Positions 1-32,000 of a stretch of DNA of 32,000 nt are shown here, one piece after another (the stretch's first letter is position 1; the number at the start of each line of letters is the position of its first letter). The notes beneath the pieces are model-generated. The model had not been told where the DNA came from and did not search any database. It saw nothing but the letters and a program-made list of their open reading frames with translations. Both the position numbers and the translations under genes were made by a program. The stretch covers positions 690,001 to 722,000 of the forward strand of contig NZ_AP014945.1 of assembly GCF_001548275.1 (NCBI RefSeq), written 5' to 3'. This stretch comes from Caldimicrobium thiodismutans. Lineage in GTDB: Bacteria; Desulfobacterota; Thermodesulfobacteria; Thermodesulfobacteriales; Thermodesulfobacteriaceae.

Positions 1-3
1 GCT

Positions 4-558
4 ATGAAGGAGGCTTTAGAGGATCTAAAAAAGAGAATGCAAAAAAGTGTTCAGGCCTTTAAGGAAGAGCTTTCTCATATTCGGACATCCCGAGCCTCTG
101 TGAGTCTCCTTGAAGGAATTAAGGTTGATTGTTATGGTCAGAAGCTTCCTATTCCACAGGTTGCCTCAGTTAATGTCGTGGAAGGCAAAATGCTTGTTAT
201 TCAGCCCTGGGATCTTAACCTTATTAAGGACATTGAAAAGGCCATTCAGAAATCAGATCTCGGGATTAACCCAACCAGCGACGGAAAGACTCTTAAACTT
301 GTGATACCTCCTCTTACAGAGGAAAGAAGAAAAGAGCTTGTCAAAGTGGTGCACAAACTTTCTGAAGAAGCGAAGGTAGCTATTAGAAATCTTCGCAGAG
401 ATATTTTGGATAAGTTTAAGACCGCCAAGAAAAATAAGGAAATCTCAGAGGATGATTACACCAAACTTGAGAAAGAAGTCCAAAAGATTCATGATGAATT
501 TATAAAAACTATTGATAAGCTTTCTCAAGAGAAGGAAAAAGAAATTCTAACCCTTTAG
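4..558 (+). CDS. frr: ribosome recycling factor
   Basis: 184-aa ORF with RRF length and sequence character (HIRTSRASVSLLEGIKVDCYG, NPTSDGKTLKLVIPPLTEERRKELVK). It sits in the conserved frr-uppS-cdsA order, with a 1-nt gap to uppS. Confidence 0.9.
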   Translation: MKEALEDLKKRMQKSVQAFKEELSHIRTSRASVSLLEGIKVDCYGQKLPIPQVASVNVVEGKMLVIQPWDLNLIKDIEKAIQKSDLGINPTSDGKTLKLVIPPLTEERRKELVKVVHKLSEEAKVAIRNLRRDILDKFKTAKKNKEISEDDYTKLEKEVQKIHDEFIKTIDKLSQEKEKEILTL

Positions 559-559
559 A

Positions 560-1306
560 ATGAACCATACTTCCATAGATGATCATCACCTTATTTCACA
601 GGTGTTACCCCGTCATGTAGCTATCATAATGGATGGAAATGGTAGATGGGCTAAACGCAAGGGACTGCCTCGTATTGCAGGCCATAAAAAGGGCGTTGAA
701 GTTGCAAGAAAAATAATTATTAAATCATGTGAGCTTGGGATCCCCTATTTAAGCCTTTTTGCCTTTTCCAAGGAAAACTGGCAACGCCCAAGAGAAGAGG
801 TAGAAACCCTTTTGGCCCTTTTAGTAGAATACTTGAATAAGGAACTTCCCCTTATGATGGAAAAGGAGATTCGCTTTAAAGTCATTGGAGATAAAGAGGA
901 TTTTCCAGAGGTTCTTCGGAAAAAGATTGATGAAGTTGAGAAGCTCACCAGTAATAACAATAAGATGACCCTGGTTTTGGCTTTGAGTTATAGCGGAAGA
1001 GCGGAGATTTTAAGAGCAATAAAAAAAATCCTTGAAAAGCTTAAAGAGAAAGCCCTTAAACCGGAGGAGATTACAGAGGAGTCCCTAAGAAATTTTTTTT
1101 ACTTTCCAGAGCTTCCTGATCCAGACTTACTGATCAGGACCAGTGGAGAATTGAGAATCTCTAATTTTTTTCTCTATCAAATAGCCTACACGGAGTTTTA
1201 TTTTTCTGAAATGCTCTGGCCTGATTTTACAGAAGAAGAATATTTAAAGGCCCTTAAATCCTATCAACAAAGGGAAAGGCGTTTTGGCAGGGTCTATGAA
1301 TTTTAA
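560..1306 (+). CDS. uppS: undecaprenyl diphosphate synthase (cis-prenyltransferase)
   Basis: Signature HVAIIMDGNGRWAKRKGLPR near the N-terminus, LIRTSGELRISNFFLYQIAYTE, and a C-terminal RERRFG. Confidence 0.92.
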   Translation: MNHTSIDDHHLISQVLPRHVAIIMDGNGRWAKRKGLPRIAGHKKGVEVARKIIIKSCELGIPYLSLFAFSKENWQRPREEVETLLALLVEYLNKELPLMMEKEIRFKVIGDKEDFPEVLRKKIDEVEKLTSNNNKMTLVLALSYSGRAEILRAIKKILEKLKEKALKPEEITEESLRNFFYFPELPDPDLLIRTSGELRISNFFLYQIAYTEFYFSEMLWPDFTEEEYLKALKSYQQRERRFGRVYEF

Positions 1307-2105
1307 TTTTTTAAAAAGGTTTCTCTCAGCCCTTATTCTCTCCCCCCTACTTGTTCTTCTTTTACTCAAAGGTAGCCCTTCCCTTATTTTTTCTGTAATT
1401 TTATTCTGTGGGCTGATTGCCTGGTATGAATGGTGTCAGCTCTTTGATTTTTCTCTCTTTTATTTGGTATGGGGCGGGATTATCTTAACGCTCTCTTTCT
1501 CTTTAACCGGGTTTTTTTCTCCATTTTTTCAAATTAGTCTTTTTTTTATTTTTACCTTTTTCCCTTTTTTATTTATCTTTAATAAAGAAAGTTTTACTAA
1601 TCTTTTTTTTCCCTTTTTAATAGGGCTAATTTATTTGTATGTGGGTTTTTTTCCTTTTGAAAATATACTCAGTAAATATCCCAGGGAATTGCTTCTTCTT
1701 TTTTTTCTTATAATCTTTACCAATGATACAGGAGCCTATTTAGCTGGAAAACTCTTTGGGAGACATCCTTTTTTTCCAAAAATTTCTCCCAAAAAAACCT
1801 GGGAGGGTTTTTGGGGAGGTATCCTTTTATCTCTATTATCCGGTCTTATTTTCAATCACTTTTTCTCCCTTTGGTCAATTGAAAGGGTTATTTATCTGGT
1901 TTTAGCTCTCTCCTTGGCAGGGGTTATGGGAGATTTGTTTGAATCTTCTGTAAAAAGAACTGTGGGTAAAAAGGATTCAGGAGCCTTGATCCCGGGGCAT
2001 GGAGGTCTTCTGGATAGAATTGACGGGGTTATCTTTGCATCCCCTGTTTTTCTTTTTTTTCTTGAGGTGTTAGGTTATGGAAATCTCCTTAGATTGGGGC
2101 TATGA
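1296..2105 (+). CDS. cdsA: phosphatidate cytidylyltransferase
   Basis: Polytopic membrane protein with the CDS signature SSVKRTVGKKDSGALIPGHGGLLDRIDG. The ORF track starts at TTG 1284; I prefer the in-frame ATG at 1296 (MNFNFLKR), which still overlaps the uppS stop. Confidence 0.85.
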   Translation: MNFNFLKRFLSALILSPLLVLLLLKGSPSLIFSVILFCGLIAWYEWCQLFDFSLFYLVWGGIILTLSFSLTGFFSPFFQISLFFIFTFFPFLFIFNKESFTNLFFPFLIGLIYLYVGFFPFENILSKYPRELLLLFFLIIFTNDTGAYLAGKLFGRHPFFPKISPKKTWEGFWGGILLSLLSGLIFNHFFSLWSIERVIYLVLALSLAGVMGDLFESSVKRTVGKKDSGALIPGHGGLLDRIDGVIFASPVFLFFLEVLGYGNLLRLGL

Positions 2106-2703
2106 GCTTTTACAAAAAGAGGAGGTTCCCCTTCATATAATTCACCATTCCGAAAAGGTGGCCCTAATTTCTCTTTTTTTAGGATGTAAGCTTAAAGAGA
2201 TTGGAGAGCCCCTTGATTTGGTGAATTTAACTTTGGGGGCCCTTTTACATGATGTAAAAAAATTTTCAAGCCTTAAAACAGGTGAAAATCATGCCTTAGC
2301 AGGTTACAAATTGATGCAATCTTTTGGTCTAAATAGAATAGGAGAGATTATTTATTCTCATATCTTTTTGAAGGCTCCCAAACCAGGTTCTCCTATATCT
2401 GAAGAGGAGATTGTTTTTTACGCCGACAAAAGGGTTAAACACGATAAAATTGTTCTTTTAAAAGAGCGTTTCCAGGACCTTAGGGTTAGATATGGGAGAA
2501 CTTTACGAGCCTTGATAAGAATGTCTCTTCTTGAAGAAATGACAATTCTTTTGGAAAGACGCCTTTTTAAAAATCTGGACCTCAAACCTGAGGATTTGCT
2601 TAAGCTTAATGAAATCAAGGAGGTAAGAGATGTCCTCAAAAAGTGTCTTGAGAGTTGCTCTCCTTGCAGGGGGGACTTCATCGGAAAGGGAGGTTTCTCT
2701 TAA
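2077..2703 (+). CDS. HD-domain phosphohydrolase family protein
   Basis: HHSEKVA ... LLHDVKK ... YADKRV layout typical of small HD/HDIG proteins. The last 74 nt overlap ddl in another frame. Confidence 0.6.
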   Translation: MEISLDWGYELLQKEEVPLHIIHHSEKVALISLFLGCKLKEIGEPLDLVNLTLGALLHDVKKFSSLKTGENHALAGYKLMQSFGLNRIGEIIYSHIFLKAPKPGSPISEEEIVFYADKRVKHDKIVLLKERFQDLRVRYGRTLRALIRMSLLEEMTILLERRLFKNLDLKPEDLLKLNEIKEVRDVLKKCLESCSPCRGDFIGKGGFS

Positions 2704-3562
2704 AGGGGCTAAGGCAGTTCATTCAGCCCTTTTAGAATTAGGCCATAGAGTAGAATTTTTTGATCCAGCTTCAGATTTATTAAATTTGGTCCAGAGGGCT
2801 AAGGATTTTGATGTAGCCTTTTTGGTTATGCACGGGCCAGGTGGGGAAGACGGGACACTTCAGGGATTCTTGGATATGCTTGGTCTTCCCTATCAAGGAG
2901 CAGGAGTTCTGGGAAGTGCTCTGGCTATGCATAAAGGGCTTTCTAAAATTCTTTATGAAAGGGTAGGTCTCCCTGTTCCTAAGGGCAAGCTTTTTAAAAA
3001 GGGAATCTCTTTAGCATTAATGCGTGACTATGCTCATTCCTTAGGGTTTCCTCTCATAGTTAAACCAGCAACACAAGGCTCAAGTGTGGGGCTATCTTTA
3101 GTTGAGAATGAGTATGCCTTGGACGAGGCAGTTGAAAAGGCCTTTGAGGTTGACAAAGAGATTCTACTTGAAGAGCATCTAAAAGGTAGAGAGCTTACAG
3201 TGGGAATTCTTGGTGAAGAACCCCTTCCTGTGGTAGAGATTCAGCATAAGGCCAAGTTTTTTAATTATGAGACAAAATATACCCCGGGGCTTGCTGAGGA
3301 AATCTGTCCTGCCCCAATATCAAAGGAACTTACCTTAACAGCCCAGGAATATGCACTGCGTGCCCACAGAGCTTTATACCTCAGACATTACAGCAGGACA
3401 GATATGATCCTGGTTGAGGATAAAATCTTTGTCCTTGAAACCAATACCATTCCTGGCATGACAGAAACAAGCTTGCTCCCTCTCTCTGCTAAGGTTGCTG
3501 GCTTGAGTTTTAAAGATTTGATAGAAAAATTATTAAGACTTGCCCTTGAGAGTAGTTCTTAA
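2630..3562 (+). CDS. ddl: D-alanine--D-alanine ligase
   Basis: N-terminus RVALLAGGTSSEREVSLKGAKAV, an ATP-grasp core (PLIVKPATQGSSVGLS, ELTVGILG) and C-terminal ETNTIPGMTETSLLP. An SD (aaggagg) lies upstream of ATG 2630. Confidence 0.9.
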   Translation: MSSKSVLRVALLAGGTSSEREVSLKGAKAVHSALLELGHRVEFFDPASDLLNLVQRAKDFDVAFLVMHGPGGEDGTLQGFLDMLGLPYQGAGVLGSALAMHKGLSKILYERVGLPVPKGKLFKKGISLALMRDYAHSLGFPLIVKPATQGSSVGLSLVENEYALDEAVEKAFEVDKEILLEEHLKGRELTVGILGEEPLPVVEIQHKAKFFNYETKYTPGLAEEICPAPISKELTLTAQEYALRAHRALYLRHYSRTDMILVEDKIFVLETNTIPGMTETSLLPLSAKVAGLSFKDLIEKLLRLALESSS

Positions 3563-3568
3563 AAACTT

Positions 3569-3961
3569 TCAAGCTTGATAATAGCCTTGACGAATTTTCT
3601 CTGCCTCAATCCCGATATAAAGGGCAGATTCTTTATATAAATTTTTCAAGGCGCCTTCAGGAAGACTTTCAGCAACCTTTTCCATCTCAAAGGCCTGAGC
3701 AAGTAAAAAATCTCCAACTGTAGCTGAAGTAGCAGAATTGAGAGGAATCTTGGCGATCCTATCCAGAAGATCTAATGAAAAATCAAGCTTTTCAGATAAA
3801 AACTTGATCTTTTCCTTTTCAGTTTCCTTAATAAGATCTGAAGTTTCAAGCTCAAGAAGGGCACTTTTCAAGTAATCTTCAAAGACTCTATTGCCTTGCT
3901 TGGAAATTGCATCAGGCGTGATAAAATTAATATCTGTAAATATTTTGGAATCTATTTTCAT
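3569..3961 (-). CDS. hypothetical protein (130 aa, helical, no recognisable family)
   Basis: Clean ORF with a strong SD (aaggagg, 7-nt spacer) supplied by the palindrome at 3962-3974. I recognise no motif. Confidence 0.5.
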   Translation of the reverse strand: MKIDSKIFTDINFITPDAISKQGNRVFEDYLKSALLELETSDLIKETEKEKIKFLSEKLDFSLDLLDRIAKIPLNSATSATVGDFLLAQAFEMEKVAESLPEGALKNLYKESALYIGIEAEKIRQGYYQA

Positions 3962-3974
3962 AGGAGGTCCTCCT
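3962..3974. promoter_or_regulatory. palindromic double Shine-Dalgarno shared by two divergent genes
   Basis: AGGAGGTCCTCCT lies between CAT (3959-3961) and ATG (3976). It reads AGGAGG on both strands at 7-8 nt from each start codon. Confidence 0.6.
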
Positions 3975-3975
3975 T

Positions 3976-4593
3976 ATGAAGTATTTTAATCATTTTATCG
4001 GAAAAAGTAAAGGCTTTTTTAAGTCCATAAGAATGTTCATGATATTTTTTCTGGTATTATCTCTTTATGGTTGTGGATGGGTTTTGGTTGGAGGGGGTGC
4101 CTATGAAGGTTATAAGATGGGCACTGATCCCCGCACTGTGGGGAATCAGATTGATGATGCGGTGATAACTACAAAGGTTAAGGCAAAATTAATTGAGGAT
4201 CCCCTTACCAAAGCCCGAAAAATTGATGTGGACACAGTAAATGGTATAGTTACTTTAACTGGAATTGTAGATTCAGAGGCTGAAATCACAAGGGCTATTG
4301 AGATTGCCTCCTCTGTCTCAGGTGTTAAAAAGGTGGTTAATAATTTAAGAGTTGGAAAAAGGTCCGTTGGGAGCTATATCTCAGATAAGGAGATTACAAC
4401 CAAAATCAAGCTCAAATTTATAGGTGATCCAGAAATTAAGGCCCTTTCCATTGATGTGGATACCTTAAATGGAGTAGTTACTCTTACTGGCATTGTGAAT
4501 AATGAAAGGCAAAAACAAAGAGCTATTGAGCTTGCAAAAAGTGTAGAAGGTGTAAAACAGGTTGTAGTAAATATTCAAGTTAAAGGAAAATAG
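3976..4593 (+). CDS. BON-domain lipoprotein (OsmY-like, two BON repeats)
   Basis: Lipobox LSLYGC. Two BON repeats: KIDVDTVNGIVTLTGIVDSEAEITRAIEIASSVSGVKKVVNNL and SIDVDTLNGVVTLTGIVNNERQKQRAIELAKSVEGVKQVV. Confidence 0.8.
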   Translation: MKYFNHFIGKSKGFFKSIRMFMIFFLVLSLYGCGWVLVGGGAYEGYKMGTDPRTVGNQIDDAVITTKVKAKLIEDPLTKARKIDVDTVNGIVTLTGIVDSEAEITRAIEIASSVSGVKKVVNNLRVGKRSVGSYISDKEITTKIKLKFIGDPEIKALSIDVDTLNGVVTLTGIVNNERQKQRAIELAKSVEGVKQVVVNIQVKGK

Positions 4594-5495
4594 TTTTTAC
4601 CCTGATAAAGGGCCTTTTCCCTTAAAGTTTCATTAATTTTTTGTAAGACTTTATTTTTTTCAAGAAGCCAGAGAGGGGCAAGAACTCCATTTTTAGGGGG
4701 ATCTGAGGTCAAACGATGGATTACTGTTGTGGAGGGTAGAAAGCTTATTGCCTCACCCACAAGCTCTGCATAATCTTCAAGAGAAAGTTCCTTTACATGA
4801 CCTTCTTTATATAGCTTAGCAAGAGGTGTCCCCTCCAAGATATAAAGGGCGTGAAACTTTACTCCATCAACTCTTAAGCTTGCTAAGATTTTAGCTGTTT
4901 CAAGCATCATCTCCTTAGTCTCACCAGGCAATCCGAAAATAATATGGACAACCACAGGAAGATCTGCTGATTTAAGCTGCTGGTAAGCATATAAAAAGTC
5001 TTCAAAACTATGGCCACGATTTATAGCTTTTAAAGTTGTATCGTGTTTACTTTGTAACCCAAGCTCAATCCAGATAAAAAAACCCAGGTTTTGAAAATCT
5101 TTTAGGATCCCAATTACCTCTTTATTTATGCAATCTGGCCTTGTCCCAATGGCAAGACCAACTATCTCAGGGTAATTTAAAATTGTCCCATAGGTTCTTC
5201 TTAAATAATCAGGTTCACCATAGGTATTGGAAAAGGATTGAAAATAGGCTATAAATTTTTTGTATCCCCTTTTTGTCCAATGTGCCAGAAAGAATTCTAT
5301 CTGTTCTTTGAGGGACATTGCAGGGTATAAACCTGTTCCAGAGCCCTTGGCATCGCAATATATGCACCCTCCTTGCCCTTTGTTGCCATCTCTATTTGGA
5401 CAAGTAAACCCAGCATCCAAAGGCAGTTTCTTTACCTTTTCTCCAAATTTTTCCCTTAGAAATTGATTTAAACTATAATATTTTATCTCCTGCAT
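4575..5495 (-). CDS. radical SAM protein, TIGR01212 (YhcC-like) family
   Basis: N-terminal cluster motif CPNRDGNKGQGGCIYCD, and the overall ~300-aa layout of this family. Its 3-prime end overlaps the convergent BON gene by 19 nt. Confidence 0.8.
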   Translation of the reverse strand: MQEIKYYSLNQFLREKFGEKVKKLPLDAGFTCPNRDGNKGQGGCIYCDAKGSGTGLYPAMSLKEQIEFFLAHWTKRGYKKFIAYFQSFSNTYGEPDYLRRTYGTILNYPEIVGLAIGTRPDCINKEVIGILKDFQNLGFFIWIELGLQSKHDTTLKAINRGHSFEDFLYAYQQLKSADLPVVVHIIFGLPGETKEMMLETAKILASLRVDGVKFHALYILEGTPLAKLYKEGHVKELSLEDYAELVGEAISFLPSTTVIHRLTSDPPKNGVLAPLWLLEKNKVLQKINETLREKALYQGKNYFPLT

Positions 5496-5534
5496 ACCTT
5501 TTAAATATAAGTCCTATTCTTTATTCTAACAAGC

Positions 5535-5700
5535 CAGTGTATGCGTCCAGGTCTTTTGAGACTTTAATAGTAGGGGTTTAAAATTTTATACCCCTTGAAT
5601 TTTTTGTGGGTCTGTTGTAGCACAGACATTCTTGTCTGTGTTTCTTTCATACATTGGAGTGTAATTTACCTCCACAGGCAAGATTGCCTGTATTACTTTC
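5535..5700 (-). repeat. REP/REPIN-like mosaic element, copy A (inverted copy of 21929-22090)
   Basis: The reverse complement of 5538-5697 aligns by hand to 21929-22090 with about 6 mismatches and a 1-nt A-run indel. It contains the GTAG-flanked hairpins GTAG-GGGTTTAAAATTTTATACCCC and GTAG-CACAGACATTCTTGTCTGTG, plus ACAGGCAAGATTGCCTGT-ATTAC. Confidence 0.85.
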
Positions 5701-5817
5701 ATAGACATGTAAAGCCTCCCTTGTTTAGATATCTGATTCCTCTTTTACCACCCTTCCTTTTTTCTTGTAAGGATCTGAACTTATGCAAAAAGGGCAACCT
5801 GCCTGTGCAAGGGGGGT

Positions 5818-7029
5818 TTATAATCCTTTGAGTAGAGTAGCTGGGTCTATTTGACTGGCCTTATAGGCTGGATAAACCCCGGAGAGTAAGCCAAAAATTA
5901 GAGTGAGCAATGTAGATATTAATATTGGTTTAAGAGGCATAACTAAGGGATATTTCAAAAGGGGAAGGAAAATAAGGGATAAAACTAAACCGATGAAAAG
6001 ACCTATAAAACCACCTGAAAGGCTTATAAAGACACTTTCAAGGAGAAACTGCAAAAGAATTCCCTTTTTTGAGGCTCCAATAGCAAGCCTGAGACCAATT
6101 TCTTTCCTTCTTTCATTTACTGTTAAAAGCATAATAGCTGTTACCCCAAGGCTTCCTACAAGAAGGCAGAGAAGGGAAATACTCTGCACAAGAGAGGTAA
6201 AGAGTGCAGAAGCCTCGGTTCTAAATTTAAGAATATCTTCAGCCTTAACTATATTAAAATCTTTGTTCTTAGGTAAAACTCTATGTCTTTTTATTAGGAG
6301 CGTTTCAATTTGTTTTTCAATCAAAGGCACCTGCTTTTCTGAGGAAACAGAGATATATATACCTGTTAAATAATCCACATTAAAGAGAGAGGACATGGCG
6401 GTAGTAACGGGGACAAGGATTTGGTCATCTTGATCCTGATTGCTGGCATCAATCCCAATTGGCTCAAGGACCCCTATAACCCTGAAGGGAAGCTTATTAA
6501 TTAGAATAACTTTGTTTTCAGCAGAATCTATTCCAAAAAGCTCTCTCTTGATTTTATTTCCCAGTATAGCTACCTTTTTATATCCTGATACCTCAGTCTT
6601 TAAAAAATTTCTTCCTTCAGAAAGGTTAAATTTTCTTATTTTTAAATATTCTTCATTTACACCATTTATAACCGTAGTTAAATTTTTTTCCTGAAAGCGA
6701 ATCAGGGCAGAACTCGTTGAGACTGGAGAGACCAATCTAACTTCAGAAAGTCTTCTAAGTGCCTCAGCATCATCAGGTTTAAGGGTAACAGTCTGTTCTG
6801 TCTGAATGGCTCTCCCTGCTGTAACTCTCACTTGTCCCGGGATAACCATAAGGATCTCAGGTCCAAAGGTTTCAATTTCCCTAAGGGTCTTAATCTTAGC
6901 TGCCTCACCAAAGGTATTCATCAGGAAAAGAGCTGAAACCCCTATAATGATTCCAAGAACCGATAGAAAAAGCCTTAGCTTCTTATGAAAAATCCCCCCA
7001 AAAATCAATCTCAGTTTTAGGTTATTCAT
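5818..7029 (-). CDS. ABC transporter permease, MacB/FtsX type
   Basis: N-terminal TM helix, a ~230-aa periplasmic domain and a C-terminal FtsX-type TM bundle (ERRKEIGLRLAIGASKKGIL). Paralogous to the upstream gene, and both end in IDPA.LLKGL. Confidence 0.85.
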   Translation of the reverse strand: MNNLKLRLIFGGIFHKKLRLFLSVLGIIIGVSALFLMNTFGEAAKIKTLREIETFGPEILMVIPGQVRVTAGRAIQTEQTVTLKPDDAEALRRLSEVRLVSPVSTSSALIRFQEKNLTTVINGVNEEYLKIRKFNLSEGRNFLKTEVSGYKKVAILGNKIKRELFGIDSAENKVILINKLPFRVIGVLEPIGIDASNQDQDDQILVPVTTAMSSLFNVDYLTGIYISVSSEKQVPLIEKQIETLLIKRHRVLPKNKDFNIVKAEDILKFRTEASALFTSLVQSISLLCLLVGSLGVTAIMLLTVNERRKEIGLRLAIGASKKGILLQFLLESVFISLSGGFIGLFIGLVLSLIFLPLLKYPLVMPLKPILISTLLTLIFGLLSGVYPAYKASQIDPATLLKGL

Positions 7030-8231
7030 AGGCCCTTTAATAGAATAGCAGGATCAATTTTAGAGGCCCTTATAGCTGGAAAAAGACTGAAGATAACACA
7101 GGTAAGAGCAGAAAAACCAAGACTTAGTAGAAATGTTCCCCAGGAAAAAAGAGGTTTAAGTGGAGTTATCATGGCAAGGCCCTTCATAATAAGAAGGCTG
7201 AGTATCCAACCAATGCATCCACTAATGAGAGCAATTAATATCGCAGTATATAAGTAGTGGTTAATTATTTGTCTGGGTGTAGCTCCTATGGCTATTCTTA
7301 AGGCAATAATACCAGCTTTTTCCTCAACACTTGCTGTCATAAGATTCATAATAATTACACCGCTTATAACTAAACTTATAAGAGCAATGGATAAAAGAAA
7401 AAAACTTAGTGTTTTTGAAGTTGCGGTAAACCTGGCAACTGCCATATCAGGTGTGATAATTCTAAAGTCATCCGGGGTTATACCATAAAGTTTATGCCTA
7501 AACCTAAGGAGATTTCTTATCTCTTCCACAGCGGTTTTTAAATCTGTGCCCTCAAAGAAAAGAACTTTCACTCCCCGAATAAAATCTTGATTAAAGATAC
7601 GCCTCTGAGCAGTCTGAAGGGGGACATAAATTCTTTCATCCAAGGGATAATGGCCAAGAGAAGCTTTTTTTTCAAGCACTCCGATAATGGTATAGTATTG
7701 ATCTTGAATTTTTATCTTTTCTCCCAAAGGGTTTTTCATTCCTAATTTTTTAATTAGATCAAACCCAAGCACTGCCACCTTTTCCAGATGCTCAGCCTCA
7801 GCCTCGGTGAAAAATCTTCCCCTCTCAACTTTCCAGTTGTTAGCCTCCAGATAGATAGGCAAAACCCCCTCTACTCTTAATTTTTCCGCCCTCCCTTTAT
7901 AGGCTACTTCAATAACCCCTCCTGTAAAAGGAGAGGCCATTTTTACCTGAGAAAGCCTTTCCAGGGCTGATACATCCTCCAATTTTAAGGTATCTGAACG
8001 GGAGATAGATAGACCCATGACTCTTGATCCACCCGCTAATACAAGAAGAGCGTCTTTACCAAAATTCAGATTAGCCAAAGTATCCAGAACCTGTTTTTCA
8101 GCAGACTTTCCCAGGGCATAAATGGTATTAAGGGCAGTCAGGCTAAAGGTCAAAGCAAGGATCATAAAGAAAAGATTAATTTTATTAGAAAAGAGTTCCT
8201 TAAGAATTTCCCTTAAAAGGAATCTATTCAT
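7026..8231 (-). CDS. ABC transporter permease, MacB/FtsX type
   Basis: Same architecture as 5818-7029 (EEKAGIIALRIAIGATPRQII). It has 4-nt overlaps with both neighbours. Confidence 0.85.
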   Translation of the reverse strand: MNRFLLREILKELFSNKINLFFMILALTFSLTALNTIYALGKSAEKQVLDTLANLNFGKDALLVLAGGSRVMGLSISRSDTLKLEDVSALERLSQVKMASPFTGGVIEVAYKGRAEKLRVEGVLPIYLEANNWKVERGRFFTEAEAEHLEKVAVLGFDLIKKLGMKNPLGEKIKIQDQYYTIIGVLEKKASLGHYPLDERIYVPLQTAQRRIFNQDFIRGVKVLFFEGTDLKTAVEEIRNLLRFRHKLYGITPDDFRIITPDMAVARFTATSKTLSFFLLSIALISLVISGVIIMNLMTASVEEKAGIIALRIAIGATPRQIINHYLYTAILIALISGCIGWILSLLIMKGLAMITPLKPLFSWGTFLLSLGFSALTCVIFSLFPAIRASKIDPAILLKGL

Positions 8232-8905
8232 GAATCAATGAAAATTCCATCACGGAGGATTTTCTTTTTTTTAGCCCTGCTGGCAATATCCAGTTCATGG
8301 GTCACCATGATAATAGTGAGCCCCTCTTTATTCAATTCCTCTAAAATATCCATTACCTCTTTACTGCTTTCTGAATCAAGATTTCCTGTTGGTTCATCTG
8401 CAAGGAGGAGAACAGGTTGATTAATAAGGGCACGGGCAATGGCCACTCTTTGCTGTTGTCCTCCTGAAAGCTCAGCTGGTTTAAGATTAATTTTATTCTT
8501 AAGCCCCAGCCTCTCAAGTAATTTTTCAGCTTTTTTAACATCTTCATCTGTAAGTTTTCCCCGGTAAAGAACAGGTAAAAGCACATTTTCAAGGGCTGAA
8601 GCCCATGGAACCAGATGAAAGGCCTGAAAAATGAAACCTATCTTAAGATTTCTGAATTTGGAAAGCTCTTCTGCATTAAGGGTTGTGACATCTCTATCTT
8701 CAAAGATATAACTTCCAGAGGTGGGTTTATCGAGAAGGCCAAGGATATTTAAAAGGGTTGATTTTCCTCCCCCTGAAGGTCCCATTATAGCTAAAAAATC
8801 ACCCCTTTGCACCTCAAGATTAATACCCTTTAAGACCTCATAAGTGATTTTGCTAATTTGGTAGGTTTTGCGAATATCTCTTAACTTAATAAGTGGGCTT
8901 TCCAC
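8228..8905 (-). CDS. ABC transporter ATP-binding protein (MacB/LolD-like)
   Basis: Walker A GPSGGGKST, signature LSGGQQQRVAIARAL, Walker B LLLADEPTGNLD, and H-loop VTHE. Confidence 0.92.
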   Translation of the reverse strand: MESPLIKLRDIRKTYQISKITYEVLKGINLEVQRGDFLAIMGPSGGGKSTLLNILGLLDKPTSGSYIFEDRDVTTLNAEELSKFRNLKIGFIFQAFHLVPWASALENVLLPVLYRGKLTDEDVKKAEKLLERLGLKNKINLKPAELSGGQQQRVAIARALINQPVLLLADEPTGNLDSESSKEVMDILEELNKEGLTIIMVTHELDIASRAKKKKILRDGIFIDS

Positions 8906-8911
8906 AACTCT

Positions 8912-10111
8912 TTACCACACTCCAACCACTTCACCTTCAGAGAGGCCTTCTTTGATCTCTGTTTTTCCTCTTGCCTCCCAACCCACCTTTACAAGCCTCT
9001 TTTCCCATTTATCCCCCTTTTTAATCATCACATAGTGGTTCCCCTGGGGATCAATTTTTACTGCGCCTGAGGGCACAAGAAGGACTCCCTCTTTCTTATC
9101 AGCAATAATGGTTACCTGAGCAGTCATCTCAGGTCTTAAATAGTTTTCATAGGGGGTCAAGATGTCAAGGACTGTATCATAAAAAACTACATTGTTTTTG
9201 ATTATAGCTCCGGGATAGATGGTTCTAACTTGAGCTTGAAAGACCTTATCCGGAAAGCTATCTACCTTGAAAGTTGCGGAAAGACCTGTTTTAATTTTTC
9301 CAATATCAGTTTCATCAATATAACAGTGAATCTCTAAGCGAGAAAGGTCTATAACTGTGATAAAGGTTGGAGCATTGAGCCCGGCAACAACTGTCTCACC
9401 TTGCTGGGTGGTAACCTCAGAGACAAATCCATTAATTGGGGAATAGACAAAGGCATAATTAAGCCTAACCTTAGCTTCCTCAACCTGCCTCCGAGCTGAT
9501 TCCACCTGGGCCTTTGCTCTTTCAAGTTCTTTGGTGTATTCCTCCTCCAGGGCCTTTAACTCAGCCTTAGCTGACTCAATTTGATGAATCTTAACAAGTT
9601 TATCTCTTTCCATGCGTTCAAGATCAGTTTTAGAGATAAGCCCATCCTTAAAAAGGTTCTCAAGCCTTTTAAATTCCCGCTCAATCTGAGAAAATTCAGC
9701 CTCAAGGGCTTGAATTGATTTTTTCCTGGAGAGTATGCGTTCAGGATAAGTAACCTTTACTTTTTCAAGCTGACTTAAGGCCTGTTTATAATCATATTGA
9801 TAGCGTTCAACCTGTCTTTTTAAGTCTTCATGTTCAATAATGGCAATAAGTTGTCCTGCCTTGACAAAATCCCCCTGTCTAACAAAGAGTTTTTCTACTT
9901 TTCCGGAAATCCTTGCTCCAACTTTAATACTTGCACCTACTTGAGGTTTCACCGCTCCTGTTGCAGATACCTCAAGGTAGATAGTTCCTCTCTCAACCTT
10001 AGCTGTTTTTTTAGGAACTTGCACTCCTTCATCTTTCTTCGGTTTTTCTTTACAGCCAAATATAGAGAAGGAAATAGCGATAAACAAGATAAAAATTGCA
10101 GTTTTAACCAT
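8912..10111 (-). CDS. efflux periplasmic adaptor (HlyD/MacA family), lipoprotein
   Basis: Lipobox SIFGC, a biotinyl-lipoyl-like segment (GKVEKLFVRQGDFVKAGQLIAII), a long coiled-coil hairpin and a beta-barrel C-terminus. Confidence 0.85.
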   Translation of the reverse strand: MVKTAIFILFIAISFSIFGCKEKPKKDEGVQVPKKTAKVERGTIYLEVSATGAVKPQVGASIKVGARISGKVEKLFVRQGDFVKAGQLIAIIEHEDLKRQVERYQYDYKQALSQLEKVKVTYPERILSRKKSIQALEAEFSQIEREFKRLENLFKDGLISKTDLERMERDKLVKIHQIESAKAELKALEEEYTKELERAKAQVESARRQVEEAKVRLNYAFVYSPINGFVSEVTTQQGETVVAGLNAPTFITVIDLSRLEIHCYIDETDIGKIKTGLSATFKVDSFPDKVFQAQVRTIYPGAIIKNNVVFYDTVLDILTPYENYLRPEMTAQVTIIADKKEGVLLVPSGAVKIDPQGNHYVMIKKGDKWEKRLVKVGWEARGKTEIKEGLSEGEVVGVW

Positions 10112-10114
10112 AAT

Positions 10115-11392
10115 TTAAAGTCCTGGGACCTCTCCTGAGCTTTTGATTAGATTAAAGTAGTTAAGAATTAAATTCGTGCGTGAGACTCCTACTTGTGCCC
10201 TTGCCTGCGAGAGTCTTGCCATAACTGTTGTAAGGTCCACAATACTTGCAAGCCCGTTTTCGTATTTTTTTTGGACAAGACGATAGTCCTCCTCAAGTTT
10301 TGAAAGAAGAGCTTTGGCAGCCTCTAAGTTATCCTTTGCGGTCTGAAATAGTTTATAATTGCTAAAGACCTCTTGCTGGATGTTAAGCTCAAGCTCTCTT
10401 TTTTCAAAATTTTTTTTCTCAAGAGTTGCCCTTTCCTTTTGGAGTTTAGAAACAGTTGAAAACCCTGTAAAAAGGGGGAGGGTTATTTTTATGCCTGCCA
10501 AAAACTGAGAATCTGAATCAGGGAAAAATTTATTATCCACCCTGTAATAGTTAGCAAAAAGGTCAACCGAGGGGAGGTATTCCCCTTTCACACTTTTTAT
10601 TTTAGATTGCTGGGCAAGTATGTCCTTTTCCTTAGACAGAAGTTCTGGCCTGAGCTTTAAAGCTTTATTAATATACACAGCCAGGGGATCCAGTGTAAGC
10701 TCACTCTCTTGAAGGGGCATAAGCTCATAGTCCTCAATTTGGGTTAAATCCTGATTCATAAGAATCAAAAGCCTGGCCTTGGCAATTTCAGCTGAATATT
10801 TATAATTAGTAACATTAAATTCTGCCTCTTTAAGTCTCGCCTCAGCATCAAGGACATCTGCATAAGGGGAAAGACCAACTTCATATCTTTTTTGAGCCAA
10901 TTTTAAAATAATTTTGGCATCTTCAAGATCTGCTAAAGCGGACTCTAATAGGGCCTTTTCGTTAAAATAACTGAGATAGCTTTTAATCGTAGATAAGGCT
11001 ATGTCAAGAATTTTGCTACGGATATTTTCATCCTGAGAGGCTAAATAATAAAGGGCCTCTTTAAAGGCAAAATAGGTAGAAAAACCAGAAAAAATATTCC
11101 AGGAAAGAGTTGGGCCAAAAAGATGTGTATCATAGGAAGGTTTATTTTTCCCTGAATCTGTTCTTTGATAGGTATAACCAAGATAAAACTTTGGAAAAAA
11201 TTCGGCCCTTATAATATTTTTCTGAAAGAAAAACTCCTCTTTTTGCTTTAAAGCTGCTGAAATCTGAGGATTAGCTTTAATAGCTAAGCTTACTGCCTCA
11301 TTAAGGGTTAATATCTTCTTGGCAAAGGTATTTGCTGAAAAAATTAGTTGAAAAAAAATAAAAATAAAGAGAAATCTCAGGGTTTTTGCCAT
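10115..11392 (-). CDS. TolC-family outer membrane efflux protein
   Basis: Signal peptide ending NTFA, followed by two OEP-type repeats (LTLNEAVSLAIKANPQI ..., YADVLDAEARLKEAE ..., SIVDLTTVMARLSQAR). It is the first gene of the five-gene minus-strand operon. Confidence 0.85.
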   Translation of the reverse strand: MAKTLRFLFIFIFFQLIFSANTFAKKILTLNEAVSLAIKANPQISAALKQKEEFFFQKNIIRAEFFPKFYLGYTYQRTDSGKNKPSYDTHLFGPTLSWNIFSGFSTYFAFKEALYYLASQDENIRSKILDIALSTIKSYLSYFNEKALLESALADLEDAKIILKLAQKRYEVGLSPYADVLDAEARLKEAEFNVTNYKYSAEIAKARLLILMNQDLTQIEDYELMPLQESELTLDPLAVYINKALKLRPELLSKEKDILAQQSKIKSVKGEYLPSVDLFANYYRVDNKFFPDSDSQFLAGIKITLPLFTGFSTVSKLQKERATLEKKNFEKRELELNIQQEVFSNYKLFQTAKDNLEAAKALLSKLEEDYRLVQKKYENGLASIVDLTTVMARLSQARAQVGVSRTNLILNYFNLIKSSGEVPGL

Positions 11393-11428
11393 TTGCTCCC
11401 TATTCTTTTAAAGTGTTAGTGCTTACTT

Positions 11429-11456
11429 ACATTAACGCTAAAATATTTTTTGTCAA
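11429..11456 (-). promoter_or_regulatory. possible promoter of the TolC-MacAB operon
   Basis: The minus strand reads TTGACA (11456-11451), a 16-nt spacer, then TAATGT (11434-11429), about 35 nt upstream of ATG 11392. The -10 is weak. Confidence 0.3.
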
Positions 11457-11759
11457 GCGGTTGTATGCCTTCAAATTTTTTGATATTCAAGAGGATTTTT
11501 CCTGCTACTTTTCCCCTCACTCCTCACCTCTCACCTTTAAGGATATGGACCTATCCAGCAATTGAATTGCCTAATTAAAAAATTATTTTTTAATTTTATC
11601 ACAATCAGAGTTAGCACAAGCAATCAAAAGCTTTATTGTCAAGTTTTTTTTATATGAGAATTGGATGATCTTGGGTTAGGCTACTTAGTCCTAAAAGTTC
11701 AACCTGCTCTTTTCTATCAGGGATGCAATAGAAGATGTGACGATTTTGTTGGCCTTTAC

Positions 11760-11773
11760 TGACAAGCTTGTCA
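11760..11773. promoter_or_regulatory. 14-bp perfect palindrome, candidate operator
   Basis: TGACAAGCTTGTCA lies ~85 nt upstream of the -35 of the island promoter, in a 512-bp divergent intergenic region. Confidence 0.25.
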
Positions 11774-11857
11774 TCTCAATGAAGGCTTTGGATTGCTGAA
11801 AATAAGGAAAATATTTAATAAGTTTCTGGCATAAATTTTGTAAGTTAATTTAATACC

Positions 11858-11886
11858 TTGACATTTTTAAAATTAAAATGTAAAAT
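11858..11886 (+). promoter_or_regulatory. sigma70-type promoter of the seven-gene envelope operon
   Basis: TTGACA (11858-11863), a 17-nt spacer, then TAAAAT (11881-11886). This is followed by SD aaggagg (11898-11904) and ATG 11914. Confidence 0.55.
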
Positions 11887-11913
11887 TTCAAAATTTAAAA
11901 GGAGGTGGAGGCC

Positions 11914-12792
11914 ATGAGTAAAAGAGGGAAGGGTTTGAAGATTATTTCTTCTTTGGCCTTGGGTTTTTTTACTTGTTGCCTTTACACTCAAGATACAATA
12001 AGAGCTGAAAGTTCAGCAAGATCACTTTTCATGAGCACAGCAGGAAGCCTTACTCAGGTTGAAGATAAAGGCTCTACTAAAGGCAAAATTTCAATGCCCA
12101 AAAAAGAGGCAACCTCTAAAAAAAGAACTCAGGTTGCACAAAACACTGCAGATAGCTGGAGTTCAGGGCTTCAGATACAGGTATTAAGAGTAAAAGGAGA
12201 TTCACAAGAAGCTAAACTTGAGCCTATTAATCCTAATAAATATATTTTCAGTGAAGGTGAAAGATTTAAAGTTAGAGTTACAGTCAATTTACCTGGTGTT
12301 ATTATGTTTTATAACATTGATCCAAAAGGAGAGTCATCTTACTTAGGAGCCTGGCCAATAGAAAAGGCCTTTACATCGGTTGAACTTCCTTATGAAGGTT
12401 ATTTTGAATTTTATGGAGCAAAAGGAGTAGATAAGTTATATGTTGTCTTTAAACCCTGTCTGGTTGAATCTACCCTCAAAAGTCAGTTTATGGAAAAAAC
12501 AAATTACAGTAGAAGCATAAGATTAGTTCAGACTGATCTGACAGATAAAGTTAATCTCAAAGATGAAGTTAAAAATGCTTTACCAGTGTGCACTGCTGAT
12601 TTAAAAGAGTATACTCAAGATTCAGTTAACAGAAAGATTTATAATTATGCAACTTATTCAAGATCAATTAGAACTGTTTATGATAAAACTGATAGTTCAG
12701 TTTACGCTTTTACTTCACAATCTCAAAGAAACACTAATAGGAATATTGAAGGAGATTTAATTATGCATGTATTAAATTTACGGTTTAAATAA
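11914..12792 (+). CDS. secreted or lipoprotein with a DUF4384-like beta-sandwich domain
   Basis: Hydrophobic N-terminus ending in cysteines (ALGFFTCC). The central segment YIFSEGERFKVRVTVNLPGVIMFYNIDPKGESSYLGAWP ... GVDKLYVVFKP matches the DUF4384 pattern as I remember it. ATG 11914 with a good SD is preferred to GTG 11905. Confidence 0.55.
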   Translation: MSKRGKGLKIISSLALGFFTCCLYTQDTIRAESSARSLFMSTAGSLTQVEDKGSTKGKISMPKKEATSKKRTQVAQNTADSWSSGLQIQVLRVKGDSQEAKLEPINPNKYIFSEGERFKVRVTVNLPGVIMFYNIDPKGESSYLGAWPIEKAFTSVELPYEGYFEFYGAKGVDKLYVVFKPCLVESTLKSQFMEKTNYSRSIRLVQTDLTDKVNLKDEVKNALPVCTADLKEYTQDSVNRKIYNYATYSRSIRTVYDKTDSSVYAFTSQSQRNTNRNIEGDLIMHVLNLRFK

Positions 12793-12820
12793 AACTTCAA
12801 ACTAAATAGAGGAACAGGAT

Positions 12821-13774
12821 ATGAATATAAGATTAGTAATAGTAGGACTAATCTTATTATTCTTTTCCAACTCTATATTGTTTTTCACTGCCTATGCTTC
12901 AAATTTAGAAGTTATTCAACAACTTAAAAGGCTCAATGAGGCGTTAAAACAAACACAAGAAAGAATTAAAAATGAACTTAAAGATAAAAATAATCAAGAA
13001 ATAAACAGTCAATCCTTCCAAAGAAATATTCAAGAAGTTTTTCAAGAAGAATATAAAAATACACAAATGATAAGTTATAAAGAAGATGATTCTATATTTA
13101 ATCAGGCATTAAGGCAATGTGATGAAATGAAAAAGTCAAAAGAGGATCTTGTTAGTGGTGCAGGTAAAAAAGTTTTAACTGGAGCAGCAATTGGTGCAGC
13201 TATTGGTGCAGCGGCAGGAGGCAAAAAAAGGAGAGAGGAAGGGGCAATACTCGGAGCGATATCAGGAGCAATGGCTGGTTTAGCCTATGAACTTTGGACA
13301 AAAAAGGATCTTTTTGAAGAGTCTCCAGAAAAATTAGCTAAGAGAGTAAAATACAATCCATCTAATGGTTTATATCTTAAAATAGGTGAAATAGTTGTAA
13401 AGAATGAAAATGTAAAAACTGGTGACAATTTAAGATTAATTTTACGGGTTGAATATTTATTTCCAGAGTTTTTCAGCAATAGTGTTTCAGAAAATAAAAA
13501 TCTGTTTATGTTTGGTATGAAGCCTGTTTCAGGAGAAAAAAATGAAGAGTCCTCTTCAGTTTATCATACCATAAAAATAAGAGCATATGTAATTAACAAA
13601 GATAATCAGAATTTTGTTGCTGAGGAGGAATATTCTATACCACCTGGAACCACTCCATTTCTTTATGTCTTCCCCATTTGCGATGCTATACCAAGAGGAG
13701 AACACGAGATCAAATTCGTTGTAGAGAGAATGGGGATAAAAGATGAAAAAATTGTCAGATTTACAAAAATATAA
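12821..13774 (+). CDS. secreted coiled-coil / glycine-zipper protein with a C-terminal beta-rich domain
   Basis: Signal peptide (FTAYAS-N), then a coiled-coil region. Double glycine zipper: GAGKKVLTGAAIGAAIGAAAGG ... GAILGAISGAMAGLA. The ~150-aa C-terminal domain is unassigned. Confidence 0.6.
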   Translation: MNIRLVIVGLILLFFSNSILFFTAYASNLEVIQQLKRLNEALKQTQERIKNELKDKNNQEINSQSFQRNIQEVFQEEYKNTQMISYKEDDSIFNQALRQCDEMKKSKEDLVSGAGKKVLTGAAIGAAIGAAAGGKKRREEGAILGAISGAMAGLAYELWTKKDLFEESPEKLAKRVKYNPSNGLYLKIGEIVVKNENVKTGDNLRLILRVEYLFPEFFSNSVSENKNLFMFGMKPVSGEKNEESSSVYHTIKIRAYVINKDNQNFVAEEEYSIPPGTTPFLYVFPICDAIPRGEHEIKFVVERMGIKDEKIVRFTKI

Positions 13775-15137
13775 ATTTTTTATATTCGTAATTCTTACAA
13801 TATTGTCGATAAGTTATTTTTCTAAATCAATTGCTTATGATTATGATACTGCATCCCAGTATGATGAGGTTAAAGATAGGATAAATGAGGCTTTTAATAA
13901 AGCTGGAATTTTTGAAGCTTATGTCCAATTAGATGAAAAAACCAGAATGTATGAATTAAAAGGAAAATATAGAACTTATGATGAATTTTTATATGCCTAC
14001 ATGATTGCTCAAGCAATAGCAGGAGTCAAAAATGTATCTCCAGTGTATAGTATCAAACATGCTGTTATTATTCACACACCGATTGAGAGATGTTTACCTT
14101 ATGCATTACTCAAGAAGCCCTGTCCTCACTTAGCCAAAAAAGATTATAAAGAAGATTCCCAAGCCGCAAAAGAAATAGAAAAAAAGTTGGGTGAAAAACC
14201 TTCTAATAAGTATGCATTAGTAATTGGGGTATCATCTTTTAAAAATAAACAAATACCTGGTGTTCCTGGTGCAGATAATGATGCTCTTATATGGGGTAAA
14301 TATTTAGAGTCTGAGGGTTTTAAAGTGATTTATCTTTTAAATGAAAATGCAACTAAGGAAAAAGTTAATCTGGCAGTTGATGAGATAATTAAAAGAATGA
14401 AAGAAAATGATATATTTGTTTTCTTTGCAGCAAGTCATGGAACTCCTAAAAAGCCAGATGGGGAAGTTGGTATAGTTTTATATGATAGTGGAGATATTCA
14501 AAAAGGTAAAGTTGGTTGTGGATATGCACCACCTAATGAACCTCATCTTCAAGCAGCAAACAAGATGTGTTATTTAGTAAAAGATTCTTTTTCATTAAAA
14601 GAGGGGATTCTTGATAAATTAGCAAATAAAAAGGTTGTATTTATTCCTATTCTTGATGCTTGTTATTCAGGCGATGCTTTGAGAAGTTACTTAGGGGAAG
14701 TTATAAAAAGTGAAGAGGTAGCACCTCTTGATTTTTATGAGAAGAGGCTTAGAGAGGAAGCTCCGGCATCCCTGTATATGGTTCTTTCATCTTCCTCAGG
14801 TTTCAGACAGGCTTATGGGGCAGATGTTAGAAGTTTTACAGAAGTTGAAAAAGTTTTTAAAAGAAGTATCTCTGAGGTGCCATTTACAGCAAAAGATATA
14901 AAAAAAGAATCTGAACTTGCTCATGGAATTTTTAGTTTTTATTTTGTTAATGGATTGAAACTAAATGAGGGATATATTGCAAGAACTTATAATCAAGTAA
15001 AAGATATAATTGATAGGGAATCTGAAAGAGTGTGTTTAAAAGAGAGAGGAAGAAGTATAAGAGTTATCAGTGAATGTCCAAAAGGAGGTCAAAATCCAGT
15101 GCTTTTAAGAATAAGAAAAGAAGAATTTAAATTTTAA
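13743..15137 (+). CDS. secreted BON-like domain + caspase-fold (peptidase C14) protease
   Basis: Signal peptide. BON-like segment AYVQLDEKTRMYELKGKYRTYDEFLYAYMIAQAIAGVKNVSPVYSI. Caspase core: YALVIGVSSF, FVFFAASHGTP (catalytic His) and IPILDACYSGDAL (catalytic Cys). It overlaps the upstream gene by 32 nt. Confidence 0.75.
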   Translation: MKKLSDLQKYKFFIFVILTILSISYFSKSIAYDYDTASQYDEVKDRINEAFNKAGIFEAYVQLDEKTRMYELKGKYRTYDEFLYAYMIAQAIAGVKNVSPVYSIKHAVIIHTPIERCLPYALLKKPCPHLAKKDYKEDSQAAKEIEKKLGEKPSNKYALVIGVSSFKNKQIPGVPGADNDALIWGKYLESEGFKVIYLLNENATKEKVNLAVDEIIKRMKENDIFVFFAASHGTPKKPDGEVGIVLYDSGDIQKGKVGCGYAPPNEPHLQAANKMCYLVKDSFSLKEGILDKLANKKVVFIPILDACYSGDALRSYLGEVIKSEEVAPLDFYEKRLREEAPASLYMVLSSSSGFRQAYGADVRSFTEVEKVFKRSISEVPFTAKDIKKESELAHGIFSFYFVNGLKLNEGYIARTYNQVKDIIDRESERVCLKERGRSIRVISECPKGGQNPVLLRIRKEEFKF

Positions 15138-15153
15138 AAAGGAGGGGACAAGT

Positions 15154-16050
15154 ATGGGTGTAAAATTTGAGGGAAGAGATTATGATATAGATCAAGGCAG
15201 ATTTCAAAGTATACATATACCAAAGGCTAAAGAAGATGATATTTGGAAAAGAGATTTTTATCAAGAAATTTTTAATATAGAAAATAAAAAAATAGAAGAA
15301 TGGATAAAGAATGTTGGTCCAGAGAAAAATAAAAATGAAATAGAGACTAAGCTTAAACAATTTACAGAATTTTTAAGTGGTGAAAAAGATAAAATATTAA
15401 AAAGTTTTGATAAAGACGAATATCGGCACATGTATCAAGAAGGTAAAGAATCAAATAAATATTTAATTTTCTTAATTCTCAGTATCATTGGAGAAACTGC
15501 AATTTTAATTGTTCAGTCTTTAATGGGTGGAGGGTTTAATCCTTTAATTTTACTATACGCAGGTTTATTAGCAGTAGGAGGGTGGCTTTTAGGAAAGGTT
15601 TGGGCAAATTTTTCTATCAAATATGAGGCACAACATAAAGGTGTTTATGACCCTACGAAACATCCTTCAGTTTTTAACTTGATCTACTTTATCCTTGGTG
15701 TTGCTTTAACCTTATTTGTTGCATTTGTAAGAGCCTTTACTGATGAAGGTTTTGATATTCAGGTTTTTATACTAACAATCTTATTAGCGTTAGTTGTAGC
15801 TTTTTTTGAATCACAACGGGCAATTTGTTTAAAAAAGAAAGATTTAGCAACAACTGGACAAATGATGGCACATCTAATTTTGGCTTCAAAAAAACATAAG
15901 GAAATTTTACCGACATATATATTATTATATGAAGAAATAGTCAATAAACCAAAAGAGTCAGTAGTTAATCAAAATAATCAAGCAAAAGAGCATATGGATA
16001 TGTTAAATCATAATAGAGAATCTCAACAAAATCAAAATCCACAAAATTAA
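15154..16050 (+). CDS. polytopic membrane protein (about 4 TM) with a ~100-aa cytoplasmic N-domain and a Q/N-rich tail
   Basis: Strong SD (aaaggagggg). TM segments include YLIFLILSIIGETAILIVQSL, LILLYAGLLAVGGWLLGKVW, VFNLIYFILGVALTLFVAFV and VFILTILLALVVAFF. The tail is NQNNQAKEHMDMLNHNRESQQNQNPQN. I recognise no family. Confidence 0.55.
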   Translation: MGVKFEGRDYDIDQGRFQSIHIPKAKEDDIWKRDFYQEIFNIENKKIEEWIKNVGPEKNKNEIETKLKQFTEFLSGEKDKILKSFDKDEYRHMYQEGKESNKYLIFLILSIIGETAILIVQSLMGGGFNPLILLYAGLLAVGGWLLGKVWANFSIKYEAQHKGVYDPTKHPSVFNLIYFILGVALTLFVAFVRAFTDEGFDIQVFILTILLALVVAFFESQRAICLKKKDLATTGQMMAHLILASKKHKEILPTYILLYEEIVNKPKESVVNQNNQAKEHMDMLNHNRESQQNQNPQN

Positions 16051-16055
16051 TTAAT

Positions 16056-17114
16056 ATGAAAATCTGTCAAGGAGCTGAATTAAAATTTGAAAATTTACAG
16101 AGACTTAGATTAATAAATTTTAAGCCAAATGAATGTAAAGATATATGGGATATAAATACATTTGCTGAAAAAGAACAAGAGTATATTGAGGAATATGTAA
16201 AAAGAAAACTTAAAGATACTAAGCTAAATAAAGAGGATGAAAAGGAGCTCTTAAGAAAGGAACTTAAAATTACATTCTATATTGAACCGAAAAAAATTAA
16301 TCATAGAAGACTTAAATTTTTAGAAAAAAATCATTTTAAAGAAATTTTTACACAATTTAAACTTGAAAAAATTTTGAAAAACTGGTTGTTTTTTGGGCTC
16401 CTGGTGCCTATTTATATCATTGTAATAATAGGTTTAAATTTTTTTGAAAATATCCTTGATGGTTTTGAAGTTGGATTTGCAAAAATATTAATAGATGGAG
16501 TGATCTATGCTTTCTTATCATTAGTTGCTTGCTGGATAATAGGCTTTTCTTTAGCAAATTATTTTTATATTAATTTTGTAAATGAATATCATAATGAAAT
16601 GCAAAAGAAGGATTCAACCATAGAAAACTTTTATGAGAAATATGCTAAAGATAAGTTTTTTAAAAAATTTCACTTAATTTTTAAAGAAAAAAAAGATTCT
16701 GAAATAGATGTGAAAAATAAAATATTATTTGGAGAATCAATTCATAAAGTTTACTGTATTTTTGGTTTGCTTATTTTGATCTTTGTATATTTATCAATTG
16801 GTATATTAGATTTCAGTGATTTATATAAACTTGTAAAATTATCTTCAGGTATATTTGAAACTGCATCCTATTTTGGATTTTCAGCTCTGCTAATTTCTCT
16901 GGTTTTTAATGGATTTTTCAGAGATTATCTAAGGAATTTTATCTTATTTGAATACGAACAAGCCTTATTAGAGTATGCTTCATGCACAAAGCATAATCAC
17001 CTAATAGATGAATATATAGAGTATGCTTCTAACGAAGAGCATAATCACCAAATTGATGAATGTATTAATAAATTTTATGCAGAAAAAATTCAACCAAAGG
17101 AGGGTGAAATATGA
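16056..17114 (+). CDS. polytopic membrane protein with a K/E-rich N-domain and a duplicated HNH-x-IDE C-terminal motif
   Basis: Starts 5 nt after the upstream stop. Several TM segments (WLFFGLLVPIYIIVIIGL, VIYAFLSLVACWIIGFSLANYFYI, VYCIFGLLILIFVYLSIGIL, YFGFSALLISLVFNGFF). The C-terminus is EYASCTKHNHLIDEYI / EYASNEEHNHQIDECI. I recognise no family. Confidence 0.5.
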   Translation: MKICQGAELKFENLQRLRLINFKPNECKDIWDINTFAEKEQEYIEEYVKRKLKDTKLNKEDEKELLRKELKITFYIEPKKINHRRLKFLEKNHFKEIFTQFKLEKILKNWLFFGLLVPIYIIVIIGLNFFENILDGFEVGFAKILIDGVIYAFLSLVACWIIGFSLANYFYINFVNEYHNEMQKKDSTIENFYEKYAKDKFFKKFHLIFKEKKDSEIDVKNKILFGESIHKVYCIFGLLILIFVYLSIGILDFSDLYKLVKLSSGIFETASYFGFSALLISLVFNGFFRDYLRNFILFEYEQALLEYASCTKHNHLIDEYIEYASNEEHNHQIDECINKFYAEKIQPKEGEI

Positions 17115-17953
17115 AGGGACAATTGAAACACTTCCTGATTGCTCTTATTAGTATTCTTATTTTATTTAGCTATTCTTTTGCAAAAGAGGATATTATTTTT
17201 CTTTATGGTGGGAATGCCTGGAATCTTTTTGAAAGTTATATTAAAAAAGCTGAAAAAGAAGGGAAAAAACTTAAGCTTGGAGATTTAAAGGTTAAAGTGT
17301 GGAATGGTAAAGAATTTGCAGAATATTCAATTAAATGGCAGGATTATTTAAAAGGTGATCCAGTTTTAAAGTTATGGGAAAATAAGCTAAAAAATGTTGA
17401 AGCAAAATATGATCCAAAGGCTGTAGAGACAGCTAAAAAATATGGATGGGTAGTTTATGGAATTGGTTCCGTTCAAGCAGATTCAAGCGCCTCTGAAAAT
17501 ATTTCTAAACCACAAGCTAAAGGATCTTGTAGCCCTGATGCAGAAAGCTTTATTAATCTTGGTATTCAATCAGTAAATAACAAAAAATATGATAATGCTT
17601 TAAAGGAATTTAAAAAAGCTCTTGAAATTTCACCTACCTGTCCAGAAGCTTATGGCAATCTCGTATCCCTTTATGTAATAAAGAAAAATTATAATCTTGC
17701 CATTGATACTTATAAAGAGGGTATCAATAAGGCTGGTGATAATGGATTTCTTCATATAACAGGAGCAATTGCATATACCAAGAGAAGAGATTTTGACTAT
17801 GCTTTAATAGCCCTGGAAAAAGCTTTAACTTCAGGGTTTAAAGATAAATCAGTTTTAGATGGTAAAGACTTAGAACCTTTATTTAGTGCTAAAAAGAAAG
17901 AATTTTGTGGCATACTTGAAAGGGCTGGAATAGTATTAAAAAAGTGCCTGTAG
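17111..17953 (+). CDS. secreted TPR-repeat protein
   Basis: ATGA overlap with the upstream gene and a strong SD (aaggaggg). Signal peptide (SYSFA-K). C-terminal TPR units: AESFINLGIQSVNNKKYDNALKEFKKALEISPTCPEAYGNLVSLYVIKKNYNLAIDTYKEGI. Confidence 0.65.
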   Translation: MKGQLKHFLIALISILILFSYSFAKEDIIFLYGGNAWNLFESYIKKAEKEGKKLKLGDLKVKVWNGKEFAEYSIKWQDYLKGDPVLKLWENKLKNVEAKYDPKAVETAKKYGWVVYGIGSVQADSSASENISKPQAKGSCSPDAESFINLGIQSVNNKKYDNALKEFKKALEISPTCPEAYGNLVSLYVIKKNYNLAIDTYKEGINKAGDNGFLHITGAIAYTKRRDFDYALIALEKALTSGFKDKSVLDGKDLEPLFSAKKKEFCGILERAGIVLKKCL

Positions 17954-17965
17954 GAGGAGGGAATT

Positions 17966-18586
17966 ATGCGTAAAGTTTCAGGAGGATTACTGGGAATAGT
18001 GCTTTTATGCTTTTTTCTTCCATGGATAACTGTTTCTTGTAACAATAATAAGATTTATAGTTTTTCTGGAATTAACTTAGTTATGGGAAAAAAGATACAG
18101 TCTCCTGACGATCTCTTTGGCCCATCTAAGAATTTAAACAAGAAAGAATCAGCTAAGGAAAAAATTGTCAGGGAATGGAAAGCGATAATAGCATTTTTAG
18201 CTGGAATTGCTGGAATTTTAACTTGTTTTTTAATTAAGGCAAATCGCGTGCAGGGAATACTCACAGCTGTCTTTGGATTTCTTGGAGGTATCTTTCTTTT
18301 TCTCTTAAAGAATAAATTTGATAGTGAAATGAATGAAATTATTACGAAAAGTGCAGGGATGATAAATGTTGAGTATCATTTTGGTTTCTGGGTATCACTG
18401 TTACTCTTTTTTGTAGTAGGTATTTTGAATCTCTTATCATTTACAAATGTATTTGACAGATTACTTCCTGGGAAAGTTTTTAATAACCTGCCTGCATCAC
18501 CTCGCTGCAGTAAGTGTGGAGCAGAGGTTTCACCTGATGACAAAGTCTGCAGTAAATGTGGACATTCCTTGAAAGAAGAGACTTAA
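17966..18586 (+). CDS. membrane protein (about 4 TM) with a C-terminal zinc ribbon
   Basis: SD taggagg. TM segments, then CSKCGAEVSPDDKVCSKCG (CxxC-x10-CxxC) at the extreme C-terminus. Confidence 0.6.
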   Translation: MRKVSGGLLGIVLLCFFLPWITVSCNNNKIYSFSGINLVMGKKIQSPDDLFGPSKNLNKKESAKEKIVREWKAIIAFLAGIAGILTCFLIKANRVQGILTAVFGFLGGIFLFLLKNKFDSEMNEIITKSAGMINVEYHFGFWVSLLLFFVVGILNLLSFTNVFDRLLPGKVFNNLPASPRCSKCGAEVSPDDKVCSKCGHSLKEET

Positions 18587-18718
18587 ATGTTAGGTATGGT
18601 ATGTAGAGAAAAATTTTTTAAAAATATTAGGGCAATAGATTTAACGGTAAAGATCCATAAACTTGTGGATTAAGGGCTGTGTAATTGAAAGGTTTTAAAG
18701 AAAATAGGAGGTAGATGG

Positions 18719-20171
18719 ATGAGGCGAGGTAACTTTTTAGCCCTGATTTGGGCAGTTTTATTTTGCCTCTGGTTGGCTGGGTCTGCGATAGCTGCAACCT
18801 TTACCGTGAACACCACTGAAGATACTCCTGATGCAAGACCGGGAGATGGCACCTGTGCTGACAGTAGTGGCAGATGTTCTTTGCGTGCAGCGATAATGGA
18901 GGCAAATGCTCTGGGTGGCGGGCCCCATACTATTATCTTGCAGTCAGGACAAACTTATAATCTTTCCCTTGATCCAAATAAAGGAGATGAAGCCTGGGGT
19001 TCAGAGGATGATCTTGATATAGTTGCCGTTATAACTATCCAGGGAAATGGGGCAACAGTGCAGAGAAATCCTGTTTTCAATTGCACAGACTATGGCAATA
19101 TAGGAGCATTTCGCATCTTTGAAGTGATGAGTGGAGGCGAGCTTACAATTAAAAATTTAACGATAAAAAATGGCTGTGATAAAGATGGAGGCGGAATTAA
19201 GAATGCCGGAAAACTTAGCATCATCAGCTCTACGATCACGGGAAATAGTGCAAGCTACGACGGAGGCGGAATCTACAACTCTGGAACACTCACCATAACA
19301 GGTTCAACTATATCAGGAAATAGGGCGTTCTACTACGGAGGCGGAATCTATAACTCTGGAACAATCACCATTACAAGCTCAACCATATCTGGAAATAGTG
19401 CATACGGCTCCGTTCCCCCCGAAGGAGGCGGAATCTATAACACCAGAACTGGAACACTCACCATCACAAGCTCCATTATAACAGGAAATAGTGCAGGTAA
19501 AAACGGAGGCGGAATCTATAACTCTGGAACATTCACCATCACCAACTCCACTATATCAGGAAATAGTGCAGACTGGCGTGGAGGCGGAATCAGTAACTCT
19601 GGAACACTCACTATCACAAGCTCCACTATATCAGGAAATAATGCAGGATTTTTGGGCGGCGGAATCTATAACGATTATGGAACACTCACCATCACCAATA
19701 TCACTTTATCATGAAATAATGCCAAAAAAAAGTGGAGGAGGAATCTATAGCCGTTATGGAACTTTAAATGCAACTTTTATCACTGTTGCCAAAAATAATG
19801 CTCCAGAAGTTAGTGGTATTTACAGCATCGCATCAAGTGATAGAGTTAAAATCAAAAACTCTATAATTGTAGATAATACAGGAGGATCAAATTGTTATGG
19901 CGGTATCACTGCCTTAGGAGTTAACTTTGCTGGAGACACTTCTTGCGGTTCTGGCTTTAGATTAGCCTCTCCCTATCACCTAAAACTTCAACCCCTTGCC
20001 AACAACGGTGGCCCCACTCAGACCCATGCCCTTGACTCTGGAAGTGTTGCCATTGATGCAGTTACCGACTGCACAGACCTGAATGGCAAACCAGTTACCA
20101 CCGACCAGAGGGGAGCTCCAAGACCCCAGGGAACAAGCTGCGATGCCGGAGCTTTTGAATTCGGAAAATAG
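18719..20171 (+). pseudogene. parallel beta-helix surface/secreted protein (Pmp-repeat / choice-of-anchor-Q-like), disrupted
   Basis: Signal peptide (GSAIA-AT), then CSLRAAIMEANA, then eight GGGIYN..G.LTIT.STISGNSA turns. C-terminus: NNGGPTQTHAL ... TDQRGAPRPQGTSCDAGAFEF. The reading frame is broken by TGA at 19712-19714 (where the repeat consensus has GGA) and by an A8 run at 19724-19731 that needs A7 to join the downstream frame. Confidence 0.7.
19187..19803 (+). repeat. tandem 69-84-bp coding repeats (beta-helix turns), highly similar at the DNA level
   Basis: Recurring ggaggcggaatctataactctggaaca(c/t)tcaccatcac(a/c)a(g/a)ctccactatatcaggaaata(g/a)tgca. This also creates the spurious alternate-frame ORF starting at 19491. 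Confidence 0.85.
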
Positions 20172-20297
20172 ATATAATATACCTTGTTAATTTCCTCTAT
20201 GAGGGAACACTCTTTTGTCCAGATAAAGAGGTTACGAGGGCAGAAATGGCCATCTTCTTATATAGAGCCTTTGGAGGCGGAAGATAATTTCTAATAT

Positions 20298-20452
20298 GGG
20301 GCAGACACTCAGGTCTGCCCCACATCTTGATACACATAACAGGGAAACACAGAGGTTTCCCCCTACAAAACAAAGGGTCAAAAGGTATTATCCAGCTTTT
20401 AGGGGTTTAAATTTTAAAGCCTTATAAGGGTTCAAGATTTTGAATCTCTACA
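20298..20452 (+). repeat. REP-like hairpin cluster C
   Basis: GGGGCAGAC-actcag-GTCTGCCCC (20298-20321). cacataacaGGGAAACacagagGTTTCCCcCTACaaaa (20333-20370). aGGGGTTTAAATTTTAAAGCC (20401-20421). GTTCAAGATTTTGAAtctCTACa (20430-20452). The last three modules recur at 28158-28261. Confidence 0.75.
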
Positions 20453-20584
20453 AATTATAAATAGATTAAAGAGGGATCATGTCCTTTATTCTTTTAATTG
20501 ATTTTTTTAAAATTAGCAAAGGGAAATATGAATCTTGTTTTTTTTCATTTTTCGTTTAAGTTTAAGAATTAAGGGGGAATTTTT

Positions 20585-21565
20585 ATGCAAAGGGCTAAAA
20601 AAAGTGTCATATCCAAAGTAGCCTTAAAGGAAATGTTAATTCGGGATCTCCCTGAACTTTTGAAGGAAGATCCCCTTCTTAGGGATTATGTAGCAAGTCT
20701 TTTCAAAGAAAATTTTGCAGAAAAAAGAACCACTGAAGAAGAGATCAAAGCCCTTTTAGAGGAAATTAAGAACCTAAGAATTGAAAGTGAAAAAAGATGG
20801 GAAGAACATTCAAAGAGGTTTGAGGAGCAAACTCAGATTCTGAAAGAGCATTCAAAGAGGCTTGAGGAGCATTCAAAGAGGATTGAAGAGCAAACTCAGA
20901 TTCTGAAAGAACATTCAAAGAGGCTTGAGGAGCAAACTCAGATTCTGAAAGAGCATTCAAAGAGGCTTGAGGAACATTCTCAGATTTTGAAAGAACATTC
21001 AAAGAAGCTTGAGGAACATTCTCAGATTTTGAAAGAACATTCAAAGAGGCTTGAGGAACATTCTCAGATTTTGAAAGAACATTCAAAGAAGCTTGAAGAA
21101 CTCTCTCAAGGCAATAAAATCCTGATGGAAGAAATCCTTGCCTTAAGAAAGAGACAGGATGTGCAGATTGGTGCCCTCGGGGCAAGATGGGGAATTAAAT
21201 CAGAGAAAACCTTTCGCAATGCAGTAAAAGGGCTTCTTGAGGAAACCTTTGGGGTTAAGGTAGAACATTATGAAACAACTGATTTAGAAGGTGAGGTCTT
21301 TGAAGGTTTTCCTGGAAAAAGGGTTGAAATTGACCTTATTATTAGAGATGGTGAGCTTATTGTAGCTGAGATTAAATCTTCCGTTAGTCCTGCTGATGTC
21401 TTGCTTTTTGAGAGAAAGGTAAAGTTTTTTGAGAAAAAAGAAGGGAGAAAAGTCACAAGAAAGATAATAATTTCACCTATGATTGATGATGAGGCAAAGA
21501 ACTTTTGCAAAAGTCTTGAGATAACCTTTTACACTGATGTCCCTGATAAAGAAGAAGGATTATAA
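20585..21565 (+). CDS. coiled-coil protein with a C-terminal PD-(D/E)XK-type nuclease-fold domain (DUF3782-like family)
   Basis: SD aaggggg. Central heptad array (EHSKRLE/EQTQILK). The C-terminal GKRVEIDLIIRDGELIVAEIKSS gives a D...E.K motif. This architecture is common among hypothetical proteins of thermophiles. Confidence 0.6.
   Translation: MQRAKKSVISKVALKEMLIRDLPELLKEDPLLRDYVASLFKENFAEKRTTEEEIKALLEEIKNLRIESEKRWEEHSKRFEEQTQILKEHSKRLEEHSKRIEEQTQILKEHSKRLEEQTQILKEHSKRLEEHSQILKEHSKKLEEHSQILKEHSKRLEEHSQILKEHSKKLEELSQGNKILMEEILALRKRQDVQIGALGARWGIKSEKTFRNAVKGLLEETFGVKVEHYETTDLEGEVFEGFPGKRVEIDLIIRDGELIVAEIKSSVSPADVLLFERKVKFFEKKEGRKVTRKIIISPMIDDEAKNFCKSLEITFYTDVPDKEEGL
20804..21118 (+). repeat. 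in-frame tandem repeat, 21-bp heptad / 42-bp unit, about 7.5 units
   Basis: Units at 20804, 20867, 20909, 20951, 20993, 21035 and 21077, with an extra half unit at 20846. Two sequence subtypes occur (caaactcagattctgaaa and cattctcagattttgaaa). Confidence 0.9.
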
Positions 21566-21818
21566 GAGAAGCAAAAAATTTACAAGTTTTAGTTGAAAAG
21601 TATAGAATTCCTTTGTCAGATTTATCAGATTGTTTTGGAACAAGTGGTCTTTTAAATACTACTAACAATTTAGCAGAAATTTTTGCAGATGGATCTGTAT
21701 AACTACTTGGATAGGTTTTGATCCTTCCAAGAAAAAATAAGAGAAGTAAGAGGTAAGAGTAGGGGAAGCCCTTTTGTGTTTGCCAAATCTTAGTCAATCT
21801 GTCCAATAATTTAAAGGA

Positions 21819-22090
21819 ACATATAACAGGCAAACGCCACAAAGGGGAAAACACATAGGTTTGCTTTTACTAAAAAAGCCAATTTAAAAAGAGGCAAATC
21901 TTAAGTCTCAAAGGATAGAGACGCATACAGTAACATAGGCAATCTTGCCTGTGGAGGTAAATTACACTCCAATGTATGAAAGAAACACAGACAAGAATGT
22001 CTGTGCTACAACAGACCCACAAAAAAATTCAAGGGGTATAAAATTTTAAACCCCTACTATTTAAGTCTCAAAATACCTGGACACATACAT
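21819..22090 (+). repeat. REP/REPIN-like mosaic cluster B (includes copy B of the 160-bp element, 21929-22090)
   Basis: A 30-bp module TTAAGTCTCAAA..a...gACrCATACA occurs twice in direct orientation (21901-21930 and 22061-22090). It flanks GTAA-CATAGGCAATCTTGCCTGTG ... CACAGACAAGAATGTCTGTG-CTAC ... GGGGTATAAAATTTTAAACCCC-TAC. Confidence 0.85.
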
Positions 22091-22094
22091 GTTC

Positions 22095-22123
22095 TTGACA
22101 AGTTTAAAATGAATATTTATAAT
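22095..22123 (+). promoter_or_regulatory. consensus sigma70-type promoter of the NurA-HerA-DUF4338 operon
   Basis: TTGACA (22095-22100), exactly 17 nt, then TATAAT (22118-22123). It starts 4 nt after the repeat element and lies ~68 nt upstream of ATG 22191. Confidence 0.6.
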
Positions 22124-22190
22124 ATAAAAATAAAGTCTATGAATTGTAGAGATATGAAAACTTATAAAATTTTGATTGAATCGTAGATGT

Positions 22191-23342
22191 ATGGAGAAAG
22201 TGGATCAAATTTCCTTAGCTGAATTACCTGAGGCTCTTGTTGAAGAGATGCTCTTAAAAAGTGAAGCTATTGGAAATGTGCTTTACAATTCTTTGAGGGA
22301 AATCCAGGAGAAAAAAACTGAAATACGGAAACAATTGCAAGAAGGGAATATCTTGAAACGGGATTCAGAAGTTGGTTATCCGGGGATACCTACAACTTGT
22401 GGTGTAGATGGTTCTTATGCAGTGGATAGACTTCTATCAACTGATCTTGCTGCTTGTGCGGCAGTTGCAATTGAAGGATTAACACCACCTTCTGAAAAAA
22501 GATTCTGGGAAAAACCTCACCACAGAGTCTTTATTCATCCAGAGAAGCACGATCCAGACACAGCCACAGTGCTCAGAGGATTAATGATGGAAATGGAACT
22601 TGAGCTTGCAGTAAAAGCTCCTCATGATATAGTTTTTTTAGACGGTTCTCTTACAACACCTTTGATATATATGAATCAGGCAATAAATAAAGTATTAGAA
22701 TGGGAAAATGAAGGAGTTATTACAGAAATAGGTAAAGAGTTAAAGAATAGATTTCGGCAGTTTCTTACTGATTATAAAACCATTTTAGAATCCGCAAGAA
22801 CCGACAAATTATGGGTAAGTTTACCTAAATATACTACAAAAAGAGAATTAGGTAAAATGTTTAATTGGCCGGCTAATTATGATGACCGAGCTATCTTGAC
22901 ATACATTTTATCTCCCGGTGAATTTACTTCTCCAATTCCTTTAGAAAAACCTTTACAACCATGGCATTTAAAAATTCCTTTTAATGACAAAGAGCTTGAA
23001 AAATTAAGAGACGAAATTATTTCAGCAATGAATAATATTTATGTTATGTATTACAGATCTCATAATTGGAAACCAGTTTTCAGGATTGAGATGGCATCTT
23101 TTATTGCCAATGATATTTCTCGTATAGCGATCTTGCTTCAGGGCCTCAAGTATCAAACTGGAACACCCGGAATAATAGAACCCTATCCTCTTTATATAGC
23201 AGACAGAATGGTAAAACATCTTAGTAAGGCTGTATCTGCTTCAAGACAGACAACTACCAGAAGAATGATGGAATTACACAATGGGGATATTGGAGAGATT
23301 TTATTTGGCATGCACAATTATAGAACCGAAAGCGGGAGATGA
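22191..23342 (+). CDS. NurA-domain nuclease
   Basis: NurA-type acidic motifs TCGVDGSY and IVFLDGSLTTP, and a ~380-aa size. Its stop overlaps the herA-like start (ATGA). The track starts at TTG 22176; I prefer ATG 22191, although its SD is weak. Confidence 0.7.
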   Translation: MEKVDQISLAELPEALVEEMLLKSEAIGNVLYNSLREIQEKKTEIRKQLQEGNILKRDSEVGYPGIPTTCGVDGSYAVDRLLSTDLAACAAVAIEGLTPPSEKRFWEKPHHRVFIHPEKHDPDTATVLRGLMMEMELELAVKAPHDIVFLDGSLTTPLIYMNQAINKVLEWENEGVITEIGKELKNRFRQFLTDYKTILESARTDKLWVSLPKYTTKRELGKMFNWPANYDDRAILTYILSPGEFTSPIPLEKPLQPWHLKIPFNDKELEKLRDEIISAMNNIYVMYYRSHNWKPVFRIEMASFIANDISRIAILLQGLKYQTGTPGIIEPYPLYIADRMVKHLSKAVSASRQTTTRRMMELHNGDIGEILFGMHNYRTESGR

Positions 23343-25117
23343 ATATGAGTAATCAAAGAATAAATATAGAACAATTAATCAGCACCTCTGAGAAAATTGG
23401 AACAATAGGTTCTCCCTCTTCTACCAGTGAACTTTCCTTAGATATTCTTGGCACTGCTGTTGGGAAAAAATTAGTAGGTGAGCTTGCATTTTTTAGATTT
23501 TTTCAAGATGGGAAGCCACATTATGCATTGGGACAAATTACAGAAGTTCAACTACGGAATATCTGGCTTGAAGATCCTACAATGAGATCTCTTGCAAGAC
23601 AGAGGGGTCAGGTCAATCCTGTTAGTGGACAACAAGATACCCACCTTGGAAATATGACAGTAAGTGCGGTATTCAGTGACAATGGAAATAGATTTGAACC
23701 GAGTATTTTAGGAACTGTTCCAGCTACAGGGACTTTTATCTATTTAGCAACTGACGATATTTTAGATAGGTTGTTAGAACAATATAGAAAAGAGATATTT
23801 TATTTGGGTCATGTTTATGGTTCAAAACCAAAGCTTCCACTCTGGTTCAAGCATTTTGGGACAGGAGCACACGGAGCTGGCGAGGCTTATCACATAGGGA
23901 TTTTTGGTAAAACTGGTTCTGGTAAGTCTGTTTTGGCTAAGATGATTCTCCTTGCTTACGCAAGATATTCTGATATGGCTATATTTATTATAGACCCACA
24001 GGGTGAATTTTCAAAAGACGCCCGAGGAGAAATGAGAACAGAAGGATTCTCCTTAAATTTATCCAAGGCTCTTTCACATTTGAATAAGAATGTAATTATT
24101 AAAAGTGTCAAAAATTTAGTTTTGGATAGATGGCTGCTTTTTAGTGAAATTCTTTATGAATCACTATTCTTTGAACGTCTATCAATTCCAGAGGGAGAAA
24201 ATCGAAGAATAGCCTCCGAAGTTTTAGCAGAAAAATTACAGGAGAAAAGAGTTAGATTAGAGGATTTACATAAACCTGAATCTTTTAACTATGCCTGGGA
24301 AACTCTCGGTGATAGCAATGTTCAAATGCTATTCTACAGGAGCCAGGAATCTCGCAATAGATTCAACACAGTTTATAAAAAAGCAAATAGAGATGAATTT
24401 TATAAAAATTTCTGGTTACCAGTAACTGAATTATTCAAAAAGGACCGTCCTAATGCTGTTAGTGTAGATGAGTTAATAAAAGAAACTTTCAAGATGCAAG
24501 AAGTAAATCTTTTTGGTATTCAAAGACCAGTAGTAATTGTAGATTTGTCAAAAGAGATGGCTACCGGCCTTTTTTGGAGTGATACGATCCAGGCATTGGT
24601 GATAAAGAGATTATTAGATGGGTTAACATATTTAGCCGAAAGGGCTTACCAAGAAAATAGATTTTTAAATACACTTGTGATATTAGATGAGGCCCATAGA
24701 TTAGCCCCAAGGGAAAAAATTGAAAATGAAAAACAAGATTCAGTAAGACTTTCACTTCTTGACGCAGTAAGAACTACAAGAAAATATAGACTTGGATGGA
24801 TGTTTATAAGTCAGACTTTATCAAGTTTACATAAAGAGATTATTAGTCAATTAAGAATCTTCTTTTTTGGTTTTGGTCTGTCTCTGGGTTCTGAATTTAT
24901 GTCCTTAAAGGAAATTGTTGGTGGTGACCCTAATGCCCTTAAACTCTATCAATCCTTTCGTGACCCGCACTGTGCCTTTGACTTAGCCTCAAGACAATAT
25001 TCTTTTATGACTATTGGTCCTGTCTCACCTCTCTCTTTCGCAGGAACACCTTTATTTTTCACAGCTTTTAACACACCAGAGGAATTTCTAAAGGCAAATA
25101 ACTTAAGATATGAATGA
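23339..25117 (+). CDS. HerA-like (FtsK/HerA superfamily, DUF87) hexameric ATPase
   Basis: N-terminal barrel-like region (IGTIGSPSSTSELSLDILG ... ALGQITEV). Walker A: IFGKTGSGKSVLAK. Walker B: TLVILDEAHRLAP. A C-terminal FISQTLSSL follows. The 592-aa length is typical of HerA. Confidence 0.8.
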   Translation: MNMSNQRINIEQLISTSEKIGTIGSPSSTSELSLDILGTAVGKKLVGELAFFRFFQDGKPHYALGQITEVQLRNIWLEDPTMRSLARQRGQVNPVSGQQDTHLGNMTVSAVFSDNGNRFEPSILGTVPATGTFIYLATDDILDRLLEQYRKEIFYLGHVYGSKPKLPLWFKHFGTGAHGAGEAYHIGIFGKTGSGKSVLAKMILLAYARYSDMAIFIIDPQGEFSKDARGEMRTEGFSLNLSKALSHLNKNVIIKSVKNLVLDRWLLFSEILYESLFFERLSIPEGENRRIASEVLAEKLQEKRVRLEDLHKPESFNYAWETLGDSNVQMLFYRSQESRNRFNTVYKKANRDEFYKNFWLPVTELFKKDRPNAVSVDELIKETFKMQEVNLFGIQRPVVIVDLSKEMATGLFWSDTIQALVIKRLLDGLTYLAERAYQENRFLNTLVILDEAHRLAPREKIENEKQDSVRLSLLDAVRTTRKYRLGWMFISQTLSSLHKEIISQLRIFFFGFGLSLGSEFMSLKEIVGGDPNALKLYQSFRDPHCAFDLASRQYSFMTIGPVSPLSFAGTPLFFTAFNTPEEFLKANNLRYE

Positions 25118-25153
25118 AAAGTCTTTCTATTAGTAGTTAACAATCCTGAAAAA

Positions 25154-26281
25154 ATGGATTCACAAGAACTAAAAAATAAAATTATTCAGGCTTTAGAGGA
25201 GCAGGGATTTAAAATAAATCCTCATTTAAGACTATCAGAAGTTAACAAAGTTATTTATCGTCAGGTTCAACAAAAAGCAAAGTTTGAGCAAATATTGAAA
25301 CATAAAAAATTTTTAATAAATTCTATAAAAAAAGTGACAAATTATTGTAGAAATGGGTCTGAAATTATTCCCGGGGAAATTTCTTTAGAATTAAGAGAAG
25401 TTAAATCAGGTTCTATTGAAGAAATTTTATTTAAGTGGTGGAATTTAATCTGGTGGAGTATTCCATTTCAACGATCATATGGTCGTCAAATGAGATTTTT
25501 GATGTGGGATACAACACATGATATGCCATTTGGTTTAATATGTTTGCAAAGTCCTGTTCTAAAAATGTCTGTTCGTGATAATTATCTCGGCATATCTAAG
25601 GATGAATTAGATATATGGGTAAACAAGTCATTGAATGCCCAACGAGTTGGAGCTTTACCTCCATATAATGAACTATTAGGTGGAAAAATGGTTGCTCTTG
25701 CTCTGACATGTAATGAAATCAGAGAGGCTTATAAAAAAAAATATGAAAATAGTATTACAATTCTTAAAGGAAGAAAATTAGAACCAGAACTTTTATTTAT
25801 TACTACCACAAGTGCCTTTGGAAAAAGTAGTTTATATAATCGATTAAAATATAATGATGAAATAGTAGCAAAAAGTTTGGGGTATACACGAGGTTCTGGA
25901 ACATTCCATATTCCAGAAAAGTTATATCAAGAACTTGTAAAATTTTTATCTCTAAAGGGTATCAATACTACAAGAGGATTTGGGAATGGGCCATCAAAAA
26001 AACTTAAACTAATAAGTCTTGCTTTAAAATATCTTGGATTATCTAAATTTGAATATCATGGAATTAAAAGAGAATTCTATTTATTTCCGCTTGTGAAAAA
26101 TTTAAAAGAAGTTATTAGTAAAAAAGAAGAACCTATCTGGTATGACAGACCATTTGAGAAACTGGTTGATTTTTGGAAGGAAAGATGGGCATTACCAAGA
26201 GCTAAAAGAGTCCAGAAGTGGAAAAATTTTGATAAAAATAAATTCTTTTATGAAGTTGAGAGACTTTTAATGGAGTTATAA
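25154..26281 (+). CDS. DUF4338-like protein (the domain found in Druantia DruA)
   Basis: Ordered blocks resemble the DUF4338 consensus as I remember it: GRQMRFLMWD, FGLICLQSPVLKMSVRDNYLGIS, NAQRVGALPPYNELLGGKMVALAL, LLFITTTSAFGKSSLYNRL and GYTRGSG. It lies 36 nt downstream of herA on the same strand and is noticeably more AT-rich than herA. Confidence 0.5.
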   Translation: MDSQELKNKIIQALEEQGFKINPHLRLSEVNKVIYRQVQQKAKFEQILKHKKFLINSIKKVTNYCRNGSEIIPGEISLELREVKSGSIEEILFKWWNLIWWSIPFQRSYGRQMRFLMWDTTHDMPFGLICLQSPVLKMSVRDNYLGISKDELDIWVNKSLNAQRVGALPPYNELLGGKMVALALTCNEIREAYKKKYENSITILKGRKLEPELLFITTTSAFGKSSLYNRLKYNDEIVAKSLGYTRGSGTFHIPEKLYQELVKFLSLKGINTTRGFGNGPSKKLKLISLALKYLGLSKFEYHGIKREFYLFPLVKNLKEVISKKEEPIWYDRPFEKLVDFWKERWALPRAKRVQKWKNFDKNKFFYEVERLLMEL

Positions 26282-26513
26282 TAAAAAATTTTTTGAATAT
26301 GAACTTTTTAATATAGATAATTCTTTTAAAGTCATGCCAAACCCAGAAAAATCTTCAGCAAAGAGGGTAGTATTATAAATTTTAGTTTTCGTATAAAAAT
26401 GAGGGAGGATTAAAATTAAGTCAAAAACCTTGGTTAATTTTAGAGAAATTTTGGTAAAATGCCCTTCTGGAAGCTCCCCAAAAACTAACCAGGAAGGCAA
26501 AGATAAAAAGACT

Positions 26514-28074
26514 TTAATTTAATTTTTCCCAGAAAAAGCCCTTGATATTCCTATCCCCTGAAGAAAACTCTATCCCTATAAGATAAATCTCTTTGAATGA
26601 ACCCTCATACTTCTTATGATACCCCTTCTCCTTAAGTTGAACTAAAGCTTTACCCTCTCCCCCCTCTCCCCCCTCTCCCTCAACCACCTTGAACTCAAAA
26701 AGATAAACCCTATCCCTATAGAGCACCGTCAAATCTATCTGACCCTTATTCGTTATATCCTCAGGGATCACCTCAAGCCCTGACCCACATAAAAAGGCAT
26801 AAAAACAACTTGCATAATACCCCTCATAACGAGAAAGCTCATTCTTCCTGAACCAATCATGGGGTATCCCTGCATAAAGACCCCTCAAGAACCTTCTTCA
26901 TCTTCTCAAAATCCCTCTCCCTCACTGCCTCAATCATCTTAAGAGATAGCCTTGGTCTTTCTGAACTGAGCTGAGTAAAATAAGAAAAAAGAACTCTATT
27001 TAAACTAATCTTTACCTCTTTATTCGGATAAGAAAGCTTATAGAGAATTAACCCTTCCTCTTCAATAGTTTCTTTAATGGTCAAATAACCCACCTGAAAG
27101 AGAAGGTTTTCTGGCTCAATATAGTCAAGGTCAAAGGTGCCAATAAGGTCATCAGTTGCAGTAAGGTCTTCAAGCTCGGGAAGATAAAAACGTTTCTCAA
27201 GAAGAAGTTTCATAAGAAAACTTGGAGTCCCAGTTTCAAACCAGTAGGGGTGGAATTTTTTTTCCTCTAAATAGAGAAGGATATCAAAGGGATTGTAGAG
27301 AGGCTCCCCAAGCCAGGAATAACCATTATACCAGCATTTTATAAGCTTTAAATCCTTATCTTGCAGTTCCTCTCTGAAAACCTCTTCAAGTTCCTCTTGA
27401 GTGTATCCACAGATAGTTGAATACTCCTTGCTTAAAGTAATATCTCTTAACTGATTTAGACCTGAAAAAAGAGAAACCTTTGAGAATTTTGAAACCCCTG
27501 TAATAAAGACAAACTTTAAATAAACATCGGCATCCTTTATAACCCCATAGAGATTCTTTAAATGCTCCCTTAAGGTTAAACTTAGTTCCTTGTTTTCTAT
27601 GCGATCAAGAATGGGTTTGTCATATTCATCTATCAGAACTACAACCTTAGTTTTATATTTTTCATAGGCCTTTTCAATAAGATCCTCAAAAGAAGACCTA
27701 TAATCAGAGGAATCTTCCCAATCTATTTCAAGTGTTTTATAGTTTTTCTTAAGAATTTTTCTTATCCGCAAAAGGAAATCTTCTTCACTTAAGATATTGC
27801 CAGCACCAAAACTTATGTGAATAACAGGATACCTGATACTCCAGTCCCAGTTCTTCTCAAGATAGAGCCCCTGGAAAAGATCTTTTCTTCCGAGAAAGGC
27901 CTGCTTAAGGGTGTCCACAAAAAGGGATTTTCCAAATCTCCTTGGGCGGGAGAGAAAATAGTAAGTTCCCTCTTCAACAAGTTTTGCCACAAAAGGTGTC
28001 TTATCCACATAATAATAGGGTTCACTTCTAATCTTTTCAAAACTTGAAATCCCGGTGGGAAGTTTTTTCTCCAT
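26514..28074 (-). pseudogene. AAA-ATPase-like + PDDEXK_9 (DUF1703) family protein, frameshifted
   Basis: The N-terminal part (28074-26857) has the family hallmarks: LPTGISSFEKIRSEPYYYVDKT, FLSRPRRFGKSL and VVLIDEYDKP. The C-terminal part (26888-26514) has the nuclease core: GQIDLTVLYRDRVYLFEFKV. The two frames overlap at 26857-26888, with a C4/G4 run at 26881-26884. Confidence 0.7.
26653..26679 (-). repeat. 9-bp microsatellite x3 inside the PDDEXK_9 core
   Basis: ccctctccc repeated three times on the plus strand. It encodes GEGGEGGEG immediately after the EFKV catalytic strand. Confidence 0.9.
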
Positions 28075-28157
28075 AACTTTATTTTAAGGCCTCTTTTTTA
28101 AAAAATCAATGTTAGCTTTTACTTATACAATCTCCTTTTTAACTAAGGAAGCCCTAT

Positions 28158-28333
28158 GTAGGATTTAAAATTTTAAACCTTGTAAAAGTTCAAGATTTTG
28201 AACCCCTACATTAATGCAAAAGAACACATAACAGGCAAACACATGGGTTGTCCTTACAAAATACAGGTTTTTTTCCTATAACCGAAGTAGTAAAAAAATC
28301 CTTTTAAGTCTCAAAAGATATGGACGCATACAA
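28158..28333 (+). repeat. REP-like hairpin cluster D
   Basis: GTAG-GATTTAAAATTTTAAACC (28158-28179). GTTCAAGATTTTGAAC-CCCTACa (28188-28210). cacataacaGGCAAACacatggGTTGTCCtTACaaaa (28225-28261). TTAAGTCTCAAAAGATATGGACGCATACAA (28304-28333). Confidence 0.8.
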
Positions 28334-28373
28334 AATCTTGGCAAAAGAGGGATTGAGGTTTATATTTTATAGC

Positions 28374-29291
28374 ATGGCTATTCTTTTTGGCCCTGTTAAA
28401 TCAAGGCGCCTTGGTTTATCCCTCGGAGTTGAGCTTGTTCCCAAAAAAATCTGCTCCATGGATTGTCTTTATTGTGAAGTGGGAAAAACAGATACACTTA
28501 CTTTAATCAGGGCAGAATATATTCCCTGGGATGAGATTGAAAGGGCCCTTTATCTTGCTAAAGAAAGGGAAGGGGAATATGATGTTTTAACTTTTACAGG
28601 AAGCGGGGAGCCAACTCTCAATATTCATTTTGAAAGGGCCATTTATTTTGCTAAAAGTCTAATTAAAAAACCCATAGCTGTTTTAACCAACAGTAGCACC
28701 ATTCACCTGGAGAGTGTCAGAAAAGCCCTGGCTGAGGTAGATTTAGTGCTTGCCTCTCTGGATTGTGCATTAGATAAGTCCTTCAAACTTTTAAATAGAC
28801 CAGTTAAAGAATTAAAGCTCTCTACAATTATAGAGGGTTTAAAGGGCCTTCGCGAAATAATGAAGGGCGAGCTTTGGCTTGAGGTCTTATTTGTAAAGGG
28901 AATTAATGATCAACCTGAAGATCTAAGGGCTTTAAAGGAGGCTATTTCCAAAATTAAACCCCATAAAGTCCAATTAAATACAGTTGTCAGGCCTCCTGCC
29001 TATAGGATAGCTCAACCTCTTACTTTTGAAGAACTTGAAAGAATTATGGTCTTCCTTGGAGAAGGTGCTGAGATTATTACTCCCAAAGAGAAGATATTAA
29101 AACCTCTGGGTATTAAGGAAGATTTAAATGAGAAAATCCTTGATTACTTAGCAAGAAGGCCAGCTCCTCTCACGGAGCTTACAGCCATTTTTGGTGAAAA
29201 TAAAGAATTTTCAAGAATCTTGGAAGAGTTAGTTTCTGCAGGAAAACTTAAAAGGGTCCTCCATCAAAAAGAGATATTTTATTCTACTTAA
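28374..29291 (+). CDS. radical SAM protein (COG0731-like, function unknown)
   Basis: MAILFGPVKSRRLGLSLGVELVPKKICSMDCLYCEVG carries the CX3CX2C cluster. The track start at 28320 lies inside a dispersed repeat module, so I prefer the in-frame ATG 28374. Confidence 0.75.
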   Translation: MAILFGPVKSRRLGLSLGVELVPKKICSMDCLYCEVGKTDTLTLIRAEYIPWDEIERALYLAKEREGEYDVLTFTGSGEPTLNIHFERAIYFAKSLIKKPIAVLTNSSTIHLESVRKALAEVDLVLASLDCALDKSFKLLNRPVKELKLSTIIEGLKGLREIMKGELWLEVLFVKGINDQPEDLRALKEAISKIKPHKVQLNTVVRPPAYRIAQPLTFEELERIMVFLGEGAEIITPKEKILKPLGIKEDLNEKILDYLARRPAPLTELTAIFGENKEFSRILEELVSAGKLKRVLHQKEIFYST

Positions 29292-29298
29292 AAGTTCG

Positions 29299-29862
29299 GT
29301 GAGTTCTTTGACTTTTCCTCAAGAGCAAAGAAGTTTATACAAAAAAATCATTGAGGCCTTGCTTTTTTGTGCAGGGAAACCTCTTAAGATTAGAGATATT
29401 CAAGGAGTTCTTGAAAATATCTCCCCATCTGAGATTGAGAATATTCTTGAAGAATTAAAACTTGATTATAGTAATAGAGGCTTAAGAATTGTAGAGGTAG
29501 CCAATGGCTACAGGGTTGAATCTGCTCCTGAGGTTTCTGAATATTTAAAGAAATATTTTCAGCCTCAAGGTATGAAATGGACACGGGCCCTTCTTGAAAC
29601 CTTAGCTATTATTGCCTATTTTCAGCCTATTTCAAGGGCAGAAATCTCAGCCAAAAGAGGTGGGGTAGAGGTGGGGCCCTTTTTAAAAAGTCTTCTTGAA
29701 AGAGGCTTTATTAAAATAGTTGGAAGAAAAGCTGTTCCTGGAAGGCCTGCTCTTTATGGCACAACTTCTTTTTTTCTTGAATATTTTGGGTTAAAATCTC
29801 TGGAAGATTTACCACCCCTCGGGGAAATGGAAAAACTTCTTCAAAAGGAGGAGGCAGAATGA
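29299..29862 (+). CDS. scpB: segregation and condensation protein B
   Basis: IIEALLFCAGKPLKIRDI ..., two winged-helix halves (LRIVEVANGYRV; TLAIIAYFQPISRAEISAKRG) and C-terminal GRPALYGTTSFFLEYFGL. GTG start. Confidence 0.85.
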   Translation: MSSLTFPQEQRSLYKKIIEALLFCAGKPLKIRDIQGVLENISPSEIENILEELKLDYSNRGLRIVEVANGYRVESAPEVSEYLKKYFQPQGMKWTRALLETLAIIAYFQPISRAEISAKRGGVEVGPFLKSLLERGFIKIVGRKAVPGRPALYGTTSFFLEYFGLKSLEDLPPLGEMEKLLQKEEAE

Positions 29863-30485
29863 TAGGTATCGTTGATTATCAGGCAGGTAATTTAACCAGT
29901 GTAGCAAGAGCCCTTGATTATCTTAAAATTCCGTGGGTTATAAGTTCTGATCCAGAAAAACTCAAATCCTGTGAAAAAATTATTTTCCCTGGAGTAGGGG
30001 CTGCCTGTTCTGCAATGGAGAGTCTTATTAAATTTGGACTTGACGACTTTTTAAAAGAGGCCTTCTATAAGGGAGTCCCGATAATGGGAATTTGTCTTGG
30101 CACACAGATCATTATGGAGGAAAGTGAAGAAGATGGTGGGACAAAAACCCTTGGACTCATCTCTGGTAGAGTGCTCAGGTTTCCCTATCCCCTTATTGAG
30201 GATGGTAAGCATTTGAAGGTGCCTCATATGGGATGGAACAGTGTTTCCTGGCTAAAGGAACACCCGCTTTTAAAAGAAGTTGAGCCTGATTATGAATATT
30301 ACTTTGTCCACAGTTATTATCCTCAGCCTGAAAATTCAGATATTGTTCTTGGTGTCACATCTCATGGAATAACCTTTCCCTCTGGTCTGGCTTACAAAAA
30401 TTTGGTTGCCTTTCAATTTCATCCCGAAAAAAGCGGAAGACCCGGGCTAAAACTGATAAAAAATTTCTATGAATGGAAGGTTTAG
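29859..30485 (+). CDS. hisH: imidazole glycerol phosphate synthase, glutamine amidotransferase subunit
   Basis: IGIVDYQAGNLTSVARAL, PGVGA, GICLGTQ (nucleophile Cys), HSYY and FQFHPEKS. ATGA overlap with scpB. Confidence 0.9.
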   Translation: MIGIVDYQAGNLTSVARALDYLKIPWVISSDPEKLKSCEKIIFPGVGAACSAMESLIKFGLDDFLKEAFYKGVPIMGICLGTQIIMEESEEDGGTKTLGLISGRVLRFPYPLIEDGKHLKVPHMGWNSVSWLKEHPLLKEVEPDYEYYFVHSYYPQPENSDIVLGVTSHGITFPSGLAYKNLVAFQFHPEKSGRPGLKLIKNFYEWKV

Positions 30486-30487
30486 AC

Positions 30488-31012
30488 CTATTTTTTAATA
30501 GGCGCTAATACAGCAATCATCTGTCTTCCTTCGAGCTTGGGTGGAGACTCTACCTGAGCTACTCCTTCAACAGCCTGAAAAATAGCGGCAAAGACTCTAT
30601 CTGCCATTTCAGGGTGAGAAAGCTCCCTTCCTTTAAAGACAACCCTTACTTTAACCTTATTTTTATCCTCAAGAAATCTTAAAATGTGTTTAATTTTTAC
30701 CTCTAAATCGTGTTTATCTGTCTTAGGGCTTAATTTTATCTCCTTTACCTCCACAACTGCCTGTTTCTTTTTAGCCTCTTTGGCTTTTTTTGCCTCATGG
30801 TATAAAAATTCACCAAAATCCATGATTTTACAGACAGGTGGAGTAGCAGAGGGTGCAATTTCAACCAGATCTAAGCCATATTCCTCTGCCATGCGTAAGG
30901 CCTCCCTGAGGGGGACTATCCCTATTTGTTTTCCCTCTGGACCTATCAAGCGAACCTCCTGAGCCCTAATTTTTTCATTAACCCTATACTTGTGCTTTAA
31001 ATCCTTTTGCAT
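30488..31012 (-). CDS. infC: translation initiation factor IF-3
   Basis: RVNEKIRAQEVRLIGPEGKQIGIVPLREALRMAEEYGLDLVEI, then a lysine-rich linker and a C-domain (KEIKLSPKTDKHDLEVK). Located downstream of thrS, as in many bacteria. Confidence 0.9.
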   Translation of the reverse strand: MQKDLKHKYRVNEKIRAQEVRLIGPEGKQIGIVPLREALRMAEEYGLDLVEIAPSATPPVCKIMDFGEFLYHEAKKAKEAKKKQAVVEVKEIKLSPKTDKHDLEVKIKHILRFLEDKNKVKVRVVFKGRELSHPEMADRVFAAIFQAVEGVAQVESPPKLEGRQMIAVLAPIKK

Positions 31013-31114
31013 GCCCTCCTCCTAAATTAATTTTATCACCCCCTTTTGAAGATAGCTCTGGGACCTTTAAGCTGTATCTTTTGATAAAAACTGATAGTAA
31101 AACGCTGAGTTTCA

Positions 31115-32000
31115 TCAAGAGGATAGGGGTTGACTTTCAGCTTTGAGACTTTGCAGAAAATCAGCCAGACTTACACCCTGCATAACTTCACCTGATCTTT
31201 TCCTTATGCTAAGGCACTGAACTTCCTCTTCTTTATCGCCAAGGATGATCATGTAAGGCACCTTTTCAAGCTGAGCAGCTCTAATTTTGTAATTGATCTT
31301 TTCGCTCCTGAAATCTCTTTCCACTCTGAAACCTGTTTTTTTAAGTTCTTGAGTTACCTTTTCTGCATAGGGGATATTTCTATCTGTCAGGGTTAAGACT
31401 TTGATTTGCACAGGAGCAAGCCAGAAAGGAAAGGCCCCAGCATGATGTTCAATTAGAACGCCAAAAAACCGCTCTAAGGAACCAAGAAGGGCTCTATGAA
31501 TCATGATGGGCCGATGAAATTGATTGTCCTCTCCAACATAAACCAGGTCAAATCTTTCAGGAAGATTAAAATCCACCTGAATAGTTGAACATTGCCAGAA
31601 ACGCCCAAGGACATCTTTTATTTTAAGATCAATCTTTGGACCATAAAAAACTCCCTCTCCAGGGTCTATTTCATAGGCCAGGCCTTTATGCTCTAAGGCC
31701 ATCTTAAGGGCCTCTTCAGCTTTATTCCAAATCGCAGGTTCTCCAACAAATTTCTCTGGCCTGGTTGAGAGATAAATCTGATACTCATTAAACCCAAAAA
31801 GTTTAAGAAAATAAATCACCAAATCTAAAACCTTTATTAATTCTTCTTCCAACTGGTCTTCTCTACAGAAAATGTGAGCATCATCCTGAGTAAAACCTCT
31901 AACCCTTAGGAGCCCGTGCAAAACTCCACTTCTTTCAAAACGATAAACTGTTCCCAGTTCACATAGTCTTAAGGGAAAGTCTCTATAGCTTCTTCTTTTT
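31115..32000 (-). CDS. thrS: threonine--tRNA ligase (C-terminal part; gene continues beyond the window)
   Basis: The frame stays open to nt 32000. My translation of 31922-31999 gives [26 protein letters not shown], running into [18 protein letters not shown]. Class II motifs and the anticodon-binding C-terminus follow. The track start at 31921 is an internal TTG. Confidence 0.9.

What the first reader, a model, noticed from the sequence alone, without database searches (positions are those of the whole stretch)
11858..18586. Seven-gene envelope-targeted operon built around a secreted caspase, with no NTPase and no cytoplasmic component
**Seen in the sequence**
- A consensus-like promoter is followed by seven same-strand genes. 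The junctions are +28, -32, +16, +5, -4 and +12 nt.
- Every product has a signal peptide, lipobox or TM helices:
  1. A DUF4384-like lipoprotein.
  2. A coiled-coil/glycine-zipper protein.
  3. A signal peptide-BON-caspase with an intact His/Cys dyad.
  4. Two polytopic membrane proteins, each with a ~100-aa K/E-rich cytoplasmic N-domain.
  5. A secreted TPR protein.
  6. A 4-TM protein ending in a CxxC-x10-CxxC zinc ribbon.

**Established knowledge**
Caspase-fold proteases co-occur with DUF4384 and TPR modules in bacterial conflict/programmed-death-type loci. Those described are mostly cytoplasmic and NTPase-driven.

**Inference**
This looks like a periplasm/membrane-located proteolytic signalling or effector system. 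The zinc-ribbon and N-domains could be the only cytoplasmic sensors, the caspase the switch, and the glycine-zipper protein a possible membrane effector. Four of the seven proteins match no family I recognise.
Basis: partly seen in the sequence, partly recalled or inferred. Interest (0 to 1): 0.8.

Follow-up and report, generated by a model that had tools for sequence, protein, structure and literature searches.

The report
Periplasmic caspase operon with dedicated substrate
The seven genes are a real operon of Caldimicrobium thiodismutans built on an undescribed four-gene cassette that is exported to the cell envelope, found in at least 70 species of Gram-negative bacteria, in which a caspase-type protease and its neighbour protein share a short motif that looks like the protease's cutting site.

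Summary
Seven same-strand genes sit at the stated coordinates with the stated junctions. The caspase has an invariant His/Cys pair, and the products are either exported or membrane-embedded.

Three details need correcting:
- g1 is a DUF4384 homologue only by transitivity, and a lipobox is not supported.
- The BON assignment is below threshold, though three lines of evidence agree.
- g4, g5 and g7 have sizeable domains predicted to be cytoplasmic.

The conserved unit is not seven genes. It is a four-gene core: DUF4384 protein, glycine-zipper protein, BON-caspase and TPR protein. This core occurs in about 70 of the 80 related loci, spread over Aquificota, Nitrospirota, Syntrophia, Geobacter, Burkholderiales and others. 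g4 is specific to a thermophile clade. g5 and g7 are specific to Caldimicrobium.

The new finding is a short motif with an invariant Lys (Arg in thermophiles). It occurs 1-3 times in the DUF4384 protein and once in the caspase's own linker, and almost nowhere else (1 hit in 502,369 aa). Both acidic residues of the caspase's substrate pocket are invariant.

I read this as an envelope-located protease module with its own substrate. Its physiological role is unknown, and there is no defence-island context. Separately, g4 is hypervariable between near-identical strains.

The parts
11858..11886 (+). Promoter-like site TTGACA-17-TAAAAT, 28 nt upstream of the g1 ATG
   Evidence: 11 of 12 matches, the best in 11300-19000. 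Such sites are not enriched over shuffled sequence, so this is suggestive only.
11914..12792 (+). g1: exported DUF4384-family protein (292 aa from ATG 11914; alternative GTG start at 11905). Proposed multi-site substrate or pseudo-substrate of the caspase.
   Evidence: AAGGAGG lies before ATG 11914; orthologues in L001-L011; 23 of 28 orthologues hit PF14326; signal peptide followed by a conserved motif.
12166..12456 (+). DUF4384-like core of g1 (about aa 88-184, numbered from the GTG start)
   Evidence: The invariant columns of alignment A5 (G88, F115, G118, N128, G131, L147, P162, F169, G174) fall here. BLASTP links it to a Pfam-positive orthologue in L010 at E=1.4e-5.
12013..12030 (+). g1 motif copy 1, SAR|SLF, just after the predicted signal-peptide cleavage site
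12505..12522 (+). g1 motif copy 2, YSR|SIR
12655..12672 (+). g1 motif copy 3, YSR|SIR
12821..13774 (+). g2: exported protein with a K/E/Q-rich helical spacer, a glycine-zipper hairpin (aa 113-156, DNA 13157-13288) and a C-terminal beta-rich domain
   Evidence: Gly-zipper_YMGG at 25.2 bits, below cutoff; 26 of 28 orthologues hit Rick_17kDa_Anti (Gly-zipper 2TM) and 6 of 28 hit SH3_3; orthologues in the mesophile clade carry a lipobox.
13743..15137 (+). g3: signal peptide, BON-like domain (about aa 40-112, DNA 13860-14078) and caspase domain (about aa 150-464, DNA 14190-15134)
14436..14438 (+). Catalytic His232 codon (SHG)
   Evidence: Invariant in 76 of 76 orthologues
14661..14663 (+). Catalytic Cys307 codon (DACYSGD)
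   Evidence: Invariant in 76 of 76 orthologues
15045..15065 (+). The caspase's own motif copy, RGR|SIRV (aa 435-441), in a loop between Cys431 and Cys445
   Evidence: pLDDT is below 50 at residues 436-441.
15154..16050 (+). g4: inner-membrane protein with a helical N-domain predicted to be cytoplasmic, 4 TM helices and a helical tail. Specific to the thermophile clade and hypervariable between strains.
16056..17114 (+). g5: distant paralogue of g4 with the same N-domain, 4 TM and tail layout. Seen only in Caldimicrobium.
17111..17953 (+). g6: exported TPR protein (TPR at about aa 142-247, DNA 17534-17851) with an extra N-terminal domain specific to the thermophile clade
   Evidence: Orthologues in the mesophile clade are lipoproteins.
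17966..18586 (+). g7: 4-TM protein ending in a CxxC-x10-CxxC zinc ribbon (aa 180-203, DNA 18503-18574). Seen only in Caldimicrobium.
15103..16217 (+). Hypervariable island covering g4 and the first ~160 nt of g5. DNA identity to two near-identical relatives is 58-89% here.

Best explanation
**What it is.** The locus encodes an envelope-located regulated-proteolysis module. It is built on a conserved four-protein core.
- g3 is a Sec-exported caspase-family (C14) protease. It has an intact His/Cys pair, a substrate pocket of the metacaspase type that prefers a basic residue, and an N-terminal BON-like domain that probably holds it at a membrane.
- g1 is an exported DUF4384 protein. It carries 1-3 copies of a short linear motif with one invariant basic residue.
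- g2 is a glycine-zipper protein of the SlyB/17-kDa-antigen type. It is a lipoprotein in most lineages and is probably inserted in the inner leaflet of the outer membrane.
- g6 is a TPR protein, a lipoprotein in most lineages. It probably acts as scaffold or activator, as TPR lipoproteins do for Prc and CtpA.

**Proposed mechanism (inferred).** The caspase is made as a proenzyme. It cuts itself at the motif copy in its own exposed loop. It then cuts, or is held in check by, the same motif in g1. This releases or remodels g1's N-terminus and its C-terminal strand-repeat segment.

**Accessory genes.** In the thermophile clade three inner-membrane proteins (g4, g5, g7) are added. Most of their mass is predicted to face the cytoplasm, so they could couple the periplasmic module to the cytoplasm.

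**Shown:** gene content, co-conservation, fold, catalytic and pocket residues, and the distribution of the motif.

**Inferred:** export, cleavage at the motif, the roles of g2 and g6, and any physiological output.
For: **Core synteny.** The order g1-g2-g3-g6 is kept in about 70 of 80 species-level loci across more than 6 phyla. The four genes also stay together in a permuted order, g2-g3-g1-X-g6, in L062 and in Paraburkholderia L092.

**Catalytic competence.**
- His232 and Cys307 are invariant in 76 of 76 orthologues, as are Asp180 and Asp305.
- These two Asp residues sit where TbMCA2 has Asp95 and Asp211, the residues that accommodate basic substrates (PMC6426788; alignment to metacaspase-4).
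- The model has a caspase fold.

**The motif.**
- G[ASG]K[AD][ILM][VFMILY] occurs 140 times in 68 g1 ORFs and 68 times in 78 caspase ORFs. It occurs once in g2, never in g6, and once in 502,369 aa of all other ORFs in the same loci.
- 64 of the caspase copies lie at one alignment position, in the loop after the catalytic-Cys strand.
- The consensus sequences are PkGAK|AiFDSGeG, GaK|DivxEd and kRLlGaK|DiVled.
- The basic residue is Lys wherever the caspase reads D.CYSNG. It is Arg wherever the caspase reads DACYSGD, as in the window.

**Export.**
- Signal peptides are conserved in g1 and g3, and lipoboxes in mesophile-clade g2 and g6.
- Three conserved Cys pairs occur in all 16 thermophile-clade caspases of alignment A1.
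- BON is supported by 13 of 20 N-domains hitting Pfam BON, by OsmY as the top PDB profile hit, and by an alpha-beta-beta-alpha-beta topology in the model.

**Precedent.** The TPR lipoprotein LbcA activates the periplasmic protease CtpA (PMC8764530, PMC11021448; abstracts).
Against: - No cleavage has been observed. The motif could equally be a docking strand for the TPR or BON domain.
- The Lys/Arg switch coincides with a single phylogenetic split, so it counts as one event rather than independent covariation.
- Motif copy 1 lies only a few residues from the predicted mature N-terminus of g1. Cutting there would remove almost nothing.
- In the thermophile clade the caspase's own motif copy sits in varying positions: a late insert in some sequences, the linker in others, and none found in L001 with my pattern.
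- Export was judged from hydropathy and by eye, not with SignalP or DeepTMHMM.
- BON and the window's glycine zipper are below the Pfam cutoffs.
- The window's g2 and g6 lack lipoboxes, so their membrane attachment is unclear in this organism.
- Nothing indicates the signal that triggers the system or its physiological output.
Confidence: 0.5

Rival explanations
1. This is a conflict, abortive-infection or programmed-death system located in the envelope. A signal reaches the caspase through g4, g5 and g7. The caspase then activates a membrane-damaging effector, either the glycine-zipper protein or a fragment of g1, and the cell dies or stops growing.
For: - Caspase-like proteases that unleash pore-forming partners are established in defence, for example EACC1, Pepco and gasdermin (bioRxiv 10.1101/2025.11.14.688446; PMC7159879).
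- The best NCBIfam and PADLOC hits for g3 are defence-associated caspase models.
- The operon has lower GC (24-33%) than its flanks (about 38%).
- The family is sparse and looks horizontally spread. Syntrophus and Geobacter copies are 81% identical, and Caldimicrobium groups with Aquificota.
- g4 is hypervariable between strains that are 97-99% identical elsewhere. Its variable segments are old mosaic alleles (dS 0.76-0.97) that map mostly to its predicted cytoplasmic parts. This pattern is typical of genes under diversifying or frequency-dependent selection.
Against: - NCBIfam caspase_w_EACC1 scores 36 bits against a cutoff of 140, and no EACC1, gasdermin or other known effector model hits any partner.
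- The candidate cleavage motif is essentially absent from the glycine-zipper protein.
- 108 neighbouring genes from 36 loci show no recurrent defence family.
- There are no phage hits and only one megaplasmid hit.
- The core proteins are strongly conserved across phyla (45-68% identity), unlike fast-evolving immune sensors.
- The core has no sensor, NTPase or nucleotide-signalling part.
- g4 is absent from most of the family, so its variability says little about what the core does.
Confidence: 0.2
2. The motif is a docking strand rather than a cleavage site. It is bound by the TPR protein or the BON domain, and this assembles caspase and DUF4384 protein into one complex. The true substrates are other envelope proteins such as cell-wall hydrolases, as in NlpI-Prc and LbcA-CtpA.
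For: - TPR domains commonly bind short linear peptides (general knowledge).
- The motif has the alternating pattern of a beta-strand (K-D-I-V-x-E-D) and is conserved on both sides of the basic residue.
- Copy 1 lies at the very N-terminus of g1, where cutting would achieve little.
- Transglycosylase SLT (4) and LysM (2) domains occur among the 108 neighbouring genes.
- 6 of 28 g2 orthologues carry SH3_3 domains, which often bind peptidoglycan.
Against: - An invariant Lys or Arg is exactly what a caspase with two conserved pocket Asp residues should recognise (PMC6426788).
- The copy inside the caspase lies in the loop after the catalytic-Cys strand, the usual place for self-processing in this protease family (plus general knowledge of caspases and metacaspases).
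- The SLT and LysM neighbours are few and not consistently placed.
Confidence: 0.15
3. The cassette is a maturation or anchoring machine for large secreted surface proteins encoded next to it. The caspase trims them or attaches them by transpeptidation, as other proteases of the same clan do.
For: - In at least 10 loci a secreted protein of 1300-1700 aa directly follows the TPR gene. These carry PKD, TSP-like and TPR repeats (L022, L030, L031, L051, L054, L067, L068, L073, L079, L083).
- A downstream family that shares a C-terminal domain ending in '...TGLR' occurs in 12 loci.
- In the window and in L093 a secreted beta-helix (PMP-repeat) protein follows g7.
Against: - These neighbours are not homologous across lineages and are missing from many loci, including the Aquificota loci.
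- The motif was found only once in all non-core ORFs, so they do not carry the candidate recognition site.
- No C14 peptidase is known to me to act as a transpeptidase.
Confidence: 0.1

Closest known systems
Orthocaspases / metacaspases (MEROPS family C14, clan CD), e.g. TbMCA2, AtMC4/AtMC9, Geobacter GSU0716 (PDB 3BIJ)
   Same: - The caspase fold.
- The SHG...D-x-C-x-S-G catalytic pair.
- The two pocket Asp residues that select Arg or Lys.
- A flexible loop after the catalytic-Cys strand that carries a basic site suited to self-processing.
   Different: - A Sec signal peptide and an N-terminal BON-like domain.
- Three thermophile-specific Cys pairs.
- A fixed operon partnership with DUF4384, glycine-zipper and TPR proteins.
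- Only about 60 of roughly 49,000 caspase-like cluster representatives cover the N-domain.
- Exported caspase homologues were previously proposed only for the catalytically dead cyanobacterial YS pseudo-orthocaspases, which have TAT-like signals (PMC6426788).
Protease-effector defence modules (EACC1-caspase, Pepco-protease, gasdermin-caspase, Craspase Csx29-Csx30)
   Same: - A caspase-like protease is encoded next to a small partner that it is thought to cut.
- Some Csx30 C-terminal domains are DUF4384 (bioRxiv 10.1101/2022.08.17.504292).
- EACC1 has a Gly-rich membrane helix (PMC7159879).
   Different: - Those systems are cytoplasmic and are fused or linked to sensors such as STAND/Avs ATPases, CRISPR effectors or DGRs.
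- This one is exported and has no NTPase or nucleic-acid part.
- No partner here matches EACC1, Pepco or gasdermin models.
- There is no defence-island context.
TPR-lipoprotein / periplasmic protease pairs (LbcA-CtpA of P. aeruginosa; NlpI-Prc of E. coli)
   Same: - A periplasmic protease encoded with, or working with, a TPR lipoprotein that scaffolds or activates it.
- Regulated degradation of specific envelope proteins (PMC6050968, PMC8764530, PMC11021448).
   Different: - The protease here is a C14 cysteine protease with a BON domain, not an S41 serine protease with a PDZ domain.
- The candidate substrate is a dedicated DUF4384 protein encoded in the operon, not a cell-wall hydrolase.
- A glycine-zipper protein is an obligatory fourth partner.
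SlyB / YfgH / 17-kDa-antigen glycine-zipper 2TM outer-membrane lipoproteins
   Same: g2 orthologues have a lipobox followed by a two-helix glycine zipper, and 26 of 28 hit PF05433. Members of this family act in the outer-membrane stress response (bioRxiv 10.64898/2025.12.22.696046 and 10.64898/2026.06.08.730324).
   Different: - g2 has an additional conserved beta-rich domain of about 130 aa, and sometimes an SH3 domain.
- The window copy has lost the lipobox and gained a helical spacer of about 85 aa.
- g2 is always encoded beside a caspase.

Membership tests
Peptidase C14 (caspase / metacaspase / orthocaspase) | Caspase-hemoglobinase fold, with sequence membership above the curated cutoff | tested here: met
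   - Pfam PF00656: 38.9 bits against a cutoff of 21.4, and 19 of 19 homologues hit.
- Foldseek E of about 2e-8 to MALT1, GSU0716, metacaspase-9 and caspases over about 310 columns.
Peptidase C14 (caspase / metacaspase / orthocaspase) | Catalytic His-Cys pair | tested here: met
   SHG (His232) and DAC (Cys307) are invariant in 76 of 76 orthologues.
Peptidase C14 (caspase / metacaspase / orthocaspase) | Acidic S1 pocket (two Asp) giving Arg/Lys specificity, as in orthocaspases and metacaspases | tested here: met
   - Asp180 (in G-A-D-N-D) and Asp305 (D-x-C) are invariant in 76 of 76 orthologues.
- Their positions correspond to TbMCA2 Asp95 and Asp211 by motif, and by the HMMER alignment to metacaspase-4.
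- The correspondence rests on sequence alignment, not on a superposition.
Peptidase C14 (caspase / metacaspase / orthocaspase) | Proteolytic activity | not testable with these tools
   This needs biochemistry.
Caspase-effector anti-phage modules (EACC1-caspase and relatives) | Membership of the EACC1-associated caspase subfamily | tested here: not met
   NCBIfam NF047832 scores 36.4 bits against a cutoff of 140. PADLOC gives only the generic 'caspase' model at E=2.2e-8.
Caspase-effector anti-phage modules (EACC1-caspase and relatives) | An adjacent known effector (EACC1, Pepco, gasdermin, MBL, alpha/beta hydrolase) and a fused or linked sensor or NTPase | tested here: not met
   No such hit in Pfam, NCBIfam or PADLOC for g1, g2, g4, g5, g6 or g7. 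There is no NTPase in the operon.
Caspase-effector anti-phage modules (EACC1-caspase and relatives) | Recurrent location among defence genes | tested here: not met
   108 neighbouring genes of 36 loci show no recurrent PADLOC family. The commonest are 3 cyclase-type and 2 TIR-type hits.
DUF4384 (PF14326), for g1 | Match to the family model | tested here: inconclusive
   - The window copy has no hit at E<=1.
- 23 of 28 aligned orthologues hit, with a best E of 1.5e-16.
- BLASTP links the window copy to the Pfam-positive L010 orthologue at E=1.4e-5.
BON domain (PF04972), for the N-domain of g3 | Match to the family model, and an alpha-beta-beta-alpha-beta fold with the conserved Gly | tested here: inconclusive
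   - The window copy has no hit.
- 13 of 20 orthologous N-domains hit, with a best E of 0.0023.
- The profile's top PDB hit is OsmY 8RJX at E=0.0024, aligning to both of its BON domains.
- The model gives H-E-E-H-E at residues 40-111.
- Gly74 is present in 75 of 76 orthologues.
Glycine-zipper 2TM outer-membrane lipoproteins (SlyB / PF05433), for g2 | A glycine-zipper hairpin | tested here: inconclusive
   The window copy is below cutoff (PF13441 25.2 against 28.9; PF05433 16.6 against 24.2). 26 of 28 orthologues hit PF05433.
Glycine-zipper 2TM outer-membrane lipoproteins (SlyB / PF05433), for g2 | Lipoprotein signal (lipobox Cys) | tested here: not met
   - The window g2 has an AYA|S signal-peptidase-I type site and no Cys in the signal region.
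- Most mesophile-clade orthologues do have a lipobox. A strict pattern finds 37 of 64.
TPR-lipoprotein + periplasmic protease complexes (LbcA-CtpA, NlpI-Prc) | An S41 C-terminal processing protease with a PDZ domain | tested here: not met
   The protease here is C14. No S41 or PDZ hit was found.
TPR-lipoprotein + periplasmic protease complexes (LbcA-CtpA, NlpI-Prc) | A TPR lipoprotein partner | tested here: inconclusive
   - TPR is above cutoff in g6.
- The lipobox Cys column is at least 90% conserved in alignment A8.
- The window copy instead has an SFA|K signal-peptidase-I type site.

The most novel reading that the evidence does not exclude
Diderm bacteria possess a self-contained caspase pathway in the periplasm that has not been described. 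A BON-anchored proenzyme and a dedicated DUF4384 protein share one cleavage motif. A TPR protein and a glycine-zipper outer-membrane protein complete the complex. In thermophiles the pathway is wired to the cytoplasm through a hypervariable inner-membrane protein. On this reading it acts as an envelope-located sensing or death switch, distinct from all cytoplasmic, NTPase-driven caspase systems.
Probability: 0.3. Interest if true: 0.8.

Novelty: new variant of a known kind. Interest (0 to 1): 0.66.

Why it matters
Bacterial caspase homologues are currently understood as cytoplasmic executioners attached to immune sensors, or as orphan 'orthocaspases' with no known substrates.

This cassette offers two things that are usually missing:
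- a defined cellular compartment, the periplasm;
- a candidate substrate with mapped candidate cleavage sites, encoded right next to the protease and changing together with it.

That makes the question 'what does a bacterial caspase cut, and what for?' directly testable. The Caldimicrobium and Aquificota versions are thermostable, which should help biochemistry and structural work.

The finding also assigns a first working role to DUF4384, a domain often fused to proteases and kinases. It adds a cysteine-protease counterpart to the TPR-lipoprotein/protease theme of envelope control.

The strain-level hypervariability of g4 suggests ongoing selection on the thermophile version.

Tried and rejected
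- **Exact-sequence look-up of the window caspase** found nothing. Its identity came instead from the homology search: THC_0704 of Caldimicrobium thiodismutans.
- **Word-indexed homology searches for g4**, with a single sequence and with a 9-sequence profile, returned only 3 and 5 proteins. The g4 alignment for folding therefore stayed shallow (7 rows).
- **Weak g4 hits** to DUF2207_C (E=3.7e-4) and SLATT_1 (E=0.02) lie in TM segments and are below cutoff. I did not use them.
I therefore have no model of g1 or of a g1-g3 complex.
- **Gene conversion from g5** as the source of g4 variability is rejected. The variable segments are only 21-38% identical to g5.
- **'g1 is a lipoprotein'** is rejected. 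It has no canonical lipobox and the Cys is not conserved.
- **'g2 is the caspase's target'** is not supported by the motif scan.
- **Phage and plasmid origin:** there are no phage hits, and one hit on a 1.09-Mb Paraburkholderia replicon whose record carries no annotation for the region.
- **Literature searches** for DUF4384, BON with caspase, orthocaspase with periplasm or signal peptide, and caspase with glycine zipper, TPR and operon found no description of this cassette. The library does not hold most subscription-journal papers.

Full report
**Source and observation.** The window comes from Caldimicrobium thiodismutans; the caspase is THC_0704.
- The most likely g1 start is ATG 11914, which follows AAGGAGG, rather than GTG 11905.
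- TTGACA-17-TAAAAT at 11858-11886 is the best promoter-like site in the region. Such sites are no more frequent here than in shuffled sequence.
- The operon has lower GC (24-33%) than its flanks (about 38%).
- Upstream and divergent lies a TolC/HlyD/MacB-type efflux operon. Downstream lie a PMP-repeat beta-helix protein, a PD-(D/E)XK protein and NurA-HerA.

**What the seven products are.**
- **g3** is a genuine C14 peptidase.
  - Pfam gives 38.9 bits against a cutoff of 21.4.
  - A profile of its homologues hits GSU0716, metacaspases and caspase-4 in the PDB.
  - The AlphaFold model (pLDDT 78.8, pTM 0.77) matches MALT1, GSU0716, metacaspase-9 and caspases over about 310 columns.
  - His232, Cys307, Asp180 and Asp305 are invariant in 76 orthologues. 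These two Asp residues sit where metacaspases have the two Asp that accommodate basic substrates (PMC6426788).
- **The N-domain of g3** is BON-like, but only below threshold.
  - 13 of 20 orthologous N-domains hit Pfam BON, with a best E of 0.0023.
  - OsmY is the top PDB profile hit, at E=0.0024.
  - The model has the alpha-beta-beta-alpha-beta order expected for BON.
- **g1** has no Pfam hit itself, but 23 of 28 aligned orthologues hit DUF4384.
- **g2** has a glycine-zipper hairpin that is below cutoff in the window. 26 of 28 orthologues hit the Gly-zipper 2TM family, and 6 of 28 carry SH3_3.
- **g6** is a TPR protein, and **g7** ends in a zinc ribbon.
- **g4 and g5** are distant paralogues. 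Each has a helical K/E-rich N-domain, 4 TM helices with very short outer loops, and a helical tail.
- The g4 model has no significant PDB neighbour.

**Topology.** I could not run SignalP or DeepTMHMM.
- Hydropathy and inspection give N-terminal signal-like segments ending in IRA, AYA, SIA and SFA for g1, g2, g3 and g6. The same layout recurs in orthologues.
- In the large mesophile clade, g2 and g6 are lipoproteins and g1 and g3 are not.
- All 16 thermophile-clade caspases in alignment A1 carry three conserved, closely spaced Cys pairs that the mesophile members lack. This fits disulfide bonds in an exported protein, but that is an inference.
- Because g4, g5 and g7 carry large domains predicted to be cytoplasmic, 'no cytoplasmic component' overstates the case.

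**Co-conservation.**
- The caspase's close homologues sit in the same five-gene block, g1-g2-g3-g4-g6, in Aquificota and related metagenome contigs. The flanking housekeeping genes differ in each.
- Distant homologues (25-32% identity) sit in g1-g2-g3-(membrane/Zn-ribbon)-g6 blocks whose g1 is Pfam-positive for DUF4384.
- A scan of one genome per species returned 80 loci. They come from Aquificota, Thermodesulfobacteriota, Nitrospirota, Methylomirabilota, Syntrophia, Syntrophorhabdia, Geobacter, Burkholderiales and Gammaproteobacteria.
- I called ORFs in these loci and searched them with iterated HMMs. About 70 of them show g1-g2-g3-g6 in that order.
- The g4 family matched in only 18 sources: 12 distinct loci of the thermophile clade (after removing redundant fetches), of which the window has two copies, plus three mesophile-clade ORFs that I did not examine.
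- g5 and g7 occur only in Caldimicrobium. The full seven-gene order recurs in L093, and six of the genes in L094.
- In L062 and Paraburkholderia L092 the order is permuted (g2-g3-g1-X-g6), yet the four genes stay together.
- Among 1.84 billion representative proteins, 48,991 are caspase-like at E<=1e-3. Only 129 reach 1e-30, and about 60 of the listed ones cover the N-domain.

**The main new finding: a shared motif.** g1 carries a short motif with one invariant basic residue.
- One copy follows the signal peptide directly, and one or two more lie in the C-terminal part.
- In the mesophile clade the pattern G[ASG]K[AD][ILM][VFMILY] occurs 140 times in 68 g1 ORFs and 68 times in 78 caspase ORFs.
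- It occurs once in g2, never in g6, and once in 502,369 aa of all other ORFs from the same loci.
- 64 of the caspase copies sit at a single alignment position, in the loop after the catalytic-Cys strand. From general knowledge of the family, this is where caspases and metacaspases are usually self-processed.
- The consensus sequences are PkGAK|AiFDSGeG, GaK|DivxEd and kRLlGaK|DiVled.
- In the thermophile clade every copy uses Arg instead.
  - The window's g1 has SAR|SLF, YSR|SIR and YSR|SIR.
  - Its caspase has GR|SIRV in a low-confidence loop between Cys431 and Cys445.
  - The caspase there reads DACYSGD rather than D.CYSNG after the catalytic Cys.
- Taken with the conserved acidic pocket, the simplest reading is that the motif is the protease's recognition site. 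It would serve for self-processing and for cutting, or being blocked by, g1.
- Caveats: no cleavage has been observed, the Lys/Arg switch is a single phylogenetic event, and a docking role for the motif is not excluded.

**What it probably does.** I favour an envelope-located regulated-proteolysis module (confidence 0.5).
- The BON domain would place the caspase at a membrane.
- The TPR protein would act as scaffold or activator, by analogy with LbcA-CtpA and NlpI-Prc.
- The glycine-zipper protein would anchor the complex in the outer membrane, by analogy with SlyB and YfgH.
- g1 would be the substrate or regulator.
- The physiological output is unknown.

The defence or programmed-death reading is weaker for the core.
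- No known effector or sensor model hits any partner.
- Neighbouring genes show no recurrent defence family.
- There are no phage hits.
- The core proteins are 45-68% identical across phyla.

Sparse distribution and apparent horizontal spread are compatible with an accessory role of either kind.

**Hypervariable g4.**
- Window, L093 and L094 are 95-100% identical in DNA across the operon, except for an island at about 15103-16217 (g4 and the start of g5). There identity falls to 58-89%, with different boundaries in the two relatives.
- At protein level g1, g2, g3, g6 and g7 are 97-99% identical and g5 is 92-94%, but g4 is 72% and 57%.
- The variable segments have dS 0.76-0.97 and dN 0.36-0.48, against dS 0.02-0.08 elsewhere in the operon. 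They are therefore old, diverged alleles exchanged by recombination.
- They do not derive from g5.
- In alignment A6 they map mainly to the N-domain, the TM2-TM3 loop and the tail, while TM1, TM3 and TM4 stay conserved; TM2 also diverges in L093.
- This pattern is typical of genes under diversifying or frequency-dependent selection. It is the best argument for a conflict-type role of the thermophile accessory genes. I cannot explain it further.

**Novelty.** The library searches found no description of this cassette, of a BON-caspase, or of a role for DUF4384 as a caspase partner. The one exception is the note that some Csx30 C-terminal domains are DUF4384. The library lacks most subscription-journal papers. 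I rate the finding as a new variant of a known kind: a bacterial caspase-family protease system in a new compartment with a new, fixed partner set.

Noticed in passing
window 15103-16217 (g4 and the first ~160 nt of g5); L093 4101-5100; L094 2540-3760: This is a hypervariable island inside an operon that is otherwise 95-100% identical across three Caldimicrobium sources. g4 is 72% and 57% identical at protein level. The variable segments have dS of 0.76-0.97, the recombination boundaries differ between relatives, and the segments are not derived from the adjacent paralogue g5.
   Followed up: partly
window 18719-20171 (ORFs 18719-19714 and 19491-20171); variable at 19218-19762: A secreted PMP-repeat/beta-helix protein starts 133 nt after g7. 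It appears as two overlapping ORFs, so it may carry a frameshift or be two genes. It contains a second strain-variable island (79-87% identity to L093). L093 has ORFs of 342 and 169 aa at the same place.
   Followed up: partly
L022 5071-9576; L031 8071-13179; L054 7986-13104; L068 7846-12879 (also L030, L051, L067, L073, L079, L083): Secreted or anchored proteins of 1300-1700 aa directly follow the TPR gene in many mesophile-clade loci. They are mostly without family assignment. They carry PKD repeats, TPR repeats and Cys-rich 'CSYEYSEWGECS..KQTRTV' units that resemble thrombospondin/midkine-type repeats.
   Followed up: partly
L037 7923-9095, 9136-10641, 10652-11377 (and L032, L035, L038, L040, L045, L052, L084): In Syntrophaceae the cassette is followed by three genes: a DUF6438 protein, a BepA-like M48-peptidase+TPR protein, and a 241-aa protein. 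The C-terminal domain of the DUF6438 protein (ending '...TGLR') is shared with the giant protein of L068.
   Followed up: partly
L062 and L092 (Paraburkholderia sp. PREW-6R, NZ_CP155075.1, about 823295-838011): The gene order is permuted to g2-g3-g1-(~1000 aa)-g6 in some Burkholderiales. L092 lies on a 1.09-Mb replicon of a cultured strain, which could serve as an experimental host. The record carries no annotation for this region.
   Followed up: partly
L008 6632-7567 and L009 6116-6847; L042 8768-9559; L048; L023; L046: Non-homologous membrane proteins with zinc ribbons recur next to the cassette in several lineages. In L009 the TPR protein itself has an N-terminal zinc ribbon and a TM anchor. 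A zinc-ribbon link to the cytoplasm may therefore have been acquired more than once.
   Followed up: no
L011 9361-10943 (also L014): In Hydrogenobacter the TPR gene and the g4-type gene lie on the opposite strand, directly after the caspase gene. This is an inversion of the 3' half of the block.
   Followed up: no
L001 3955-4424: Two short ORFs (66 and 104 aa) lie between the caspase gene and g4 in this thermophile metagenome contig. They may be remnants of a second g4/g5-type gene.
   Followed up: no
window 20585-25117: A PD-(D/E)XK/DUF3782 protein is followed by a NurA-HerA pair downstream of the operon. No link to the operon is evident.
   Followed up: no
window 5818-11392 (- strand): A TolC-like OEP, a HlyD-type adaptor, an ABC ATPase and two MacB/FtsX-type permeases form a divergent envelope efflux or lipoprotein-release-like operon. 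It shares the 512-nt intergenic region with g1.
   Followed up: no

What the first reader, a model, noticed from the sequence alone, without database searches (positions are those of the whole stretch)
22095..26281. NurA-HerA operon carrying a DUF4338 (DruA-like) third gene: candidate undescribed defence/DNA-processing module
**Seen in the sequence**
- Three same-strand genes sit behind a perfect TTGACA-N17-TATAAT promoter.
- The NurA-like gene has the acidic motifs CGVDGSY and VFLDGSL. It overlaps by ATGA a HerA-like ATPase with GKTGSGKS and VILDEAH.
- 36 nt further on is a 375-aa ORF whose ordered blocks (GRQMRFLMWD, SPVLKMSVRDNYLGI, NAQRVGALPPYNELLGG, TTTSAFGKSSLYNRL, GYTRGSG) look like DUF4338.

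**Established knowledge**
- NurA-HerA is the archaeal end-resection machine, and it also occurs sporadically in bacteria.
- HerA paired with other effectors (SIR2-HerA, DUF4297-HerA) forms antiphage systems.
- DUF4338 is the DruA domain of type I Druantia.

**Inference**
- I know of no described system joining NurA-HerA to DUF4338.
- No Mre11/Rad50 genes are nearby.
- The operon is bracketed by REP-like clusters and flanked by PD-(D/E)XK genes or pseudogenes, which is a defence-island-like setting.
- The third gene is compositionally different from herA. One 60-nt line counts about 22 percent GC against about 40 percent in herA, which suggests modular assembly.
Basis: partly seen in the sequence, partly recalled or inferred. 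Interest (0 to 1): 0.85.

Follow-up and report, generated by a model that had tools for sequence, protein, structure and literature searches.

The report
Mobile DruA–NurA–HerA candidate defence cassette
Three neighbouring genes in a hot-spring bacterium (a DNA-cutting enzyme, a DNA-pumping motor, and a protein otherwise known from the Druantia antiviral system) form a conserved cassette that has spread across many bacterial phyla, usually with known antiviral genes inserted between its parts, so it is probably an undescribed antiviral defence system, although nobody has tested it.

Summary
Window 22191-26281 (Caldimicrobium thiodismutans) encodes NurA (Pfam E 3e-11), a HerA/DUF87 ATPase (2e-12) and a full-length DruA/DUF4338 protein (Pfam 6e-72; PADLOC DruA1 5e-87), behind a perfect TTGACA-17-TATAAT promoter.

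The linkage is not chance. Of 12 DruA-seeded genome loci, 9 carry NurA next to DruA. Of 57 informative HerA-seeded metagenome loci, 48 carry the DruA-like gene. The hosts span many phyla, at 50-82% identity.

The three proteins co-diverge (DruA-NurA r = 0.92, Mantel p <= 0.001) and keep their catalytic motifs. The usual order is DruA-NurA-HerA; the window has a rare permuted order.

Known defence genes (Tiamat TmtA, LmuB-like ATPase with nuclease, GmrSD, RM pairs, kinase-AAA with CARF) are repeatedly inserted, co-oriented, between the three genes. Flanks are heterogeneous. Large serine recombinases and, in two loci, DruE-like helicases lie alongside.

No paper in the searchable library describes this trio, and PADLOC v2 has no NurA model.

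Best reading: a mobile, undescribed defence module in which a HerA-NurA DNA-degrading motor is coupled to the GNAT-like DruA subunit. The defence role and the mechanism are inferred, not shown.

The parts
22095..22123 (+). Sigma-70-type promoter TTGACA-N17-TATAAT upstream of nurA. Its -35 box lies inside a REP-like repeat copy (22060-22101) that recurs at 28303-28344.
   Evidence: 12/12 match; repeat D5. Function as a promoter is inferred, not shown.
22191..23342 (+). nurA: NurA-family (RNase H/PIWI-like) nuclease, 383 aa. Putative catalytic residues are D73 (CGVDGS), E136, D151 (FLDGS) and H375.
   Evidence: Pfam NurA E 3.2e-11, above cutoff. CG.DG, DGS and EPYPL..ADR are invariant across 65 homologues. 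The residue mapping to PfNurA D51/E105/D126/H411 (PMC3300031) is by spacing only and is inferred.
23339..25117 (+). herA: HerA/FtsK-superfamily ATPase (DUF87), 592 aa, with Walker A GKTGSGKS and Walker B LDEAH. It overlaps the nurA stop codon (ATGA); an alternative start is at 23345.
   Evidence: Walker A and Walker B are invariant in 73 homologues.
25118..25153 (+). 36-nt herA-druA spacer with no terminator-like site, so druA is probably co-transcribed.
   Evidence: L073 has the same gene order with a 34-nt spacer.
25154..26281 (+). druA-like gene: full-length DUF4338/DruA protein, 375 aa, with a predicted GNAT-like core. Motifs GR..R, RD, GA.PPYN...GGK, T..S..G.SS.YNRL and G.T.G.G.FH are invariant.
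   Evidence: Pfam 6e-72 and PADLOC DruA1 5e-87. Invariant columns are shared with canonical type I DruA at 30% identity. AF2 model pLDDT 83, pTM 0.82. Foldseek top hits are nearly all GNAT-fold enzymes, but none has E < 0.001.
21800..22101 (.). REP-like mosaic repeat cluster upstream of the operon. Related copies lie at about 20330-20460 and 28160-28345.
28160..28345 (.). Distal REP-like repeat cluster that closes the accessory segment (trio plus split PF09820/PDDEXK_9 gene).

Best explanation
The three genes form one horizontally mobile functional module, a candidate anti-phage/anti-plasmid defence system. Its usual order is DruA-NurA-HerA; in this genome it is permuted to NurA-HerA-DruA and expressed from its own strong promoter.

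Proposed mechanism:
- HerA assembles as a ring translocase and feeds DNA into a NurA nuclease dimer, as in the characterised archaeal and Deinococcus HerA-NurA end-resection machines. The complex processively degrades DNA that presents free ends or nicks, such as injected or replicating phage DNA, or DNA already cut by the restriction enzymes so often embedded in the cassette.
- DruA is a GNAT-like protein with an invariant putative cofactor loop. It is the regulatory or specificity subunit that licenses or restrains the motor-nuclease. It would presumably play the same role alongside the DruE helicase in type I Druantia and the HerA-type motor of SspFGH/DndFGH-like modules.

Shown here: family membership, conserved linkage, co-divergence, motif conservation, defence-gene embedding and horizontal spread.

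Inferred: that the cassette defends against phages, that NurA and HerA form a complex, that DNA ends are the substrate, and what DruA does.
For: Family assignments.

Linkage:
- NurA is adjacent to DruA in 9 of 12 DruA-seeded genome loci, from Thermodesulfovibrionales, Acidobacteriota, Nitrospira, Clostridia, Saprospiraceae, Leptospiraceae, 'Deltaproteobacteria' and others.
- DruA is present in 48 of 57 informative HerA-seeded loci.
- 25 of 36 HerA clusters at 90% identity have a resolved DruA architecture.
- All 7 'no DruA' loci end inside insert families that elsewhere lie between DruA and NurA.
- Linkage survives rearrangement: the window and L073 read N-H-D, and L083 has DruA inverted.

Co-divergence: DruA-NurA r = 0.92, DruA-HerA 0.70, NurA-HerA 0.72, Mantel p <= 0.001.

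Catalytic motifs are invariant in all three proteins.

Co-oriented known defence genes are inserted between the three genes:
- TmtA (PADLOC 2e-100).
- LmuB-like ATPase with an Hjc-like nuclease.
- GmrSD.
- DndB-GIY-YIG.
- STK-AAA with CARF.
- ThaI RE with a methylase.

Flanks are enriched for methylases, restriction enzymes and large serine recombinases and are otherwise heterogeneous.

DruE-family helicases lie next to the trio in L004 and L020. DruA also pairs with an SspFGH-like, HerA/FtsK-containing module on haloarchaeal plasmids.

The HerA-NurA mechanism comes from PMC3326311, PMC5715905, PMC9960219 and PMC3300031. DUF4338 as a GNAT domain fused to DndF comes from PMC10853773.
Against: - There is no experimental evidence for defence. 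Guilt by association can also mark genes that merely ride on mobile islands.
- The NurA structure model failed (pLDDT 52). Neither NurA nor DruA matches any PDB sequence, even with profiles.
- The GNAT assignment of DruA rests on non-significant Foldseek hits (best E 0.019) plus one published statement.
- The HerA N-terminal (HAS-barrel) domain that docks NurA in known complexes was not tested.
- The function of DruA is unknown even in type I Druantia, so its proposed role is speculation.
- Insertions of up to 3.7 kb between the genes show that tight translational coupling is not required.
- Metagenome loci are not fully independent samples.
- Only one hit came from viral contigs and none from the phage database, which is neutral on a defence role.
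Confidence: 0.62

Rival explanations
1. The trio is a mobile-element DNA-processing or transfer module and not an immune system. HerA pumps DNA and NurA trims it for the element's own excision, replication or donation, as in the Thermus ICETh1 operon (Tth111II RE - NurA-like - TdtA - methylase), which is needed for 'transjugation'.
For: - PMC5365140: a NurA-like nuclease and the HerA-like TdtA, next to a restriction enzyme and a methylase on an ICE, are required for DNA donation.
- That layout resembles L098 (NurA - ThaI RE - MTase - HerA).
- Large serine recombinases lie directly downstream of HerA in several loci.
- The cassette is spread widely by horizontal transfer.
Against: - No relaxase, coupling protein, replication or conjugation genes recur in 148 flanking ORFs.
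- The recurrent embedded genes are immune effectors.
- The DruA family comes from an experimentally validated defence system (type I Druantia; established knowledge, Doron et al. 2018).
- Most loci, including the window, have no recombinase nearby.
- Similarity to TdtA could not be measured here.
Confidence: 0.15
2. Two independent units merely sit together in defence islands: a two-gene NurA-HerA system (defence or repair) and a solo DruA gene with its own function.
For: - Other defence genes are often inserted between DruA and NurA (11 loci) or between NurA and HerA (10 loci).
- DruA occurs with quite different partners elsewhere: DruB-E and SspFGH-like modules.
- A distant NurA-HerA pair on Rhizobium pRlX5 has no DruA.
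- In L005, DruA is followed by kinase-AAA, CARF and RM genes, with no NurA-HerA before the contig ends.
Against: - DruA-NurA co-divergence (r = 0.92) is stronger than NurA-HerA co-divergence (0.72).
- DruA and NurA are 2-12 nt apart in most tight loci.
- The association persists through permutation and inversion and down to 33-39% DruA identity.
- No locus showed this DruA clade with a different partner set and demonstrably without NurA-HerA.
Confidence: 0.13
3. It is a housekeeping double-strand-break repair NurA-HerA operon of this thermophile, with an unrelated neighbouring gene.
For: - NCBI annotates relatives as 'DNA double-strand break repair nuclease NurA'.
- NurA-HerA acts in end resection in archaea and Deinococcus (PMC3326311, PMC9960219).
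- The host is a thermophile.
Against: - 70-87% identity to proteins from unrelated phyla is incompatible with vertical housekeeping descent.
- Flanks differ in nearly every locus.
- There is no Mre11/Rad50 nearby.
- NCBIfam repair equivalogs score far below their cutoffs: NurA_Sulf 19.5 bits against 400, helicase_HerA 17.9 against 970.
- The locus lies in a small accessory segment bounded by repeats.
Confidence: 0.04

Closest known systems
Type I Druantia (DruABCDE)
   Same: It shares a full-length DruA/DUF4338 protein: PADLOC DruA1 5e-87, about 30% identity to DruA of Nitrosococcus pNWAT01, and about 57 invariant columns. Like DruA in type I, the gene usually comes first in the operon, upstream of a DNA motor. 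DruE-family helicases lie next to the trio in two loci.
   Different: DruB, DruC, DruD and DruE are absent from the window and from most loci. The motor-nuclease is HerA plus NurA in place of the DruE helicase. The DruA here forms a separate clade.
Archaeal/Deinococcus HerA-NurA DNA end-resection complex
   Same: It has a NurA-domain nuclease immediately upstream of, and overlapping, a HerA/DUF87 ATPase, with the catalytic acidic motifs and Walker motifs conserved.
   Different: It is not linked to Mre11/Rad50. It is horizontally mobile and sits in variable contexts. It is far from the repair equivalogs and from every solved HerA or NurA at sequence level. It is obligately linked to DruA.
HerA-based antiphage systems (SIR2-HerA, DUF4297-HerA)
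   Same: A HerA-family ATPase is paired with an enzymatic effector in a compact mobile operon. The best PADLOC hits for the ATPase are HerA models, and the only PDB sequence hit is a defence HerA (8wiv, E 8e-5).
   Different: The effector is NurA, not SIR2 or the DUF4297 nuclease. There is a third gene, DruA. Scores against the PADLOC and NCBIfam antiphage HerA models are weak (2.5e-15; HerA_antiphage_2 scores 24 bits against a cutoff of 850).
DndFGH/SspFGH restriction modules
   Same: They combine a HerA/FtsK-type ATPase (in DndH/SspH) with nuclease activity. In some members a DUF4338 GNAT domain is fused to DndF (PMC10853773), or a long DruA gene sits next to SspFGH-like genes.
   Different: The window has no DndF, DndG or DndH architecture and no link to phosphorothioate modification. 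The three activities are on separate small proteins.
Thermus ICETh1 tdtA operon (Tth111II - NurA-like - TdtA - methylase)
   Same: A NurA-like nuclease is directly upstream of a HerA-like hexameric ATPase on a mobile element, with RM genes in the same operon (PMC5365140). L098 has a similar layout.
   Different: Its reported function is DNA donation. No DruA is reported there. Sequence relatedness was not measured here.

Membership tests
DruA / DUF4338 (PF14236) | Full-length match to the family profile above the curated threshold | tested here: met
   Pfam 242.7 bits against a cutoff of 27, covering profile positions 5-295 of 297. PADLOC DruA1 290.6 bits, covering 16-386 of 407.
DruA / DUF4338 (PF14236) | Conserved core residues shared with DruA from bona fide DruA-E operons | tested here: met
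   About 57 invariant columns are shared across 22 window-clade and 21 canonical-clade sequences at about 30% identity. The canonical operon was confirmed by DruD and DruE hits.
DruA / DUF4338 (PF14236) | GNAT-like acyl-CoA transferase fold (as stated in PMC10853773) | tested here: inconclusive
Type I Druantia system | Presence of DruB, DruC, DruD and the DruE helicase with DruA | tested here: not met
   The operon has no such genes, and the window has no ORF longer than 600 aa. DruE-like genes neighbour the trio only in L004 and L020. It is not a type I Druantia system.
NurA nuclease family (PF09376) | Profile match above threshold over the whole domain | tested here: met
   43.6 bits against a cutoff of 21, profile positions 2-253 of 254. 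All 120 listed homologues carry a precomputed PF09376 hit.
NurA nuclease family (PF09376) | RNase H/PIWI-like fold with the catalytic Asp-Glu-Asp-His set | tested here: inconclusive
   D73, E136 and D151 are invariant and H375 is nearly invariant. Their spacing is like PfNurA D51/E105/D126/H411. However, the AF2 model failed (pLDDT 52) and no PDB NurA was matched by sequence profile.
HerA/FtsK-superfamily ATPase (DUF87) | P-loop domain with Walker A and Walker B, matching DUF87/HerA profiles | tested here: met
   DUF87 47.9 bits against a cutoff of 23.2; PADLOC HerA 2.5e-15. GKTGSGKS and DEA.R are invariant in 73 homologues.
HerA/FtsK-superfamily ATPase (DUF87) | N-terminal HAS-barrel that docks NurA; hexameric ring | not tested
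   There was no Pfam HAS-barrel hit. The N-terminal 180 residues are highly conserved.
Archaeal-type HerA-NurA DSB repair operon | Linkage to Mre11-Rad50, vertical inheritance, match to repair equivalogs | tested here: not met
   There is no Mre11/Rad50 in the window. NCBIfam equivalogs score far below their cutoffs. The distribution is cross-phylum and the flanks are variable.
Known HerA defence systems (SIR2-HerA, DUF4297-HerA) | SIR2 or DUF4297 effector adjacent to HerA | tested here: not met
   The neighbouring genes are NurA and DruA. NurA has no PADLOC hit.
Anti-phage defence system (functional class) | Experimental protection against phage or plasmid | not testable with these tools
   Only genomic association is available: embedded and flanking defence genes.

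The most novel reading that the evidence does not exclude
DruA is a portable GNAT-type licensing or sensor subunit that can be plugged onto interchangeable DNA motor-nuclease effectors: the DruE helicase in Druantia I, the HerA/FtsK-containing SspFGH/DndFGH modules, and here a minimal HerA-NurA shredder. On this reading the DruA-NurA-HerA cassette is a new, widespread three-gene defence system. It also serves as an operon 'scaffold' into which other defence systems integrate. It would be the simplest available setting for working out what DruA does.
Probability: 0.4. Interest if true: 0.8.

Novelty: new variant of a known kind. Interest (0 to 1): 0.72.

Why it matters
Type I Druantia was reported in 2018, yet the papers found here give no mechanism for it or for DruA. 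Recent mechanistic work concerns type III (DruH-DruE).

A three-gene system places DruA next to the biochemically well-understood HerA-NurA machine. That gives a tractable route to DruA's function. It would also add NurA, so far treated as a repair nuclease, to the list of immune effectors.

The cassette's habit of hosting other defence genes inside its own operon is notable. At least five known kinds appear, plus one uncharacterised ~370-aa family. This makes it a practical anchor for discovering new defence genes, in the same way that genes embedded in Hma or BREX loci have been used.

It also warns that 'DSB repair nuclease NurA' annotations in bacteria are often not about repair.

Tried and rejected
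- **Independent IS-like insertion.** The cross-phylum identity and short contigs first suggested that the DruA-like gene was an independent IS-like mobile insertion next to an unrelated NurA-HerA pair. This was rejected: NurA and HerA travel with it and co-diverge with it. No convincing terminal inverted repeats flank druA; the only pair is 72% complementary and AT-rich (I1).
- **Modular assembly from GC.** Rejected. Lower GC in druA is a family trait (39 of 45 loci), and all three window proteins share the same nearest relative.
- **Remnant of a druA 3' end upstream of nurA** as an explanation for the permuted order. The local match 22124-22153 against 26232-26264 scores 32. But 12 of 2000 shuffles, 4 of 239 window tiles and other druA pieces (score 30) come close. 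Inconclusive, so dropped.
- **NurA structure.** The AF2 model from a 37-sequence alignment at 70% identity or more gave pLDDT 52. It was unusable and was not fold-searched.
- **PDB searches.** Sequence and profile searches for DruA and NurA found nothing.
- **tRNA and Rfam scans** of the window found nothing.
- **Viral and phage collections.** One truncated DruA on a 4.6-kb IMG/VR contig, with unrelated downstream ORFs, and no HerA hit in phage genomes.
- **Literature.** Six searches found no paper joining DruA/DUF4338 with NurA-HerA. The YprA paper and the phosphorothioate paper were read and do not describe it.

Full report
**1. The observation**

The window comes from Caldimicrobium thiodismutans; the third gene is THC_0714.

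Three same-strand ORFs are present as described:
- nurA, 22191-23342 (the mechanical ORF starts at a TTG at 22176).
- herA, 23339-25117.
- a druA-like gene, 25154-26281.

| Gene | Family evidence |
|---|---|
| nurA | Pfam NurA, E 3.2e-11, above the gathering cutoff, over the whole domain |
| herA | DUF87/HerA, E 2.3e-12; PADLOC HerA 2.5e-15 |
| druA-like | Pfam DruA/DUF4338, E 6e-72; PADLOC DruA1 5e-87, full length |

Other points checked:
- The TTGACA-17-TATAAT promoter at 22095-22123 is the only 12/12 match in the region. Promoter-like sites as a class are no more common than in shuffles.
- The nurA/herA ATGA overlap and the 36-nt herA-druA spacer are real, and no terminator-like site lies between the genes.
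- The PD-(D/E)XK flanks are confirmed.
- No Mre11 or Rad50 candidate exists in the window.
- The REP-like repeats exist but lie at 20.33-20.46, 21.80-22.10 and 28.16-28.35 kb. They enclose the trio plus a split PF09820/PDDEXK_9 gene, not the trio alone. The -35 box of the promoter sits inside one repeat copy.

**2. Is the linkage more than chance?**

Homologues of the DruA-like protein are 69-81% identical in Thermodesulfovibrio, Caldisericum, Rosettibacter (Ignavibacteriota), 'Deltaproteobacteria' and many metagenomes. This first suggested a selfish mobile gene.

*DruA-seeded census.* Fetching genomic loci seeded on DruA gave 12 loci from very different lineages.
- In 9 of them a NurA relative (52-78% identical) lies next to DruA.
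- HerA (62-82% identical) follows in the 7 loci where the contig continues.
- The other three are uninformative. One is a contig end inside DruA. One is a DruA fragment in Scalindua. One is a Methanosarcinales contig that ends after DruA, kinase-AAA, CARF and RM genes.

*HerA-seeded census.* 80 metagenome loci were fetched.
- 48 of 57 informative loci carry the DruA-like gene.
- The 7 NurA-HerA loci without a visible DruA all end inside co-oriented insert families that elsewhere lie between DruA and NurA.
- After dereplication, 36 HerA clusters at 90% identity remain. 25 have a resolved DruA architecture; in the other 11 the DruA region lies outside the fetched DNA.

*Architectures and co-divergence.*
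- The usual order is DruA-NurA-HerA, typically with 2-12 nt between druA and nurA (up to about 60 nt in a few loci) and an overlap between nurA and herA.
- The window's order, NurA-HerA-DruA, is rare. It recurs in a divergent high-GC lineage (L073, DruA 39% identical), and DruA is inverted downstream in L083.
- Pairwise identities of the three proteins are correlated across 38 loci: DruA-NurA r = 0.92, DruA-HerA 0.70, NurA-HerA 0.72, Mantel p <= 0.001.
- The window's three proteins share the same nearest relative, Thermodesulfovibrio sp. 3462-1.
- Catalytic signatures are invariant: NurA CG.DG / DGS / EPYPL..ADR; HerA Walker A and B; DruA GA.PPYN...GGK and others.

The trio is therefore a co-inherited unit under purifying selection that moves between phyla.

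**3. Context**

Twenty-one loci carry extra co-oriented genes between DruA and NurA or between NurA and HerA. They fall into recurrent families that are mostly known defence genes:

| Insert | Identification |
|---|---|
| 1043 aa | TmtA of Tiamat (PADLOC 2e-100) |
| ~700 aa + ~175 aa | LmuB-like SMC ATPase (1.7e-51) with an Hjc-like nuclease |
| 591 aa | GmrSD type IV restriction enzyme |
| 488 aa | DndB/DpdB-like with GIY-YIG |
| 853 aa + 369 aa | Ser/Thr-kinase-ORC/AAA protein with a CARF-like partner |
| ~132 aa + ~370 aa | YunG plus a family with no Pfam or PADLOC hit |

In the window's closest relative the locus reads: MTase-MTase-HinfI | DruA | TmtA | NurA | ThaI RE + MTase | HerA.

A bulk scan of 148 nearest-neighbour ORFs from 72 loci hit 167 Pfam families, so there is no conserved synteny. 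The most recurrent families were large serine recombinases, DNA methylases, restriction enzymes, ORC-CDC6-like/CARF proteins and LmuB.

The recombinase lies directly downstream of HerA on the same strand in at least four loci.

In L004 a DruE-family helicase (PADLOC DruE1 4e-185) plus a 742-aa gene is divergently adjacent to DruA-NurA-HerA. In L020 a DruE-like helicase lies directly upstream of NurA.

**4. Relation to DruA elsewhere**

- Canonical type I Druantia on Nitrosococcus pNWAT01 reads DruA - 955 aa - DruD - DruE. Its DruA is about 30% identical to the window's, but the two clades share about 57 invariant columns.
- On haloarchaeal plasmids a long DruA sits with SspF-, SspG- and SspH-like genes, and SspH carries a HerA/FtsK-type ATPase.
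- The Aravind laboratory reports DUF4338 as a GNAT domain fused to some DndF proteins and DndH as a HerA/FtsK 'capture' protein. It does not describe a NurA-containing trio.
- My AF2 model of the window DruA is good (pLDDT 83, pTM 0.82). Its best PDB matches are nearly all GNAT-fold acyl-CoA enzymes, but none is statistically significant (best E 0.019). The fold assignment is therefore consistent with GNAT but not proven here.
- A distant NurA-HerA pair on Rhizobium pRlX5 (25% and 32% identity) lacks DruA by a sensitive local HMM. DruA linkage is a property of one NurA-HerA clade.

**5. Mechanism (inferred)**

Published work on archaeal and Deinococcus complexes shows that a HerA hexamer translocates DNA into a NurA dimer for processive resection from ends (PMC3326311, PMC5715905, PMC9960219, PMC3300031).

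The simplest reading is that this cassette uses the same machine to destroy invading DNA that exposes ends or nicks. The frequent embedding of restriction enzymes fits a 'cut, then shred' cooperation.

DruA, with an invariant loop at the position of the GNAT cofactor-binding motif, would be the regulatory or specificity subunit. Its repeated pairing with different DNA motors (DruE, SspH/DndH, HerA) supports a modular licensing or sensor role. What it senses or modifies is unknown.

*Rivals.*
- A mobile-element DNA-donation or processing function, as in Thermus ICETh1, where a NurA-like nuclease and the HerA-like TdtA sit next to an RE and a methylase (PMC5365140).
- Two independent neighbouring units.
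- A housekeeping repair operon.

The last is effectively excluded by the cross-phylum identity, the variable flanks and the very low scores against the repair equivalogs.

**6.

- The GC difference is real: 29.4% against 35.7%.
- The inference of modular assembly is not supported. druA has lower GC than herA in 39 of 45 loci, and the three window genes share one history.
- The permuted order is a local rearrangement. A search for a druA remnant upstream of nurA was inconclusive.

**7. Novelty and limits**

- Six full-text searches found no paper joining DruA/DUF4338 to NurA-HerA. Only four papers mention DUF4338 at all.
- PADLOC-DB v2 has no model that hits this NurA.
- NCBI annotates the parts separately, as 'Druantia protein DruA' and 'DSB repair nuclease NurA'.
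- The library does not cover subscription journals or supplementary tables, so an earlier mention cannot be excluded.

I rate this a new variant of a known kind: known parts in an undescribed, widespread and conserved combination.

Everything about function is inference from comparative genomics. The NurA structural test failed. The HerA N-terminal domain and any physical interaction among the three proteins were not tested.

Noticed in passing
window 20585-21565 (repeats at 20739-21179): The upstream DUF3782+PDDEXK_10 gene contains about 20 tandem 21-nt coding repeats (heptads such as HSKRLEE/QTQILKE), forming a long repetitive coiled-coil. It has a weak PADLOC hit to a type III CRISPR-associated accessory model (C3a181, 1.3e-14).
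   Followed up: partly
window 26514-28074 (- strand): A PF09820 AAA-ATPase_like ORF (405 aa) and a PF08011 PDDEXK_9 ORF (124 aa) overlap by 32 nt in different frames. These two domains are normally fused (my knowledge, not tested here), so this looks like a frameshifted pseudogene or a sequencing error.
   Followed up: partly
window 20330-20460, 21800-22101, 28160-28345: Mosaic REP-like repeat modules occur only at these three sites in the 32 kb. They divide an accessory segment into two cassettes. One module carries the -35 box of the nurA promoter and recurs just before the radical-SAM gene at 28320.
   Followed up: partly
window 11900-18600: A low-GC block (24-33%) of same-strand ORFs, most with no Pfam assignment, includes a caspase-domain (Peptidase_C14) protein at 13743-15137. 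It may be another horizontally acquired or conflict-related region.
   Followed up: no
window 18719-20171: Two overlapping ORFs (331 aa with Chlamydia-PMP repeats, and 226 aa) look like one autotransporter-like gene broken by a frameshift.
   Followed up: no
window 22191-23342: The public record for C. thiodismutans names this NurA-domain gene 'herA helicase', which is an annotation error.
   Followed up: yes
L017 4488-5985, L023 2262-3353, L035 2572-3690 and 8 other loci: An uncharacterised ~370-aa family is inserted co-directionally at either junction of the trio in 11 loci, and in 5 of them it is preceded by a 132-aa YunG-domain protein. It has no Pfam or PADLOC hit and is a candidate new defence gene.
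   Followed up: partly
L020 5817-7109, L048 3755-4974, L088 1150-2586, L039 7734-8612: A large serine recombinase (Resolvase+Recombinase+Zn_ribbon_recom) lies directly downstream of HerA on the same strand. It is a possible mobilisation route for the cassette; att sites were not sought.
   Followed up: partly
L004 2195-9257 (- strand); L020 50-2908: DruE-family helicases (PADLOC DruE1 4e-185 and 2e-107) are adjacent to the DruA-NurA-HerA trio. In L004 the helicase comes with an unassigned 742-aa gene in a divergent operon. These may be composite Druantia/NurA-HerA systems.
   Followed up: partly
L096 (Haloplanus sp. GDY1 plasmid) 7639-17468: A long (705-aa) DruA is followed by SspF/DndF-like, SspG-like and SspH/DndH-like (HerA/FtsK ATPase) genes, with a divergent DEAD/DEAH helicase operon. 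Similar DruA hits occur on several haloarchaeal plasmids.
   Followed up: partly
L101 (Rhizobium leguminosarum pRlX5) 4764-10994: A distant NurA (25%) - HerA (32%) pair has no DruA. It is flanked by an unassigned 387-aa ORF and a 678-aa ORF with a GHKL-ATPase-like motif, so it may be a different NurA-HerA-based module.
   Followed up: partly
L005 (Methanosarcinales MAG contig) 466-7304: An archaeal contig carries a DruA-like gene 71% identical to the bacterial ones. It is followed by kinase-ORC/AAA, CARF-like, DpnII-like RE and N6_N4 methylase genes before the contig ends. This is either inter-domain transfer or a binning artefact.
   Followed up: no
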